From contig JAJZAW010000001.1 of the NCBI GenBank assembly GCA_021799185.1, forward strand, positions 1-52,149: a DNA stretch of 52,149 bases, written 5' to 3'. The notes beneath the pieces are model-generated. The model made no database searches, was not told where the DNA came from, and worked only from the letters and a program-made list of their open reading frames with translations. The translations under genes were made by a program, and so were the position numbers. The DNA comes from Thermoplasmata archaeon. GTDB lineage: Archaea > Thermoplasmatota > Thermoplasmata > Thermoplasmatales > Thermoplasmataceae. This document shows, one piece after another, positions 1-52,149 of this stretch (its first letter is position 1; each line of letters starts with the position of its first letter).

Positions 1-1853
1 AAATTCAAGGAGCAAGAAAATACAGAGATCTTGGCAGGAATGGTTACCTCAGAATTTCAAGCCATGGAATGATAGCAAGCAACAGAACGGCAGCCCTTGT
101 GGGTCTGAACGGTACAATAGACTGGGCATGCCTTCCAAATTTTGATTCACCTCCTGTTTTCGATTCTATACTGGACAAAAACAAGGGCGGTTATTTTTCA
201 ATCAAGCCCCATGATACAGAGAATCTTGAGGTCATACAGTCATACAAGGAACTCACCAATGTCCTCATCACAGAATTCATCAGGGACGGCAAGATCATTC
301 TGCGGCTGACGGACTTTATTCCAACATCTGATTATTCAACCATAAGCTTTCCGGAAATACACAGGATGGTGGAAACTACTTCTGAGGATGTTGAAGTCGA
401 TATTGCATTCAAGGCGACAATAAATTATGGAAAAAATGCGCCAATCATAGAGCAGAGGAAGAATGGTTTCATATTCCGGTACAGGGGTACCAAGGTGGGT
501 ATCGTAAGCGAGATACCGCTCTCCCGCGATGGTGACAGAGTCATCGGTTCCCAGAAAATACCAAGGCGTACATCAAGGTGGCTCATTGCGCTCTATGGTA
601 TTTCACATCTGGATGTTATCTCTGACTACAAATCCTACCAGAGGCTTGAGGATACCATCGATTACTGGCAGAAATGGAGCAACTCAACCACATACAGGGG
701 GCTGTACAATAACGATGTGAACAGATCTGCCCTCACACTAAAGGGGCTCTTCTTCGAACCGACCGGTCTAATGGTTGCAGCACCCACCACAAGCCTCCCT
801 GAGTGCATAGGCAGTGAGAGGAACTGGGACTATCGCTTTGCGTGGATAAGGGACACAGCCTATGTTATCGAAGCGCTTTCACTGATTGGCTACAAGAGGG
901 AGGCAACCAAGTTTCTCTATGATATGATGGATAAGATAGAGCATGAGGGCAGGATACGCACAATTTACCCCATAAACAGCAGTTCAAGCCTTGAAGAGAT
1001 GGAGCTGGATTATGAGGGCTACATGGGGTCAAGACCAGTCCGTGTTGGCAACAAGGCATCCGATCAGCTCCAGATAGATCAGATGGGCTCCATAGTAAAC
1101 GCAATCTGTGCACTCAGTGATGCTGGTGGCGTCATAAACTCGTATCTATGGAACTTTGTTGGCGAAACACTTGATCATCTCTCAACCTTATGGAAATCAC
1201 CGGATTCAAGTATCTGGGAATTCAGGACCGAGCCAAGGCATTATGTTTATTCCAAGGTCGTTTCCTGGTCTGCGTTCAACAATGCAATAGCCATGGGAAA
1301 AGATCAGGGCTTTTCAGGCCCATACAGGAAGTGGCGGGCCATTGCTGATGAGATAAAGGAGGATATAATTGCCAATGGCTTCAGCGAGGAGCAGAACAGC
1401 TTTGTGCAGTATTATGGAAGCAGTGAAACAGACGCATCTCTGCTCCGGATGCCGCTTCTTGGATTCCTTCCTGCAGATGATCCAAGGATTGTAGGAACTG
1501 TGGAAAAGATTGAGAAGGACCTCAGGGTCACCGATCACCTGTTTCGCAGATATCGGGAGGATGACGGTCTGAAGGGAGAGGATAATGCCTTTCTCCTGCT
1601 TTCATTCTGGTATGTGAACGTCCTGATCCAGATGGACAGGATTGATGAAGCCAAGGTTGTGTTTGAATCCATCCTTGACAGGGGAAACCATCTCGGTCTA
1701 TTTTCGGAGGAAATAGACTTTAAGACCGGTGATCAGCTGGGCAATTTCCCTCAGGCAATTACACACCTGGGTGTTATCAATGTTGCACTGCACCTGAATG
1801 AGGCATTCAAGGCTAGAGCCTCATTTCCAAGAAAGCGCCAGGCAGTAAAATAG
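1..1853 (+). CDS. Glycoside hydrolase family 15 (glucoamylase/glucodextranase-like), probably 5'-partial at the window edge
   Basis: The 594-aa ORF at 69..1853 has a GH15-type N-terminus (NRTAALVGLNGTIDWACLPNFDSPPVF) and a catalytic-domain signature (WDYRFAWIRDTAY). The frame stays open upstream of Met69 to base 3. The upstream residues (..GYLRISSHG) continue the conserved N-terminal block, so the real start is probably outside the window. Confidence 0.85.
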   Translation, partial: IQGARKYRDLGRNGYLRISSHGMIASNRTAALVGLNGTIDWACLPNFDSPPVFDSILDKNKGGYFSIKPHDTENLEVIQSYKELTNVLITEFIRDGKIILRLTDFIPTSDYSTISFPEIHRMVETTSEDVEVDIAFKATINYGKNAPIIEQRKNGFIFRYRGTKVGIVSEIPLSRDGDRVIGSQKIPRRTSRWLIALYGISHLDVISDYKSYQRLEDTIDYWQKWSNSTTYRGLYNNDVNRSALTLKGLFFEPTGLMVAAPTTSLPECIGSERNWDYRFAWIRDTAYVIEALSLIGYKREATKFLYDMMDKIEHEGRIRTIYPINSSSSLEEMELDYEGYMGSRPVRVGNKASDQLQIDQMGSIVNAICALSDAGGVINSYLWNFVGETLDHLSTLWKSPDSSIWEFRTEPRHYVYSKVVSWSAFNNAIAMGKDQGFSGPYRKWRAIADEIKEDIIANGFSEEQNSFVQYYGSSETDASLLRMPLLGFLPADDPRIVGTVEKIEKDLRVTDHLFRRYREDDGLKGEDNAFLLLSFWYVNVLIQMDRIDEAKVVFESILDRGNHLGLFSEEIDFKTGDQLGNFPQAITHLGVINVALHLNEAFKARASFPRKRQAVK

Positions 1854-1898
1854 CCGGTTTCAACTCATTTTCTCATTTTGCAAGAACCCATAATCTGA

Positions 1899-1906
1899 TT
1901 AATATA
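1899..1906 (+). promoter_or_regulatory. TATA-box-like element (TTAATATA) about 25 nt upstream of ATG 1928
   Basis: An AT-rich octamer sits at the spacing expected for an archaeal leaderless transcript starting at the first ORF of the polB cassette. Confidence 0.35.
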
Positions 1907-1927
1907 CCGGCGTATCTAGAGTAAGGC

Positions 1928-2341
1928 ATGCATGCCCCGCTCAGGATATTTTCAACGACATCGTTCCAGGCAGAAAATGTCAGGATTTTCATGAAGGAAT
2001 TCGAATCAGATATGGTGCATCTGCTCATCACAGATGGCATAATGTCTGATTTCAGGCACGAGTTTACCCGTGATGAACTTGGCATAATTATGGTACAGCG
2101 CGTACTGACATCCTTCCAGCTTCAGAAAATCCTCATGGATTCCGATGACAGGCCGCATTACATGGCACTGGCATCAGGCGTTGTTTCGTCATGGCCAGGC
2201 TCAATTGTGGCCAGCATTTACGATATAATCCGGATCATGAGTTACTACCATGGCTGCCCTGTTTACTTGAACATAATCGGCGATCCAGGCATAATGTCAA
2301 GGTACCTGGGCAACAGACCTGTGCACAGGGGGATGATCTGA
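1928..2341 (+). CDS. Hypothetical small protein, first gene of the polB cassette
   Basis: 137-aa ORF. Its stop (TGA 2339-2341) lies 1 nt before the next ATG (2343), and a TATA-like box lies 25 nt upstream. I recognise no family. An internal Met (MKEFESD..) is an alternative start. Confidence 0.5.
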   Translation: MHAPLRIFSTTSFQAENVRIFMKEFESDMVHLLITDGIMSDFRHEFTRDELGIIMVQRVLTSFQLQKILMDSDDRPHYMALASGVVSSWPGSIVASIYDIIRIMSYYHGCPVYLNIIGDPGIMSRYLGNRPVHRGMI

Positions 2342-2342
2342 G

Positions 2343-2573
2343 ATGGGAAGGAGTGTGCCAACAGCGCGTCAGGTGCTTGAGAATCTGGCGGAGGATCTGG
2401 ACAGGATGGCTTCAATAATGCCACAGTCACAGGCTGCAATAATGCATGATATGGTTATGATGGGCCGCAGGCATTCGGCAGAGATATCGTACTCCGGAGT
2501 CGATCCGTATACAGGTTTCCTGATATCCATCATAATTGATCTGTACTCGAGGATCAGGGAGGCTGAACAGTGA
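2343..2573 (+). CDS. Hypothetical small protein, second gene of the polB cassette
   Basis: 76-aa ORF preceded by AGGGGG about 11 nt upstream. Its TGA (2571-2573) is immediately followed by, and is in frame with, the polB ATG at 2574. I recognise no family. Confidence 0.5.
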   Translation: MGRSVPTARQVLENLAEDLDRMASIMPQSQAAIMHDMVMMGRRHSAEISYSGVDPYTGFLISIIIDLYSRIREAEQ

Positions 2574-4586
2574 ATGCACGGAACCATAGTTAATGCCACA
2601 GGTTCTGATACGATAAGGGTCTGGTATCTTGATCATGGCAGGATAAGCTGCCGGAATCACAGAAACAGAAGCTGGATATTCGTGTCAGGTGACATGTATG
2701 ATCTTGCATCTCTTGCCAGGCAGCTTGACGAATCAGACATATACGGATACAGCTTTGACACAATGCGGAATGTGCATGGCAATATTGCCGGCATCCGAAT
2801 ACCCGTATGGCCTTCCGGCATAAGGGACCTGATGGCAATCATAAACAGTATAGGCCTGGAGAGGAAATTCTCAATATACAACGGTGACATTGATCCGGTT
2901 CTGCGCTTCATGGCAGAGCGGAACCTTGGATTCTTCGCGCTGGAAGATCCCCTGGATCCGGATCCGGAGATACCAGTATCCACAATAGTTGGCCGTTCCA
3001 TGCTGGGAATCCCCTATGATATTGAGATAAATGGAATGCATTTTCAAAGGATAGATTCAGATGCCATATACGAGGCACATCGGGCGATAAACCTGGGCAC
3101 AATAATTGTATACAGCAACAGGGATGGATTCTTCAGCAAGATACTCCACATGATTCTCCATCAGGGCTACAGGCTGCCGCACGTAGTTTCATCTGACGGC
3201 TCCACATTTGAATCCTACGGGCAGACGCACTACAGCAATCCCCGTGTTTCCATTGAGGGGAAGATATGTATAGAATCTGATTCATTTGCATATTCTGAGA
3301 CCGGGATTCATGGGCTCATTGAGATATCACGAACATCGGGGCTACCCATTGTTGCAGCATCACGGGTCACCACTGGCACTGCCGTTTCAGCAATGGAGGA
3401 AGCCTATGCTGTAAGGAATGGTGTGCTGATTCCGGTCAGGAAGGATGATCATGAGGAGGCTAAGAGTGCAGAAGCACTTCTGAATACTGACAGCGGCGGT
3501 TTGGTTCTGCAGCCCGATCCAGGGATTTACACCGATGTCCATGAGATCGATTTTTCATCCATGTATCCTAGCATAATGGTCAGGTACAACATGTCGCCGG
3601 AAACCATCCAGAAGGGTGGTGGCATAAAAATTCATGGCACTCCGTATTCCATTTCAGGAACAGAGCGTGGCTTTCTTGCATCCGCACTGGATGGCCTTCT
3701 TAAAAGGCGGCTATTCTACAAATCTGTAAAGGCAAAATCAGGGCTGTACAGCATGAGGGATGCAGCCCTCAAATGGATGCTTCTGACATCGTTCGGGTAC
3801 ACAGGATACAAGAACGCCAAGTTCGGGAAAATAGAGATACATGAATCGATAACAGCCATGGGAAGATGGGCGCTGGCAATGGCCATGAACATATCGCGGG
3901 TTAACGGCTTCACTCTAATACACGGCATAGTGGATTCACTCTGGATAACCGGCTCAGGGGACGTGAGAAATGTGCTTTCCCAGATTCAGGACAGGACCGG
4001 CATAGGCATGGTTGAGGACGGCCACTACAGATGGATCGTATTCATGCCGGCAAATTCTGGCCTTGGGGCGCTGAACAGGTACATTGGCCTTCGCATGGAT
4101 GGTACAGTCAAGGTTCGTGGCTTGTATGTAAGAAGGCGTGATGCACCACCGGTATGCACAAAATTCCAGTTGGAGGCCATAGAGATTCTGAGGAAATGCA
4201 TGACACCGGATGATATCTGGGCAAAACGTAAGGAGATCAGGGACTTGGAAAGCAGTTATATGCGTTCCCTCAGGCACCGTCCTGTTGAAGACTTCAGGAT
4301 ACCACTGCATGTAACAAGAAATCCTGAGGAATACGCTGTCCACAATATACAGGGGATGGCAATCAGGGAAGCCATGGACAGGGGATACCGGATAATGCCC
4401 GGGAGCCGGGTCGGGGTTGTTGTAGTGGATCACAATCATGGCATTGTTGATCTGGACGGCACACATGACAGGATCGACCTGAAGTTTTATGAAAGGCAGG
4501 TATCAATGGCATTCAGGCAGATTGATTTTATCGTGGATTCATGCTCACCGCACAGGAAGGCAGACCTCTTCAGTTTCTCCTTATGA
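2574..4586 (+). CDS. polB: Family B DNA polymerase, divergent (PolB2-like, with degenerate exonuclease motifs and motif C)
   Basis: The 670-aa product has motif A (IDFSSMYPSIM) and motif B (KWMLLTSFGYTGYKNAKFG). Motif C reads HGIVDS rather than YxDTDS. The palm/thumb region aligns by eye to archaeal PolB (VRGLYVRRRDAPP). Exo I is YDIEI, and Exo II/III are not recognisable. GGGAGG lies 12 nt upstream of the ATG. Confidence 0.85.
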   Translation: MHGTIVNATGSDTIRVWYLDHGRISCRNHRNRSWIFVSGDMYDLASLARQLDESDIYGYSFDTMRNVHGNIAGIRIPVWPSGIRDLMAIINSIGLERKFSIYNGDIDPVLRFMAERNLGFFALEDPLDPDPEIPVSTIVGRSMLGIPYDIEINGMHFQRIDSDAIYEAHRAINLGTIIVYSNRDGFFSKILHMILHQGYRLPHVVSSDGSTFESYGQTHYSNPRVSIEGKICIESDSFAYSETGIHGLIEISRTSGLPIVAASRVTTGTAVSAMEEAYAVRNGVLIPVRKDDHEEAKSAEALLNTDSGGLVLQPDPGIYTDVHEIDFSSMYPSIMVRYNMSPETIQKGGGIKIHGTPYSISGTERGFLASALDGLLKRRLFYKSVKAKSGLYSMRDAALKWMLLTSFGYTGYKNAKFGKIEIHESITAMGRWALAMAMNISRVNGFTLIHGIVDSLWITGSGDVRNVLSQIQDRTGIGMVEDGHYRWIVFMPANSGLGALNRYIGLRMDGTVKVRGLYVRRRDAPPVCTKFQLEAIEILRKCMTPDDIWAKRKEIRDLESSYMRSLRHRPVEDFRIPLHVTRNPEEYAVHNIQGMAIREAMDRGYRIMPGSRVGVVVVDHNHGIVDLDGTHDRIDLKFYERQVSMAFRQIDFIVDSCSPHRKADLFSFSL

Positions 4587-5682
4587 GCGCTTCCACTTTC
4601 TCCTCAAGGACAGAAACAGGAATATCATTTATTCCTATAAGCTTGGCAACTCCCTGCCTGTCACCGCGCCCAACCACTCTCCCCTCTACAATGCCCAGAT
4701 TCTCAAGCCTCTTCACGGATCTGTAAACTGCCGTGTTTTCCCTGAGGCTCACACCAAACTGTTCCGAGACGATCCTGACATCCTCCAGAACGCATGACAT
4801 GGAGGTGCTCGGCTCATCCCTGAGGCAGTGGCAGATCGACAGCAGGACAGCTAAATCCAGCGGGTCCAGTTCGCTTAGCTTGCTTTCAGTCACATATGGG
4901 TTGATCATGGATTGAGCAGCCCTGACATCCTCTATGGAAACAGATGTGCCATCACGATATTCACAGATGTATATTGATTTCTGGAGAAGTTCTATGGCAA
5001 CTCTTGCACTTCCGAATGGCCCTGCAACATGGCCTATGTGCCCGAGCATTTCGCCATTTATGGACCCGGGCACCATTGCTATTCTTGCCCTCTCCTCAAT
5101 GATCCTCACCAGCTCATCCTCTGAGTACCTGTTGAAAAGTATGCTTGAAAAGACGCCAAGGGATTTCCTGTCCCTCTCGGTCATGTAAATTGATGGGTCC
5201 TCCATTGATACAAGAACGGTTGATACCGGAGTGGAATAGATCTCTCCTGCCCTGAGGAGATTGTAAAGCCCGTCCCTTTCAAACTTTATGAGGTTTGTGG
5301 CCTCATCAATAACAAGAACGATCTTTCGTCCCTTCTTCTGGGAAACCATGTTGAATCCCCTGAAAATGTCCGAGTATGACATGTTCCTGGAGCCCACAAG
5401 CTTGCCCATGTTATACAGGGCATCAATGAGGAGCATCTTCAGGCTGGAAAAAGACAGGGCATTTTCATAAATAATTATGAACCCCTTCTCCTCCCTGGCA
5501 AGATACTTCATGGTGGAAGTCTTTCCTGTACCGGAATCGCCGAAAGCCACAAGATTGCTGCTTATGCCTGATCTGAGGGGTTCAAGCATGGTCTTTCTTA
5601 TGGTCTCTATCTGAACATCCCTGAACCTGAGTTTCTGGGGCACATATGAAAAATCAAGAGCATCAGGATTTCTGACTATCAA
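4570..5682 (-). CDS. cdc6: Orc1/Cdc6 family AAA+ protein (divergent paralog)
   Basis: The 370-aa product has Walker A (GDSGTGKTS), Walker B (VLVIDEA) and a C-terminal winged-helix-like region (VYRSVKRLENLGIVEGR). It starts at a TTG. Its 3' end overlaps the polB 3' end by 17 nt. Confidence 0.9.
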   Translation of the reverse strand: MIVRNPDALDFSYVPQKLRFRDVQIETIRKTMLEPLRSGISSNLVAFGDSGTGKTSTMKYLAREEKGFIIIYENALSFSSLKMLLIDALYNMGKLVGSRNMSYSDIFRGFNMVSQKKGRKIVLVIDEATNLIKFERDGLYNLLRAGEIYSTPVSTVLVSMEDPSIYMTERDRKSLGVFSSILFNRYSEDELVRIIEERARIAMVPGSINGEMLGHIGHVAGPFGSARVAIELLQKSIYICEYRDGTSVSIEDVRAAQSMINPYVTESKLSELDPLDLAVLLSICHCLRDEPSTSMSCVLEDVRIVSEQFGVSLRENTAVYRSVKRLENLGIVEGRVVGRGDRQGVAKLIGINDIPVSVLEEKVEALIRRN

Positions 5683-5703
5683 CAGAATGTATATTGAATC
5701 GGG

Positions 5704-5713
5704 TTAAAATAAG
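5704..5713 (-). promoter_or_regulatory. TATA-like box (minus-strand TTATTTTAAC) about 26 nt upstream of the orc1/cdc6 TTG start
   Basis: An AT-rich element in the 41-nt gap between the radical-SAM stop and the orc1 start. The spacing fits a leaderless transcript. Confidence 0.35.
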
Positions 5714-5723
5714 TTTAGAGGGA

Positions 5724-7403
5724 TCAGGCTCCGCTCATGGCAGCAAGTGAGTGGAACTCGTCCTTCTGGTCCAGCCCCCATTTCTTGACCTTCTCGATAT
5801 CAACGCCCTTCTTCCTGGCAATTGATTCAACGTACTTCATCATCAGGAGACCTCCTCCTGATATGAGAGAGCCGGTTCCGAGCCTTGCGATTATGTTTCC
5901 ATGGGCATCTCTGAAGCCATCCCTTGATGCCATCTTTGCCAGGTGCCTGTAGGATGCGTAGTACACAGCAAGCTTATCAGCGTCAAGAACATCAGTGTTG
6001 AGTTCCCTGGATTTTATTCTGCCTAGTGGTACGTTTACCAGCGGGGTCACTGTGAATTCAAACGGTCTTCCCAGGGCATATGAATTGCTGAGCCGGTTTA
6101 CCATTGCAATGGTATCCCACATGTCTTCAACGGTCTCGCCTTCCTGCCCAACCTGTATTGTGAAAGCAGGCCTCCAGTAGTTCCTGGTCTCAACAAACAC
6201 GCCCTGCCATACAATTTCCTGCCAGCTTCCATCAGGCCCAATCTTCAGCGGAAGAGTCTTATTTGGCATGTGCCTTCTTGCAAGTTCATCGCTGCCTGTT
6301 TCAACGCCTGTCTGGATTCCAACCCAGTTCCTTGGCCCTGTTTTCAATATCTTGGAAAGCTTCTCCATCATTTCCGGGTAGCCTGCAGGTATGGATATCC
6401 TTCCATGCGTCGGGTTGGATGTTTTTATGCCAGGAACGCCTATGGCAGCGGAAAAGAGCTCGGAAAGCGCTTCCTCATTGGGTGCGAACATGTTTCCGTG
6501 TTTGTAGCCGAAGATCTCATCGGAGTGAAGCCATGCGTTGTCAATACCGCCCCTCTGGTTCACCTTTATCTCGTTGACAATCCTCTCCACGGAATTGTAC
6601 CTGAGGGGGCGCAGTGTAACCTCGCAGAAGTCACAGCCGACACCGCAACCCCTCATGACCTCAACCATTCCCTTCATTGAGGGGTTTACTATCTCTGGAA
6701 TATCATCGAGCCTGGGATAAGCAGATTTTGTCAAACCTCTGGCAAGGAACAGATCATCATTCTTAACAACCTTCTTGAAGCCATCATCGTATGTCATATA
6801 GCCCCTGTGGAAGAGTGTGCTGTCTATGCTGTCCTCAGCAATCTGCTCAAAGAGGGTTTCAGCGATATCATCGATCTCTCCCTGGACAATATAATCAAAG
6901 TTGTATTTCCCTATCTCATCTCTCAGTATTGTGAATTCCCAGACTCCGGGCCCACCCACAATAAGCTTCGCTTTCTTGCCCGCCCTTGCGGCATTTATCC
7001 TGGCTATGAGAGAATCCCACTCCTTGCGGACCCAGGCCATCATTTCGCCGCCAAAAAGCGCATAATATGACATTGTTGTTGGGCCTATCCCAAGGGGATC
7101 CATTGTGGAGACCCCTATGACCTTTGTATCATCAGTTATGAATCTGTCAAGATAATCTTCATGAGCCACAGCAACATCTTTTTTCGGGAACTTCCGAAGG
7201 AGGGCAGCTTCAACCTTTCTAAGTGCATATGGTGCAAAAACGGCCTCGCCGTTTGGGTGGGCCGGCGGGGCTGGCCCCTTGAGAAACCTGTATACGGGCC
7301 CCGGAATTGCCTGCCCAGGAGCACACGGCAGAAAATCCAGCAGGGGAAAATTCCTGTATTCGTAACTCAACGTGGAATCTGATACCAGAACAAATTTGGT
7401 CAT
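5724..7403 (-). CDS. B12-binding-domain radical SAM protein
   Basis: The 559-aa product has the CxxxCxxC cluster motif (RGCGVGCDFCEV) preceded by an N-terminal Rossmann-like (B12-binding-type) region. Confidence 0.85.
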   Translation of the reverse strand: MTKFVLVSDSTLSYEYRNFPLLDFLPCAPGQAIPGPVYRFLKGPAPPAHPNGEAVFAPYALRKVEAALLRKFPKKDVAVAHEDYLDRFITDDTKVIGVSTMDPLGIGPTTMSYYALFGGEMMAWVRKEWDSLIARINAARAGKKAKLIVGGPGVWEFTILRDEIGKYNFDYIVQGEIDDIAETLFEQIAEDSIDSTLFHRGYMTYDDGFKKVVKNDDLFLARGLTKSAYPRLDDIPEIVNPSMKGMVEVMRGCGVGCDFCEVTLRPLRYNSVERIVNEIKVNQRGGIDNAWLHSDEIFGYKHGNMFAPNEEALSELFSAAIGVPGIKTSNPTHGRISIPAGYPEMMEKLSKILKTGPRNWVGIQTGVETGSDELARRHMPNKTLPLKIGPDGSWQEIVWQGVFVETRNYWRPAFTIQVGQEGETVEDMWDTIAMVNRLSNSYALGRPFEFTVTPLVNVPLGRIKSRELNTDVLDADKLAVYYASYRHLAKMASRDGFRDAHGNIIARLGTGSLISGGGLLMMKYVESIARKKGVDIEKVKKWGLDQKDEFHSLAAMSGA

Positions 7404-7745
7404 TTTCTGTTACTCCTTATTGGAGAGCTAAATGTACTTTATTGATAAATATTTTGCCAAAATATTCAGGAAAATTTTACGGATTTCCAAGAAAAAAATA
7501 CTTTTTCCAGTAAATGAATATGGCAAGAAAGTATAAATATAGCTGGCATGTCTGACAAAATGGAGACTGCAAAATCGGTGTTTTCTTCATAAAGTTTGAA
7601 GTTTATAAATTTCTGAATAGCAATACCACATATTTTTCAAGACATTATGGCTAAGACCACAGATCATGCGGAATTAGCCCCATGATACATATGCATGCTT
7701 TCAGCCAGTCAGATAATGTAACGAAAAAGTAAGGATACATGAAAA

Positions 7746-7756
7746 TTGTCCGACAA
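7746..7756. promoter_or_regulatory. Palindrome TTGTC-C-GACAA abutting the TATA box of the sugar-porter gene (candidate operator)
   Basis: A perfect 5+1+5 inverted repeat lies directly upstream of AAATTTATAG (7757-7766), which is about 26 nt from ATG 7788. A near-identical copy, TGTCTGACAA, is at 7549-7558. Confidence 0.3.
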
Positions 7757-7787
7757 AAATTTATAGCCGATCCCGGGCTTTTGGACA

Positions 7788-9221
7788 ATGGAAATCGCAG
7801 GCACCGGAACAGGAGAAAGGATACTGGAAAGACTCGATAACGGGAAGACATCCAGATTTTTCTGGCTTCTCACCATCCTGTCAACAATTGGAGGATTTCT
7901 GTTTGGCTATGACACGTCCAATATAGGCATCGTTGAAGGTTTTCTCCCTTCAGGCTATGTTACGGTGAATCCATTCATTAAGGGATATCTGTTTTCCGGG
8001 GTCTCTCTGGGAGCCGCTGTGGGCGCACTCATTGCAGCGGGGCTTATTGACAGATACGGCAGAAAGTATATGCTCATATTCGATGCTTTCCTCTATAGCC
8101 TGGGGGCAATACTGTCAGCTGTTACCGTGGACCTCTTCATGCTCCTGGTCTCCAGGACACTCATAGGAATAGCCGTTGGCGCTGATTCTGCCATTGCAAC
8201 TGCATACATTGCAGAATGGGCCCCAAAGAAGAGGAGGGGCAGTTTCAGCATATTGCAGCAATGGATGATAACCGTAGGGATACTGGGTGCATATCTCATT
8301 GGACTTGCAGTCCTTTACGGTCTCCCATCACAGGCCTTCAACCTCGACTGGCGTATCATGCTTGGTGTTGCAGCAGTGCCGTCAATTATAGGCCTAGGCT
8401 TCAGGTTCATAATGCCGGAATCACCCAGATGGCTGGTTCTTAAGGGCAAATACGATAAGGCAGTTCAGTCTCTGAAGAGGCTCGGCGTAGATACCAATGA
8501 GGAGGAACTGAAGAGGGAATACCCCATCTCATCGGCCGTTAGGAAGAGAATGACGCCAGGCGTCAAACGTGCATTCATCATAGTAGGTCTGTTCATGATG
8601 TTCCAGCAGATCACAGGGATAAACATACCGTTCTACTACGGGCCGCTCATAATAAGCAGTCTTCACCTTGTTGGTTCTGCTGGCAGCAGCAGTGTGATTA
8701 GTGAGGAATTTGCAGTGGAGGCAGCATCAATATTTGCCGTGATAAACGTTGCTGCCACATACATAGGTTTCAAGCTCATTGACAGGGCAGGCCGAAGGAC
8801 ATTAGCCATTACCGGATACACGGGAATGGCGGTCTTTGGCTTTCTCGGTGCAGCCCTGAAGTATGCGAACATTGACATTGGAATGCTTGTTGCCATGTCC
8901 CTGTTCATAGTATTCTTTGCCTTTGGCGTTGGAGGAACCGGATGGATAATACAGGGCGAGTATTTCCCCACGGAATACCGTGGCACCATGGCATCGCTGA
9001 TTGCATTCATAGACTGGATCGCTAACTTTGCCATCGTAGAGATATTTCCATTCATGGACAGCACAATACACATTGCAGGTTCACTCGTCGTCTTTGGCGT
9101 GCTCTCGGTGGCTGCAGCTGCCACATTCTATGTGATAATGCCCGTCACCAAGGGAAAGTCAGTGGAGGAGATAACAGAGATGTTCGATCAGATGGCATCC
9201 CAGGGCAGCATCAAGACATGA
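7788..9221 (+). CDS. MFS sugar porter family transporter
   Basis: The 477-aa, roughly 12-TM product has sugar-porter signatures: DRYGRKYML, PESPRWLV, and the C-terminal PVTKGKSVEEI. Confidence 0.9.
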   Translation: MEIAGTGTGERILERLDNGKTSRFFWLLTILSTIGGFLFGYDTSNIGIVEGFLPSGYVTVNPFIKGYLFSGVSLGAAVGALIAAGLIDRYGRKYMLIFDAFLYSLGAILSAVTVDLFMLLVSRTLIGIAVGADSAIATAYIAEWAPKKRRGSFSILQQWMITVGILGAYLIGLAVLYGLPSQAFNLDWRIMLGVAAVPSIIGLGFRFIMPESPRWLVLKGKYDKAVQSLKRLGVDTNEEELKREYPISSAVRKRMTPGVKRAFIIVGLFMMFQQITGINIPFYYGPLIISSLHLVGSAGSSSVISEEFAVEAASIFAVINVAATYIGFKLIDRAGRRTLAITGYTGMAVFGFLGAALKYANIDIGMLVAMSLFIVFFAFGVGGTGWIIQGEYFPTEYRGTMASLIAFIDWIANFAIVEIFPFMDSTIHIAGSLVVFGVLSVAAAATFYVIMPVTKGKSVEEITEMFDQMASQGSIKT

Positions 9222-9286
9222 CCCAGAAAGTTATATGCCGCCAGTTCAAGGCATATCATTTATATTTCCCATATCCTTCAAGTTGA

Positions 9287-10180
<894 letters not shown>

Positions 10181-10479
10181 CTCATGGGAATATTCTGACA
10201 GCCTGCCCGGTTCATCACCGAAGCATGCCAATGAGATTTTCCGCATGAATGCTGTTCTACCCATGCGCCCTTTAACAGGATGCTGCCGGCGAAAAAGCAG
10301 TGATAATTCCTGCAAGCGCGGCTGAAGATGCAACACATGCCACCTTTGAATATCTGAATTCCGTTGTTCTGGCGGGCTTTTTTCGCGCCATTCACATGGA
10401 CTGGAACAGGTTATAATGGGGCCCTCTGTCCAGGTACGATAAAATATTAATTCTGACACATATTAAGATTGGGATAACA

Positions 10480-11043
10480 TTGCTGGAAACACTTTTATAT
10501 ATGCCCGCAGCAAATGCAGTTCAACCTGCTGCCACGCCGGCGGGGTCCTTTGAAACACTGGTAATTTTTCTTGCCATCATTGCAATCATAGTGGCCAGAA
10601 GGATCATTCGCGGCATATATGGTAGGCGTTACAGCACAGGGAGAGTTATGTTTCTTCCAGTGTTCTATGTTCTTCTCACGCTGGCCTTTGTCTTATTCCT
10701 TAACCTTGGAGATACTGAGATATATTACACACTGCTCCTGATTCCAGCAGGTGCACTCATGGGCCTTAGAATCGGCGGCGGAATATCATTCTTCATGAGG
10801 AACGGGGAAGTATACTACAGGCGTTCGCCGATCATTCTGATAATATGGCTAGCTTCCTATGTTTCCAGGATTCTTCTGGAAATTCTCTACCCCACCAACC
10901 GTACCATCGTATTTGCTGTTGATGTCGCACTGGCACTCACTGCCGGACTCATAATCGGAGAGGCCATTCATATCATCAGGGGACGCAGGGATTTCAATCC
11001 GGTGCCGGAAAAGGAAGAAGAAAGGTTTGTCATCAACCAGTGA
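10480..11043 (+). CDS. Integral membrane protein of unknown function
   Basis: 187-aa ORF with a TTG start (the first ATG is at 10501) and 4-5 hydrophobic helices. The family is not recognised with confidence. Confidence 0.55.
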   Translation: MLETLLYMPAANAVQPAATPAGSFETLVIFLAIIAIIVARRIIRGIYGRRYSTGRVMFLPVFYVLLTLAFVLFLNLGDTEIYYTLLLIPAGALMGLRIGGGISFFMRNGEVYYRRSPIILIIWLASYVSRILLEILYPTNRTIVFAVDVALALTAGLIIGEAIHIIRGRRDFNPVPEKEEERFVINQ

Positions 11044-11070
11044 CCGGGGAAAGGGAGGGGTGCTCTTTCC

Positions 11071-11736
11071 TTGAAGCGGGATTTCAGGGGAGGCCTGACA
11101 GCTATTTCGGCAGGCTACATCCCTTCAGGCATTGCATTTGGGGCCATAGCAACAGCTTTGCACGTACCAGTATGGGCAACAGTATCACTTTCGGCACTGG
11201 TGTACTCCGGGGCAGTGCAGTCGGCGTTCGTGGGGTTTTGGAGCATTGGCATAGACCCTGCAACTCTCCTCCTGACGGCTTTCCTGCTCAATCTCCGGCA
11301 TACTTTTTACGGCCCACATCTGGGCAGCATCAGGGAAGACATAACACTGAAGGATATGATGTCGATTGCACCTCTACTGACAGACGAAGTTTATGCGCTT
11401 TCTGTTCAGAGCCCACCCTTGCCCAAGGGCCTGGTGAGGAACATGAGCCTGTATGCCTACGTGAACTGGATTGGTTCCACGGCCGCCGGTTCTGTTATGG
11501 TGAACTTCCTGCCGGCAGGCGTGGAGGCTGCAATAGCAATTGCACTGCCTGCCCTTTTCCTCGCCCTTCTCATACCAAAGATATCAGACAGGTCTACTGC
11601 CTTAACCGCTGCAGCATCAATATCAGTTTCTGTGGCTGCAAGGGCACTGCATCTGCCGTCATACTTTATAATGGTTCCGATACTGGTTGGAGTTGCATCC
11701 GGAATGATGATTGTGATGCGCAGGAGGAATAAATGA
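11071..11736 (+). CDS. azlC: AzlC family branched-chain amino acid permease subunit
   Basis: 221-aa polytopic protein with AzlC-like blocks (GIAFGA, SALVYSGAVQ, LNLRHTFYG). It overlaps the downstream azlD start by 4 nt. Confidence 0.8.
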   Translation: MKRDFRGGLTAISAGYIPSGIAFGAIATALHVPVWATVSLSALVYSGAVQSAFVGFWSIGIDPATLLLTAFLLNLRHTFYGPHLGSIREDITLKDMMSIAPLLTDEVYALSVQSPPLPKGLVRNMSLYAYVNWIGSTAAGSVMVNFLPAGVEAAIAIALPALFLALLIPKISDRSTALTAAASISVSVAARALHLPSYFIMVPILVGVASGMMIVMRRRNK

Positions 11737-12020
11737 TTCTTATATTTCTGATCGCTTCCCTTGCGCTTCTCAGCCTTTCTCAGCGCCTCGTCCCATGGCT
11801 GGTAATTTCCAGGTTCAGAGGCGGAAGGAACATGGAGCAGATATTCAACCTCTTCGCAGTCTCTGCTTTTTCTGCACTTGCGGTTTATAACATCACTGAA
11901 TTCTCTCCTGGCACAGCCCTGTCACTTGCAGTTGCTGTTGCAGTGGCAGTGCGCACAAAAAATCTGGGATACGCGGTGCTTGCGGCAATAGCAGTATCAT
12001 TGGCTTCACTGTACATATGA
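11733..12020 (+). CDS. azlD: AzlD family small membrane subunit
   Basis: 95-aa hydrophobic protein coupled to azlC by an ATGA overlap. This is the canonical azlCD arrangement. Confidence 0.75.
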   Translation: MILIFLIASLALLSLSQRLVPWLVISRFRGGRNMEQIFNLFAVSAFSALAVYNITEFSPGTALSLAVAVAVAVRTKNLGYAVLAAIAVSLASLYI

Positions 12021-12054
12021 GGCACACAGAAGAGCCGGGTCCCGAGAAGCCAGA

Positions 12055-12999
12055 TTATGTGGATTCCAGGGCTTCCACATCCCTGACATAGTGAATATCA
12101 ATATCCCATTCCCTGAACTGCTTGATGGCCTCCTTCATTGTATCGAAAAAGTCAGGAAGAACTATGAGGGGGACTATTGTCGAGAATGAGAACGTCTTCC
12201 CGTTAAGCTTCTGCGGCATTCCAAGGGTTATTGTGAAATTCTCTGATGCCTGCTTGACAAAGAACTCAATCAGGGGGTTTGTAAATGAGGTCTCGTATAT
12301 GTGGTCTTTTTTGGATATCTCTGTAACGAAGCTGTTCCTGTCGGTAAGGAGCGAATGTTTATCATAATATACAGCCCTGATTTCATCTTCAAGCAGATAT
12401 TTGAGCTCGCGTGTCCAGGATACGCCAAGGTTCACAATGACAGGGTCGTTTGTTATGTTCATGAATGAGGGCGGGACAGATGATGTTATCTCAACGTACT
12501 TGAGGGGAGTTACTTCAGACAGCTCCTTGAATACGTCGATTGCACCTGTGCTTGGCCCGATGTACTGGATTGCGTACCTGCTGAAATCCATGAAATTCTG
12601 CCTCAGGGCTTTCGTGACGTTCTGCTCATCATTTTCATGGAATCTGAAATAAATATAGCAGTAGCCGTCATGCACGATAACCCCGTCCACAACCAGTGAA
12701 GGGACGGCATTCAGTGCCGTGAAGCCCTGAAGGAATTTCGTTCCGGTAAGGTCGATCTTTACCATTATGGCATCCCTTGACCTCTTTATATCATATTTGG
12801 AAATCTCCTTAAGGTCGCTGTCATCAAGGCCAGGGCTGTTCTCCATGTTGACAATGGCATATCCGCCTTCCCTGGTAATCCTGATCCTGACGATCATGGG
12901 CATATTGTACTTAACTGAGAAAGCCGTGATGGGAAGATCCACGGCAAAGGAAAATACCACCTGCCTGTTGAGCATCCTGTCTATCTCCTCGATTATCAT
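12055..12999 (-). CDS. Hypothetical protein (314 aa), family not recognised
   Basis: A long ORF with ordinary soluble-protein composition and no competing real ORF on the other strand. Confidence 0.6.
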   Translation of the reverse strand: MIIEEIDRMLNRQVVFSFAVDLPITAFSVKYNMPMIVRIRITREGGYAIVNMENSPGLDDSDLKEISKYDIKRSRDAIMVKIDLTGTKFLQGFTALNAVPSLVVDGVIVHDGYCYIYFRFHENDEQNVTKALRQNFMDFSRYAIQYIGPSTGAIDVFKELSEVTPLKYVEITSSVPPSFMNITNDPVIVNLGVSWTRELKYLLEDEIRAVYYDKHSLLTDRNSFVTEISKKDHIYETSFTNPLIEFFVKQASENFTITLGMPQKLNGKTFSFSTIVPLIVLPDFFDTMKEAIKQFREWDIDIHYVRDVEALEST

Positions 13000-13092
13000 A
13001 GGAAGAATAAGCGTCAGGTTGTTAAAAAATTATTCATATGGTCATAAAATTTCTCATGCGTTCAGGAAGCGCCCCATGCTGGGCACGGTTAT

Positions 13093-13716
13093 TCAGTGCG
13101 ACCTGAGGAAATCGGTCACTATGGAAAAGAACCGCATGGGCTGGTCTATGTATACCGGATGCGGGGCGTCCTGCACAATCTCCAGCCTTGATCCCCTAAT
13201 GATGGATGCATACTGCTTTCCAAGGGCAGGCAGCACAACATTGTCATTTGATCCCCATATGAAGAGCACGGGCTTGTCAATCCCTGCCATCCTGGCCTTC
13301 TGATCCTCCACCCATGCCGGGGCCACGGCAATGATGCCATCCACAGACTCGGGCATGTCCATGGCTGCCATTACAGCCATTCCGCCGCCCATTGAGGCGC
13401 CAAGTATGTAGGATTTTTTCACTCCAATGAGTTTCAGGTAATCTCTCAGGAATTCAGTGCCCCTTGATATGTCTCCCCTCCTGACAGCATAACTGTCCTG
13501 AGGGTCTGAGTTGCCGAAACCGGGATAATCCGGTGCATAGACATTGAATCCCAGGTCGCCAAGATGCTGGAACGCACCTACATCCTTCCAGTTCCTTGAG
13601 GTGAAAGACCACCCATGGAGGAGTATTATGTTCCTGCCTGCCCCTGATTCAAGCTTTCTGTGGAAGAGTGTGCCGCTGTTGAACTGCATGTATTCCTGTT
13701 TTATTTCATCTGACAT
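13093..13716 (-). CDS. Alpha/beta hydrolase fold protein
   Basis: The 207-aa product has an HGW oxyanion-type motif (LLHGWSFTSRNW), the nucleophile elbow GASMGG, and a C-terminal His (DAPHPVY). Confidence 0.85.
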   Translation of the reverse strand: MSDEIKQEYMQFNSGTLFHRKLESGAGRNIILLHGWSFTSRNWKDVGAFQHLGDLGFNVYAPDYPGFGNSDPQDSYAVRRGDISRGTEFLRDYLKLIGVKKSYILGASMGGGMAVMAAMDMPESVDGIIAVAPAWVEDQKARMAGIDKPVLFIWGSNDNVVLPALGKQYASIIRGSRLEIVQDAPHPVYIDQPMRFFSIVTDFLRSH

Positions 13717-13791
13717 GAATGAATATCACAATTACAGATTAAAAGTTGATGACCAGCAATTAAATGGCACCCTGTGGGTGCACGGAGCCCT

Positions 13792-15435
13792 TCAGTGGTG
13801 CGTTATCATATATTTCAGGTTCATCCTGTTCCCGGAAAAAACTGGAGGCGGCATCTCGGCAAGTTCTCTGGCGATTGCCGGTTTGAATTCCATTCTGCCC
13901 AGTATGTCCCTGTCCACATCTACGCCTGGAGCGACCTCATCCAGCCTGAGCCCGTCCCGCGTCAGGGTGAACACAGCCCTCTCTGTGAAGTACCTGACCT
14001 CCTTTGTGAATTTCATTGCCTGCTTTCCGCTGAAAAATATCTTGTAAACCCTGTTGACGAACTTCAGGACATCTCCGTCGGATCTGATGTTCAGTTTTCC
14101 GTTTTCGGAAGTAATGTCACTTTTCCCGGCTGTAAATGTCCCGGCAAAGTAAACGCGTGGCGTACCCTCAGCTATGACGGGGAATCCGCCCGGTCCGGTG
14201 AGCTTACCAGGTATGTATGATGGGTTGACATTTCCGTACTGATCAACCTGGAGGAATCCCAGGGAAGCAGTATCTATAATGCCACCTTCATAATTTGAAA
14301 ACATGTCGGGTATCGTGGAGAGGGCAAATGCCCCCATTGATATTCCAAAGTCCGGCCCGGTAAGGGCAACGCCTCCCCATGGCCCTGATTCAACCACACT
14401 CACAATATCCCTTGAAAGGCCCTCTTCCGAGATGATTCCGGAAAGCAGTGCCGGGACGCCAACCCCAAGGTTGATAAGTATGGGGGACCCCTTGCCGTTG
14501 AGCAGCTTTATGAGTTCAAGTGCAACCCTTCTTGCTATGATCCTGTGCAGCACAGGCGATCTTGCAGATCCCGTGTCACCAAGAAGCCGGTCAGTATTTC
14601 CAGGGCTGACCCTGAAGCATGCCCTGGGATCATATTCGAAGGAACTTGCCTGCCAGTGGTACTGTGGCGGTGAGGTAACAACGTAATCAACCAGCGGGTA
14701 TGGCACTTCAACCTGCCTGGGTGAAAACGCTCCGTCAACAACAACGCGTTTCACCTGGGCAACAACCTTTCCTGGATTTGGCATGGCCTTGCTGGCCTGT
14801 GCTATGCTCACCACTGTTCCCCTTATGGGTTCATCCTCCATGCTCAGGTTTCCCAGCCTGTCAGATGATGTTACCCTGATGAAGGATACTTCCGGCTTCG
14901 GTGCCCTGTATACCAGAAACTCATCTCCGGACAGATCAATCCTGGTTGAGTAGCACATCCTGTTTCTGGCAGCAGATTCATTCAGTGTACCGGCATCCTG
15001 ATCCGGATCAAGGAAAGTGCCCATGCCTATCTTGGTGAGCAGCCCAGGTCTGCCGGATGCAACCTCCCTGAACCAGTATGCAGTGATTCCGATGGGCCAT
15101 CCATAGACCTGGAATCTATTCTCCAGGGTCATTTTCTGGAGATATGGAGAGAATCCCATAAATGGAACAAGCATTCCCTTAATGAAATTGTAGTCTCCAG
15201 ATTCTGACATGTCCTTCAGGACAAGGTCTAGTGCCCTCCCCGGGGAAGCAGGGAGAGCATCCGTTTCAATGAATATGGATCTGGGATGCCCGGTGGCCTG
15301 GTATTTCCTATAAAGCTCCAGTATCAGGAATTCCGGTGTGGTAGCCAGGTTGAATCCAGAAATGGCAAGAACACTGTCATCATGAATTTCATCCAGATAT
15401 GCGGTATCTCCTTCCGGGGATATTGACGGTCTCAT
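13792..15435 (-). CDS. Acyl-CoA:acetate / 3-ketoacid CoA-transferase family protein (fused subunits)
   Basis: 547-aa product with family I CoA-transferase features, including the SENG motif (ITSENGKL) and LGFLQVDQYGNVN. Confidence 0.8.
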   Translation of the reverse strand: MRPSISPEGDTAYLDEIHDDSVLAISGFNLATTPEFLILELYRKYQATGHPRSIFIETDALPASPGRALDLVLKDMSESGDYNFIKGMLVPFMGFSPYLQKMTLENRFQVYGWPIGITAYWFREVASGRPGLLTKIGMGTFLDPDQDAGTLNESAARNRMCYSTRIDLSGDEFLVYRAPKPEVSFIRVTSSDRLGNLSMEDEPIRGTVVSIAQASKAMPNPGKVVAQVKRVVVDGAFSPRQVEVPYPLVDYVVTSPPQYHWQASSFEYDPRACFRVSPGNTDRLLGDTGSARSPVLHRIIARRVALELIKLLNGKGSPILINLGVGVPALLSGIISEEGLSRDIVSVVESGPWGGVALTGPDFGISMGAFALSTIPDMFSNYEGGIIDTASLGFLQVDQYGNVNPSYIPGKLTGPGGFPVIAEGTPRVYFAGTFTAGKSDITSENGKLNIRSDGDVLKFVNRVYKIFFSGKQAMKFTKEVRYFTERAVFTLTRDGLRLDEVAPGVDVDRDILGRMEFKPAIARELAEMPPPVFSGNRMNLKYMITHH

Positions 15436-15512
15436 TCGTATCCAGCTTTCATGGGCAGGTTGAATAAAAATAGTGTGCCTGAGCGGTTAAGGCAAGCAAA
15501 GCATTTCAGAGA

Positions 15513-16094
15513 TCAGGCTTTCGATCTGTATATGAGGTTGCTGAGGTGCTCAAGTATCTTCACCGCATCTTCCTGTTTTGCTGTAAGTATGATCTCCGTG
15601 TCGAACCTGTATATCTTCTCAATGTTCACCTTCTGAAGCATGAGGTACTCAACCACAAAAAGGGTCAGCCCTGGACTCCGTGAGGCATCCTCCGGGAGTT
15701 CTATCTTTATGAGGGCAAGGTCGCCATCATCCATTCCTCCCATGAGGCACTTGAATCCCTGGGGTGTCCTGACTGCAACGATGGAATTGCTGTCTATGTC
15801 CCCGGGCCTGGGCACAAGTTTCTCCTTGTATTTGTAGTCAAGGGAGAGCTTGGAATTCCTCAGGAGATCTATCTGCCTGCCCCATGTCAGTTCTGGCTTT
15901 ATCTGGGTAAGGCTCTTCACAAGAGTGTTTATCTTCACATCCTTGTCCGTCATGCTTTCCACTGTAGGCTGGATCTTCCTGGCAAGGTTTGCATAGTTGA
16001 CAAGTCCGCTCTTTATCATGGTGGCGTAGAGTGGGTTTTCCTGTACCACAAGTTTCACAGCATCATTTATCTTAGTCATGTATATGTTATTCAA
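15513..16094 (-). CDS. Conserved-looking hypothetical protein (193 aa)
   Basis: A clean ORF with a probable start at the MTKINDAV Met (16079). The N-terminus could be HTH-like (LVNYANLARKI). The family is not recognised. Confidence 0.55.
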   Translation of the reverse strand: MNNIYMTKINDAVKLVVQENPLYATMIKSGLVNYANLARKIQPTVESMTDKDVKINTLVKSLTQIKPELTWGRQIDLLRNSKLSLDYKYKEKLVPRPGDIDSNSIVAVRTPQGFKCLMGGMDDGDLALIKIELPEDASRSPGLTLFVVEYLMLQKVNIEKIYRFDTEIILTAKQEDAVKILEHLSNLIYRSKA

Positions 16095-16256
16095 TCCTTA
16101 TTTATGAATATAGCCCCTGATATATCATGGATTCCAAGATGATGTTCACAACAGCTCATGTTTGACTGTTTTACCGTGTGTAATGAAATAATGATGTAGC
16201 TACATTCCAGAAGGAAAGCTGGGAATACCGGCTATGGCAAAGCTTTAGCCGGGGAA

Positions 16257-17126
16257 GTGCTCACCCAATGGTTGAGGGAACTCAAGTTTCTTTTGCCTTA
16301 CGTAGTATTCACTGCATTTTCGTACTTTTTCGCCAAGAACGGCCTTGGATTCGCCTCGCCACTTGTGTTCATGGGATTGAGGTATCTCATGGCAGGTGCA
16401 CTGCTGCTGTCAATATCAAGAAGGATCATACTGACACGGAGCCTTCTCTTCCTCTCCGCTGTAACAGTCACCAGTACGGTGTTCTGGGCATACGGACTGC
16501 TCTACGTTTCCCCATCCGAATCAGCAGTGCTCAGCTATTCAATGCCGCTTTTCTCCCTTCCAATAGCTTTTCTAATGGTTTCAGAGAAGCCCTCCGGAAT
16601 GGAGATTCTGGGAATAGTAATAGGTTTCGTCGGTGTTCTCATATACGGCATACCACTGCTTTCAGGCTTCACGCTTACAGGAATGGCCCTTACCATCATC
16701 AATGCATTTTTCTGGGGTACATTCACGGTCTTCTACAGGAAAATCAGGGATCAGGATCCAGTTGCGGTGAACGCGACGCAGTTTATTGTTGGTGCAGGTA
16801 TAATGCTTGCATTGAGTCCCCTTGATTTTCACCTCAGGGTAACAGCTGGTTTTCTTATTGATCTTGTCTGGATGGGCACACTGGGCGGCGCACTGCAGTT
16901 CCTCCTGTGGAATTACATGGTACGCATAAGCAAGGTGAATCGCATAACTGTCCTTGCATTCAGTGTGCCAATTTTCACCGTGGTGCTGCAGGCTTTCATG
17001 ACCGCAAAGATTCCAGGCGTGCTCTCAATTGCAGGTGTAGCCATAATGTTCACAGGAATATTCCTTTCAAGGATCAGGGGTGGCATATCCGTTGTTGAGC
17101 CAGGGAAAAATACGGGAAACGGATGA
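16257..17126 (+). CDS. EamA/DMT superfamily transporter
   Basis: 289-aa, 10-TM protein with two EamA-like halves and a GTG start. Confidence 0.8.
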   Translation: MLTQWLRELKFLLPYVVFTAFSYFFAKNGLGFASPLVFMGLRYLMAGALLLSISRRIILTRSLLFLSAVTVTSTVFWAYGLLYVSPSESAVLSYSMPLFSLPIAFLMVSEKPSGMEILGIVIGFVGVLIYGIPLLSGFTLTGMALTIINAFFWGTFTVFYRKIRDQDPVAVNATQFIVGAGIMLALSPLDFHLRVTAGFLIDLVWMGTLGGALQFLLWNYMVRISKVNRITVLAFSVPIFTVVLQAFMTAKIPGVLSIAGVAIMFTGIFLSRIRGGISVVEPGKNTGNG

Positions 17127-17201
17127 GCACGACACAGTGCCGCTCAACGCCGGCAGGAATTATTAATCAGCGAAATATGCATGCCTGCCATGGCCATCTG
17201 A

Positions 17202-18611
17202 TTGAGTGATTCAGGATCAAGGAGGCTGGTGCTCGCAACAACCTCCGTTTCGGCATTCGCAACCCCGTTTCTTTCAAGCGCCATTGCATTTGCAGTGCCC
17301 CGCATAGGTGTCTCTTTCCGCCTGGACTTTACACAGGCAGCCCTGATACCCATGATCTATCTAATTCCACTGGCCTCCTTCATGATATTCTTTGGCAGAA
17401 TATCCGATAATGTGGGGAGGGTAAAGATATTCAGGTTCGGCCTTGCGGTCTTCTCAGCATCATCCATTGCGGCTTCCTTCTCCCCATCATATGCTTTCCT
17501 CATTGCCATGGTGTCGCTTGCCGGCCTGGGTTCAGCTATCCTCAGCACCAATTCAACTGCCATAGTGAGCTATGTTTATTCCGGCGGAGGGCGGGGCTTT
17601 GCTCTCGGCATCAACGCAATGTCCGTGTACCTTGGTCTGACCTTTGCCCCGTTTCTTGGCGGCATCCTGATGGAATTCAGCGGATGGAGGTCAGTGTTCC
17701 TGTTCTCAGGCCCTGTTGGCATCGCAGCTCTGGCACTTTCTGCATACAGCATGCGGAACATTGAGATCAGGAAGAGAAACGCAGCATCTGGTATGTCGGG
17801 TTCTGTCTTTCTGGCCGGATCCATACTATCACTGACCGCATATGTTGCCATCTGGGATGTGGCAGGTTTCCTGATGGCAGCCTGCATTCTCCCTGTGGCG
17901 GCTGTTTTCATCACACTTTTCGCCATGTACGGTACACATGGCGCAGGTGAGGCGGTGCCGGCCGGGATGCTGAAAGGCAACAGGACATTTGCTGCCTCCA
18001 ATCTCACGGCGCTTCTCAACTATATCAGCACATTCTCCATTGTCTTCATCTTCTCAATTTATCTTCAGGTGATTCTTCATGTGAGCCCGTTCATGTCAGG
18101 GATACTCATACTTCCGGAACCTGTGTTGATGGTTGCCCTGTCGCCTGTTGCCGGAAAGCTCGCTGACAGATTCGGGTCAAGATCCATTGCATCGGCAGGA
18201 ATGATTATCATAGGCCTCGCGTTTCTCGGCCTTTACTTCATGCGTCCTCTCGGGAGGGTGGAGATACTGACACTCCTTGGAATCATCGGTGTTGGATTTG
18301 GGCTATTCTCAGCTCCGAACACCAATTCCGTGATGGGATCCGTGTCCCGCGACAGCTCCGGGACTGCATCTGGATTCCTTGGAACAATGAGGTTCACGGG
18401 ACAGCTTTTCAGTATTGTGCTTGCAACTGCCGTAATATCAGCCTATATACCCAGATCGCTGGCTGTGGGCATGTTTTCAGGGACGGTTGTTGCAATAACG
18501 CCGCAGTATTTCAGCAGCTTTTCTCAGGGATTCCGCACCGTGATGATCATTTCGGCGATTCTCAGCCTTGCCGGGGCGATCACTTCACTCCTGAAGAACA
18601 GGGGGCAGTGA
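17202..18611 (+). CDS. MFS transporter (14-TM DHA2/EmrB-like drug:H+ antiporter type)
   Basis: 469-aa polytopic product with the MFS loop motif GRISDNVGRVK and a second-half motif GKLADRFGSR. It has a TTG start. Confidence 0.8.
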   Translation: MSDSGSRRLVLATTSVSAFATPFLSSAIAFAVPRIGVSFRLDFTQAALIPMIYLIPLASFMIFFGRISDNVGRVKIFRFGLAVFSASSIAASFSPSYAFLIAMVSLAGLGSAILSTNSTAIVSYVYSGGGRGFALGINAMSVYLGLTFAPFLGGILMEFSGWRSVFLFSGPVGIAALALSAYSMRNIEIRKRNAASGMSGSVFLAGSILSLTAYVAIWDVAGFLMAACILPVAAVFITLFAMYGTHGAGEAVPAGMLKGNRTFAASNLTALLNYISTFSIVFIFSIYLQVILHVSPFMSGILILPEPVLMVALSPVAGKLADRFGSRSIASAGMIIIGLAFLGLYFMRPLGRVEILTLLGIIGVGFGLFSAPNTNSVMGSVSRDSSGTASGFLGTMRFTGQLFSIVLATAVISAYIPRSLAVGMFSGTVVAITPQYFSSFSQGFRTVMIISAILSLAGAITSLLKNRGQ

Positions 18612-18653
18612 TGCAAATCGATAGAGATTAATAGTGTACAAAAATGCAATTTA

Positions 18654-19889
18654 ATGGGGAGCAACCGGAGAAGGATGCAGGGTTTCAGCAGCCTGATAAC
18701 ATTCTCCACGGCTGTAGAGCGCATGTCCGGAAGGGAATGGGAAGTTGCTGCTGTGGAATCCATTGAAGTGCTGAAATGTTCTGGAAGGATTTCTGCAGCT
18801 GATGTCTACGCAGGCGAGAATTCGCCGGCCTTCAACAGGAGTGCAGTTGATGGCTATGCTGTAATTTCATCTGATGTATCCGGCGCATCGGAGTACAACT
18901 TTATAACACTGGAAGTAAGGGGGGAAATTGAGGCCGGCAGATCCGGATCGGCATCCCTTATGCACGGAGAGGCATATGAGATATATACCGGAGGAGAGCT
19001 GCCAGATGGATCTGATGCGGTGGTCATGGCGGAATACGCTGAAAGGTCCGGGAATTCTCTCCGGGTGTTCCGGCCGGTCAGAAAATATGAGAACGTGTCA
19101 CGCGCAGGTGAGGACATCAGCACCGGCCAGAAGATCATTGGCAGTGGAGAGATCATAAGGGCACAGCATCTGGCAGCGTGCATTGCGGTTGGAATAGAGA
19201 GGCTACAGGTATTCCGGGCAATGGAAATGGGCATAATATCAACAGGAAATGAGATCATGCCGGGCATGGGTGTTAGAAACACAACACAACCCCTTCTTCT
19301 TTCGTATTTCTCTTCCGCATATTTGAGGACCCATGATCTCGGGGTTGTTCCAGATGATCCGGCTGCAATAAGGTCTGCTTTGGAAAAGAGCCTAAGCAGC
19401 CACAGCATTCTGGCAATTACAGGGGGCACAGGCCTGGGTTCAGGCGATCTTGTGGCAGATGTGCTTGACGGGATGGGTGAAATGGTTTTCGGCGGGGTTA
19501 TGATCCGGCCCGGCCGCACCGTATCCCTGTACAATGTGGGAGGAAAGCCCGTATTCTCAGTATCAGGCCTGCCGGTTGCCGCACTGATCTCACTGGAAGC
19601 GTTCCTGGATCCTTTCCTTAACCTCCTGACAGGGCTGAAGCGCACCAGGGCTGTGGTGAGGGCAGCAGTGACTGAAAGGGTAGCAAACCGGGAAGGGATG
19701 AGATCATACCTGCGTGTCAGGGTGAGAAACACAGAGAAAGGGCTTGTTGCGGATCCGCTGAGGATAACCGGATCTGGAATACTGTCATCGCTCCTCCTCT
19801 CAAACGGCATAACGGTTATTCCTGAAAACAGGGAGGGGCTTGAGGAGGGCGAGATTGTTGACATAACACTCATTGGAGATGTTTACTGA
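18654..19889 (+). CDS. moeA: Molybdopterin molybdenum/tungsten transferase MoeA
   Basis: 411-aa product with MoeA N-terminal, MoCF-binding (ITGGTGLGSGDL) and C-terminal domains. Its stop overlaps the next ATG (TGATG at 19887-19891). Confidence 0.9.
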   Translation: MGSNRRRMQGFSSLITFSTAVERMSGREWEVAAVESIEVLKCSGRISAADVYAGENSPAFNRSAVDGYAVISSDVSGASEYNFITLEVRGEIEAGRSGSASLMHGEAYEIYTGGELPDGSDAVVMAEYAERSGNSLRVFRPVRKYENVSRAGEDISTGQKIIGSGEIIRAQHLAACIAVGIERLQVFRAMEMGIISTGNEIMPGMGVRNTTQPLLLSYFSSAYLRTHDLGVVPDDPAAIRSALEKSLSSHSILAITGGTGLGSGDLVADVLDGMGEMVFGGVMIRPGRTVSLYNVGGKPVFSVSGLPVAALISLEAFLDPFLNLLTGLKRTRAVVRAAVTERVANREGMRSYLRVRVRNTEKGLVADPLRITGSGILSSLLLSNGITVIPENREGLEEGEIVDITLIGDVY

Positions 19890-21781
19890 TGGCGCTGATA
19901 TTTCACAGGCTGGTGGGTATGGAAGAAGCAAAGAGGCTTGCCGCAGAAAGCGTGGGTGAAGTAAATGGATCGGAACGCATCGCCACGGCGGATGCCCAGG
20001 GCAGGGTGCTGGATTCAGACATTTTTTCTGGCATTGATTCCCCTCCCTTTGACAGGTCTGAGGTTGATGGTTTTGCTGTAAGATCGCAGGACGTGGAGGA
20101 GGCAGAGCAGGACATGCCTGTAATGCTGAATCTTTCAGGTTCCGCCGCCATAGGGGAACCCGCACTTGAAATGGGTGAGCCAGGAACTTGCATCAGAATT
20201 GCAACAGGTGCAGTTGTTCCAATTGGTGCCGATTCCGTGGTTATGGTGGAATATACCCGCCTTAAGGGCAAAACGCTGGAGGTTTTCAGGTCCGTAAAAC
20301 CTGGAGAGAACGTTTCACAGGCCGGATCGGATCTTTCCAGGGGAGAACTCATCCTCAGGGCAGGTACAACAGTTGGTTCAAGGGAGATCGCAGTGCTGCA
20401 TTCAGTTGGAATTAATTATGTCACAGTAAGAAGAAAAATGCGAGTCGCAATACTTTCCACAGGCAACGAGCTGGTGGAGCCGGGAAATGAACTGATGCCC
20501 GGCATGCTTTATGAATCCAACGGAGCTGCAGTGCAGGCCATATTGAGGCAGTATCCCGCATTCCAGCCCACATACCACGGGATAGTGGAGGACGATCGGG
20601 AGGCAATCCGTAAGGCAATTAAATCGCTGTCCGGGGAAAATGATGTCATAATAACAAGTGGAAGCACTTCTGCCGGGGAGGGCGATATGGTATATGATGT
20701 GCTTGCAGAGTTCAAGCCCGGCATAATTTTTCATGGCGTTGAGGTTAAGCCCGGAAAGCCAACGCTCCTTTCAATGATGGGAAGAACGCCTGTCATAGGT
20801 CTCCCCGGATTCCCTGTTTCAGCCATCATGGTCTTTGACACAATATTCCTGCCTGCCCTGCTGAGATCGTGCGGCATAAGGCGCAGGACAGTGCAGATTC
20901 CCGGAACTTTGCCTGTCAGGGTTCACCTGGCGCAGGGGAAGGTTAATCTTGTGCCAGTAATCCTTGTCCGGAGAGAATCAACGGTGGCATACCCCCTTAT
21001 TGGCGATTCCGGATCGGTATCAAGAATCATGAGATCGGACGGTTACATCTCCGTTTATGGGGATAGGCCGTACATGGATTCAGGTGAAAGTGTGAATGTA
21101 TCACTCTATTCGGATGATGTGCTGGTTCCAGATTTTACATTCATAGGGAGCCATGACATAGCCCTTGAATCCATATTCCGTAAGATTTCAATGGATGTCA
21201 AGGTGATCAACGTGGGATCAACAGGAGGTGTTGAGGCGATAAGGAGGGGAGAGGCAGATATTGCAGGTGTTCATTTGCTCAATCCAGCTAACATGAAGTA
21301 TAACGACTTCACAGGAGATTACGATCTCATGAAAAGGGCAGAACTGGTGAAGGGATACAAGAGGGAGCAGGGAATACTGGTCAGGCCAGGGAACCCTCAG
21401 GGCATAAAATCCCTTGCGGACATTGCATCCCGTGGCGCTGCATTTGTCAACAGGAACCCGGGGTCCGGGACAAGGGCACTCATCGACAGCATTCTGTTTT
21501 CATCCGGCATAAGTGGAAAGGATATCAGGGGATTTTCATACGAGGTCAAAACACACTACGCTGTTGCAAATGCAATCTGGAGCGGCAGGGCAGATGCCGG
21601 CGTGGCCATACGGCAGGCGGCAGTTATGTACGGGTTGGATTTCATTCCACTTGGGAGCGAGGAATATGATTTTCTCATCCTCAGGGAGAGCCGGGAACGG
21701 CTTTCCAGGTTCCTGGAAGCTCTTGAGAGCAGCTGGTTCACACATATCCTGGCTTCTGAGTTCTCAGGGTATTCCCGTTAA
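19889..21781 (+). CDS. moeA: MoeA fused to a C-terminal periplasmic-binding-protein-like (molybdate/tungstate-binding type) domain
   Basis: The 630-aa product has a full MoeA core (PPFDRSEVDGFAV, ITSGSTSAGEGDMV). This is followed by a roughly 200-aa PBP-like module (FIGSHDIALE.., GGVEAIRRGEADIAGVHL, NRNPGSGTR). Confidence 0.88.
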   Translation: MALIFHRLVGMEEAKRLAAESVGEVNGSERIATADAQGRVLDSDIFSGIDSPPFDRSEVDGFAVRSQDVEEAEQDMPVMLNLSGSAAIGEPALEMGEPGTCIRIATGAVVPIGADSVVMVEYTRLKGKTLEVFRSVKPGENVSQAGSDLSRGELILRAGTTVGSREIAVLHSVGINYVTVRRKMRVAILSTGNELVEPGNELMPGMLYESNGAAVQAILRQYPAFQPTYHGIVEDDREAIRKAIKSLSGENDVIITSGSTSAGEGDMVYDVLAEFKPGIIFHGVEVKPGKPTLLSMMGRTPVIGLPGFPVSAIMVFDTIFLPALLRSCGIRRRTVQIPGTLPVRVHLAQGKVNLVPVILVRRESTVAYPLIGDSGSVSRIMRSDGYISVYGDRPYMDSGESVNVSLYSDDVLVPDFTFIGSHDIALESIFRKISMDVKVINVGSTGGVEAIRRGEADIAGVHLLNPANMKYNDFTGDYDLMKRAELVKGYKREQGILVRPGNPQGIKSLADIASRGAAFVNRNPGSGTRALIDSILFSSGISGKDIRGFSYEVKTHYAVANAIWSGRADAGVAIRQAAVMYGLDFIPLGSEEYDFLILRESRERLSRFLEALESSWFTHILASEFSGYSR

Positions 21782-21910
21782 ATATGTGGCGGGTGCGATT
21801 TCCTGAATATCCTGTCCATGGGTTCCATAATGGCTTCCACAATATCCTGCACAGTGCCGTGCAGTTCAGGTATGGAAAGCTCGTATCCAGGCAGCGTCTC
21901 CCGCGACCTG

Positions 21911-22570
21911 TTAAGTATTTTCCCGTATATTCCCAGCCCCATCCTCCTGAATCTCGGCGGCCTGCATAAGGCTCAGGGCATCAGCCGTGGAGACGAGGAA
22001 AAACCTGGTTTTTTCCATATGATTCCACACATCCTGTGCCAGTTTCTGCCATTCCTTGAGAATCGAGCCAATACGGTCGCCCCTTATCCTTCCCCTGGCA
22101 GAGATGAGAAACTTCAGATCCCGACCAAGATGGTTATAGAAATCCCTTTCCAGGGATAAGAGATGCATGGTTGATGATGACGCCGGCGTATCCCACAGAA
22201 CATAATCATACCTGCCGGAGTCATGCAGTTCAACTATTCGTGATATCATGAACTCTTCCGCCACGCCAGGGCTGCTGGCAATGTGATCAAGTATCTCCGG
22301 CCCCACATCGGCAAATTCCGATATTATGGCATATGCCTGGTCGCCATACCTGGATTTCCACTCTGCAGCAATGTCGGATTCGGATATCTCCATTACAGTT
22401 ATGTTCCGGTAGTCGCGGGTGAATATGTGCCGCAGAGACGGCATATAATCTGTAGATGCAAGAAGGGTCTGCCCATGCTCCGCCAGCACCCTTGCATATG
22501 CAGCAGATATGGTTGATTTACCCACACCTCCCTTTCCCACAAAGGCTTCAATCATAACATGTAATTGCAT
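21911..22570 (-). CDS. Short ArsA/Get3-like (SIMIBI class) P-loop ATPase
   Basis: The 219-aa product has a deviant Walker A (GKGGVGKST) and degenerate ArsA blocks: STDYMPSL for STDPAHSL, and WDTPASSSTMHLLSL for DTAPTGHTLRLL. Confidence 0.7.
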   Translation of the reverse strand: MQLHVMIEAFVGKGGVGKSTISAAYARVLAEHGQTLLASTDYMPSLRHIFTRDYRNITVMEISESDIAAEWKSRYGDQAYAIISEFADVGPEILDHIASSPGVAEEFMISRIVELHDSGRYDYVLWDTPASSSTMHLLSLERDFYNHLGRDLKFLISARGRIRGDRIGSILKEWQKLAQDVWNHMEKTRFFLVSTADALSLMQAAEIQEDGAGNIRENT

Positions 22571-22673
22571 TGCCCCATATACTGAATGGCATCAGTCTCT
22601 CTGCGTTATGGCGTTTGGATAAACATCCCATGCCAGAAAAACGTAAATACCGCAATCCAATGTTTTCACAGCA

Positions 22674-22949
22674 ATGATTACGGTGAAATATTATGCCAAT
22701 CTCAGGCAGATAACCGGCAGGAAGGAAGATTCCCTGAATGACAATGAGGCAACGGTGGGCAAGGTTGTGGACTCACTCTGCGATCGCTATGGCGAACCCT
22801 TCAGGAAACTTATGCTGGAAGATGGAAAACTGAGGGGCAATGTAATAATACTCATAAACGGTGTCAATGTGATTTTTGGAAGGGGGCTCCAGGAGGTAAT
22901 AAAGAGTGGAGATTCTGTGGACATATTTCCGCCGGTGGCTGGAGGCTGA
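22674..22949 (+). CDS. moaD: MoaD/ThiS-family ubiquitin-like sulfur carrier (SAMP-like), C-terminal Gly-Gly
   Basis: 91-aa beta-grasp-type protein ending ..FPPVAGG. Confidence 0.85.
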   Translation: MITVKYYANLRQITGRKEDSLNDNEATVGKVVDSLCDRYGEPFRKLMLEDGKLRGNVIILINGVNVIFGRGLQEVIKSGDSVDIFPPVAGG

Positions 22950-24764
22950 TTACAGGGAATAGTAGTCCAGCCCGAGCCTCTTTATGGTCTCCTTTGTCGG
23001 TATCCCCTTCTCGTTCCAGCCCCTTACACGATAATAATCCTTTAGAAGGTAATCCAGAGGGAACGTGTTCCCCTTATCCGGCCCCTTTTCCAGCGCCTGC
23101 TTCATGAACCTTTCGGGAAGCCTGTCCTGTTCAGGTTTTATGCCAGCCTTGAGGTTGAAGAGCCTTTCAAGGTTCCAGGTTCTTTCTGCAGCTAGCATTA
23201 TTTCATCCTTTGTGTAATCAAAGGCTGTAACGTCGTTGACAAGCGCAATATAGTCATCAAGATTCAGTGCGAAGGACGGGAACTGGCATAATCCTGAGGA
23301 ATCCATGACCTCTGTGAAATCCTGCACATACTTGACAAGCGCTGCCTTGCCCTCCTTTTCAGTTGGCTTGGAGACCGGCTCCACGCCAAGTATTTCATTA
23401 GATATGGTGTATGCTCTCATGTGGGACCCTCCAATGTTGCTGGTGGCATATGCAAGCCCTATCCCGTATGCGCCCCTGGGGTCATACGCCGCTATTTCCT
23501 GGCCCTTTACGCTCATGGATGCATTTTCATCCCCGTATTTGCGGGCTAGCCTCAGGGATCCCTCAGCAAGATCATTTCCAAAGTCCTTTCTGTAAGCCAG
23601 CTTTGCAGAGGCCTCAAGGACAAATGATGAGTTGCCGAAGACAGGTTTCGTAGGCCCAACAACGCTGTCAGGTATTTTCTTTTCGCTGTAAAGTTCCATG
23701 GCTGCAGAGAGTGTGTTTCCAGCTGTTATTGTGTCATATCCCAGCCTGTCCGCGTTGTCATTCGCAGCTATCACCGTGTAAAGGTCGTGTATGCCCGTGT
23801 TGGGGCCCAGGGCCCATGTGGATTCGTATTCAGGGCCCTCGGACTCCCTTTCATTGTATCTGGATACCCTGCCGCATGAAATTGGGCATGCAAAGCAAGG
23901 TGTATTTCTTATGAGATATGTGTCAGCAAGAGTTTCTCCGCTCACCATGTCTGCAAGCGGATCATTTCCGGAATCCATGTAATTTTTTGTGCCGAATATT
24001 CCGGACTGGTTGATTATGTTCACAAGCACCTCGGTCCCATAGGCAGGGAGTCCCTGGCTTGTTACAGGGTTTGCCTTGATCTTCTTGAGCATTGCTGCCA
24101 GCGTATCCCTGTACCTTCCAGCATGTCCGATCTGGGGCATCTTTCCCGTAGATGCCACAACAGCCTTAAGATTCTTTGAGGCCATCACGGCTCCAACTCC
24201 ATTTCTTCCCGCCGTCCTGTGCTTATCATTGACAATTGATGCGAATTTGACCAGGTTCTCACCTGCCGGCCCTATGCAAGCAACGGAAACGTTGACTCCA
24301 GTCTCGGCCTTCAGCGTGTCATCGGTCTGAAACACATCCTTTCCCCACACATGGGTTGCGTCACGGAGTTCGGCTTTCCCGTCATGAACATAAAGATATA
24401 CGGGATGATCAGACTTTCCGGTGAAAATTATCATGTCAAAGCCGGAGTGTTTTAATTTTGCCCCGAAGAATCCTCCGGAGTTGCTCCTTGTTATTGTGCC
24501 GGTCAGTGGGCTCTTTGTCACTGCCATGTATCTTGCGGCGGTGGGAGAACTTGTGCCGGTCAGTGGGCCAGGCGCCATAATGAGGACATTGTCCGGGGAC
24601 AGCGGATCTACCTTTGGATCCACCTCATCCACAAAATACCTTGTGGCCAGCCCCTGTCCGCCTATGTAATCCCTGGCCCATTTCATGTTCGTGTCCTCAA
24701 TGCTGATTGTGCCCTTTGAGAGATTTACCCTCAGAAATTTGCCCGTATATCCACCATAGCTCAT
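22950..24764 (-). CDS. aor: Aldehyde:ferredoxin oxidoreductase (tungstopterin AOR family)
   Basis: The AOR N-terminus (MSYGGYTGKFLRVNLSKG) begins at the internal Met at 24764. The Fe-S motif (CFACPISCGR) is present. The length from that Met is 605 aa. A TATA-like GTATATATTC lies about 30 nt upstream (24791-24800). The ORF-track extension to 24881 is hydrophobic junk. Confidence 0.9.
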   Translation of the reverse strand: MSYGGYTGKFLRVNLSKGTISIEDTNMKWARDYIGGQGLATRYFVDEVDPKVDPLSPDNVLIMAPGPLTGTSSPTAARYMAVTKSPLTGTITRSNSGGFFGAKLKHSGFDMIIFTGKSDHPVYLYVHDGKAELRDATHVWGKDVFQTDDTLKAETGVNVSVACIGPAGENLVKFASIVNDKHRTAGRNGVGAVMASKNLKAVVASTGKMPQIGHAGRYRDTLAAMLKKIKANPVTSQGLPAYGTEVLVNIINQSGIFGTKNYMDSGNDPLADMVSGETLADTYLIRNTPCFACPISCGRVSRYNERESEGPEYESTWALGPNTGIHDLYTVIAANDNADRLGYDTITAGNTLSAAMELYSEKKIPDSVVGPTKPVFGNSSFVLEASAKLAYRKDFGNDLAEGSLRLARKYGDENASMSVKGQEIAAYDPRGAYGIGLAYATSNIGGSHMRAYTISNEILGVEPVSKPTEKEGKAALVKYVQDFTEVMDSSGLCQFPSFALNLDDYIALVNDVTAFDYTKDEIMLAAERTWNLERLFNLKAGIKPEQDRLPERFMKQALEKGPDKGNTFPLDYLLKDYYRVRGWNEKGIPTKETIKRLGLDYYSL

Positions 24765-25135
24765 GATACCACTGAGAATTAAACCGATCTGAATATATAC
24801 GGGTTTGCCTGTGCTGAAAAACCTGTGTGAAATGATTGGAAAAAGCAGCATCGTATGCGTATTTACCTTTCCGTAACTCATGCTTGTTTAATTCAGCTGA
24901 TACGGGTGAATCACAGGCCCTCCTGCAATGGTGCCCTATGCTGCATGGGTTCCGCCAGTTGCGGGTTAAGAAAAACCGCCCGGCCCGATTTCAACTGCAG
25001 CTAGCCCCGTGTGACCCTCTGCGAGCTTGCAGCAGAATACCGGGCTGTAAACGGCAATGCTGGCAACAGGCAAGGGATAAAATATCCATGTGCCGAATAG
25101 ATAAAAATAGGTAATGGTTGAAGATTCTTAAAAGT

Positions 25136-26995
25136 TCATTGCGAGAAATCCACTGACAGTTCCTTCATGACCTCAGTGGAAGGCTTCCCGTCAGCATCAA
25201 TGCCAACTTCCTGAAGGTATTCATCAACCATGGCACGATAGTCCACGGTAACGCCGGCAGTTGGCCCTGCCTTGAGTGGCGGCTCGCCAACCATTCTGGA
25301 AGGCGGGGCAATCTTTCTTGGATTGATGCCCTCTCTGTAGTTAAAAAGATGCCTAAGCAGCTGTATCCTCTTTCCCATGGCCATAATCTCATCCTCGGAC
25401 ACATCCCATCCCATGATGGACTTGAACAGCTTGTAGTATGGATAGGTATTCGGCCATACTGAAGTTGAAAAGAGGCACATCCCGGTTGCGTTCAGCACCT
25501 GAGCACCATAGACAGACAGCGCCTGCATCCTCCCCTTTCCATGGTATGAGTACCTGTTGATCTTCTCCCTGGGGTAACTGTACTTGAATGGCAGCGTCAT
25601 TGTTCCCCCTTCGTCAAACCCGAGCCCGCCTGCGGTATGCCTTCCTGGCGTAGGATCTGCAATATATGTTGTGGCGAGGCTTGGAAGAAGCCTGGGATCG
25701 TGCATTGGAAGATCCTGGCCTCCAACATGCATTGCGAACTTCTCACTGCCCTTGCCGAACTTTTGCGCAGCATATTTCGCTCCCATTCCAAGTACCGCGC
25801 CTATGCCCTCGCCTCTGCCAATCATTTCTGTGAGCTTTACCATTGCATCCGCGTCTCCGAAGCCAATCCTGAAACCCACATCCTTCTCGGTTATTATGCC
25901 TCTTTCGAAGCATTCGTTTGCGAAGGCTATGACCGCACCAACTGAGATTATGTCCATTCCCGCCCTGTTGCACATCTCAAATGCCATGGCCATGGCGTCC
26001 AGATCGGTGTTAAGATTAAGCCCCCCAAAGGAGCCGGTCCCCTCATATTCAAGCCTGTGCCCCTGGATCTCGCCAAAACGCGTCTTCCTTCTAACATGAC
26101 CGCCACACGCAAGTGTGCACTGAGCGCACCCATAGGACTTCAGCTTATCCTTAGCGATCTCCTCGCCGCTTATTTTTCTGGCGTTATCCGCACCATAATC
26201 TATTATGCCCACTCCTGCCCAGTTCTTTATGGGAGTGTCCCCATTGAGGTGGGAGGATTCTGTGCCTGCGGTTGTGCCGTAAAGCTGCCACGGTCTTGCA
26301 AGATCTATGTTCTTCCGGAATTCTATCTGAATCTCCTTTATGGTCTCCATGAGCATTGCCTGGTCGAAGGGCTTGAATGTGGGTTTGCCCCTGACTATGA
26401 GCCCCTTCAGCCTCTTTGATCCCATAACTGCTCCAATCCCGGACCGCCCTGCTGCCCTGCCATAATCATTCATGAGGGAAGCAACGAGCAGTTTTTTCTC
26501 CCCCGGAACGCCTATAACAAGTGCCTGCCCCTTTGGCTCTATCTTCCTGAGTTCATCCTCTGTCTCATACGCATCCTTGCCCCAGAGATTTGAGGCATCT
26601 TCTATGGATGCTGCCCCATCAACGATCTTGAGGTAAACCGGCTTCGGCGAAATGCCCCGGACAAATACGGCATCATAGCCTGAATTCTTCAGTTCAGGGC
26701 CGAACTTTCCACCGCAGTCTGCATCCCCCCATCCTCCGGTCAGTGGAGATTTTGCCACCACCTGGAATCTTCCGCCAAGGGGCACGGAATGGCTGTTGAA
26801 TATTCCTGTTGTGATGCCCAGTATGTTTTCCTCGCCCAGTGGATCTGCCCCGGGTTTCATGTCTCTGTTCAGTATGTAAGCTCCAAGACCGTATCCAGTC
26901 AGGTATTTTCTGTATATTTCTTCAGGAATTTTTTCTTCCCTTATGCTGCCCTTTGACAGGTCAACATGCAGAATCCTTCCATTAACGCCGTACAT
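25136..26995 (-). CDS. AOR-family tungsten/molybdenum oxidoreductase paralog
   Basis: 619-aa product with the N-terminus MYGVNGRILHVDLSKG, the Fe-S motif GCAQCTLACGG, and AOR-like pterin-binding blocks. Confidence 0.9.
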   Translation of the reverse strand: MYGVNGRILHVDLSKGSIREEKIPEEIYRKYLTGYGLGAYILNRDMKPGADPLGEENILGITTGIFNSHSVPLGGRFQVVAKSPLTGGWGDADCGGKFGPELKNSGYDAVFVRGISPKPVYLKIVDGAASIEDASNLWGKDAYETEDELRKIEPKGQALVIGVPGEKKLLVASLMNDYGRAAGRSGIGAVMGSKRLKGLIVRGKPTFKPFDQAMLMETIKEIQIEFRKNIDLARPWQLYGTTAGTESSHLNGDTPIKNWAGVGIIDYGADNARKISGEEIAKDKLKSYGCAQCTLACGGHVRRKTRFGEIQGHRLEYEGTGSFGGLNLNTDLDAMAMAFEMCNRAGMDIISVGAVIAFANECFERGIITEKDVGFRIGFGDADAMVKLTEMIGRGEGIGAVLGMGAKYAAQKFGKGSEKFAMHVGGQDLPMHDPRLLPSLATTYIADPTPGRHTAGGLGFDEGGTMTLPFKYSYPREKINRYSYHGKGRMQALSVYGAQVLNATGMCLFSTSVWPNTYPYYKLFKSIMGWDVSEDEIMAMGKRIQLLRHLFNYREGINPRKIAPPSRMVGEPPLKAGPTAGVTVDYRAMVDEYLQEVGIDADGKPSTEVMKELSVDFSQ

Positions 26996-27214
26996 ACATT
27001 TACCATGGTATCTTCCTATTAGAGGTTTATCTCATGGGGCTCTGGCAGTGAAAATCTCTCAGCTTTCCATAAAACAGCCCGGATCAAGCAATGGATAAGG
27101 CCGAAGGCAGAATACAGGCTGAATTAAATGCATGAGCGCACTGGATCACCCTTGCCCATTTCTGCGCACTTTTACTCGCGATATTTCTTATAACTTTTGT
27201 TAATTGATAGAAAC

Positions 27215-28573
27215 ATGTCAATGGTAGGATTTGATAGATTCCTATTTGCCTTCACAATAGGGTCTCACATAATTCTGGTGTCAATGAGTATTGCGCTGAT
27301 TCTTCTGATATCCATACTGGAGTTCCTCTATCTCAGAAACAGGAACAGCTACCATCTGGCCCTCATAAGGCGGCTCAAGAAAGTGTTCGTGATCTCCTTT
27401 GGCGTTGGAACAGCCTCAGGAATAGTGGTGGCGGTTGAACTGATAAATCTGTTTCCAGGTTTTATGACCCTTGTATCAGAGACCGGGATCATAGGGGCAT
27501 TCTACGCAGAGATATTCGCATTTTTCCTTGAGACCATCAGCCTTGTGATCTACGTTTATTTTGAAGGAGTATTCAAATGGAAATATACGAATCTTACCCT
27601 TTCAATTGTTGTTGCTTCCGGGACCCTTCTTTCCGGGGTGTTCATAACAATGGTGAATGCCTGGATGAATACGCCAAATGGTTTCAACATATCTGAATAT
27701 CTTGCGACAGGGAAGGTTACAGGTGTGCTTCCCTGGGCAACCTTTGCAACACCCTCAACCTTTGGTGAGATAGCGCATGTCCTTACGACAACTGTTTTCG
27801 CCGGGGTAATGCTAATCGGTGCATTTTTTGCTTACAAATACCTGAAGACGCGAGATCCAGAGGAGAAGGGGATGTTCAGGTCAATGCTCAGGGTCATCAG
27901 TGGTGTTTCCATCATTGATATCCTGCTTGCGGGGGCTTCCGGATCAAATGAAATGTCAACTCTGCTGCAGTATCAGCCATTAAAATATGCTGCCATGGAC
28001 CTTAATCCGACACCTGGAACCGGCTTCTCAGAGAGGCTGTTCGGATACATTTACAATGGGCATATACTGGATTCCATACAGATTCCAGGTCTGCAGGCTT
28101 TGCTGGCTAAACTGGAGACAGGAATAACGGCACTTCCAGGCCTATCGCAGTATCCTGTAAGCGACTGGCCCCCGTTGATTATCCATACTACATTTGATAT
28201 TATGGTGGTTGGAGGGCTTTTCCTCGGGCTCTTTCTCTTCATTACATTCCTTTTCTACGTGTTCAGGAAGGATTTTGTCAGAAACAGGTTCATGATGTAT
28301 TTCCAGATATTCTTCGGTTTCTTCGCTCTCCTGGTTTATGAAATCGGATGGGTAACGGACGAGGTGGGAAGGCAGCCTTGGATTGTATATAACGTGATGA
28401 AGGTATATCAGGCTGCAAACTATTCCACAGGACTTCTGGTTCCAGGATACTTCATCATAGCCTTCTACCTGGTACTCATACCGGCAACGTTCTACTTCTT
28501 TGCCAGGGTATTCAACTCCAATCCCGCCAGGGAAGACATGAAACCGGCAGCGGAAGGGGGTGTTAACTATTAA
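27215..28573 (+). CDS. cydA: Cytochrome bd-type quinol oxidase subunit I
   Basis: Polytopic protein with the CydA signature EVGRQPWIVY and an N-terminus resembling CydA (RFLFAFTIGSHIILV). The ATG at 27215 is preferred over the TTG at 27197. Confidence 0.88.
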   Translation: MSMVGFDRFLFAFTIGSHIILVSMSIALILLISILEFLYLRNRNSYHLALIRRLKKVFVISFGVGTASGIVVAVELINLFPGFMTLVSETGIIGAFYAEIFAFFLETISLVIYVYFEGVFKWKYTNLTLSIVVASGTLLSGVFITMVNAWMNTPNGFNISEYLATGKVTGVLPWATFATPSTFGEIAHVLTTTVFAGVMLIGAFFAYKYLKTRDPEEKGMFRSMLRVISGVSIIDILLAGASGSNEMSTLLQYQPLKYAAMDLNPTPGTGFSERLFGYIYNGHILDSIQIPGLQALLAKLETGITALPGLSQYPVSDWPPLIIHTTFDIMVVGGLFLGLFLFITFLFYVFRKDFVRNRFMMYFQIFFGFFALLVYEIGWVTDEVGRQPWIVYNVMKVYQAANYSTGLLVPGYFIIAFYLVLIPATFYFFARVFNSNPAREDMKPAAEGGVNY

Positions 28574-29522
28574 CATTTTATTTGGCATCAATTATGCAGT
28601 TTTTGCAGTTTTTGCTGTGCTTGTGATCACTGAAATGATGGGCAGCGTCCTGATGCTTGTTGCATGGGATTCAGTCAAGGGAAAGGTGCTCGACTATGTT
28701 GTTCCAGTATGGGAAGTGACAGGCACTTTTGGAGCTTTCTGGGTAGTGGCTTCTGACTTTGCCTATCCACGAATTCTAATACCACTTGCAAGTATATTCT
28801 CGGCAGCCATTGCCATATTCCTCATACTGTTCGTAGCCAGGAATTCTACCATAGTGTTCGCTGAGTTTATAAAAAAGAGAGGCTGGCTTGACGAAAAGAA
28901 GCTATACACAGGATATTCACTCTCAACACTGCTTCTGGGCCTGGTTGTACTGGTTATAATAACAGGAATCATAGGAGGGAATGGCATTGATTTCAGAAAC
29001 CTGACGTTCAGTGTATCCTCATGGGCTGGAAACGCAACCTCATGGCTCTTCATAATCGGCGCTCTTCTTATGGCCATAGGCCTTGCTCCGGTGTTTTATG
29101 ATCTGGCGCCTCTCAAAAAGCTGGTATTTCCATTCACCATTGCGGGTCTCGTGGTTTCGGTAGTTTCACTGTACCTGTTCAGGCATGGCTCACTTCCATT
29201 CCTTGTAGCCATACCCATCATCCTGGCGCTTCTCGTTCCTGTGCTGTACTACCTTCCAAGCGCAGTGAAGATCGTAACAAACAAGGTATTCTTCATAGCA
29301 TTGGTTTCGGCTGACATTTTTTCGCTGGAATTCATGGTTTATCCCACAGCATTTGGTGGAAACATTAACGTGGACAGCTTGATTTCAAGCGGCCCAATGG
29401 CATCAGCCTACGTTGCAATCACTGTGGTGGGGCTTGTTATTCTTGCTGTGCTAATTGCACTTTACTCCATTGCGGTGCATAGAAGGTCAGCTATGGCCAG
29501 AAAAGCAGTGAGTTCACCTTGA
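28560..29522 (+). CDS. cydB: Cytochrome bd-type oxidase subunit II (divergent archaeal form)
   Basis: 320-aa, roughly 8-TM protein with a GTG start that overlaps the cydA end by 14 nt. The assignment rests on position and topology, not on a motif. Confidence 0.7.
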   Translation: MLTINILFGINYAVFAVFAVLVITEMMGSVLMLVAWDSVKGKVLDYVVPVWEVTGTFGAFWVVASDFAYPRILIPLASIFSAAIAIFLILFVARNSTIVFAEFIKKRGWLDEKKLYTGYSLSTLLLGLVVLVIITGIIGGNGIDFRNLTFSVSSWAGNATSWLFIIGALLMAIGLAPVFYDLAPLKKLVFPFTIAGLVVSVVSLYLFRHGSLPFLVAIPIILALLVPVLYYLPSAVKIVTNKVFFIALVSADIFSLEFMVYPTAFGGNINVDSLISSGPMASAYVAITVVGLVILAVLIALYSIAVHRRSAMARKAVSSP

Positions 29523-29536
29523 GAATAAAACCCTTA

Positions 29537-29544
29537 TTTTTTTT
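29537..29544 (+). terminator. Oligo-T (T8) tract just downstream of cydB
   Basis: A T8 run lies 15 nt after the cydB stop. Archaeal RNA polymerase terminates at oligo-T. Confidence 0.45.
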
Positions 29545-29762
29545 AAACTCATAATAACCTTTCCTGCACACAAATTCTAAATCGCCCGTGCAGATAAATT
29601 CTATTAAAAGCCTCTGCCTGGAATTTTTATGCTCCCTTCAATGGCCTTGAGTGGCTGGGGCAACGGATGCCCTAGATGCAAAATGGTTTCTTTTGGATGT
29701 ATCAGCCTCTGAATGCCTTGCGAAGAACAGCTTCATAAGAAATTTAATGCAGATATCCTCTT

Positions 29763-30005
29763 TCAGTCAAGAATTCTTACGGTCTTGTTTGAAGATCTTA
29801 TTCCACGTATTATCCTTATTCTTGAAGGATCAACATTGAAATGAGCGGACAGCTGCCTTATGACATCGGCATTGGCTCTGCCATTCTCCCTTGGCTCGTT
29901 TGTGTACACAGAGAGTTTATCATTCTCATCCAAAATCTGGCCGCTTCCATGCTTAACTCTTACCTGTACAATCAATATGTTATCAGATATTGTATGGATC
30001 TCCAT
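29763..30005 (-). CDS. DUF167 (YggU/UPF0235) family small protein
   Basis: 80-aa product with the typical YggU pattern (V.VKHGSG.. ..REGRANADVIRQLSAHF.V..S.I.I..G..S..K.V.I). Confidence 0.7.
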   Translation of the reverse strand: MEIHTISDNILIVQVRVKHGSGQILDENDKLSVYTNEPRENGRANADVIRQLSAHFNVDPSRIRIIRGIRSSNKTVRILD

Positions 30006-30599
30006 AAGATTAAATTTGATGGTATCCGCAAATCACTGTAATTTCATTATTCAATGCATTCAGGGCGCCCCCTGCCATCATAATGCATGAAGCCTGAATT
30101 AGCGTCTGGTTCGCCAGTAACTGAAGGCAATGCGGAAAACGATGGCTCGTAAACCAATACTGTATAAATAGCATTTGCGTTGCGCCCAAAGGGGAAACAT
30201 TTCCGTATTTTCCTTACTGGCTTTACCGGGGTTTTTCGCATGCTGGGCCGTAAGCAGGTTCCTGCTTAATCATGCCCATTGGATGCACTATGCGAAATGA
30301 GCATAGGCAAACTATGGCTCTTCACTGAAACTGAATTTTGCCGGCACTGAGTTCTGGCAATATCCGTTAATGCGAATTGAGGCATGTACCAACAGCTACC
30401 AGGGATAGAATAATGGCTGTTATGGCAGTTTCCGTGATATGGCATGTTCTACCTAAATTTCATGAGATAATTTAATAGAACCATTTCTCCATAATAAAAC
30501 TAATTTTGAACTGAACTTATCCGGCATAATATATTAGTTCTGGGGCAATTCATGATTCAACATCAAGAAAGTTCAGGAGTTCGTGCAGCAATTTCATAT

Positions 30600-31235
30600 T
30601 CAATTCTGTTTCAAATATGACGATATTATCTTTTTTTCTGCCCGCCTGAGAATTTCTGCAAGCGTAACATAAGAAACGTTCAGCCTCTTGGAAAGCCCTT
30701 CAAGGTTAATCTTTTTTGGATAATCAAAAAATCCAAGGTCAAGAGCAGTTCTAACGACAAATTCCTGTCTTGATGTTATCTCTTTTTTCCTGCTCAGGTT
30801 CTGTTTCTTAACAAGTTTAAATTTCACGCCATCGGCTTCGAGCCTCTCCAGAAATCCCGAAACTGTATCCTCGTCGGGTGACAGCCAGCGCATTATCACG
30901 TCTCCATTTCTGTTAGTGTGTGCGTCCATTAGGAATATGTCCCAGTCAGGCATTGTTTTGCACACAGCACACTTGTCAGCTTCAACTATGGCGGTTGTGT
31001 GGCTCTCATCGATCCTTACCATGCTGTTTTTATGCTCCCCAAGAAGCTTGTGCATTTCCATCTGCGAGTCCCTGGCTGAATCAGGAGGGATAAAAAAATC
31101 AATCAGGTCCTTAACGCCTTCTTCACTCTTACGTATATCCCTGATCTTAATGATTGCTGAATGCTTTTCAACAATGGCTTTTATCCATGTCAAGGGGGAT
31201 TCAAATTCAAGTTCAGCCTCTATCAAGGGTACCAC
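30600..31235 (-). CDS. HTH_10 (bacterio-opsin-activator-type) transcriptional regulator
   Basis: The 211-aa product has a C-terminal block, TSRQEFVVRTALDLGFFDYPKKINLEGLSKRLNVSYVTLAEILRRAEKKI, that matches the Bat/HTH_10 pattern. It is divergently oriented to the nar operon. Confidence 0.8.
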   Translation of the reverse strand: MVPLIEAELEFESPLTWIKAIVEKHSAIIKIRDIRKSEEGVKDLIDFFIPPDSARDSQMEMHKLLGEHKNSMVRIDESHTTAIVEADKCAVCKTMPDWDIFLMDAHTNRNGDVIMRWLSPDEDTVSGFLERLEADGVKFKLVKKQNLSRKKEITSRQEFVVRTALDLGFFDYPKKINLEGLSKRLNVSYVTLAEILRRAEKKIISSYLKQN

Positions 31236-31644
31236 CTTATCATTGACCCTTATTATTTAAATATAATGTAACAAATTGCAGTGATCCTGGGCTCAATGGC
31301 ACTTAATATAAAAGAAATGATGGGAGTATTGTTCATCATGTCCCGGGGCCGGAAAATTTTCGAAATAAATATCAATATAATTCTCAAAATAGCATCTTAT
31401 TGATGGCATTTCAAACCAGTAGATGCATTGATCCAAGTTAGATATACCATCAATAAAAGTGGCATAGGGGCAAAAATTGAAACGGTGCATGACCCCCGAT
31501 GATGGATGCGCAGCACTGTTAATGCGAATAAGCGATCATCCAAATTTAAATCGTATGATAATTCCATAAAGCACATCATTCATAGATATTGGAGAAAATT
31601 GACCCCTAAAGATGTAGCCGCAATGGTTTAATAGTAATAGATTC

Positions 31645-31902
31645 ATGTCTAATCCTGTGAGTTCTAGGCAGGATTTGGAACCAGATCTGAAGGATCTCCT
31701 TTACGTCATTGAAATGAGGTTTGGTCCCGTTGAATCCCATATTTTGGACAAGATTTTGTCTCTGAGTGAGCCATCAATAATTAACAGGCTTATTCTCGTT
31801 GCCGCCAACTGCAATTCTATTAAAACGCTGGAGGAGGAAATCCAGGGAGGCGACTTATTCAAAATAGCCGGGAGAAGATATGACCCGCTGTCTGGTGAGT
31901 GA
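31645..31902 (+). CDS. Small ORF (85 aa) abutting narG; coding status uncertain
   Basis: Its stop (TGA 31900-31902) is directly followed by the narG ATG. The segment LLYVIEMRFGPVESHILDKILSLSEPSIINRL.. loosely recalls the DUF4351 pattern (RFG..........L....L..L). Confidence 0.4.
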   Translation: MSNPVSSRQDLEPDLKDLLYVIEMRFGPVESHILDKILSLSEPSIINRLILVAANCNSIKTLEEEIQGGDLFKIAGRRYDPLSGE

Positions 31903-34900
31903 ATGACTGAAACTATTAAGGAATCAGTGAAGGAAAAAACAAAAACAAAACAGGGCAACAAATGGCTGCATTATGATCCAAGACCAAGAGACTGGGAGAA
32001 AATTTATCGCAACAGATGGGACTACAGCAATGTGGTGAGGTCCACACATGGGGTCAACTGCACGGGCTCCTGCAGCTGGAAGGTCTATGTAAAGGATGGG
32101 ATAATAACCTGGGAAACACAGGCAACTGATTATCCATCAAACGGGTATAACTTTCCCGAATATGAGCCGAGAGGGTGCCCCAGGGGCGCTACATTTTCAT
32201 GGTATACCTACAGCCCCATGAGGGTGAAATACCCCTATATAAGAGGCGAACTGCTGAAACTGTGGAGGCAGGAGTTAAATGAGTCGGATAATCCAGTTGA
32301 AGCATGGGAAAAACTGACATCCGACCCGGAAAAAAGGCAAAAATACGTCCATGCCAGGGGAAAAGGTGGACTTGTGCGAAGCTCCTGGGAGGAGGTATCC
32401 CGGATAATATCTGCATCCCTTTTATCCACCATCAGGAAATATGGGCCGGATAGAATAGCTGGTTTCACTCCGATTCCCGCGATGTCCATGGTAAGCTACG
32501 CCTCCGGTTCGAGATTTTTATCCCTTATTGGGGGAAGCATGCTCAGTTTCTATGACTGGTACGCCGATCTGCCGCCTGCATCTCCCCAGATATGGGGTGA
32601 ACAGACAGATGTACCGGAAAGTGCTGACTGGTACAATTCGAAGTATTTCATAATATGGGGCACCAACCTTCCTATGACAAGGACCCCTGATGCCCATTTC
32701 ATGGTGGAGGCAAGGTACAATGGTACTAAGGTCGTTGGGGTGAGCCCCGATTACGCTGAATACATAAAATTCGCTGATGTATGGCTTCCAGCAAGGGCTG
32801 GGACAGATGCCGCCCTGGCACTTTCAATGGCCCATGTTATTGTAAAGGAATTTTACGTTGACAGGCAGGAGCCTTATTTTATAGATTATTCTAAAAAATA
32901 CACTGATCTTCCGTTCCTTGTGATACTTGACAGGGATGGAGATTCCTATGTATCTGGCAGATTTCTGCGTGCCAGTGATATGGGTTCCACCGAAGACAAA
33001 GCCCAGTGGAAAACTGTCATGTGGGATGCTAAGACCGGCAGACCGGCCATACCCATGGGAAGCGTCGGATACAGGTGGGATGGCTCATCCAAATGGAATC
33101 TGAAGCTTGAAACGGGAGATGGGCATCAAATAGAGCCTGCTCTGACATTTCTTGGAATAGAAGATATGATTGTGAAGGTCCAGTTTCCAGACTTCACAGA
33201 AGAGACAGGGAAGATTTCCTTCAGAAATATACCCGCCAAGACGCTGAAATTAAAAGATGGCAGAGAGATAGTAATAACAACAGTATTCGATCTCTTTGCA
33301 GGCAATCTGGGTGTGCCACGAAATATTGACGGAGACAAGGCGCTTAATTATGATTCCAACACTGCCTACACTCCCGCATGGCAGGAAAGGATAACGGGTG
33401 TAGACAGAAAGCTCGCGATCAAAGTTGCCAGGGAATTTGCCGAAAATGCAGCCCTGACGCACGGAAAATCAATGATTGCAATGGGTGCCGGAACCAATCA
33501 CTGGTATAATAGTGATGTCATCTACAGGAGCATAATAAGCCTGGTGCTTCTTACAGGGAGTCAGGGCGTTAATGGCGGAGGATGGGCACATTATGTTGGC
33601 CAGGAAAAGGTAAGGCCTTTCGAAGGCTGGAATAATATAGCCTTTGCTTCTGACTGGTATCCTGCTTCAAGATTGCAGAACGGAACATCATTTTTCTATC
33701 TTTCTTCTGATCAGTTCAGGTTTGAACAGAAAACTAACCCGCTTGCATTGACACCCTTCAAGGGCGAGTATACCGACAAACATCCTGCCGATCTTATTTC
33801 AATGGCGGTAAGGCTGGGCTGGCAGTCGAGCTATCCGCAATTCAACAGGAACCCGCTGGATCTCGCCCGGCAGGCTCTCTCCAAGGGCTGCAGCACGGAC
33901 GCCGAGATATCGGATTATATCATATCAGAGGTTATGAAAGGTGACCTCAGATTTTCTGTTGAAGAGCCAGATAACCCTGTGAATTTCCCCAGAATTCTTT
34001 TCAACTGGAGATCGAACCTTCTGGGCACACAGGGTAAGGGACATGAATACATCATAAAGTATCTGCTCGGAACTGGCGGCCATCCACTGGGCAATCCGGA
34101 GGAAAGCTGGAAACCTGAAGATATCAATGTCCCTGAAAATATACCGGAAGGGAAACTGGACCTTGTTGTAGATCTTGATTTTAGGATGTCAGGCTCTGCT
34201 CTATATTCAGATATTGTGCTTCCATCGGCCACGTGGTATGAGAAATTTGACATAAGCAGCACGGACATGCACCCTTTTATTCACCCCTTCAACGCCGCAA
34301 TTTCTCCACCGTGGGAAACCATGTCGGACTGGGAATCCTTCAAGTACATTGCAAAGGCATTTTCCAGCATGGCAGAAAAGTATCTCCCGGAAGCAGATGA
34401 CCTCATGGTCAACTCCATGCAACATGATACTCCTGGCGAAATATCCCAGCCTTTTGGTGTCATAGATGACTTCAAGAAAACGGGAAAGAAGCCGGCGGGT
34501 GGAGTTAACTTTCCTCTTGTGACCATCCTGAAGAGAGACTATGTCCATATATACGACATGATGGTTACGCTTGGCCCCCTTGAAAGGGAAAGGATTGCTG
34601 CAAAAGGTGTCGTCATCAGCGGTAAAAATGCTTATGAAGAACTTTTGAGGAAAGTGCCACAGTACAGCAAGCCGGGACCGGCGAGAGACCTTGCCATGAT
34701 GCTGGATGAAAGGCAGGTCGCAGAGTCAATAATGACAATATCAGGCGCCACAAACGGGAAGCGGGCCAAAGAAGAATGGGGCTTTATGGAAAAAAGGACC
34801 GGCTTGCAACTTGTGGACTCGTTCCACGGAGATGAAGAAATAAGCTATAGTTTTGATGACCTGGTTGCGCAACCCAGGAGGGCAATGACATCCCCAGTAT

Positions 34901-35577
34901 GGAGCGGCACTGAAACTGGGGGCCGCCAGTACTCACCATTTGTTGTGAACGTTGAGCATGATATACCGTGGAGGACCCTCACAGGTCGTCAGGCTTTTTA
35001 CCTGGACCATGAACTTATGAGACAGATGGCGGAGGCTCTGCCGGTTTATAAGCCGCCACTTGGAATTGCATTCTATACCAATCCTGAGGACGGAAGAAGG
35101 CTTGCTGAGGGCAAATCCATTACGGTGAGATATTTAACACCACATCAGAAATGGGGGATTCATTCCACATATTCGGATACGCCCACAATGCTGACGCTAT
35201 CCAGGGGTGGACAGCATATATGGATAAATGAGGAAGACGCCCGGGAGATAGATGTAAAGGACAACGACTGGGTGGAGATTTACAACATGAACGGTGTAAT
35301 CGTGGCGCGGGCCGTAACGACATACAGAATCCCGAGAGGAGACGCATTCATGTATCATGGCCAGGACAGGACAATAGGCGTTCCGGGCAGCAGCATAACA
35401 AATGATAGAGGGGGTAACAACAACAGCATGACGCGAATCATTCCAAAGGCCACCCATCTGATCGGTGGCTATGGGCAGCTATCATACTCCTTTAATTATT
35501 ATGGCCCTACAGGACACCAGCGTGATGCATATGCTTTCATAAGGAAGCTGAAGGAGGTGAAATGGCTTGAAGGTTAA
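31903..35577 (+). CDS. narG: Respiratory nitrate reductase alpha subunit, bacterial membrane-bound nNar type
   Basis: The 1224-aa product is near-colinear by eye with E. coli NarG. Shared blocks include VRSTHGVNCTGSCSWKVYVKDG (FS0), PRGCPRGA, FYDWYADLPPASPQIWGEQTDVPESADWYNS, SNLLGTQGKGHEY and TPHQKWGIHSTYSD. There is no twin-arginine leader. Confidence 0.97.
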   Translation: MTETIKESVKEKTKTKQGNKWLHYDPRPRDWEKIYRNRWDYSNVVRSTHGVNCTGSCSWKVYVKDGIITWETQATDYPSNGYNFPEYEPRGCPRGATFSWYTYSPMRVKYPYIRGELLKLWRQELNESDNPVEAWEKLTSDPEKRQKYVHARGKGGLVRSSWEEVSRIISASLLSTIRKYGPDRIAGFTPIPAMSMVSYASGSRFLSLIGGSMLSFYDWYADLPPASPQIWGEQTDVPESADWYNSKYFIIWGTNLPMTRTPDAHFMVEARYNGTKVVGVSPDYAEYIKFADVWLPARAGTDAALALSMAHVIVKEFYVDRQEPYFIDYSKKYTDLPFLVILDRDGDSYVSGRFLRASDMGSTEDKAQWKTVMWDAKTGRPAIPMGSVGYRWDGSSKWNLKLETGDGHQIEPALTFLGIEDMIVKVQFPDFTEETGKISFRNIPAKTLKLKDGREIVITTVFDLFAGNLGVPRNIDGDKALNYDSNTAYTPAWQERITGVDRKLAIKVAREFAENAALTHGKSMIAMGAGTNHWYNSDVIYRSIISLVLLTGSQGVNGGGWAHYVGQEKVRPFEGWNNIAFASDWYPASRLQNGTSFFYLSSDQFRFEQKTNPLALTPFKGEYTDKHPADLISMAVRLGWQSSYPQFNRNPLDLARQALSKGCSTDAEISDYIISEVMKGDLRFSVEEPDNPVNFPRILFNWRSNLLGTQGKGHEYIIKYLLGTGGHPLGNPEESWKPEDINVPENIPEGKLDLVVDLDFRMSGSALYSDIVLPSATWYEKFDISSTDMHPFIHPFNAAISPPWETMSDWESFKYIAKAFSSMAEKYLPEADDLMVNSMQHDTPGEISQPFGVIDDFKKTGKKPAGGVNFPLVTILKRDYVHIYDMMVTLGPLERERIAAKGVVISGKNAYEELLRKVPQYSKPGPARDLAMMLDERQVAESIMTISGATNGKRAKEEWGFMEKRTGLQLVDSFHGDEEISYSFDDLVAQPRRAMTSPVWSGTETGGRQYSPFVVNVEHDIPWRTLTGRQAFYLDHELMRQMAEALPVYKPPLGIAFYTNPEDGRRLAEGKSITVRYLTPHQKWGIHSTYSDTPTMLTLSRGGQHIWINEEDAREIDVKDNDWVEIYNMNGVIVARAVTTYRIPRGDAFMYHGQDRTIGVPGSSITNDRGGNNNSMTRIIPKATHLIGGYGQLSYSFNYYGPTGHQRDAYAFIRKLKEVKWLEG
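35551..35560 (+). promoter_or_regulatory. Strong Shine-Dalgarno (AAGGAGGTGA) for narH
   Basis: It lies 7 nt upstream of the TTG start at 35567, inside the narG 3' end. Confidence 0.6.
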
Positions 35578-37060
35578 GGCACAGATAGCCATGGTCATGA
35601 ATCTGGACAAATGCATTGGATGCCATACCTGCAGCGTAACCTGCAAGAACGTATGGACCAACAGGCCAGGTGCTGAATACATGTGGTTCAACAATGTGGA
35701 AACAAGGCCCGGGCCAGGCTATCCAACAAAGTGGGAGGATCAGGGAAAATATAAGGGGGGATGGGTGCTTCACAATGGCAAATTGCGCCTGAGGTCAGGA
35801 GGATCGCTTCAGAGGCTTCTGAATATATTTTACAACCCTGATCTTCCAACAATTGATGATTACTACGAGCCGTGGAGCTACACATATTCCAACCTTATTG
35901 AAAGCAAGAGCAAGGAGCATCAGCCCGTTGTGCGGCCATATTCCCTCATATCGGGTGAATTCATGGATAAACCAGTGTGGGGCCCCAACTGGAACGATGA
36001 CCTGGCCGGCGGCGAGGAAACATCATCAATGGACCCGAATATTGCGAATATGCAGGAACATATCAAATTTCAGTATGAAAATTCATTTATGATGTACATG
36101 CCAAGAATATGCGAACACTGCCTGAATCCTGCCTGCGTTGCGGCCTGCCCAGCCGGCGCAATATACAAGAGGGAAGAGGACGGAATCGTGCTGGTGGATC
36201 AGGATTCCTGCCGTGGATGGAGGTTCTGTGTTACGGCATGCCCATACAAGAAGGTATATTATAACTGGAATACGCACAAGTCAGAAAAGTGCACATTCTG
36301 CTATCCAAGAATTGAAGCAGGGCTCCCCACTGTATGCTCTGAAACATGCGTGGGCAGAATCAGATATCTTGGTCCCATATTCTACGATTCAGACAGGATA
36401 GAGGAAATGGCTTCAAAAAAAGACCCAAAGGATCTGTATGAATCTCAACTGTCAATATTCCTGGACCCGTTTGACAGTGAAGTCATAGAAAACGCAAGAA
36501 AAGAAGGGATCAATGATTCCTGGATCAGGGCGGCACAGGATTCTCCTGTTTATAAAATGGCTGTAAAGTGGAAGGTTGCTCTCCCTCTTCATCCAGAATT
36601 CCGAACACTTCCCATGGTGTGGTATGTCCCTCCCCTCAGCCCAATTTTGCATACCATTGAGGACGAATCCAGCATTCCAGGCGACGCTTACATACCACTT
36701 GTGGATTCCATGAGAATTCCAATGGAATATCTGGCATCAATACTGTCTGCAGGCGATACAGGCGTTATCAGAAGTGTTTTGCTCAAGATGTGCACCATGC
36801 GAACATACATGAGAAACCTTAATCTGAAAGGGTCTGGAAACTCAGAACTTCTTAAGGAAACTGGATTAGCGGAGAATGATGTGGTTGAAATGGCCAGGAT
36901 GTTTGGCGTTTCAAAATATGAAGAAAGATTTGTAATACCTACCGGAAGGCGGGAAGCTGTGGATGACGCATCGTTCATTCAGGGGTCATGCAGCCTTGAA
37001 GGCATTGCGCCGGAAGAGGGACTGGTAGTCCCAAAGCTTAAGGGTGGTGGCAAATTTTGA
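35567..37060 (+). CDS. narH: Respiratory nitrate reductase beta subunit (4 Fe-S clusters)
   Basis: The 497-aa product shares blocks with E. coli NarH as I remember it, some with one or two substitutions: NLDKCIGCHTCSVTCKNVWT, CEHCLNPACVA, AIYKREEDGIVL, KSEKC.FCYPRIEAG.PTVCSETCVGRIRYLG and RTLPMVWYVPPLSPI. It has a TTG start and overlaps narG by 11 nt. Confidence 0.97.
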   Translation: MKVKAQIAMVMNLDKCIGCHTCSVTCKNVWTNRPGAEYMWFNNVETRPGPGYPTKWEDQGKYKGGWVLHNGKLRLRSGGSLQRLLNIFYNPDLPTIDDYYEPWSYTYSNLIESKSKEHQPVVRPYSLISGEFMDKPVWGPNWNDDLAGGEETSSMDPNIANMQEHIKFQYENSFMMYMPRICEHCLNPACVAACPAGAIYKREEDGIVLVDQDSCRGWRFCVTACPYKKVYYNWNTHKSEKCTFCYPRIEAGLPTVCSETCVGRIRYLGPIFYDSDRIEEMASKKDPKDLYESQLSIFLDPFDSEVIENARKEGINDSWIRAAQDSPVYKMAVKWKVALPLHPEFRTLPMVWYVPPLSPILHTIEDESSIPGDAYIPLVDSMRIPMEYLASILSAGDTGVIRSVLLKMCTMRTYMRNLNLKGSGNSELLKETGLAENDVVEMARMFGVSKYEERFVIPTGRREAVDDASFIQGSCSLEGIAPEEGLVVPKLKGGGKF

Positions 37061-37635
37061 AGAGTTTTGAACCTGATCTGCTGAATGCATGTGCCATAAT
37101 CCTTGATTACCCTGATTATAATACCGCTGAAGATGAAATTTCAGCCATAAACGAGCAGTACCATGGAGAAAGCGATTCAGTGGCTGTTTTTCTGGATTAC
37201 CTTAAGGCAAAGGACATAATTGATCTGCAATCGGAATATGTTGATACATTTGATCTTTCCGGAACCCCTCTTTTTCTCACAGCCTGGGAATTCGGTGACA
37301 GCAGGAATCGTGGGCCTGAACTGATGAAGCTCAAGAAGATGATCGAATCCAACGGCTTCAGGATAAGAAAAGGCCAGATTCCGGATTATATCCCGCTTCT
37401 CCTTTCGTTCATTTCTGAAATTGGGCCTGAAAAAATCCCGCAGGATTTTGAATCCAGGCTCCACAGATATTTTGAAACTCTCAGTAACAAGCTCCGCAAC
37501 ACCATTTACGGTTCAATCTTCCTAATGCTGTCGGATATTTTTCAGGAGATGGTGCCACTGCCCGAGATAAGTCCCGAGAAAGCCGATTCGGGGGAAATGC
37601 CATTTCCATTGAGGTATAACGGGGAGGAGTACTGA
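37057..37635 (+). CDS. narJ: Nitrate reductase assembly chaperone
   Basis: 192-aa acidic protein in the narJ position with a NarJ-like core (LQSEYVDTFD, PDYIPLLLSFIS). It has a TTG start that overlaps the narH stop. Confidence 0.85.
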   Translation: MKSFEPDLLNACAIILDYPDYNTAEDEISAINEQYHGESDSVAVFLDYLKAKDIIDLQSEYVDTFDLSGTPLFLTAWEFGDSRNRGPELMKLKKMIESNGFRIRKGQIPDYIPLLLSFISEIGPEKIPQDFESRLHRYFETLSNKLRNTIYGSIFLMLSDIFQEMVPLPEISPEKADSGEMPFPLRYNGEEY

Positions 37636-38372
37636 TGGTAAACTTCCTTTCACAGCTTGCCTGGGTAATATACCCTTATCTTTCATTCTCGCTGATGGTA
37701 ATTGGCGTTGTTTACAGATTCAGAAACAGGCCGCTTACAATAACATCCAAGTCCAGTGAGCTCCTGGAGAGGCGAAATCTTGCCTGGGGCTCAAGGGCAT
37801 TTCACTATGGAATTATATTCGTTATACTGGGCCATTTCGCAGGCCTTTTTGTGCCCTTATCATTCCTGCACAGCATTGGAGTTTCGGATTATCTGAACTT
37901 CATTGTTTCTGTTCTTGCAGGTGGCGTATTTGGCATCATGGCATGGATTGGGCTTGCCATACTCATAGGAAGGAGGCTGTTAATTAAGAGAGTGCGTGTT
38001 ACATCCAATTTCGCAGATACATATGTTCTCATCCTTCTTCTAGTCATAATGTCCTTTGGCCTCTCCCTGACCCTGGGATATGATCCTCTATACGGATCAC
38101 TCGCATACAACACTGCGATGTCAAATATAAGCCAGTGGATCACGGGTTTCTTTTTATTTCATCCTGATGCAGCATATATGAGCACAGTTCCACTTATCTT
38201 CAAGATCCACATACTGATTTCATTTCTGCTTTATCCCTCCATACCATTCACGAGACTCACGCACATATTCACAACGCCTGTTCGTTATCTGTACAGGAAG
38301 CCTATTGTCTTCAGAAGCATAGAAGGTCAGAATACCAACAGTGAAGCAATGAATACGCTGAGATTCAAATGA
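37635..38372 (+). CDS. narI: Nitrate reductase gamma subunit (di-heme b, quinol-oxidising)
   Basis: 245-aa, 5-TM product with the paired heme-ligand histidines (AFHYGIIFVILGHF, and KIHILISF..RLTHIF). Its ATG shares an A with the narJ TGA. Confidence 0.9.
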   Translation: MVNFLSQLAWVIYPYLSFSLMVIGVVYRFRNRPLTITSKSSELLERRNLAWGSRAFHYGIIFVILGHFAGLFVPLSFLHSIGVSDYLNFIVSVLAGGVFGIMAWIGLAILIGRRLLIKRVRVTSNFADTYVLILLLVIMSFGLSLTLGYDPLYGSLAYNTAMSNISQWITGFFLFHPDAAYMSTVPLIFKIHILISFLLYPSIPFTRLTHIFTTPVRYLYRKPIVFRSIEGQNTNSEAMNTLRFK

Positions 38373-39472
38373 CAGCAGAACATGTGTTCAGGAAACAGTG
38401 GAATGGCGTTGCTGGGGATCTGCTTCCCGCATACTTCGCCATGGTTATGGCTACCGGCATAGTGTCCATAGCTTCCACACTGTACGGGCTGATCCTATTT
38501 GCCCATGTTCTGTTTTATATTGATCTGTCTGCTTATATAATCCTATGGATATTTTCTGCTGAAAGGATACTGTTTTTCAGAAACAGATATGCTGAAGATC
38601 TGCGGGATCACGCCAGGGGGCCCGGATTTTTCACCGTCGTAGCCGGGACGAATACCCTGGGTTCTGTTTTTGTGGTGGTAATGAAGGATGATACAATTGC
38701 ATTTTTCCTGTGGATAATTGGCTTCCTGCTCTGGCTATTCTATCAGTATTATATATTTACAGCGCTATCAATTAGCAAAACAAAGCCTCTGGTTGAGAAA
38801 GGCATAAATGGCACATGGCTGGTGGCAACAGTCTCCACGCAATCGGTATCTGTGCTGGCCGCTCAGCTATCCCAGCTGCACCACTGGATGTTCCTTATTT
38901 CAATAATCATGTACTTTATTGGCTGGATGACCTATGTCCTGGTAATGTCTCTTATCAACTACCGTCTCCTTTTCCTTAAGCTCGATACCGATGATATCAT
39001 GGGCCCGTACTGGATAAACATGGGCGCAACCGCCATCACCACACTTGCAGGGGCACTCATTCTGATTGATGGCAGCACCCCTGCATTTTCGTCAATGCTT
39101 GGGCTTTTCAGGCCATTCATAGCCGGTGCCACATTCCTTATGTGGGCATATGGCAGCTGGTGGATACCGTGGCTTGTAATAATAGGCATATGGAAGTATT
39201 CTGTTGGTGGAGGCAAGATTGTAAGCTACGATCCGCTGTTTTGGGGCGGCGTATTTCCCATGGGCATGTATACTGTCTCAACATACATGCTGGTGAAAGC
39301 CGCTTCGCTGAATGAGCTGTCATTCATACCCCGCTACTTTCTGTATGTAGCCATTATAGCCTGGATATATGAGTTTCTTGGGCTGCTGATCCGGATTGCA
39401 GAAAGGCTATCCGGCAAATGGAATTTCAAACAGAAAACAAAAGAGGGAACTGCGAATACGGATGTGAAATAG
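38369..39472 (+). CDS. TDT family (TehA/Mae1/SLAC1-like) anion channel/transporter
   Basis: 367-aa, roughly 10-TM product with family-like blocks (YFAMVMATGIVS, GPGFFTVVAGTN, GPYWINMGATAI, FWGGVFPMGMY). It has an ATGA overlap with the narI stop. Confidence 0.8.
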   Translation: MTAEHVFRKQWNGVAGDLLPAYFAMVMATGIVSIASTLYGLILFAHVLFYIDLSAYIILWIFSAERILFFRNRYAEDLRDHARGPGFFTVVAGTNTLGSVFVVVMKDDTIAFFLWIIGFLLWLFYQYYIFTALSISKTKPLVEKGINGTWLVATVSTQSVSVLAAQLSQLHHWMFLISIIMYFIGWMTYVLVMSLINYRLLFLKLDTDDIMGPYWINMGATAITTLAGALILIDGSTPAFSSMLGLFRPFIAGATFLMWAYGSWWIPWLVIIGIWKYSVGGGKIVSYDPLFWGGVFPMGMYTVSTYMLVKAASLNELSFIPRYFLYVAIIAWIYEFLGLLIRIAERLSGKWNFKQKTKEGTANTDVK

Positions 39473-39895
39473 ATGACAGGACCAGCCTTAAAAAAAGCTG
39501 ACTCGCATCGTATGATACATTCAGCAGCCAGGGGAGAGATAGAGGAAGCAACCATGTTCCTGGAAAGATTTCATGAGAACAGTGAAGATGTGAACAATCT
39601 TGCCTTGCAGGCAGTTGTGGAGCTGTGGAAATCCAAGGTTATAGCACATGCGGAAGAAGAAGAAAACACCCTATACCGGGATATTGAAAAAATTGATATT
39701 AAATTTAATCCGGTAATTGAAAGGCTTTCAAGAGATCATGAGGTGCTGCGAAAACTCTGCGGCATGCTTGAATCCGAAATGTCGAAAAAGGATTACATGC
39801 ATGCACTGCAAATTGCCCATGCACTCATGCTTCTGAATGACATTCATTCAGGGGATGAAATATCATTGATAAGGGAAGTAGAGAATAACCTCTAA
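39473..39895 (+). CDS. Hemerythrin-like (HHE cation-binding) domain protein
   Basis: 140-aa helical protein with His/Glu spacing typical of hemerythrin-like domains (HAEEEENTLY, DHEVL, H..DE). Its ATG directly follows the TDT TAG. An internal Met start is possible. Confidence 0.65.
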   Translation: MTGPALKKADSHRMIHSAARGEIEEATMFLERFHENSEDVNNLALQAVVELWKSKVIAHAEEEENTLYRDIEKIDIKFNPVIERLSRDHEVLRKLCGMLESEMSKKDYMHALQIAHALMLLNDIHSGDEISLIREVENNL

Positions 39896-40026
39896 TCATG
39901 CACTGGCCACAGTATGTGGCAAAATGCAGCTTCATCTGCATTAACCCGTTGCAATGGGCCAGAAACCATTGGATTAATTGAAGGTGCGGTTATGGATGCC
40001 TGTATCTTTAGGGGTCAAATCCTAAT

Positions 40027-40680
40027 ATGCACCAGACTTATGTTTTTATGGACGCAGAAAGTTCAGTAAGAAAAACCATTGATGCAAGAGAGATAGAACC
40101 ACGAGTAAGGCACGAAGTTATCTTCGGCGAGTTTAAAAAATTGAATGAGGGCGAAATGCTTGACGTCATTGTGGATCATGAACCGGATCATCTTCTCATG
40201 CATATGGAACATGTGGGCCTTCCTGTGGATGCGGAAAGATATTCCGCGGAACAGCTGGAAAACGGGCTATGGGTCGGCCATTTCGTTAAATCAGCAAAAA
40301 AGGATGCTGCGGAGACCACGGTCGCCACGGACTATGAGCGAAGCCGGTCATATAACGAAAGCAGATTTTCTGCAGTACCTGTGTTTGCCAATGACAAATA
40401 TGGAGTTCTATTGACTTATTTAAAAGCTGGTCAGTTCATACCGGTGCATTCGCCGGGTGTGGATCTGGTATTCCAGGTTTTCAAGGGCGTTGGAACAGCC
40501 ACTGTGGGCGATAAAGAAGTAAAACTGAAGCCCGGGAGCCTCATAATAGTTCCGCGCGGGCAGAAAAGAGGCATAAAGGCAACCACAGATATGGAAGGCG
40601 TACACATTGTGGTTCCATTTCCAGCAGAAGGAGATCATGAAGAGGTTGAGAAAAAACTGGCATCGGGGAAATACGCGTGA
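40027..40680 (+). CDS. DUF2249 - cupin fusion protein
   Basis: The N-terminal roughly 95 aa fit the DUF2249 pattern (IDAREIEPRVRHEVIFGEFKKLNEGEMLDVIVDHEP..L). The C-terminal roughly 90 aa fit a cupin_2 barrel (GQFIPVHSPGVDLVFQVFKGVGTATVGD..GSLIIVPRG). Confidence 0.7.
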   Translation: MHQTYVFMDAESSVRKTIDAREIEPRVRHEVIFGEFKKLNEGEMLDVIVDHEPDHLLMHMEHVGLPVDAERYSAEQLENGLWVGHFVKSAKKDAAETTVATDYERSRSYNESRFSAVPVFANDKYGVLLTYLKAGQFIPVHSPGVDLVFQVFKGVGTATVGDKEVKLKPGSLIIVPRGQKRGIKATTDMEGVHIVVPFPAEGDHEEVEKKLASGKYA

Positions 40681-40721
40681 CCTGGCAGTGGAGCCTGCAT
40701 GATATTTTCCAATAACCAGGA

Positions 40722-41195
40722 TCATTTTTCAATTGTGCTATTTTTTCTTTTGTAGGTTCCAGGGATTGCGCCGAATGCCACGTTTAAGCGGTTCCAGGAA
40801 TTTATGGCCACCACGGCTGCGGTTAATGCCACGAGGCCCTCCTGGCCGAATTCCTCTGCCATTTCTCTGTAGAGTTCATCATCAACGCTGTGCTGTGATA
40901 TATTTGTGATGGTTTCACACCATTCCAGGGCTAGCTTCTCTCTGCGGCTGAACTGTGGGGCTTCCCTCCATGCACTGACAAGAAACAGCCTCTGGGCAGT
41001 TTCACCGTTTGCCAGAGCGTCCTTGGTATGCATATCTATGCACCAGCCACACCTGTTTATCTGCGACGCCCTTAGTTTTATAAGTTCCAATAGAGAATCC
41101 TCAAGCCCGGAAGAATGTACATAAGATTCCAGCCCCAGAAGTGATCTGTAAAGTTCAGGGGAGGTTTCGGCGTAATTTAATCTGGTAGCGTCCAT
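40722..41195 (-). CDS. Carboxymuconolactone decarboxylase / AhpD-like peroxidase family protein
   Basis: 157-aa product with the AhpD-type CxxC motif in context (RASQINRCGWCIDMHTKDA). Confidence 0.85.
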   Translation of the reverse strand: MDATRLNYAETSPELYRSLLGLESYVHSSGLEDSLLELIKLRASQINRCGWCIDMHTKDALANGETAQRLFLVSAWREAPQFSRREKLALEWCETITNISQHSVDDELYREMAEEFGQEGLVALTAAVVAINSWNRLNVAFGAIPGTYKRKNSTIEK

Positions 41196-41625
41196 AGTAA
41201 TGCATAAGGAGCATGTACTTAATCATTAAGTGAATGCGGAAATCAGTAAACTTGAAATATTATCTGAAGCCTTAGCTGAATGAATCTGCCATTTGATCAC
41301 CATTGATTCCGTGCTATCTGTTTTTAGTTTCACTCTCTCCATGGTTCTCGCGTGCCTTTCCATGAAGAGCAGGATGTGTATTCAGTCACATCACATACGA
41401 TCTTATTGCTTCCGCGTAAGCTTCACAAAAGCCAAGAAAAAGGCTGCCGGCAGTTACAAATATGAATCGAAATGGGCCAGGCTTTATGAATGTTGCACAA
41501 TATTTTATCTCTCATGCCCATATGATGGCAGAGCAGAAGGCATGCATAACCCCTAAATCATTAGGGATCAAGGTTATCACCGGAAGCAAATAACAGCGCA
41601 GTATAAGTTTGTGTGAGCAGGTGGT

Positions 41626-42054
41626 ATGGTGGATAAGGAATACATTTCCATAAACATGATCTATTTCGGGCAGGCTTTCATTTATCTTCTTGGGGGAACA
41701 GTGCTTTTCCTGTTGCGAGGTGCCATGGGAATTCCGGTGGCATCCGACAGCATCTCAATTATCTGGCTGTTTGGCTTCGTTGCTTCCATGATATTCGGGA
41801 TAACAAACATAATGGTTCCGTCGTATGCCAGGCGCACCCCATTTAAGGTAAGCGCAATAAAAGCAGAGATAGTGCTTCTGAACATTGCAATCATCTCTCT
41901 GGGCGTGGCCATGAATGTGCATGAACTGAGGATGCTTTTTGCACCTGCTGTTATAATACTGCTTCTGTCTATTCTAATCCACACATATGATCTGCTGACA
42001 GTCAGGCGGAGGCCAGTTTCGAGTATGGAAACGCAGAAAGCCAGCAACCCTTAA
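41626..42054 (+). CDS. Polytopic membrane protein (142 aa), possibly the 5' part of a disrupted larger gene
   Basis: It has four hydrophobic helices. The motif WLFGFVASMIFGITNIMVPSYARR weakly recalls the NnrS pattern (LFGF....GF....VPNWTGR). Confidence 0.5.
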   Translation: MVDKEYISINMIYFGQAFIYLLGGTVLFLLRGAMGIPVASDSISIIWLFGFVASMIFGITNIMVPSYARRTPFKVSAIKAEIVLLNIAIISLGVAMNVHELRMLFAPAVIILLLSILIHTYDLLTVRRRPVSSMETQKASNP

Positions 42055-42160
42055 GGCGGGTGAACATCTGGCTTCAACCTTTTCAAACAAACGCTCCAGG
42101 CTTGTCATATTATTTCTCCTGGCATCCATAACGTTTCTGGCGGTCGGTTTCTCCATTGGT

Positions 42161-43270
42161 ATGGCTAAGCTGGCAGAACAGCACGGGTTTCTGGAAAATA
42201 ACAGTCTTGGATCATATATTTCAGTTCATCCCGTTCTGATGGTGTTTGGAGTTATTGGGGGGCTTTTAATTGCGGAAAAAATCGAGATAATGAACAGATT
42301 CCTTATTTTCAGGCGAGTTCCGGTTTCATATCCCATACTGGTAACAATTCTTACCGGTATTGTATCGCTCTCCCTTGGATACGCTGTTGGGCTGGCAGTT
42401 TTGAGATATGCAGGAACAGGACTGATTGCGACAGCAGGCCTTCTGTTTATGTGGTTTATGGTTTCCAGGCGAAATCCAGGAAACGTCTGGGTCAAATTAA
42501 TTATGGGGTCTGCACTTGCGGCATTTTCCATTGGTTCAATTGCCGAATCCATGATATCTGCCACAAAATCCCCGGCAGTTGCATTGCTGCTGTTGTCATT
42601 CCCGATCATATATATCCTTGGCGAGCGCATCGAACTTGGACTCATGCGGAATATCAGCAAGAGCACAATGAAACTGCTTGTGTTTTCGTCAGCTGTTATC
42701 CCATTTATATTATTTGCCTCCAGCCTTTATGGCAGAACACTTGCAGGGCGCATTCTCTTTGACGCTTCCATTGTTTTTGTCCTCATCATGGTCATTACAT
42801 CCATAAAATTCGATCCGTCAACAAGGAAAATGAAAGTTTCCGGGAAGCTTCAGTCCTTTATGCAGTCGGGTATAATCTCATCATACATATGGCTTTTAAC
42901 CGGGATATTCCTTTACCTTATGCAGGTAAATGTGGAAAGGGGTTTTATGGACCCGGCAACTCACTCAATTGCCCTGGGATTTATAGGATTATTCATAATT
43001 GCACACAGCCCAATTATCTTTCCGCTAACCCTGAAATTGAAAGCAGACACCAGCCGTGTGACAAAATTTCCCATATACGCAATGAATATTGCCGTGTTTC
43101 TGCGTGTAGGCGGAGATCTGATATCAATGAAGTACGGAGTTGGGAATCTGATGGCCTATTCTTCCGTTTATATGCTGATAATAGCTATAGTCCTCTTCTT
43201 CTTCAATATATTAAGGATACGGCAGTCACCGGGAACTGAGTCAAAAGGGATGGCAAGAAATATTACGTGA
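42161..43270 (+). CDS. Polytopic membrane protein (369 aa, about 10 TM), weakly NnrS-like
   Basis: His-containing TM motifs VHPVLMVFGVIGG and THSIALGFIGLFIIAHS. The frame is open for 54 codons upstream of the ATG and encodes a further hydrophobic helix there, with no start codon. Confidence 0.6.
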   Translation: MAKLAEQHGFLENNSLGSYISVHPVLMVFGVIGGLLIAEKIEIMNRFLIFRRVPVSYPILVTILTGIVSLSLGYAVGLAVLRYAGTGLIATAGLLFMWFMVSRRNPGNVWVKLIMGSALAAFSIGSIAESMISATKSPAVALLLLSFPIIYILGERIELGLMRNISKSTMKLLVFSSAVIPFILFASSLYGRTLAGRILFDASIVFVLIMVITSIKFDPSTRKMKVSGKLQSFMQSGIISSYIWLLTGIFLYLMQVNVERGFMDPATHSIALGFIGLFIIAHSPIIFPLTLKLKADTSRVTKFPIYAMNIAVFLRVGGDLISMKYGVGNLMAYSSVYMLIIAIVLFFFNILRIRQSPGTESKGMARNIT

Positions 43271-43979
43271 ATTTCTTAAGATCAGTGTCCGGAATATGCT
43301 TGTAGATTTTAGATTTTATTGTGCGTTTTCATATTGTCATTGGGCAGCCATATGTTGATGATCATCCGGGTAAAACTCATCGTAGCCAGATGTGAAAAAA
43401 TCTGTAGGATATTGCCCATTTCTGTGAGATAAGAATATACTATGCAGCTAGTTGTTGCGGAACAGAAAGATCGCATGGTATCGATGCAATTTTTTATTCC
43501 AACAATTACACGAACGAAGAAATTTATTGGTCCGTTGACATCTGCATATGAAAACAATAGTGCCGTATGGTTTGAAACCGTGAAAAAACTGCACATCGTG
43601 CCAAAATGCATATTAAAAATCCGCTCAAGGTCGCTGAATGCAACGCTTATGAGAGACCACTGGGGCATACCCTTGAAACAAGGTACGTTAGCAGATCAAT
43701 TCAGAGAATGCTATAGCCTAAGGGCATAATGTGAAAAATTAAACTGTTGTAATCGGCATTTGGCTGTGTGCCAGGAGCATGGTGCATCTCGTCAGCACAT
43801 TAACATTCATTCCGAATCAAAAACGCATATTTCATTCGTGGAATCTCTTCCAGCCATTGTCCCTTATGAAAATCACAGCACAATGATCATTGTATACAGG
43901 TCATGGGGTGCCAATAAGTGGCATATCCTGGAGCAGGCGATCAGAATCTCATAACCTGAATGATTCCTTATGGAGAAAA

Positions 43980-44471
43980 TTACAGCTCATGATGATTCAT
44001 TTTTCCTGAATACCGAACTCCCTGCCCTGCATAAATAAGCAGGAGGATGGAAAATAATATGGCAAGTATGAATCCAGTGGACATCAGGTAAGAATTCAGG
44101 TTATGCTGGCCGGCAAAAAGGAAAAATAAGCCATTTACGCCGGCAAGCACTACAGAGAAGAAGAGGCCTGCTGCTGCCATAATATTCCTGCGAACTTTTG
44201 TCTCCATGGAAAGAATTATAATTCCTATTGAGAGAAGCCCTATAAGGATACCAAAGAACATATGTGCCATTACCAGTGGGAATCCGCTGTAAAGAGGCAT
44301 AAACCCCATCATAGAAAATCCTTGCATGGGCGGTATCACAACGTAAAGATTGACATACATCCCAAGCAAAAACTGTATAAACAGAAAAAACAGAATAGCG
44401 TATAGCATTGAAAGTAAGCCTTTCACCATTATTCTTTTCTCCGGCATCATTAATAAATATACAGCTTCCAT
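43980..44471 (-). CDS. Small integral membrane protein (4 TM)
   Basis: 163-aa ORF with a probable start at MVKGLLS. It is strongly hydrophobic with regular loop spacing and contains MAHMFFGILIG. Confidence 0.5.
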   Translation of the reverse strand: MEAVYLLMMPEKRIMVKGLLSMLYAILFFLFIQFLLGMYVNLYVVIPPMQGFSMMGFMPLYSGFPLVMAHMFFGILIGLLSIGIIILSMETKVRRNIMAAAGLFFSVVLAGVNGLFFLFAGQHNLNSYLMSTGFILAILFSILLLIYAGQGVRYSGKMNHHEL

Positions 44472-45099
44472 TCTATTAAGATTTCGAATCAGTCCAGATT
44501 TCTCATGCGTTAGGGATAAAAATGCACAAAAGGAGGGAATCTCTTGCCATGAATTTTACAAATTCCGGTGTGGATAGAAATAATTAAAGTCATGGATAAA
44601 GCGCTTTCATTTCACATATTACCTGTGTAATCTGGAACGTCCATGGTTTTTACAGTGTATGCTTCTCCTCATTTTTGAATCAATTGCGTTTTTTGATACC
44701 CTAGTGGTTGTGTCACAATGCATTACTTGTTGCTTAGCCATAAATTGATTTTTTCGAGTTTCCGCACAAAGGTCAATATCCTTATCTGGACGAAACATCA
44801 CGCTTTCCTGGAGGTTTACAATTTTCCTCCATTCAGCGCTTTGCATAGCTATCCCCTTAGCATCTTGAGCTTTTCTAAAAACCTTTTTTTTGTGTAAAAT
44901 TCTTACTTGATTGTTTTTCACTTACTCGGATAAATGCACCTTGTTCTATTATTTACGGGAATGTGAAAAAACGTTAATTGTGAAGTTATTAGAAATCCTC
45001 TCATCCTAAGAGCAATTGTCAGCTCATCAGAGGAATCTTGCACTTGACTCTATTCTATCGACTGAAACGAGATATATAGGGTCAAAGAAATGTGTATTG

Positions 45100-46138
45100 T
45101 CAGGTTACATTGAGATAGATGTTAGAAGTACTAGAGAGATCAAATTTGTCATTATATTGGGCATTCAAAAAGTACTGACCAGGGTCCATCTTAAAACCGG
45201 TTGCTATATTAGAGACTGAACTGTTGATGCTCCCATTTCCGCCAGTAACAAAAACATCCGCCAATTGATTTACATTCCAAACGAATATCGTGTAATTGAA
45301 ATGATTATTGTTGGAATACCCTCCAATTTCAGAATAATTATACATCAGTTGATTTGTTGAATAATTATAATATGCTTGGAGAGAGAATGTCGGAGGCACA
45401 TGCACCTGAACAAAAGTTGACCTGGACATGGTAATATTATCTTTTCCAATTTTCACAGAAATAGTATAATTTTCTGTCGATTTTTCATAATTATGGAAGA
45501 AATATTGGAATCCTGTGTTGTTGTAATTATTCGTTTCATTGTTGGGAAGATAGTATGTCATATTCTCATTATTATTTATGACTGTCCAATTGTAGTCGAA
45601 CATTGAGATATTCGCGGAAGGAGTCAAATTTACAATATTTCCCCAGGAGGAATATGCGCCTCCATCTATATTGTGATATTCGACATTCAGTTTGTAGTTT
45701 GGAAATGTTAGGATTGAAAGTGTGGTATTGACTTCTGCGGTGTTATTACTTATTTCCGCTCCGAATTCATGAATACCATACTTATCAAGTATGTCTCGGA
45801 AAAGCAAATTTTGATTCAATGTGTACGGATACACCAATTCAGTTTCCCCTGAAATGAATTCTCCAGTTAGCTGATATCTGCTACCATTGATAACTGCATA
45901 AATTTGCGCATAAGTCTGATACTTGGAAGTAGCAACCAAAGTTAAAAATGGGACAGATTGAGTGGTATTGTTCACGTAAATGTTAGATGTTACATTGAAC
46001 TTGTCAATTTGAAAGGACAATGGCTGTGAAATTTTTTTTTGAATATATGGAGAAATTCTGATGTGATCCGATTTCAAATCCTCCGATCCCTGCAGCAACA
46101 ACTAAAACTGCAACCAGAATGACAATGGTACCTTTCAC
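45100..46138 (-). pseudogene. Membrane-anchored, N-x-S/T-rich surface protein gene interrupted by a frameshift in an A9 tract
   Basis: The body ORF (45100..46101) has roughly twenty N-x-S/T sequons but no ATG and no signal. An upstream short ORF in another frame, starting at GTG 46138, encodes MKGTIVILVAVLVVAAGIGGF... The two frames meet at the homopolymer at 46032-46040, and a run of 8 instead of 9 would fuse them. Confidence 0.65.
46032..46040 (-). repeat. Homopolymer A9 (T9 on the plus strand) at the frameshift point
   Basis: Read directly from the sequence: a followed by nine t, then g, at 46031-46041. Confidence 0.95.
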
Positions 46139-46168
46139 AATACTAAGACGTTGCGGTTGTACTTAAAT

Positions 46169-47371
46169 TTATATATTTCTATATGATAATAAATATGATC
46201 TGCTGTAATTTCTAAAAGATCCTGTACAGCCCTCATCTGCCTCCATGCTCATATACCTTCTTCCAGTGATCCATTCCCCATTTATGTCCATCATTTTGGT
46301 AACAACAAGTCTCAGAAGAGGCTGTTCCGATGGAAATGTTCCAGTCTTCCTTGTCCCCCTCTTGAATCCAAGATTCAATCTTTCCAAGGCATTTGCTGTC
46401 CTCAGCCTTTTCAGGCATGATTCATTATACGCTTTATAACTGTAAAGAGAAGAATACCATCTTTCAAACATTTCAGATGCCTTGTCCAATCCCTCCTTGA
46501 CGATGACATCATGTGCCTCTGATACAAGAGATTAATTCTCAAGTGCCTGCTTCACGATCTGCATAACAGATGACTGTTTCTTCTTTGGAATCAATTTCAT
46601 GAGATACCGCATGAAATGGACATGGCAGAACTGCCATGCTGCACCCAAAAACGATCTGGATACGGATTCCTGTATGCCCTTATGGCCATCTGATATGACG
46701 ATCCCAACTCCATTCAAGCCCCTCTCCTTCAGATCATCAAAGAATGATTCCCATTTCTTCTCCATTTCGGAATCACAGAGTTTGCATGACAGAATTTTCC
46801 CCTTTCCCTCATTATCAATGCCAATGCACACATACAGCGCTTTGTTTCCATATCTTCCGTCTTCCCTTATCTTGAAGTATGTTGCATCTATGTAGATGAA
46901 TTTCATAACATGATCTATTATCATTCAAGGAATGGTTTCACATTTGCATCCAGATCAGATGCAAGTGCTGACACATATGATGCTGATACATTCTCAATGC
47001 CTAAGGATTGAACAGCACTCATGACATTCCTGGTTGAAACACCCTGCATCTATGATTCAAGAATAACTGAGTTGAGGGCCTTCTCTATTCTTGAATATCT
47101 CAAATACATGTGTGCTGAAAGGAAACTCTCTTATCTGTGGCTTCTTGAGTTCCAGTTTTCCGTCTGTTGTTTTCAGTGTTCTTGTTCTTGTTCCATTTCT
47201 GTATCCCTTCCTCTTTTCTGTTCTATCGTATGGGAGAGAAGAGATCTGTATTCTTGCCTCCTCTTCCATGACTGTGTTGAGAAACCATTACATCAGTCTA
47301 TTCTTTCCATCCTTGCTGTCCTGAAGAAAACTACTTATTATCTCTTTCATTACATCCAATTTGCCCTGCAT
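46169..47371 (-). pseudogene. IS256-family (mutator-type) transposase, multiply disrupted
   Basis: The pseudogene spans about 401 codons in total. The ATG is at 47371, followed by an in-frame TAA at 47288-47290. The fragment ..GYRNGTRTRTLKTTDGKLELKKPQIREF.. ends at 47057. The MQGVSTRNV..SASYVSALASDLD segment is in a shifted frame. The DDE core fragment (DATYFKIRE.., VISDGHKGIQESV.., GAAWQFCHVHFMRYL) spans 46532-46924. The C-terminal fragment (RTANALERLN..) is in yet another frame. Confidence 0.85.
46198..46229. repeat. IS left terminal inverted repeat
   Basis: ATCTGCTGTAATTTCTAAAAGATCCTGTACAG, compared with the reverse complement of 47395-47426. Confidence 0.75.
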
Positions 47372-47394
47372 CTTTTCACCTCTTCAAATCAGAA

Positions 47395-47426
47395 TTGTGC
47401 AGGACCTTTTCAATTTTACAGCAGAT
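47395..47426. repeat. IS right terminal inverted repeat
   Basis: Its reverse complement reads ATCTGCTGTAAAATTGAAAAGGTCCTGCACAA. Confidence 0.75.
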
Positions 47427-47469
47427 TTAATACACTATCACAGGATATTCTCAAACTGCAAATATAGAA

Positions 47470-47946
47470 TTGGAAGACGATTATTTTCAGAATTATCAAA
47501 ATCAAGAGGCTGCTTTAATGACCTTAGTTATGAGTATACTAACTGACGGTATGAATACCTTCGGAATACCGTTACCGAATCCGTTTGACCTAGTTTTACA
47601 CTCTAATTCAACCAATCAAGAACCAGATACGTACTCTGTTGTTCATAAAGCATGTTCGCATGTGTATGACTCGTATACTTGTGGAAGGTTTGGAACCGGA
47701 TGCTATCTTATGTACAATGTCTTAGGCACTAACTACGGATTCTTGGGGCTCAACTTTAAGCGCTCTTTTACTTTCGGGTTGTACTTCAGAATAACAAATT
47801 TGTATAACATTGGGGGCACAACTTATAGTCCTGCGTACAATTATTACGACTATTCAGTAACTTACGGCATAACGGATTCTTCGACAAACACTCAATTCTA
47901 TGAGGGAACAAATAATTTATACTTCAATATGGTTGAATCAACGTAG
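47470..47946 (+). CDS. Hypothetical N/Y/T-rich protein
   Basis: 158-aa ORF with a TTG start. Its reading frame opens exactly at the IS right end (stop at 47428-47430), so the 5' end may have been affected by the insertion. GGTGG precedes the downstream gene. Confidence 0.4.
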   Translation: MEDDYFQNYQNQEAALMTLVMSILTDGMNTFGIPLPNPFDLVLHSNSTNQEPDTYSVVHKACSHVYDSYTCGRFGTGCYLMYNVLGTNYGFLGLNFKRSFTFGLYFRITNLYNIGGTTYSPAYNYYDYSVTYGITDSSTNTQFYEGTNNLYFNMVEST

Positions 47947-47953
47947 GTGGAAC

Positions 47954-48490
47954 ATGAGAACGAAAAAGGGATTAACAGGAATAGCAGTAATTGCGGTAGT
48001 CATCATTTCGATTACCGCGGTCTCAATTTCACAGGCAGTAACACATCCAGCATATGTCTCCGTCATAAGACGGGGAAACCAGCAGGATTACCTGGTAAAA
48101 GGTACTCCATATGTTACTATGAATTTAACTATAAATAATATCAACATGACTCTTTACATGCAACTAATAACGCCTGGCGGCAATCTGCCCAGCGATACGC
48201 CATTTCTAATCGCAGTCAATGCATTTGTGGCCTCCAGTGGTAATACCTCAAATTCCATCATGATCAATGTCGCAGTGAATCACGCCTATATTAATCAAAC
48301 ATCTATTCCGACCGAGAACAATCACCATTCTGTTATAAACGGAACAATCTATCAAACTACTTACCATTCAGTGTCAGCAAATGAGTCAATCACCAATTTA
48401 ACTCAGTTTTCCGCTAAAGTTACGGTATCATTCTTTGATGGCTTTGGTCCATACTATTATTCTGTCAATACCATCAATCGGCTCATTTAA
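47954..48490 (+). CDS. Membrane-anchored or secreted N-x-S/T-rich protein with a pilin-like (class III-like) N-terminus
   Basis: The ATG at 47954 is preceded by GGTGG. The N-terminus MRTKKGLTGIAVIAVVIISITAV has a charged head, a KG, then a hydrophobic helix. Many sequons follow. Confidence 0.55.
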   Translation: MRTKKGLTGIAVIAVVIISITAVSISQAVTHPAYVSVIRRGNQQDYLVKGTPYVTMNLTINNINMTLYMQLITPGGNLPSDTPFLIAVNAFVASSGNTSNSIMINVAVNHAYINQTSIPTENNHHSVINGTIYQTTYHSVSANESITNLTQFSAKVTVSFFDGFGPYYYSVNTINRLI

Positions 48491-48644
48491 TCCTCGGGAT
48501 TCCTGAACTCATCTTTTTCATTTTTCGTTAACTTTTAAGGTAAAACTTAACGCCAGTTATATATCGATTTCCAGGTTTCCAAAGGTCAGTATATAAACCG
48601 CCATAGAAAAACCATTAAGTCTTGGCACAAACTTAACAGGCATT

Positions 48645-49211
48645 TTGAGGGCCATAGTCAGATCATCGGAAAAGTTTGAGGTCAGGATACTTAGACCATC
48701 GGAATGGGGGACTTTGAGGGATAACCTGGACATCAACACGAAAAGGATCTGCACTTCCCTTCTCGTAACGGGAATGAGGTATGCTGAATTGCAGAGATTC
48801 AGTGAAAATCCTGGCTGGCTGGATGGAAGGTTTGTATATCTCCCTCGAGGTTCCATGATGAAAGTCAAGGCAAAACAGAAGGAGAGGGCAATAAGGCTAA
48901 GCGATATTGGTAAAACTCTTATTTCTGATTTATTCCAGGCACCTCATCCATTGCCTGAACTTCCTGCATTTGACATGAAGCTGAGAAGATTATCGAAAAG
49001 GATCCTCGAGGGAACTCCAGTGAACAATAAGACATTCAGGAAGACCTGGGAATCCTGGCTGGTGTTTTACTATCCGGACAAGTCATTGCAGATTGCACTG
49101 AGCCAGGGCCACACCACAGTGACGCAATACGAGCATTATGTGAATATACCGTTTGATGATGAAGACAGGAAAGAGATGAAAAATTGGTTGGGGGGTGGAT
49201 CTAATCCATGA
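48645..49211 (+). pseudogene. Tyrosine recombinase (integrase) catalytic-domain fragment lacking the N-terminal domain and an ATG
   Basis: Box I (LLVTGMRYAEL), then FRKTWESW (the Arg of the HxxR box), then GHTTVTQYEHY (His and the nucleophile Tyr). The frame opens only 16 codons upstream (stop at 48594-48596) and has no ATG or GTG, only a TTG at 48645. Confidence 0.65.
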
Positions 49212-49710
49212 TGATATTATGAGGGCTTTTGAGACTTTCACATTTCACAGGAACTTGACCCTAGATCTTTTAAATTTCCTCAGGGAAGATCAGCTCTCCC
49301 TGGCACCAATAGCAGGTGCAGGTTCATTCGGAAAGCAATTCAGGCACATTCTTGATATGGAGAGATGCTACACAGATTCCATGGTTACAGGTAGCCTTGA
49401 CTTCTTCAGGACTGACATTAACCACACCCTTGAAAATGACAAATATGGCATGATCAAAGCTCTTTTGAATGAGGATAAAAGACTTAAATCAGTTCTTTCG
49501 AAAATTCCTGAAGATGAGCTTTATAGGCTCAATATTGACTGCTCAAATGTTGTGAAATATGTTGGGGAAAAGCACAGAAAAACAAGTCCAGAAATAGTTG
49601 TTTCCTGGATAATGGAGCATGAGCTGTTTCATGATGGCCAACTTGCTCTTTATATTAGATATTTAGGAATGAAATTCCCAGAGAGCTGGATGTTCTGGGG
49701 GTTGAGATGA
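49195..49710 (+). CDS. DinB-family (DinB_2-like) four-helix-bundle protein
   Basis: 171-aa product with His-containing motifs typical of the family (FRHILDMERCY, MEHELFHDGQLALY). It has a GTG start that overlaps the integrase fragment end. Confidence 0.7.
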   Translation: MDLIHDDIMRAFETFTFHRNLTLDLLNFLREDQLSLAPIAGAGSFGKQFRHILDMERCYTDSMVTGSLDFFRTDINHTLENDKYGMIKALLNEDKRLKSVLSKIPEDELYRLNIDCSNVVKYVGEKHRKTSPEIVVSWIMEHELFHDGQLALYIRYLGMKFPESWMFWGLR

Positions 49711-50054
49711 ACTTGAATCTTTGTCTCAAAAACTTGTCCCTTGAAACTTCTGCTTTTATTTATATACTCCCTACCCATAATTTTAGTGTCCGAAAGAGAG
49801 TTCTTTTTTGGATAGCCAGCCTGCTGATCTAAGGATTGTTTGTTGCATGGCACTTTATTATCAATCCTCTAAAGTGACTTGCTGCTATACTAACTAGTAC
49901 TTTTGAAACTTCCATCTATTATGTCTCAGGGCTGCTTGGGCATGAAGATCTGTCAAGCACTCAAATATATCTCCATCCATCCCAGACGCAGCAATACAGG
50001 AGGCCAAGAAGGTGAAATTTTTTCTAGGAGAAGAACCAGCGGGAATGAAACTAA

Positions 50055-50129
50055 TGCTCCGACCGGGATTTGAACCCGGGTCGTCGGCTCGAAAGGCCGA
50101 TATGCTTGGCCGGACTACACCATCGGAGC
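50055..50129 (-). tRNA. tRNA-Glu (anticodon UUC)
   Basis: The minus strand reads GCTCCGA TG GTGT AGTCCGGCCAA GCAT A TCGGC CTTTCGA GCCGA CGAC CCGGG TTCAAAT CCCGG TCGGAGC A. It has a perfect 7-bp acceptor stem, a 5-bp anticodon stem and a 5-bp T stem. The anticodon loop is CTTTCGA, with TTC at positions 34-36. CCA is not encoded. Confidence 0.9.
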
Positions 50130-50189
50130 AGAACAGTCCCTAAGTCTACATACTTATATGTATTTTTGTAGCGTAAACACCATTCCGGG

Positions 50190-51227
50190 TCATGATAACC
50201 TGTATCTTAGAATCGCGCAGTAACCACCAAAATTTGAAATTATCCGGCCAGGATCGGTGCCAGCCCCTATTATGTGTACTTTTGTGCCAAAATTTCTGGA
50301 AAGCTCCAGGAGCTTTCTGCCATCAGGAGTCCTGAATTTCTCCTCAGAAACCATCAGCGTGTCAACGGCACCAGCTTCAAGGGCACCCAGCACATCAGCA
50401 TATCCATAAGTTGCAAGACCATCCGTTCCGATATGTTTCAAAAAACCCTCAACCAGCCTTGAATCACCAGAAATCCTAAGGTCTCTGAATATGGCATCCG
50501 CCTCCGGCGTGTTTAGGAATTCCCAGACTGCCCCTGTATCTGATCGATTCGTAGGATAGGTTACTACCCTAAATCCGGATCCCCCATATGTTTTGAATGT
50601 GTTGACTATCTTTTCCCGTGTAAACCCGGGGCCAAGGACAATAATGGTGCTACCTTCTGGAAGCATCCTGCGGCATGATTCCACAATTTCTCTGTGAAAA
50701 TCGGCTTCAGAATAATTGTTCTCATAGGCCTTTCCTGTAAGGTGTGAATCTATCTTTCCCAGGTTCTGTATTCCGTAGGATTTCAGCATAAGAATCCATG
50801 CAGCTTCATCATCGGCCGCTATGAAATAGAATTTCTGTGAAAATTTGTTATCAAGTGCTTCCGACAGGAGTTCCCGCTGCTGTTCCATCCACTGCTGTTT
50901 ATTCAGGTCAAAGGTATCTCCTGGAGATATGTTGAATGACTGATGATCGCCAATAATGTCTTCTGGGCCTTCCCGGATTGTGCCGAGAACCTTGAGGTTT
51001 CCGGAGAAATCCTGAAATTCCACTGTTTCCGCCACTATGGCGGCGGTCACAGGCTTTCTTGGGGACTCCTTGGATCTGTTCATGTCCTGCTGCTTCTCCA
51101 CCCGCCTCATTGTGGTCATCCTGACCATATCCCCGGGATTAATGAGATTTTTAAGGTACCATAAATCATCATCAGAGTCAACATGGACTGTAATCCAGTT
51201 AGAATCCTTATTTTCGACAACCCTCAT
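50190..51227 (-). CDS. pelA: Pelota (Dom34 homolog), ribosome-rescue factor
   Basis: 345-aa product with the pelota N-terminus (V.VDSDDDLWYLKNLINPGD.V) and eRF1-like central and C-terminal domains. Its ATG overlaps the upstream stop (ATGA). Confidence 0.9.
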   Translation of the reverse strand: MRVVENKDSNWITVHVDSDDDLWYLKNLINPGDMVRMTTMRRVEKQQDMNRSKESPRKPVTAAIVAETVEFQDFSGNLKVLGTIREGPEDIIGDHQSFNISPGDTFDLNKQQWMEQQRELLSEALDNKFSQKFYFIAADDEAAWILMLKSYGIQNLGKIDSHLTGKAYENNYSEADFHREIVESCRRMLPEGSTIIVLGPGFTREKIVNTFKTYGGSGFRVVTYPTNRSDTGAVWEFLNTPEADAIFRDLRISGDSRLVEGFLKHIGTDGLATYGYADVLGALEAGAVDTLMVSEEKFRTPDGRKLLELSRNFGTKVHIIGAGTDPGRIISNFGGYCAILRYRLS

Positions 51228-51691
51228 TCTTCCCTCTCCCCCACTCCGTCAACTATGGCCTTGATCTCATTCCTAATGGAAGTGTAGTGTGAGCCTTCCC
51301 AGTAAACCTTTCCGCAATTGTCACAGACATACACCCTTTTCTGCATTTTCCTCACTCCAGGAGGCAGTTTCTCCATTATCTCCGGGTCGTCAGTAACTTT
51401 GAGGAGCCCGTTGCACAGGGGACATCTTGTAAAATAGAGGGTTTCATCTGGAACGAATCTTCTTATAAATTCATGGAGCTGATCCTCATACATGTCAGAT
51501 TTTATGTAAACAGAATTTCTGTATCTTATGGATAATTCTCTGTCTCTTGTTATCAGGATCAGATTCTCCCCTGAACATACCTCAATTATTGCGTCATCAG
51601 TCATGTCTGATGTTGCATAACCTACATCATACCCCATGAGGCGCAGCCATCTGCACATCTTTCCAAGCATACTGTCAGCGAAGAATCTCAT
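51224..51691 (-). CDS. Mut7-C (DUF82) PIN-like ribonuclease with C-terminal zinc ribbon
   Basis: MRFFADSMLGKMCRWLRLMGYDV is the typical Mut7-C N-terminus. The C-terminal zinc ribbon is RCPLCNG...CDNCGKVYWEGSHY. The start at Met 51691 lies 2 nt after the ubiX stop. Confidence 0.8.
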   Translation of the reverse strand: MRFFADSMLGKMCRWLRLMGYDVGYATSDMTDDAIIEVCSGENLILITRDRELSIRYRNSVYIKSDMYEDQLHEFIRRFVPDETLYFTRCPLCNGLLKVTDDPEIMEKLPPGVRKMQKRVYVCDNCGKVYWEGSHYTSIRNEIKAIVDGVGEREE

Positions 51692-51692
51692 T

Positions 51693-52149
51693 TCAGTAGT
51701 CTTTCCATCGCTCGGATAGGTCATTGTCAATACCCATCAGATCCAGAACGCGAGATACAACAAAATTAATCATGTCGTCGGCAGTTTTAGGCTTTGTGTA
51801 GTAGCCAGGCATAGCGGGTGCCACAATTACGCCGTTCGCTGAGACCTTAAGCATGTTCTCGATGTATATGGAACTGAGCGGCATCTCTCTTGGTACAATC
51901 ACCATTCTTCTCCTCTCCTTTATTGATACTGCGGCAATTCGAGTAATGAGGGTATCGGCCATACCGGCAGCTATTCTGGCAAGAGTGGTATTTGAACAGG
52001 GAATTATCACAAAGCTCCTGAATCTGAAGGATCCGGAACTTACTGGTGCAGCAAGATCTGAATCATCATAAACATGCTCAGCCAGATTGGAAAAGTCTTC
52101 AAGCGTCAGGCTGGTCTCTGCAGCCATGACCCGCTTTGCACCATCGGAG
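51693..52149 (-). CDS. ubiX: Flavin prenyltransferase UbiX, 5'-partial at the window edge
   Basis: UbiX blocks are present: SGSFRFRSFVIIPCSNTTLARIAAGMADTLITR, KERRRMVIVPREMPL and PAMPGYYTKP. The frame is open to the window end. Confidence 0.85.
   Translation of the reverse strand, partial: SDGAKRVMAAETSLTLEDFSNLAEHVYDDSDLAAPVSSGSFRFRSFVIIPCSNTTLARIAAGMADTLITRIAAVSIKERRRMVIVPREMPLSSIYIENMLKVSANGVIVAPAMPGYYTKPKTADDMINFVVSRVLDLMGIDNDLSERWKDY

Follow-up and report, generated by a model that had tools for sequence, protein, structure and literature searches.

A probable iRadA-PPB2-PolB2 operon with an adjoining Orc1/Cdc6 paralog in a Thermoplasmata archaeon

We find that positions 1864-5682 of a 52,149-nt stretch of Thermoplasmata archaeon DNA (hereafter, the window) very probably hold a PolB2 operon of the iRadA-PPB2-PolB2 class together with an associated Orc1/Cdc6 paralog. 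This operon, the predicted "PolB2 mutasome" (PMC4104785; PMC11791011), was first described by Makarova and Koonin 2013 and Makarova et al. 2014 (PMC4104785), the latter reporting PolB2, arCOG07300 and an inactivated RadA along with a neighbouring arORC2 gene, and a PolB2-iRadA-(PPB2)3 complex has been modelled by Timinskas, Timinskas and Venclovas 2025 (PMC11791011). A first-pass annotation had presented the cassette as an unexplained unit. It is not unexplained, but is the already published PolB2 operon with its usual Orc1/Cdc6 neighbour. The same annotation's proposal of a single Orc1-linked unit for specialised synthesis or damage tolerance, in which a PolB2-group polymerase has two accessory subunits, is supported by both publications (PMC4104785, PMC11791011) as well as by the conserved gene order, gene fusions, dN/dS, PPB2 signature and RecA-like fold described below. 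The features are:

1864-1880, + strand: CTCATTTT-CTCATTTT(G), a direct repeat in tandem and a candidate regulatory element in the upstream part of the operon promoter (putative function)
1899-1906, + strand: TATA-like box TTAATATA, centred ~25 nt 5′ of the first ATG, recognized by consensus resemblance only
1928-2341, + strand: iRadA-like gene (137 aa), first gene of the operon, predicted to encode a strongly reduced, catalytically dead RecA/RadA-fold protein
2327-2332, + strand: AGGGGG, putative Shine-Dalgarno-like site, 10 nt 5′ of the PPB2 start codon
2343-2573, + strand: PPB2 gene (76 aa; arCOG07300 / Pfam DUF8156), small helical PolB2 partner
2557-2562, + strand: GGGAGG, putative Shine-Dalgarno-like site, 11 nt 5′ of the polB2 start codon
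2574-4586, + strand: PolB2-group family-B DNA polymerase gene (670 aa), with NF004416 and Pfam DNA_pol_B matches and polymerase motifs
4570-5682, - strand: divergent Orc1/Cdc6 paralog gene (370 aa, TTG start), convergent with polB2, 17-nt overlap at 4570-4586

By its sequence, the 670-aa protein is a PolB2 family member. It scores 577 bits over its full length against the NCBIfam equivalog NF004416 (cut-off 516) and matches Pfam DNA_pol_B. Alignment to PDB 5mdn identifies DFSSMYPS as motif A and KWMLLTSFGY as motif B, and places HGIVDS at the YGDTDS of motif C, with the first Asp lost and the second kept, and NRY (of LNRY) at KRY. These motifs are as initially annotated, and with the NF004416 score and the matches to published PolB2 they bear out the assignment to the PolB2 group rather than to a canonical clade with intact motifs. 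The family as a whole conserves motifs A, B and C, which are invariant in 13 diverse homologues, and the string HGIVDSLW, which spans the PolB2-typical motif C, occurs at least 128 times in a published PolB2 table. The protein shares 35% identity over 253 aa (151 bits) with a published fragment of Sulfolobus PolB2 (Dpo2) and 31% over 408 aa with a published methanogen PolB2; per aligned residue, it is nearer to published PolB2 than to 5mdn, its best PDB polymerase. D326 (motif A) and D454 (motif C), the main pair of metal-ligand aspartates, are invariant. Substitutions in motif B (N to L, Y to F) and in KxY (K to N) leave both motifs degenerate, so polymerase activity may be low. No conserved exonuclease motif was found in our comparison of polymerase homologues. 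A YDIEI segment earlier taken for a recognizable Exo I was rejected: as it is not conserved even in close homologues, it provides no evidence for an exonuclease motif.

The 76-aa protein, previously called unrecognizable, is PPB2/arCOG07300. An identical protein and its relatives carry precomputed assignments to Pfam PF26485 (DUF8156), and the N-terminus MGRSVPTAR fits the published MGRT motif with Arg3 and Arg9; MGR[ST] and R9 are nearly invariant in the family, published PPB2 included. A profile built from Thermoplasmata members only scores 52, 35, 24 and 12 bits against published PPB2 sequences, and an AlphaFold2 model (pLDDT 91.5) has a free N-terminal arm and four helices. PPB2 lies directly 5′ of polB2 in Thermoplasmata, Methanomicrobiales, Methanomassiliicoccaceae and one bacterial-labelled locus, a pairing that is thus kept far beyond Thermoplasmata.

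The three reading frames, whose coordinates and lengths proved exactly as first reported, are packed stop to start, with TGAgATG at the iRadA/PPB2 junction and TGAATG at the PPB2/polB2 junction, and such junctions and gene overlaps are kept among related loci. The purine-rich boxes before the second and third ATG are also present, at a spacing of 10-11 nt and not the 11-12 nt originally given, and the 17-nt overlap between the 3′ ends of the polymerase and Orc1/Cdc6 frames holds. Every related Thermoplasmata locus for which upstream sequence is available has the iRadA-PPB2-polB2 order (iRadA is 5′ of PPB2 in 64 of 64). Relative to the closest relative, dN/dS is 0.105 for iRadA, 0.044 for PPB2 and 0.083 for polB2; all three genes, including the two small ones that might have turned out absent or unselected in related genomes, are under purifying selection. 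The recurrent order and low dN/dS indicate that the arrangement is more than chance.

All three genes have one promoter region in common, and it carries a conserved upstream repeat. The TATA-like box annotated 25 nt before the first ATG is confirmed, and a CTTAATAT- or CTTATTAA-like box is found at an equal distance from the ATG in the upstream regions inspected from related loci; this spacing suggests a leaderless or near-leaderless transcript. Approximately 20 nt 5′ of the box lies a CTCATTT tandem repeat that is conserved at the operon promoter across Thermoplasmata, with a similar CACTTTC at the same promoter distance in methanogens. The exact 15-mer CTCATTTNCTCATTT is unique within the 52-kb window, even at 2 mismatches, and across 19 fetched loci it is present in one copy per locus, always 5′ of the operon. 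All 40 occurrences of a degenerate tandem pattern in 1.08 Mb fall at an operon start, and TCATTTT appears in 37 of 46 non-redundant upstream regions (background probability 0.035). The repeat contains ATTTTC and resembles the Sulfolobus Orc1-2 element ANTTTC. It is the one item in this locus that is possibly new, and is a candidate regulatory element.

The convergent gene encodes a divergent Orc1/Cdc6 paralog, as annotated, with GDSGTGKTS, intact Walker A and B, and AAA_22 (AAA+), Cdc6_lid and Cdc6_C domains, the C-terminal one a winged helix. Its linkage to polB2 is conserved: a convergent orc1 homologue lies 3′ of polB2 in 56 of 67 Thermoplasmata sources, with overlapping 3′ ends in 42 of the 56. 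Could this protein simply be a chromosomal replication initiator, perhaps the only one, its adjacency to polB2 reflecting inherited synteny without regulatory meaning? We consider this unlikely, though it would account for the complete domain set, the best PDB match to Cdc6-1 (80 bits to the initiator-type Sulfolobus Cdc6-1 versus 34 bits to Aeropyrum ORC2) and the synteny of the whole neighbourhood, including the flanking trehalase and radical SAM genes, in close relatives. It would likewise fit the promoter motif, which is absent upstream of orc1 itself (CTCATTT-type motifs are not enriched there) and which persists in I-plasma-like (L054-L065 group) and methanogen loci without orc1 within ~6 kb. 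However, an origin has no room beside the gene, which lies just 41 nt from its upstream neighbour and overlaps polB2 at its 3′ end; no repeat family clusters near it, and a search of 1700-8000 revealed no ORB-like repeat family. The protein scores 150 bits against TIGR02928, below the 181 cut-off, and the ORC1 equivalog models all fall far below their own cut-offs. Furthermore, orc1 and polB2 stay linked in Thermoplasmata lineages that differ in their other flanks, and enrichment of orc1/cdc6 beside polB2 is reported in many archaeal lineages, with bacterial lexA in an analogous place (PMC11791011, PMC4104785). We thus favour an Orc1/Cdc6 paralog associated with the operon.

Judged by its modelled fold and operon position, the 137-aa protein, which had also been called unrecognizable, is a reduced member of the described iRadA family. 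It has no Pfam or NCBIfam match and no Walker motifs (GxxxxGK[ST] is absent), and its family has no PDB match by sequence. Its AlphaFold2 model (pLDDT 85.4) alternates beta and alpha elements, and Foldseek matches it in the PDB to a chain of the BCDX2-CX3-RAD51 supercomplex, RadA, RAD51, KaiC, FlaH, UvsX and RecA at query-normalised TM-scores of 0.5-0.6. We see little likelihood that it is instead an unrelated, lineage-specific small alpha/beta protein at the first operon position in Thermoplasmata, with a generic Rossmann-like topology producing the RecA-like matches. That family, PDB and profile searches give no sequence match to RadA would agree with such an origin, as would the modest TM-scores, an RMSD of 4-6 Å, the presence of thymidine kinase and peptidase E among the matches, and a family profile that matches only 24 clusters among 1.84 billion representative proteins. 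Yet the best fold matches (E below ~0.005) are almost all from the RecA superfamily (RAD51-complex chain, RadA, RAD51), with KaiC, FlaH, UvsX, RecA and DnaB recurring lower in the list, and the one part of the sequence that is conserved aligns with RRAFTxxQL of methanogen iRadA. Overall, the 137-aa family matches methanogen iRadA only weakly in sequence (an hhalign probability of 25%, with E 7.7e-4); the methanogen ORF at the same operon position matches published iRadA with an hhalign probability of 99.6%. The 137-aa protein and published iRadA also share their operon position, PPB2 overlap and fusions: iRadA-PPB2 fusions with the internal (M/V)GRT kept occur in two loci (L028 and L037), and fusions of this kind are described in PMC11791011. 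Some iRadA lineages are degraded enough that only HHpred detects them (Makarova 2014, PMC4104785).

For the function of the operon in Thermoplasmata, we infer a scheme by analogy with Sulfolobus Dpo2, which is active, damage-induced, Orc1-2-dependent and needed for targeted mutagenesis (PMC6061795; PMC11791011). Following the literature on homologues, one leaderless mRNA would start ~25 nt 3′ of the TATA-like box, and translation of the two internal genes would begin from the Shine-Dalgarno-like sites and be coupled to the stop codon before each. The products are predicted, from the published model of homologues, to assemble as PolB2, iRadA and a PPB2 trimer, with the conserved MGRS arm of one PPB2 inserting between PolB2 and iRadA. 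PolB2, which has no proofreading site and keeps D326 and D454, would then serve in damage tolerance by extending primer ends that are mismatched or lie opposite a lesion, as Sulfolobus Dpo2 does. More speculatively, the operon may be damage-induced through the tandem CTCATTT element, and the neighbouring Orc1 paralog may be the regulator that binds it.

It is highly unlikely that the polymerase is catalytically dead and the complex, instead of carrying out translesion synthesis, has a structural or regulatory role in replication (e.g. together with the adjacent Orc1, in alternative initiation or origin control), as originally proposed (Rogozin 2008, Makarova 2014): the losses in motif C (first Asp), motif B (Asn and Tyr) and KxY (Lys), the lack of an exonuclease site, the tightly linked, initiator-like Orc1/Cdc6 gene and the dead-polymerase possibility raised in PMC4104785 are set against invariant metal-ligand aspartates, bacterial homologues that adjoin lexA (a LexA-like ORF can be read upstream in L084; also in PMC4104785), and Sulfolobus Dpo2, which with the same IxD substitution is an active mismatch and lesion extender needed for damage-induced mutagenesis (PMC8764526; PMC11791011).

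Among known systems, the damage-tolerance operon proposed here most closely parallels the class 1a PolB2 mutasome operon (PMC11791011), with which it shares the three families, their order and their common strand, an IVD-type motif C, a PPB2 N-terminus of MGR[ST] with R9, an iRadA without ATPase motifs and N-terminal domain, fusions of iRadA to PPB2 that retain an internal start in relatives, and an adjoining orc1/cdc6. It differs in the length of its iRadA (137 aa versus ~168-190 aa in the two published iRadA compared), from which roughly 17 C-terminal residues carried by most relatives have been lost in the window lineage and in which no sequence similarity to Sulfolobus iRadA is detected, and in a PolB2 loop with DSGG in place of the PPB2-contacting D(K/R)GG of most PolB2.

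The Dpo2 system of Sulfolobus/Saccharolobus, with SiRe_0614/0615 and the Orc1-2 damage regulon (PMC6061795, PMC7390963 and PMC8764526), has a homologous polymerase in which the first motif C Asp is likewise lost, a homologous PPB2, and a T-rich, non-palindromic element 5′ of BRE/TATA (ANTTTC, e.g. ATTTTC in upsX). In contrast to the window, the Sulfolobales gene order is PPB2-PolB2-iRadA (class 3a) and Orc1-2 is not adjacent; the window Orc1 cannot be shown to be orthologous to Orc1-2. The element is also tandem in the window, and its position differs: -44 to -39 relative to the transcription start in S. acidocaldarius, versus ~-61 to -48 from the predicted start here.

A similar logic is found in the E. 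coli Pol V mutasome (UmuD'2C-RecA), with which PMC11791011 compares the PolB2 mutasome: a lesion-tolerance polymerase that lacks proofreading works with two partners, a RecA-family protein and a small oligomeric one, and its gene is placed beside a damage regulator or under its control. This resemblance is an analogy only and not membership, as the polymerases belong to unrelated families (Y versus B), and Pol V uses an active RecA where the window has a predicted inactive RadA-like subunit.

We found that the three-gene cassette singled out by the first-pass annotation as an unexplained unit is the published operon of the polymerase PolB2, the small protein PPB2 (arCOG07300/DUF8156) and the inactivated RadA/Rad51 homologue iRadA, with an Orc1/Cdc6 neighbor. 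Its features are listed below, with reading frames taken from our ORF list.

Features of the PolB2 operon and its neighbor
1864-1880, tandem repeat CTCATTTTCTCATTTTG, ~20 nt upstream of the TATA-like box
1899-1906, + strand, TATA-like box TTAATATA, centered ~25 nt 5′ of the first ATG
1928-2341, + strand, iRadA-like ORF, 137 aa
2285-2345, region of the iRadA tail and PPB2 start (8441-8465 in the related locus L002, and equivalents)
2327-2332, + strand, AGGGGG, 10-11 nt 5′ of the second ATG
2343-2573, + strand, PPB2 ORF, 76 aa
2557-2562, + strand, GGGAGG, 10-11 nt 5′ of the third ATG
2574-4586, + strand, PolB2 ORF, 670 aa
4570-5682, − strand, Orc1/Cdc6 ORF, 370 aa, TTG start

In the window sequence, the iRadA-PPB2 and PPB2-polB2 junctions read ...ATCTGAgATGGGA... 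and ...CAGTGAATGCAC..., and the polymerase and orc1 reading frames share 17 nt. The ORF coordinates, junctions, purine-rich boxes, TATA-like box and overlap proposed in the first-pass annotation were thereby all reproduced. To place this arrangement among its relatives, we used 86 loci fetched around polymerase homologues (L001-L086), including 64 Thermoplasmata loci with upstream sequence. A homologue of the 137-aa protein is the first operon gene in 64/64 of the latter, and a PPB2 homologue lies directly 5′ of polB2 in the same number (64/64), as well as in 15 of the 20 methanogen or bacterial-labelled loci. These non-Thermoplasmata PPB2-polB2 loci come from Methanoregula and other Methanomicrobiales, a Methanomassiliicoccaceae locus and a metagenome-assembled genome labelled Deltaproteobacteria. 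Across loci, iRadA and PPB2 either overlap, in most such cases by 25 or 37 nt, or are separated by 0-8 nt.

Measured against the closest relative (L007; dS 0.6-1.35), dN/dS is 0.105 for iRadA, 0.044 for PPB2 and 0.083 for PolB2. Because these ratios are as low as 0.044-0.105, and with homologues present in relatives, the concern that the small ORFs might be absent elsewhere or evolve without constraint does not hold. For this operon, the analysis shows gene identity, linkage and selection. A mobile element or casposon can be dismissed, as the flanks consist of housekeeping genes with conserved synteny.

The 670-aa protein matches Pfam DNA_pol_B (E 1e-19) and, over its full length, the NCBIfam equivalog NF004416 ("type B DNA-directed DNA polymerase"; 577 bits, cut-off 516). 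In PDB sequence comparisons, solved structures align to it only from residue 242 onward, with 5mdn as the top match (129 bits over 378 aa) and Sulfolobus PolB1 and Thermococcus PolB at about 80-85 bits. When aligned with 5mdn, motif A (DFSSMYPS) pairs with DFSSMYPN and retains the PolB2-group motif DxxSLYPS, while motif B (K-WMLLTSFGY) pairs with K-VMANAMYGY and has lost the Asn and Tyr. Motif C (IHGIVDSL) pairs with IYGDTDSL; its first Asp is gone and its second is retained (I-x-D type). At the KxY position, NRY pairs with KRY. Motifs A, B, C and NRY are invariant in 13 homologues, down to 38% identity, with D326 and D454 both invariant in the homologue alignment. The YDIEI stretch, initially read as Exo I, is unconserved even among close relatives, and the same alignment contains zero invariant D or E between residues 129 and 241. 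An exonuclease site is therefore unrecognisable, and by the measure of this alignment the exonuclease active site is lost or decayed.

The motif C string is shared with described PolB2 proteins: HGIVDSLW, tagged "IVD", appears at least 128 times among the PolB2 entries tabulated by Timinskas et al. (PMC11791011). The window polymerase is 35% identical to a published fragment of the Sulfolobus PolB2, Dpo2 (253 aa, 151 bits), and 31% identical to a published methanogen PolB2 (408 aa, 172 bits), the latter alignment including the N-terminal region. Judged from sequence, the combined evidence of motifs, NF004416 match and similarity probably places it in the PolB2 group. We rejected a replicative PolB3 because the motifs are degenerate, an exonuclease site is missing and NF004416 is matched. 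We found no second PolB and no second Orc1 in the window. At the PolB2 C-terminus (4540-4586, ending ...RKADLFSFSL), homologues share [DN]L-x-x-[FY], which is loosely conserved and might bind PCNA weakly; methanogen loci carry a clearer QxTLE[VG][FS] motif, at the iRadA C-terminus instead of on PolB2.

The 76-aa protein is PPB2. Pfam and NCBIfam scans of both small ORFs returned nothing usable, but a protein search with the 76-aa sequence recovered few but clear homologues, and PF26485 (DUF8156) is precomputed in Pfam on an identical protein and one relative. An HMM built from Thermoplasmata sequences alone matches published PPB2 proteins from methanogens (52.2 bits), haloarchaea (34.7 bits), bacteria (23.9 bits) and S. 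islandicus (12.4 bits). A small helical arCOG07300 protein was described in the PolB2 operon by Makarova et al. 2014 (PMC4104785); Timinskas et al. 2025 (PMC11791011) renamed it PPB2 and showed that its N-terminus is a conserved MGRT arm containing Arg3 and Arg9. The window sequence starts with MGRSVPTAR; in a 23-sequence alignment that includes one published haloarchaeal PPB2, conservation of M1, G2, R3 and R9 is 90% or higher. Its AlphaFold2 model (pLDDT 91.5) places helices at residues 8-23, 28-42, 45-51 and 55-75 and leaves residues 1-7 as a free arm; the length and the all-helical model fit the published type (about 75-90 aa). A Foldseek search of this model against the PDB gave no significant match, with a sigma-factor complex appearing only at E 8. 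On the polymerase, the loop before motif A is the site of the published D(K/R) that contacts the PPB2 arm. Here D306 is invariant in 13 homologues, and the residue that follows is S in the window protein and its nearest relative, K/R in 9/13 and A/T in the other two.

For the 137-aa protein, the sole trace in Pfam and NCBIfam family scans is recomb_radA, with an E-value of 0.14. An exhaustive search of 1.84 billion representative proteins with the family profile matched 24 clusters only and revealed no bridge to canonical RadA; going by these matches, the family is narrow and fast-evolving. PDB profile searches with alignments of the Thermoplasmata and methanogen iRadA-like proteins yielded no meaningful match. 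In methanogen loci, a ~175-aa ORF occupies the equivalent first position, and its family matches published iRadA with an hhalign probability of 99.6%. The Thermoplasmata family matches methanogen iRadA weakly (probability 25%, E 7.7e-4) over the segment QRILTSYQL/RRAFTAHQL (QRILTxxQL/RRAFTxxQL), and hhalign detected no similarity to Sulfolobus iRadA. Such degradation has precedent, as Makarova et al. (PMC4104785) described some heavily degraded iRadA lineages as detectable by HHpred alone.

The AlphaFold2 model of the 137-aa protein (pLDDT 85.4) contains five beta-alpha units, and its Foldseek matches include a chain of the BCDX2-CX3-RAD51 supercomplex (E 7e-4), humanised RadA (E 4e-3) and RAD51 (E 5e-3), followed by KaiC, FlaH, UvsX and RecA, with query-normalised TM-scores of 0.5-0.6 overall. 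Neither Walker A (GxxxxGK[ST]) nor Walker B (hhhhD[ED]) is present in the 137-aa sequence, and there is no N-terminal helical domain, for which 137 aa leaves no room. In two loci (L028 and L037), the iRadA-like protein and PPB2 are fused in frame with an internal MGRT or VGRT retained, which corresponds to the published iRadA-PPB2 fusion type (PMC11791011). From modelled fold, operon position and fusion, we conclude that the 137-aa protein is most plausibly a reduced iRadA; its sequence link to recognised iRadA is weak.

The window iRadA ends 17 residues earlier than most relatives (154 aa), as do the 137-aa proteins of L001 and L007. In the 154-aa relatives, the extra C-terminal tail is encoded across the PPB2 start codon, with the last ~8 codons overlapping. 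Since the tail-coding stretch overlaps the PPB2 start, the conserved W-x-E of the tail probably arises from conserved PPB2 codons, ATGGGAAGG, read in another frame. Among RecA-family proteins that still serve as polymerase subunits, the Thermoplasmatales iRadA (137-156 aa) may be the most reduced.

Downstream of polB2, the convergent gene encodes a protein with AAA_22, Cdc6_lid and Cdc6_C winged-helix domains (Pfam), a Walker A of GDSGTGKTS and a Walker B of VLVIDEA. Every NCBIfam ORC1 model scores below its own cut-off on this protein, and its PDB matches are to initiator-type Cdc6-1 (80 bits), Pyrobaculum Cdc6 (68), Cdc6-3 (37) and Aeropyrum ORC2 (34). A convergent Orc1/Cdc6 homologue follows polB2 in 56/67 Thermoplasmata sources, with overlapping 3′ ends in 42 of the 56; it is missing beside polB2 in an I-plasma-like group (L054-L062, L064, L065) and in the methanogen loci. 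Enrichment of orc1/cdc6 (arORC2) next to polB2 has been reported, as has its replacement by lexA in bacterial polB2 loci (PMC4104785, PMC11791011). The orc1 3′ end overlaps polB2 and the gap upstream of orc1 is 41 nt, which leaves no room for an origin beside it; no ORB-like or origin-like repeats were found around the gene.

Two further gene arrangements were also observed. Directly upstream of orc1 and on the same strand, 39/55 loci carry a B12-binding-domain/radical SAM gene, which in the window lies at 5724-7403 (− strand; 559 aa; TIGR04013, only 42 bits). Several loci have just a few nucleotides between this gene and orc1, so the two may share a transcript. The locus labelled Deltaproteobacteria (L084, 3435-7707) carries an upstream ORF of ~215 aa, putatively LexA-like, followed by iRadA, PPB2 and PolB2, a gene order that matches the published bacterial operon form.

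By homology, the window operon would encode a PolB2 "mutasome". Dpo2 is described as an active extender of mismatches and lesions (PMC8764526, PMC11791011) and as the only damage-induced polymerase in Sulfolobus, dependent on the DNA-damage regulator Orc1-2 and needed for targeted mutagenesis (PMC6061795, PMC11791011). High-confidence structural models combine PolB2, iRadA and (PPB2)3 (PMC11791011). By analogy, the window proteins would assemble with a PPB2 trimer on PolB2-iRadA, and the complex would act in translesion synthesis and be induced by damage. The family identities and this literature support the earlier suggestion of a specialised-synthesis or damage-tolerance polymerase with two small partners. 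Because the operon and its Orc1/Cdc6 neighbor have been known since 2013-2014, were modelled in 2025 and have curated NCBIfam/Pfam models, the system as such adds little, and its main value here is annotation. The names PPB2 and iRadA-like can be given to the two "hypothetical proteins" of this operon, and likewise to those of dozens of Thermoplasmata metagenome-assembled genomes, and the polymerase should carry neither the label "DNA polymerase I" nor a replicative role. Beyond the known system, the noteworthy points are that iRadA is extremely reduced in this lineage and that the promoter offers a lead.

Almost all Thermoplasmata loci (among L001-L066) have, 5′ of the first operon gene, tandem copies of (C/T)TCATTT that recur every 8-9 nt; I-plasma-like loci have up to three. 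In the Thermoplasmata PolB2 operon promoters, CTCATTT(T) copies occupy roughly -54 to -69 relative to the start codon. The repeat is unique in the 52-kb window even with 2 mismatches allowed, and a degenerate form of the tandem pattern has 40 matches across the 1.08 Mb of loci, 40/40 at the operon start. Of the non-redundant upstream regions, 37/46 contain TCATTTT, for which the background probability is 0.035. A metagenome scan with the 16-mer CTCATTTTCTCATTTT gave at least 120 unrelated matches, and the operon is in none of the matches listed. The operon descriptions in PMC4104785 and PMC11791011 do not mention the repeat.

Methanogen upstream regions contain ACTTTC in 11/12 cases and CACTTTC in 9/12, and matches to the pattern CAYTTT(N)C fall at -58 to -63 from the ATG. 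In Methanomicrobiales (among L067-L086), this takes the form of a CACTTTC[GA]C element at ~-60 from the iRadA ATG, a distance like that of the Thermoplasmata repeat, and CACTTTC may be the counterpart of CTCATTT(T). The Sulfolobus DNA-damage element bound by Orc1-2 is 5′-ANTTTC-3′, exemplified by ATTTTC in upsX, which occupies -44 to -39 relative to the start of transcription (PMC6061795). Both the Thermoplasmata and methanogen elements resemble ANTTTC, though the likeness is short and the spacing differs, and we treat its significance purely as a hypothesis.

One reading, which we regard as possible but on balance doubtful, is that CTCATTT(T) is a damage-response operator akin to ANTTTC and read by the adjacent Orc1/Cdc6 paralog. 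If true, control of PolB2 by an Orc1 paralog in an SOS-like circuit would be an ancestral archaeal trait and not one confined to Sulfolobales. Autoregulation of orc1, by analogy with Orc1-2, is unsupported, because the motif occurs upstream of orc1 in only 2/32 regions and is not enriched there. The repeat offers one candidate binding site for asking if euryarchaeal Orc1 paralogs regulate the damage response, and Thermoplasma, Cuniculiplasma and Oxyplasma are cultured relatives in which to ask it.

Elsewhere in the window, we noted a narGHJI-like respiratory nitrate reductase operon (31903-38372, + strand) encoding a molybdopterin alpha subunit (1224 aa), an Fe-S beta subunit, a delta chaperone and a gamma subunit, and two adjoining aldehyde:ferredoxin oxidoreductase paralogs of 643 and 619 aa (22950-26995, − strand). 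A Mutator/IS256-family transposase at 46169-46924 (− strand) is broken into two or more ORFs (model positions 157-279 and 306-378), probably the decayed remnant of an insertion sequence. A single tRNA-Glu (TTC) at 50054-50130 (− strand) is the one RNA gene that was detected in the window.

Follow-up and report, generated by a model that had tools for sequence, protein, structure and literature searches.

A SLAC1-Fold Protein Gene Coupled to narGHJI in a Thermoplasmataceae Archaeon Encodes a Candidate Nitrate/Nitrite Pathway

The nar operon and its surroundings

The DNA analyzed here, referred to as the window, is a 52-kb stretch from an acidophilic Thermoplasmataceae archaeon. Between positions 31645 and 39895 of its forward strand, seven co-directional genes follow one another without gaps: a small ORF, narG, narH, narJ, narI, a gene for a TDT protein, and a gene for a hemerythrin-like protein (Table 1). 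The junctions were read base by base. The TGA stop of the small ORF abuts the ATG of narG; narG overlaps narH by 11 nt, and GGAGGTGA precedes the TTG start of the latter; TTGA is common to narH and narJ, TGATG to narJ and narI, and ATGA to narI and the TDT gene. At the last junction, TAGATG, the ATG of the hemerythrin-like gene directly follows the TDT stop. An earlier sequence-only reading of this DNA had described every junction from narG to the hemerythrin gene as coupled, and each proved correct; the chain, however, begins one gene earlier than it had proposed, with the small ORF. Together, the seven genes would form a single translationally coupled operon.

Searches of the small ORF against Pfam and NCBIfam returned no match. 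ORFs in the same position are 80% identical to it in locus L001 and 42–43% identical in L002 and L005. Compared with the 89%-identical relative, dN/dS is 0.29 for the small ORF, 0.10 for the TDT gene, and 0.11 for the hemerythrin-like gene, indicating purifying selection on all three. The HTH_10-family gene upstream, which also adjoins nar in L001, L008, and L013, is the probable regulator of the operon.

Table 1. Genes of the nar operon and its flanks (L numbers denote TDT loci of relatives).
Feature	Position	Strand	Evidence and remarks
HTH_10-family transcription regulator	30600..31235	-	PF04967, 63.5 bits; divergent from operon
Small ORF, 85 aa, no known family	31645..31902	+	First gene of coupled chain
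narG, catalytic Mo-bisPGD subunit, cytoplasmic type	31903..35577	+	TIGR01580, 1664 bits (cutoff 1084)
narH, Fe-S subunit	35567..37060	+	TIGR01660, 795 bits, alignment starting at residue 1; TTG start
narJ, assembly chaperone	37057..37635	+	TIGR00684, 70.8 bits (cutoff 59); TTG start overlapping narH stop
narI, di-heme b membrane anchor, quinol oxidase	37635..38372	+	PF02665, 234 bits; TIGR00351, 157 bits
TDT/SLAC1-fold protein, 10 TM	38369..39472	+	PF03595 (SLAC1), 137 bits (GA 27.9); start overlaps narI stop
Hemerythrin-like di-iron protein, 140 aa, single-domain	39473..39895	+	PF01814, 22 bits (below GA 25.3)
DUF2249-cupin protein, conserved neighbor	40027..40680	+	PF10006, PF07883; homologues in L001, L002, L005, L013
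AhpD/CMD-family protein, conserved neighbor	40722..41195	-	PF02627, TIGR00778; homologues in L001, L005, L008
Polytopic membrane protein, weak NnrS similarity	42161..43270	+	PF05940, 19.8 bits (below GA 28)

A nitrate reductase of the cytoplasm-facing type

The sequence-only reading had recognized a bacterial-type narGHJI in an archaeon with its enzyme facing the cytoplasm, and both points hold. All four subunits match their equivalog models. The N-terminus of NarG carries H49-x3-C-x3-C (HGVNCTGSCSW), and its first 48 residues contain neither RR nor a Tat motif. In NarI, His57/67/192/210 are spaced by 10 and 18 residues, which we take to be the spacing of the heme ligands of E. coli NarI. Judged from these sequence features, the enzyme is of the bacterial, cytoplasm-facing type with a predicted cytoplasmic active site; nitrate would therefore have to enter the cell, and nitrite to leave it.

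The equivalog families, the FS0 motif HxxxCxxxC, the four NarI histidines, and the lack of a Tat signal are all shared with E. coli NarGHJI, whereas the small ORF and the hemerythrin-like gene are additions of the archaeal operon. E. coli also possesses the MFS nitrate/nitrite exchangers NarK and NarU. In the Thermoplasmatales host, in contrast, the operon lacks a NarK-family gene, as the earlier reading had stated, and so does the 52-kb window as a whole, whose two MFS genes encode a sugar porter and an efflux protein of the DHA2 type. In several bacteria narK adjoins nar, and it is this position that the SLAC1-fold gene occupies in the archaeon.

The TDT protein: fold without sequence similarity

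The protein encoded after narI matches PF03595 over its full length, and its AlphaFold (AF2) model (pLDDT 91, pTM 0.91) has the 10 transmembrane helices expected by the sequence-only reading. When the model was compared with the PDB using Foldseek, the top 24 matches were all HiTehA or AtSLAC1/SLAH structures (TM 0.56–0.81), followed by unrelated designed helical barrels; identity to the TehA/SLAC1 structures is only 10–16% in structural alignment. The PF03595 match, the 10 helices, and the fold are thus common to this protein, HiTehA, and plant SLAC1/SLAH (TDT family, TC 2.A.16). Unlike SLAC1, the archaeal protein has no cytoplasmic regulatory domains, and its gene is coupled to narI, whereas the partner of E. 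coli tehA is tehB, not nar.

Membership of the TehA/SLAC1 family, as first proposed, therefore stands at the Pfam and fold level but not at the sequence level: the TIGR00816 score is 55 bits (cutoff 237), a profile searched against PDB sequences found neither TehA nor SLAC1, and hhalign against E. coli TehA gave 4% probability. Within the SLAC1/TehA fold, the protein is a member of a separate clade that is widespread among prokaryotes. Plant SLAC1 and SLAH are nitrate-permeable channels, but their permeation properties and those of TehA are not transferable to a clade that lacks detectable sequence similarity to them. For an invariant motif, W292-x3-F296-P297, whose Phe-Pro lies in TM9, alignment to E. 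coli TehA gives W258-x3-F262 as a weak match. We take residue 262 to be the pore-gating Phe of HiTehA, and the invariant Phe-Pro is, on this weak alignment, its likely counterpart. Orthology with TehA was considered and ruled out, since similarity is undetectable at the sequence level.

The gene carries the source annotation “tellurite resistance/C4-dicarboxylate transporter”, and Mae1 of the same superfamily carries malate (PMC3509319); both would suit a C4-dicarboxylate/organic-acid carrier that imports an electron donor or exports an end product in anaerobic growth. We give this role hardly any credence: the annotation merely derives from the name of the family, with the TIGR00816 score far below its cutoff, and dicarboxylate-metabolism genes do not recur beside TDT.

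Conservation of the TDT–nar linkage

TDT genes were surveyed in 80 species-representative relatives from at least eight phyla. The order narGHJI–TDT–hemerythrin recurs in L001 (TDT identity 89%), in L002 from the cultured acidophile B_DKE (61%), and in L005–L007 (59%), and narGHJI–TDT–moeA–mobB is found in L008 of the Conexivisphaerales. The narGHJI–TDT arrangement is kept in four Thermoplasmatales lineages, at TDT identities down to 59%, and in the Conexivisphaerales. Across the census, narGHJI lies within 10 kb of TDT in 30 of the 80 relatives, in several different gene orders, and narI stands directly upstream on the same strand in 14 of these 30 loci. Co-conservation with nar and narI–TDT adjacency, which the sequence-only reading had named as checks of its proposal, are therefore both borne out, the former strongly. 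The linkage survives gene rearrangement: TDT precedes narG in L014, L015, L038, and L081 and is divergent from narK-narIJHG in Ignavibacteriota. The neighbor-joining clade that includes the TDT of the window comprises nine loci, all nar-linked, and pairwise distances of NarG and TDT are correlated (Mantel r = 0.47; 0 of 2000 permutations as high).

In about 20 of the 80 loci, TDT follows an operon for a NasC-like molybdoenzyme, and a NarK-family gene lies beside it in about 11–12. Nar, the NasC-like enzyme, or NarK is found in 48 loci altogether, while a nitrate-related neighbor is missing in about 26–32 relatives, mainly Burkholderiales, Brocadia, and Neobacillus.

These contexts bear on two further readings. 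A general anion (chloride) channel, used for charge compensation or pH homeostasis in a respiring acidophile and indifferent to nitrogen oxyanions, would agree with the SLAC1/TehA channel fold and with the anion and cation fluxes that acidophiles need to keep their reversed membrane potential. It is very unlikely: TDT genes of this clade are also linked to nar in many bacteria that are neutrophiles, and nothing would call for translational coupling of a housekeeping channel to narI. The second reading, uptake of molybdate/tungstate or another form of molybdenum-cofactor supply for the adjacent Mo-bisPGD enzyme, would account for the presence of TDT beside both Nar and the NasC-like enzyme, which are unrelated Mo enzymes; its adjacency to moeA and mobB (L008 and L013; 8/80 loci) and to fmdE (7/80 loci) is also compatible with such a link. 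We nevertheless consider it quite unlikely: the Mo enzymes beside TDT in the census all resemble nitrate reductase, with none of the kind of DMSO reductase or formate dehydrogenase among them, and mod genes were likewise not encountered; adjacency to RIC genes is left unexplained; and in L093 and L094, where TDT lacks a neighboring Mo enzyme, its gene shares 4 nt with one of the NarK family.

NarK: replacement or partner

The sequence-only reading had placed TDT “in place of NarK”. This agrees with the gene content of the window and with 25 of 35 non-redundant nar-linked TDT loci, in which no further transporter for nitrate or nitrite lies nearby. At the remaining 10, however, a NarK-family gene is also present, and in other loci (L093 and L094) the two genes overlap. 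TDT and NarK genes often co-occur and are therefore often partners, not substitutes.

A candidate nitrate/nitrite pathway

As the sequence-only reading had supposed, no paper assigning a nitrate/nitrite pathway function to prokaryotic TDT proteins was found in a literature search, but partial precedents exist. The nxr cluster of Nitrobacter winogradskyi (nxrA-X-B, narJ, nxrC, narK nwi_0779), which encodes a Nar-type cytoplasm-facing enzyme, also closes with a TDT-family gene, nwi_0780, the likeness being one of family level (PMC4786786). Two papers describe yeast Ssu1, a member of the same superfamily linked to nitrate metabolism, as removing nitrate and nitrite from the cytoplasm in addition to sulfite; Ssu1 is eukaryotic, acts in an assimilatory context with sulfite as its primary substrate, and is likened here by superfamily membership (PMC8456426, PMC4635503). 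Finally, a prediction of the NsrR regulon proposed nitrite excretion by a tellurite-resistance homologue (PMC1274295).

We lean cautiously towards TDT being an anion pathway for nitrate/nitrite that specifically serves nitrate reduction. Since the TDT genes of relatives adjoin those of nitrate reductases across many phyla of bacteria and archaea, this SLAC1-like protein is probably an unrecognized nitrate and/or nitrite route. We infer its substrate, its mode of action (channel or carrier), and its direction of transport from gene context and fold. As the likeliest mechanism, we propose a pore that both ions can pass. Nar would consume nitrate and produce nitrite, and each ion would run down its own electrochemical gradient through TDT, with a net outcome of approximately 1:1 nitrate/nitrite exchange that needs no antiporter. 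Two factors would favor this in an extreme acidophile: its membrane potential, positive inside, would draw nitrate inward, and protonation and chemical decay of external nitrite would maintain a steep outward gradient of the nitrite anion. Where relatives are neutrophilic, an inside-negative potential would make the pore chiefly a nitrite exit, which fits its frequent pairing with NarK.

Several considerations count against the pathway, among them the relatives in which TDT has no nitrate-related neighbor and the loci in which it adjoins moeA, mobB, or fmdE. A nitrite-conducting pore combined with back-diffusion of HNO2 would constitute a proton leak in an acidophile. Moreover, the NasC-like enzyme, the second common context of TDT, scores below its NCBIfam cutoff, and in each of 13 cases its Rieske partner bears a signal-anchor with RR[DE]F; this complex, whose substrate is putative, may face outward.

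Nitrosative-stress genes and a detoxifying exporter

The last gene of the operon was called a hemerythrin by the sequence-only reading. Its ligand motif is conserved, with E22, E25, H59, E63, H89, H125, and E129 invariant in seven Thermoplasmatales paralogues/orthologues, but its PF01814 score falls below the Pfam threshold. The gene occupies the same position in L001, L002, and L005. RIC/YtfE/ScdA di-iron proteins repair Fe-S centers under nitrosative stress. The protein of the window shares their hemerythrin-type ligand set but has no ScdA_N domain and no TIGR03652 match; true RIC genes adjoin TDT in 7/80 loci, all bacterial. Further downstream lies a gene with a faint match to NnrS, a family linked to the NO response, and L005 has such a gene in a comparable position. 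Most likely, the hemerythrin-like, DUF2249-cupin, AhpD-like, and NnrS-like proteins would handle NO and nitrosative stress arising from cytoplasmic nitrite.

Such a neighborhood could also surround a detoxifying exporter, a safety valve resembling Ssu1 that stands outside respiratory traffic and expels only nitrite, or sulfite, selenite, tellurite, or chlorite that Nar forms adventitiously. E. coli Nar does reduce tellurite, RIC/YtfE or hemerythrin genes adjoin TDT in 11/80 loci, stress genes surround it in Thermoplasmatales, and it coexists with NarK, which already performs nitrate/nitrite exchange. The description of Ssu1 as primarily a sulfite pump and the NsrR-regulon prediction point the same way. 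We regard this exporter as possible but unlikely: a gene translationally coupled to narI should be expressed along with Nar instead of being induced by stress, and most nar-linked loci have no other transporter nearby for the respiratory ions. As regards nitrite, the exporter overlaps with the nitrate/nitrite pathway.

Anatomy of the Operon

Seven same-strand genes with zero intergenic space, as found by ORF listing and profile searches, make up the nar operon of the window (see the table). All four Nar subunits pass the curated equivalog cutoffs of the NCBIfam models, and the TDT protein is closest (89% identity) to one from a Thermoplasmataceae MAG; both results bear out the sequence-only reading, which had described a bacterial-type narGHJI in an archaeon. 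Genes for a Ta1207-family protein, Cdc6 and a family-B DNA polymerase, also in the window, fit an archaeon of the Thermoplasmataceae lineage.

When the junctions were read base by base, narG and narH were found to overlap by 11 nt, with GGAGGTGA preceding the TTG start of narH. Stop and start bases are shared as TTGA between narH and narJ, as TGATG between narJ and narI, and as ATGA between narI and the TDT gene, while the junction between the TDT and hemerythrin-like genes reads TAGATG. The junctions claimed earlier are thus all correct, but one had been missed: the TGA stop of the small ORF directly abuts the ATG of narG, so that the coupled chain starts at 31645. In a comparison with the relative at 89% identity, the TDT gene has a dN/dS of 0.10, the hemerythrin-like gene one of 0.11 and the small ORF one of 0.29, which marks each of them as a genuine gene under selective constraint. 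Rfam and tRNA scans returned nothing bearing on the operon.

An ORF of 81-91 aa (42-80% identity) occupies the position of the small ORF in three other Thermoplasmatales lineages and is absent from the Conexivisphaerales loci; the small ORF may encode an unrecognised Nar accessory protein. Upstream of nar lies a neighbourhood rich in Mo/W-cofactor genes, and just upstream of the probable nar regulator there is a cytochrome bd subunit I gene with a polytopic ORF, presumably a divergent cytochrome bd subunit II. The same pairing occurs in the locus of a Thermoplasmataceae MAG (L001).

Features of the window and of loci of relatives carrying a TDT homologue of the same clade (L numbers)
Feature	Locus	Position	Strand	Description
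Whole operon	Window	31645-39895	+	Seven genes
Small ORF	Window	31645-31902	+	85 aa; no Pfam or NCBIfam family
narG	Window		+	TIGR01580, 1664 bits (cutoff 1084)
narH	Window		+	TTG start; TIGR01660, 795 bits (cutoff 524)
narJ	Window		+	TTG start; TIGR00684, 70.8 bits (cutoff 59)
narI	Window		+	PF02665, 234 bits; TIGR00351, 157 bits (cutoff 106)
TDT gene	Window	38369-39472	+	367 aa; PF03595 (SLAC1/TDT), 137 bits
Hemerythrin-like gene	Window		+	140 aa; PF01814, 22 bits, slightly below the gathering score
Mo/W-cofactor-rich neighbourhood	Window	17202-21781, 22950-26995		Upstream of nar
DHA2-type MFS gene and two moeA genes	Window	17202-21781		In this order; the second moeA with a fused periplasmic-binding-protein-like domain (PF12727)
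Aldehyde:ferredoxin oxidoreductase genes	Window	22950-26995	-	Two, in tandem
Cytochrome bd subunit I gene and polytopic ORF	Window	27197-29522		PF01654; then 320 aa without family match
ActF-NarK fusion, then TDT gene	L010	7541-11116		
ActF-NarK fusion, then TDT gene	L094	2896-6485		
ActF-NarK fusion, then TDT gene	L093	36-2698		
NasC-like operon	L065	4800-11000		Also in L009, L029, L042, L049, L052, L053, L060, L086, L090 and others
Hemerythrin-domain paralogues	L005 (Thermoplasmatales)	1-1556, 11108-11545, 14990-15427		
Hemerythrin-domain paralogues	L002 (CP060531)	2684-3109, 11141-11542		

Type of the Nitrate Reductase

In NarG, the FS0 His-Cys3 motif (HGVNCTGSCSW) begins at residue 49, and the 48 residues before it contain no RR. 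NarI contains two His pairs, His57/67 and His192/210, whose spacing of 10 and 18 residues is that of the E. coli heme ligands. The NarG motif without a twin arginine, together with the four NarI histidines, indicates that the Nar of the window is, judged by these motifs, of the cytoplasm-facing architecture (nNar). The earlier description of a cytoplasmic-type NarG N-terminus and a di-heme NarI agrees with this.

Identity and Fold of the TDT Protein

The match of the TDT protein to PF03595 (gathering score 27.9) joins residues 20-338 to model positions 4-329 of 331. Searches at a finer level failed: the score with the 'tdt' subfamily model TIGR00816 is 55 bits, where the cutoff is 237; a profile built from 43 sequences of the clade retrieved no TehA or SLAC1 chain from the PDB even at E <= 10; and hhalign with E. 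coli TehA yields a probability of 4%. On these three grounds the TDT protein was rejected as a TehA orthologue. Because sequence searches against TehA and SLAC1 failed, the family link was shown by structure prediction and Foldseek. An AlphaFold2 monomer model built on the 43-member clade alignment (pLDDT 91, pTM 0.91) has an N-terminal amphipathic helix followed by ten TM helices. Searched with this model by Foldseek, the PDB gives structures of H. influenzae TehA or Arabidopsis SLAC1/SLAH at every one of the first 24 ranks (TM 0.56-0.81, identity 10-16%) and designed helical barrels past rank 24. Given the confident model and these 24 matches, the predicted TehA/SLAC1 fold can be regarded as secure. 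The earlier label "TehA/SLAC1-family" consequently holds at the Pfam and fold level but not for the TehA subfamily, and the ten TM helices with the full-length PF03595 match agree with the 10-TM TDT-family protein proposed before. Relative to characterised TDT/SLAC1 members, the subfamily is new. Its database label is 'tellurite resistance/C4-dicarboxylate transporter'; the protein is not of the MFS and has no match to the NarK-family profile (TIGR00886).

The clade has 54 invariant positions, including W292-x3-F296-P297 in TM9, with F296-P297 invariant in 43 sequences. W292-x3-F296 is aligned with W258-x3-F262 of E. coli TehA only in a weak, non-significant local alignment. In HiTehA, residue 262 is the pore-occluding Phe on TM9, with F450 as its SLAC1 counterpart; the proposal that F296 corresponds to this gating Phe is suggestive only.

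Conservation of the Linkage to nar

Co-conservation of the TDT gene with nar had been set beforehand as a test of the interpretation, and it was found both in archaea, where the gene order is kept, and more widely. The order small ORF-narGHJI-TDT-hemerythrin recurs in L001, in L002 (TDT identity 61%), which belongs to the cultured acidophile Ca. Scheffleriplasma hospitalis B_DKE (PMC8975820), and in three further Thermoplasmatales loci (L005-7; 59%). In Conexivisphaerales and Nitrososphaeria the order is narGHJI-TDT-moeA-mobB.

For the wider scan, one genome per GTDB species was searched with the clade alignment as query, and the best 80 of at least 591 matches (TDT identity 40-60%) were considered. 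Neighbours were counted by tblastn with the Nar proteins of the window and by neighbour clustering; since a simple ORF caller gives spurious antisense ORFs in high-GC loci (Burkholderiales, L022, L070), the counts rest on tblastn and not on ORF clusters. Among these best 80 of at least 591 matches, 30 have narG, narH or narI within 10 kb of the TDT gene, where a rough estimate of chance gives far below one locus per 80. The nar-linked loci span Chloroflexota, Acidobacteriota, Ignavibacteriota, Bacteroidota, Gamma- and Deltaproteobacteria, Thermoproteota and Thermoplasmatota. In 14 of the 30, narI lies directly upstream on the same strand, and in a further two just an fmdE-like gene separates it from TDT. 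Elsewhere the TDT gene stands before narG (L014, L015, L038, L081) or, in Ignavibacteriota, is divergent from narK-narIJHG. Linkage that persists through rearrangement is a classic sign of functional coupling, and the persistence of this one despite varied gene order argues for a functional coupling of TDT and nar. We consider this functional link strong.

In a neighbour-joining tree, the TDT protein of the window belongs to a nine-locus clade in which every locus is nar-linked (9/9); its members come from Thermoplasmatales, Conexivisphaerales/Nitrososphaeria, one Chromatiales and two Anaerolineales. The NarG proteins of these nine loci are the closest to the window NarG among the 23 loci compared, and NarG and TDT distances are correlated (Mantel r = 0.47), a correlation that a common species phylogeny alone could yield and that was therefore rejected as proof of co-transfer. 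The pattern fits a nar-TDT module that moved as a unit.

In seven loci of Anaerolineales and related lineages (L017, L036, L040, L044, L046, L058, L071), the gene directly upstream of narG encodes a c-type cytochrome with a membrane anchor (about 288 aa), which is reminiscent of narC of the Thermus narCGHJIKT operon. In the same type of locus, an FmdE-like zinc-ribbon protein (PF02663) is often encoded between narI and TDT, or after TDT.

Relation to NarK

As noted before, the operon has no NarK-like porter, and no NarK-family gene was found anywhere in the 52-kb window, whose two MFS genes are of the sugar porter and DHA2 efflux types. A NarK-family gene is present in the fetched stretch of 10 of the 35 non-redundant nar-linked loci and absent from that of the other 25. 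In L010, L093 and L094, the TDT gene follows an ActF-NarK fusion, which it overlaps by 4 nt in the latter two; in L062, TDT is followed by two NarK genes. TDT and NarK are frequently partners, and this pairing suggests complementary jobs, for example uptake or exchange by NarK and nitrite exit by TDT. The TDT channel had been proposed to stand in place of NarK. In the clade of the window, TDT alone accompanies Nar. The earlier interpretation is supported in part: the functional link to nar stands, while a plain replacement of NarK is too simple.

The fusion protein (788 aa) consists of a polytopic N-terminal segment and a C-terminal NarK-family MFS domain (TIGR00886, 227 bits), and its gene is preceded by genes for ActC-, ActD- and cytochrome c-like proteins, which belong to a cluster resembling that of Alternative Complex III.

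A Second Genomic Context

In 19 to 22 of the 80 species loci, TDT is the last gene of another, apparently undescribed operon, with the order QmoC/NarI-like membrane protein, NasC-like Mo enzyme, Fe-S protein, Rieske protein, small TM protein and TDT. Its hosts are Acidobacteriota, Planctomycetota, Gemmatimonadota, Polyangiaceae and some Chloroflexota. The QmoC/NarI-like subunit has about 376 aa with C-terminal Cys motifs, the Mo enzyme about 740-760 aa; the Fe-S protein belongs to Fer4_11 and the small TM protein to DUF6755. With NF047855 the Mo enzyme scores 776 bits, where the cutoff is 1100. RR[DE]F followed by a hydrophobic helix (a signal-anchor) occurs in every one of the 13 Rieske partners (13/13), and the Mo subunits have no RR; arsenite oxidase and bc1 Rieske proteins show this arrangement. 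Because of these signal-anchors and the sub-cutoff Mo subunit, the operon was downgraded and rejected as clear evidence of cytoplasmic nitrate reduction. Its predicted composition supports a link of TDT to a nitrate-reductase-like Mo enzyme, and not specifically to cytoplasmic nitrate reduction.

Hemerythrin-like Gene and Stress Neighbours

The hemerythrin call made earlier is supported by the metal-ligand pattern H...HxxxE...H...HxxxE (H59-E63, H89, H125-E129, plus E22 and E25), invariant in 7/7 sequences, but the PF01814 score lies below the gathering score of 25.3; the L002 orthologue has a precomputed full-confidence Pfam match. Profile searches of the window protein found no ScdA_N domain and no TIGR03652 match, and it was thus rejected as a RIC/YtfE/ScdA protein. 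True RIC/YtfE genes stand beside TDT in 7 of the 80 loci (in L024, TIGR03652 at 249 bits), and other hemerythrin-domain proteins in a further 7. The Thermoplasmatales nar loci hold many hemerythrin paralogues (up to five per locus) along with DUF2249-cupin, AhpD-like and weak NnrS-like genes. Such loci look like a nitrosative-stress or O2/NO-sensing island around a nitrite-producing Nar.

Proposed Role in Nitrate and Nitrite Transport

In this operon, a Nar of the predicted cytoplasm-facing type is translationally coupled to a membrane protein with the SLAC1 fold, and members of this protein's clade are linked to Nar and NarK in many phyla. From this we infer that the TDT protein conducts nitrate and/or nitrite. 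It would form a pore permeable to both, so that during Nar turnover nitrate could flow in and nitrite out, each along its own gradient, with net exchange as the result and no need for an antiporter. Extreme acidophiles have an inside-positive membrane potential, which would favour anion entry, and protonation of nitrite outside (pKa about 3.3) together with chemical decay would keep the outward nitrite-anion gradient steep. The cost in an acidophile would be a proton leak through back-diffusion of HNO2. Where the potential is inside-negative, as in neutrophiles, the pore would serve mainly as a nitrite exit, a role that would fit the pairing of TDT with NarK and RIC. The TDT protein may alternatively work in a proton-coupled mode, since the TDT superfamily includes the carriers Mae1 and Ssu1.

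We tentatively propose, while regarding it as somewhat short of probable, that the clade adds to the NarK-type MFS carriers and the FNT/NirC channels a third class of nitrate/nitrite transporters in prokaryotes, one of channel type. This class would occur in at least eight bacterial and archaeal phyla and be the sole transporter in the Nar operon of some lineages, e.g., acidophilic Thermoplasmatales and Conexivisphaerales. N-oxyanion conduction would then be an old, shared TDT/SLAC1 trait, inherited by plant SLAC1/SLAH and fungal Ssu1.

Precedents and Significance

Nar-type respiration needs nitrate in and nitrite out; current models build on the NarK family and FNT, which serve as markers when nitrate respiration and nitrite release are predicted from genomes. 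Plant SLAC1 and SLAH are nitrate-permeable. The homology of SLAC1 with bacterial, archaeal and fungal TDT proteins has been described (PMC3509319), and yeast Ssu1 and Ssu2 are reported to be exporters of sulfite and also of nitrate or nitrite (PMC8456426, PMC4635503). In Nitrobacter winogradskyi, the nxr cluster includes the TDT gene nwi_0780 after narK (PMC4786786), and according to a prediction by Rodionov et al., nitrite is excreted by homologues of narK and of a tellurite-resistance gene that are under NsrR control (PMC1274295). The literature match for Thermoplasmatales and narG reports narGH only in bacterial MAGs (PMC9326234). A full-text literature search returned no paper assigning nitrate/nitrite transport to a prokaryotic TDT protein or describing a broad nar linkage. 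Neither the fold nor the notion that nitrate permeates is new; what is new is the prokaryotic TDT clade, its operonic coupling to Nar and, possibly, a third class of respiratory nitrate/nitrite transporter.

If the proposed role is true, TDT would be a widespread, unannotated SLAC1-fold partner of Nar under its present database label. It would explain how an acidophile runs a cytoplasm-facing Nar, alter predictions of nitrosative stress and of nitrite build-up in Chloroflexota, Acidobacteriota, Ignavibacteriota and acidophilic archaea, and offer a prokaryotic model for the nitrate selectivity of plant SLAC1/SLAH channels. Direct testing is feasible, as one organism with the gene, B_DKE (CP060531), is in culture.

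Three loci of Brocadia/Brocadiaceae (anammox; L016, L021, L023) encode proteins closely related to the TDT clade (43-45% identity). A NarL-type response regulator is encoded nearby, but genes for Nar, NarK or a NasC-like enzyme are absent within 10 kb of TDT. These relatives may be relevant to how anammox bacteria deal with nitrite or nitrate.
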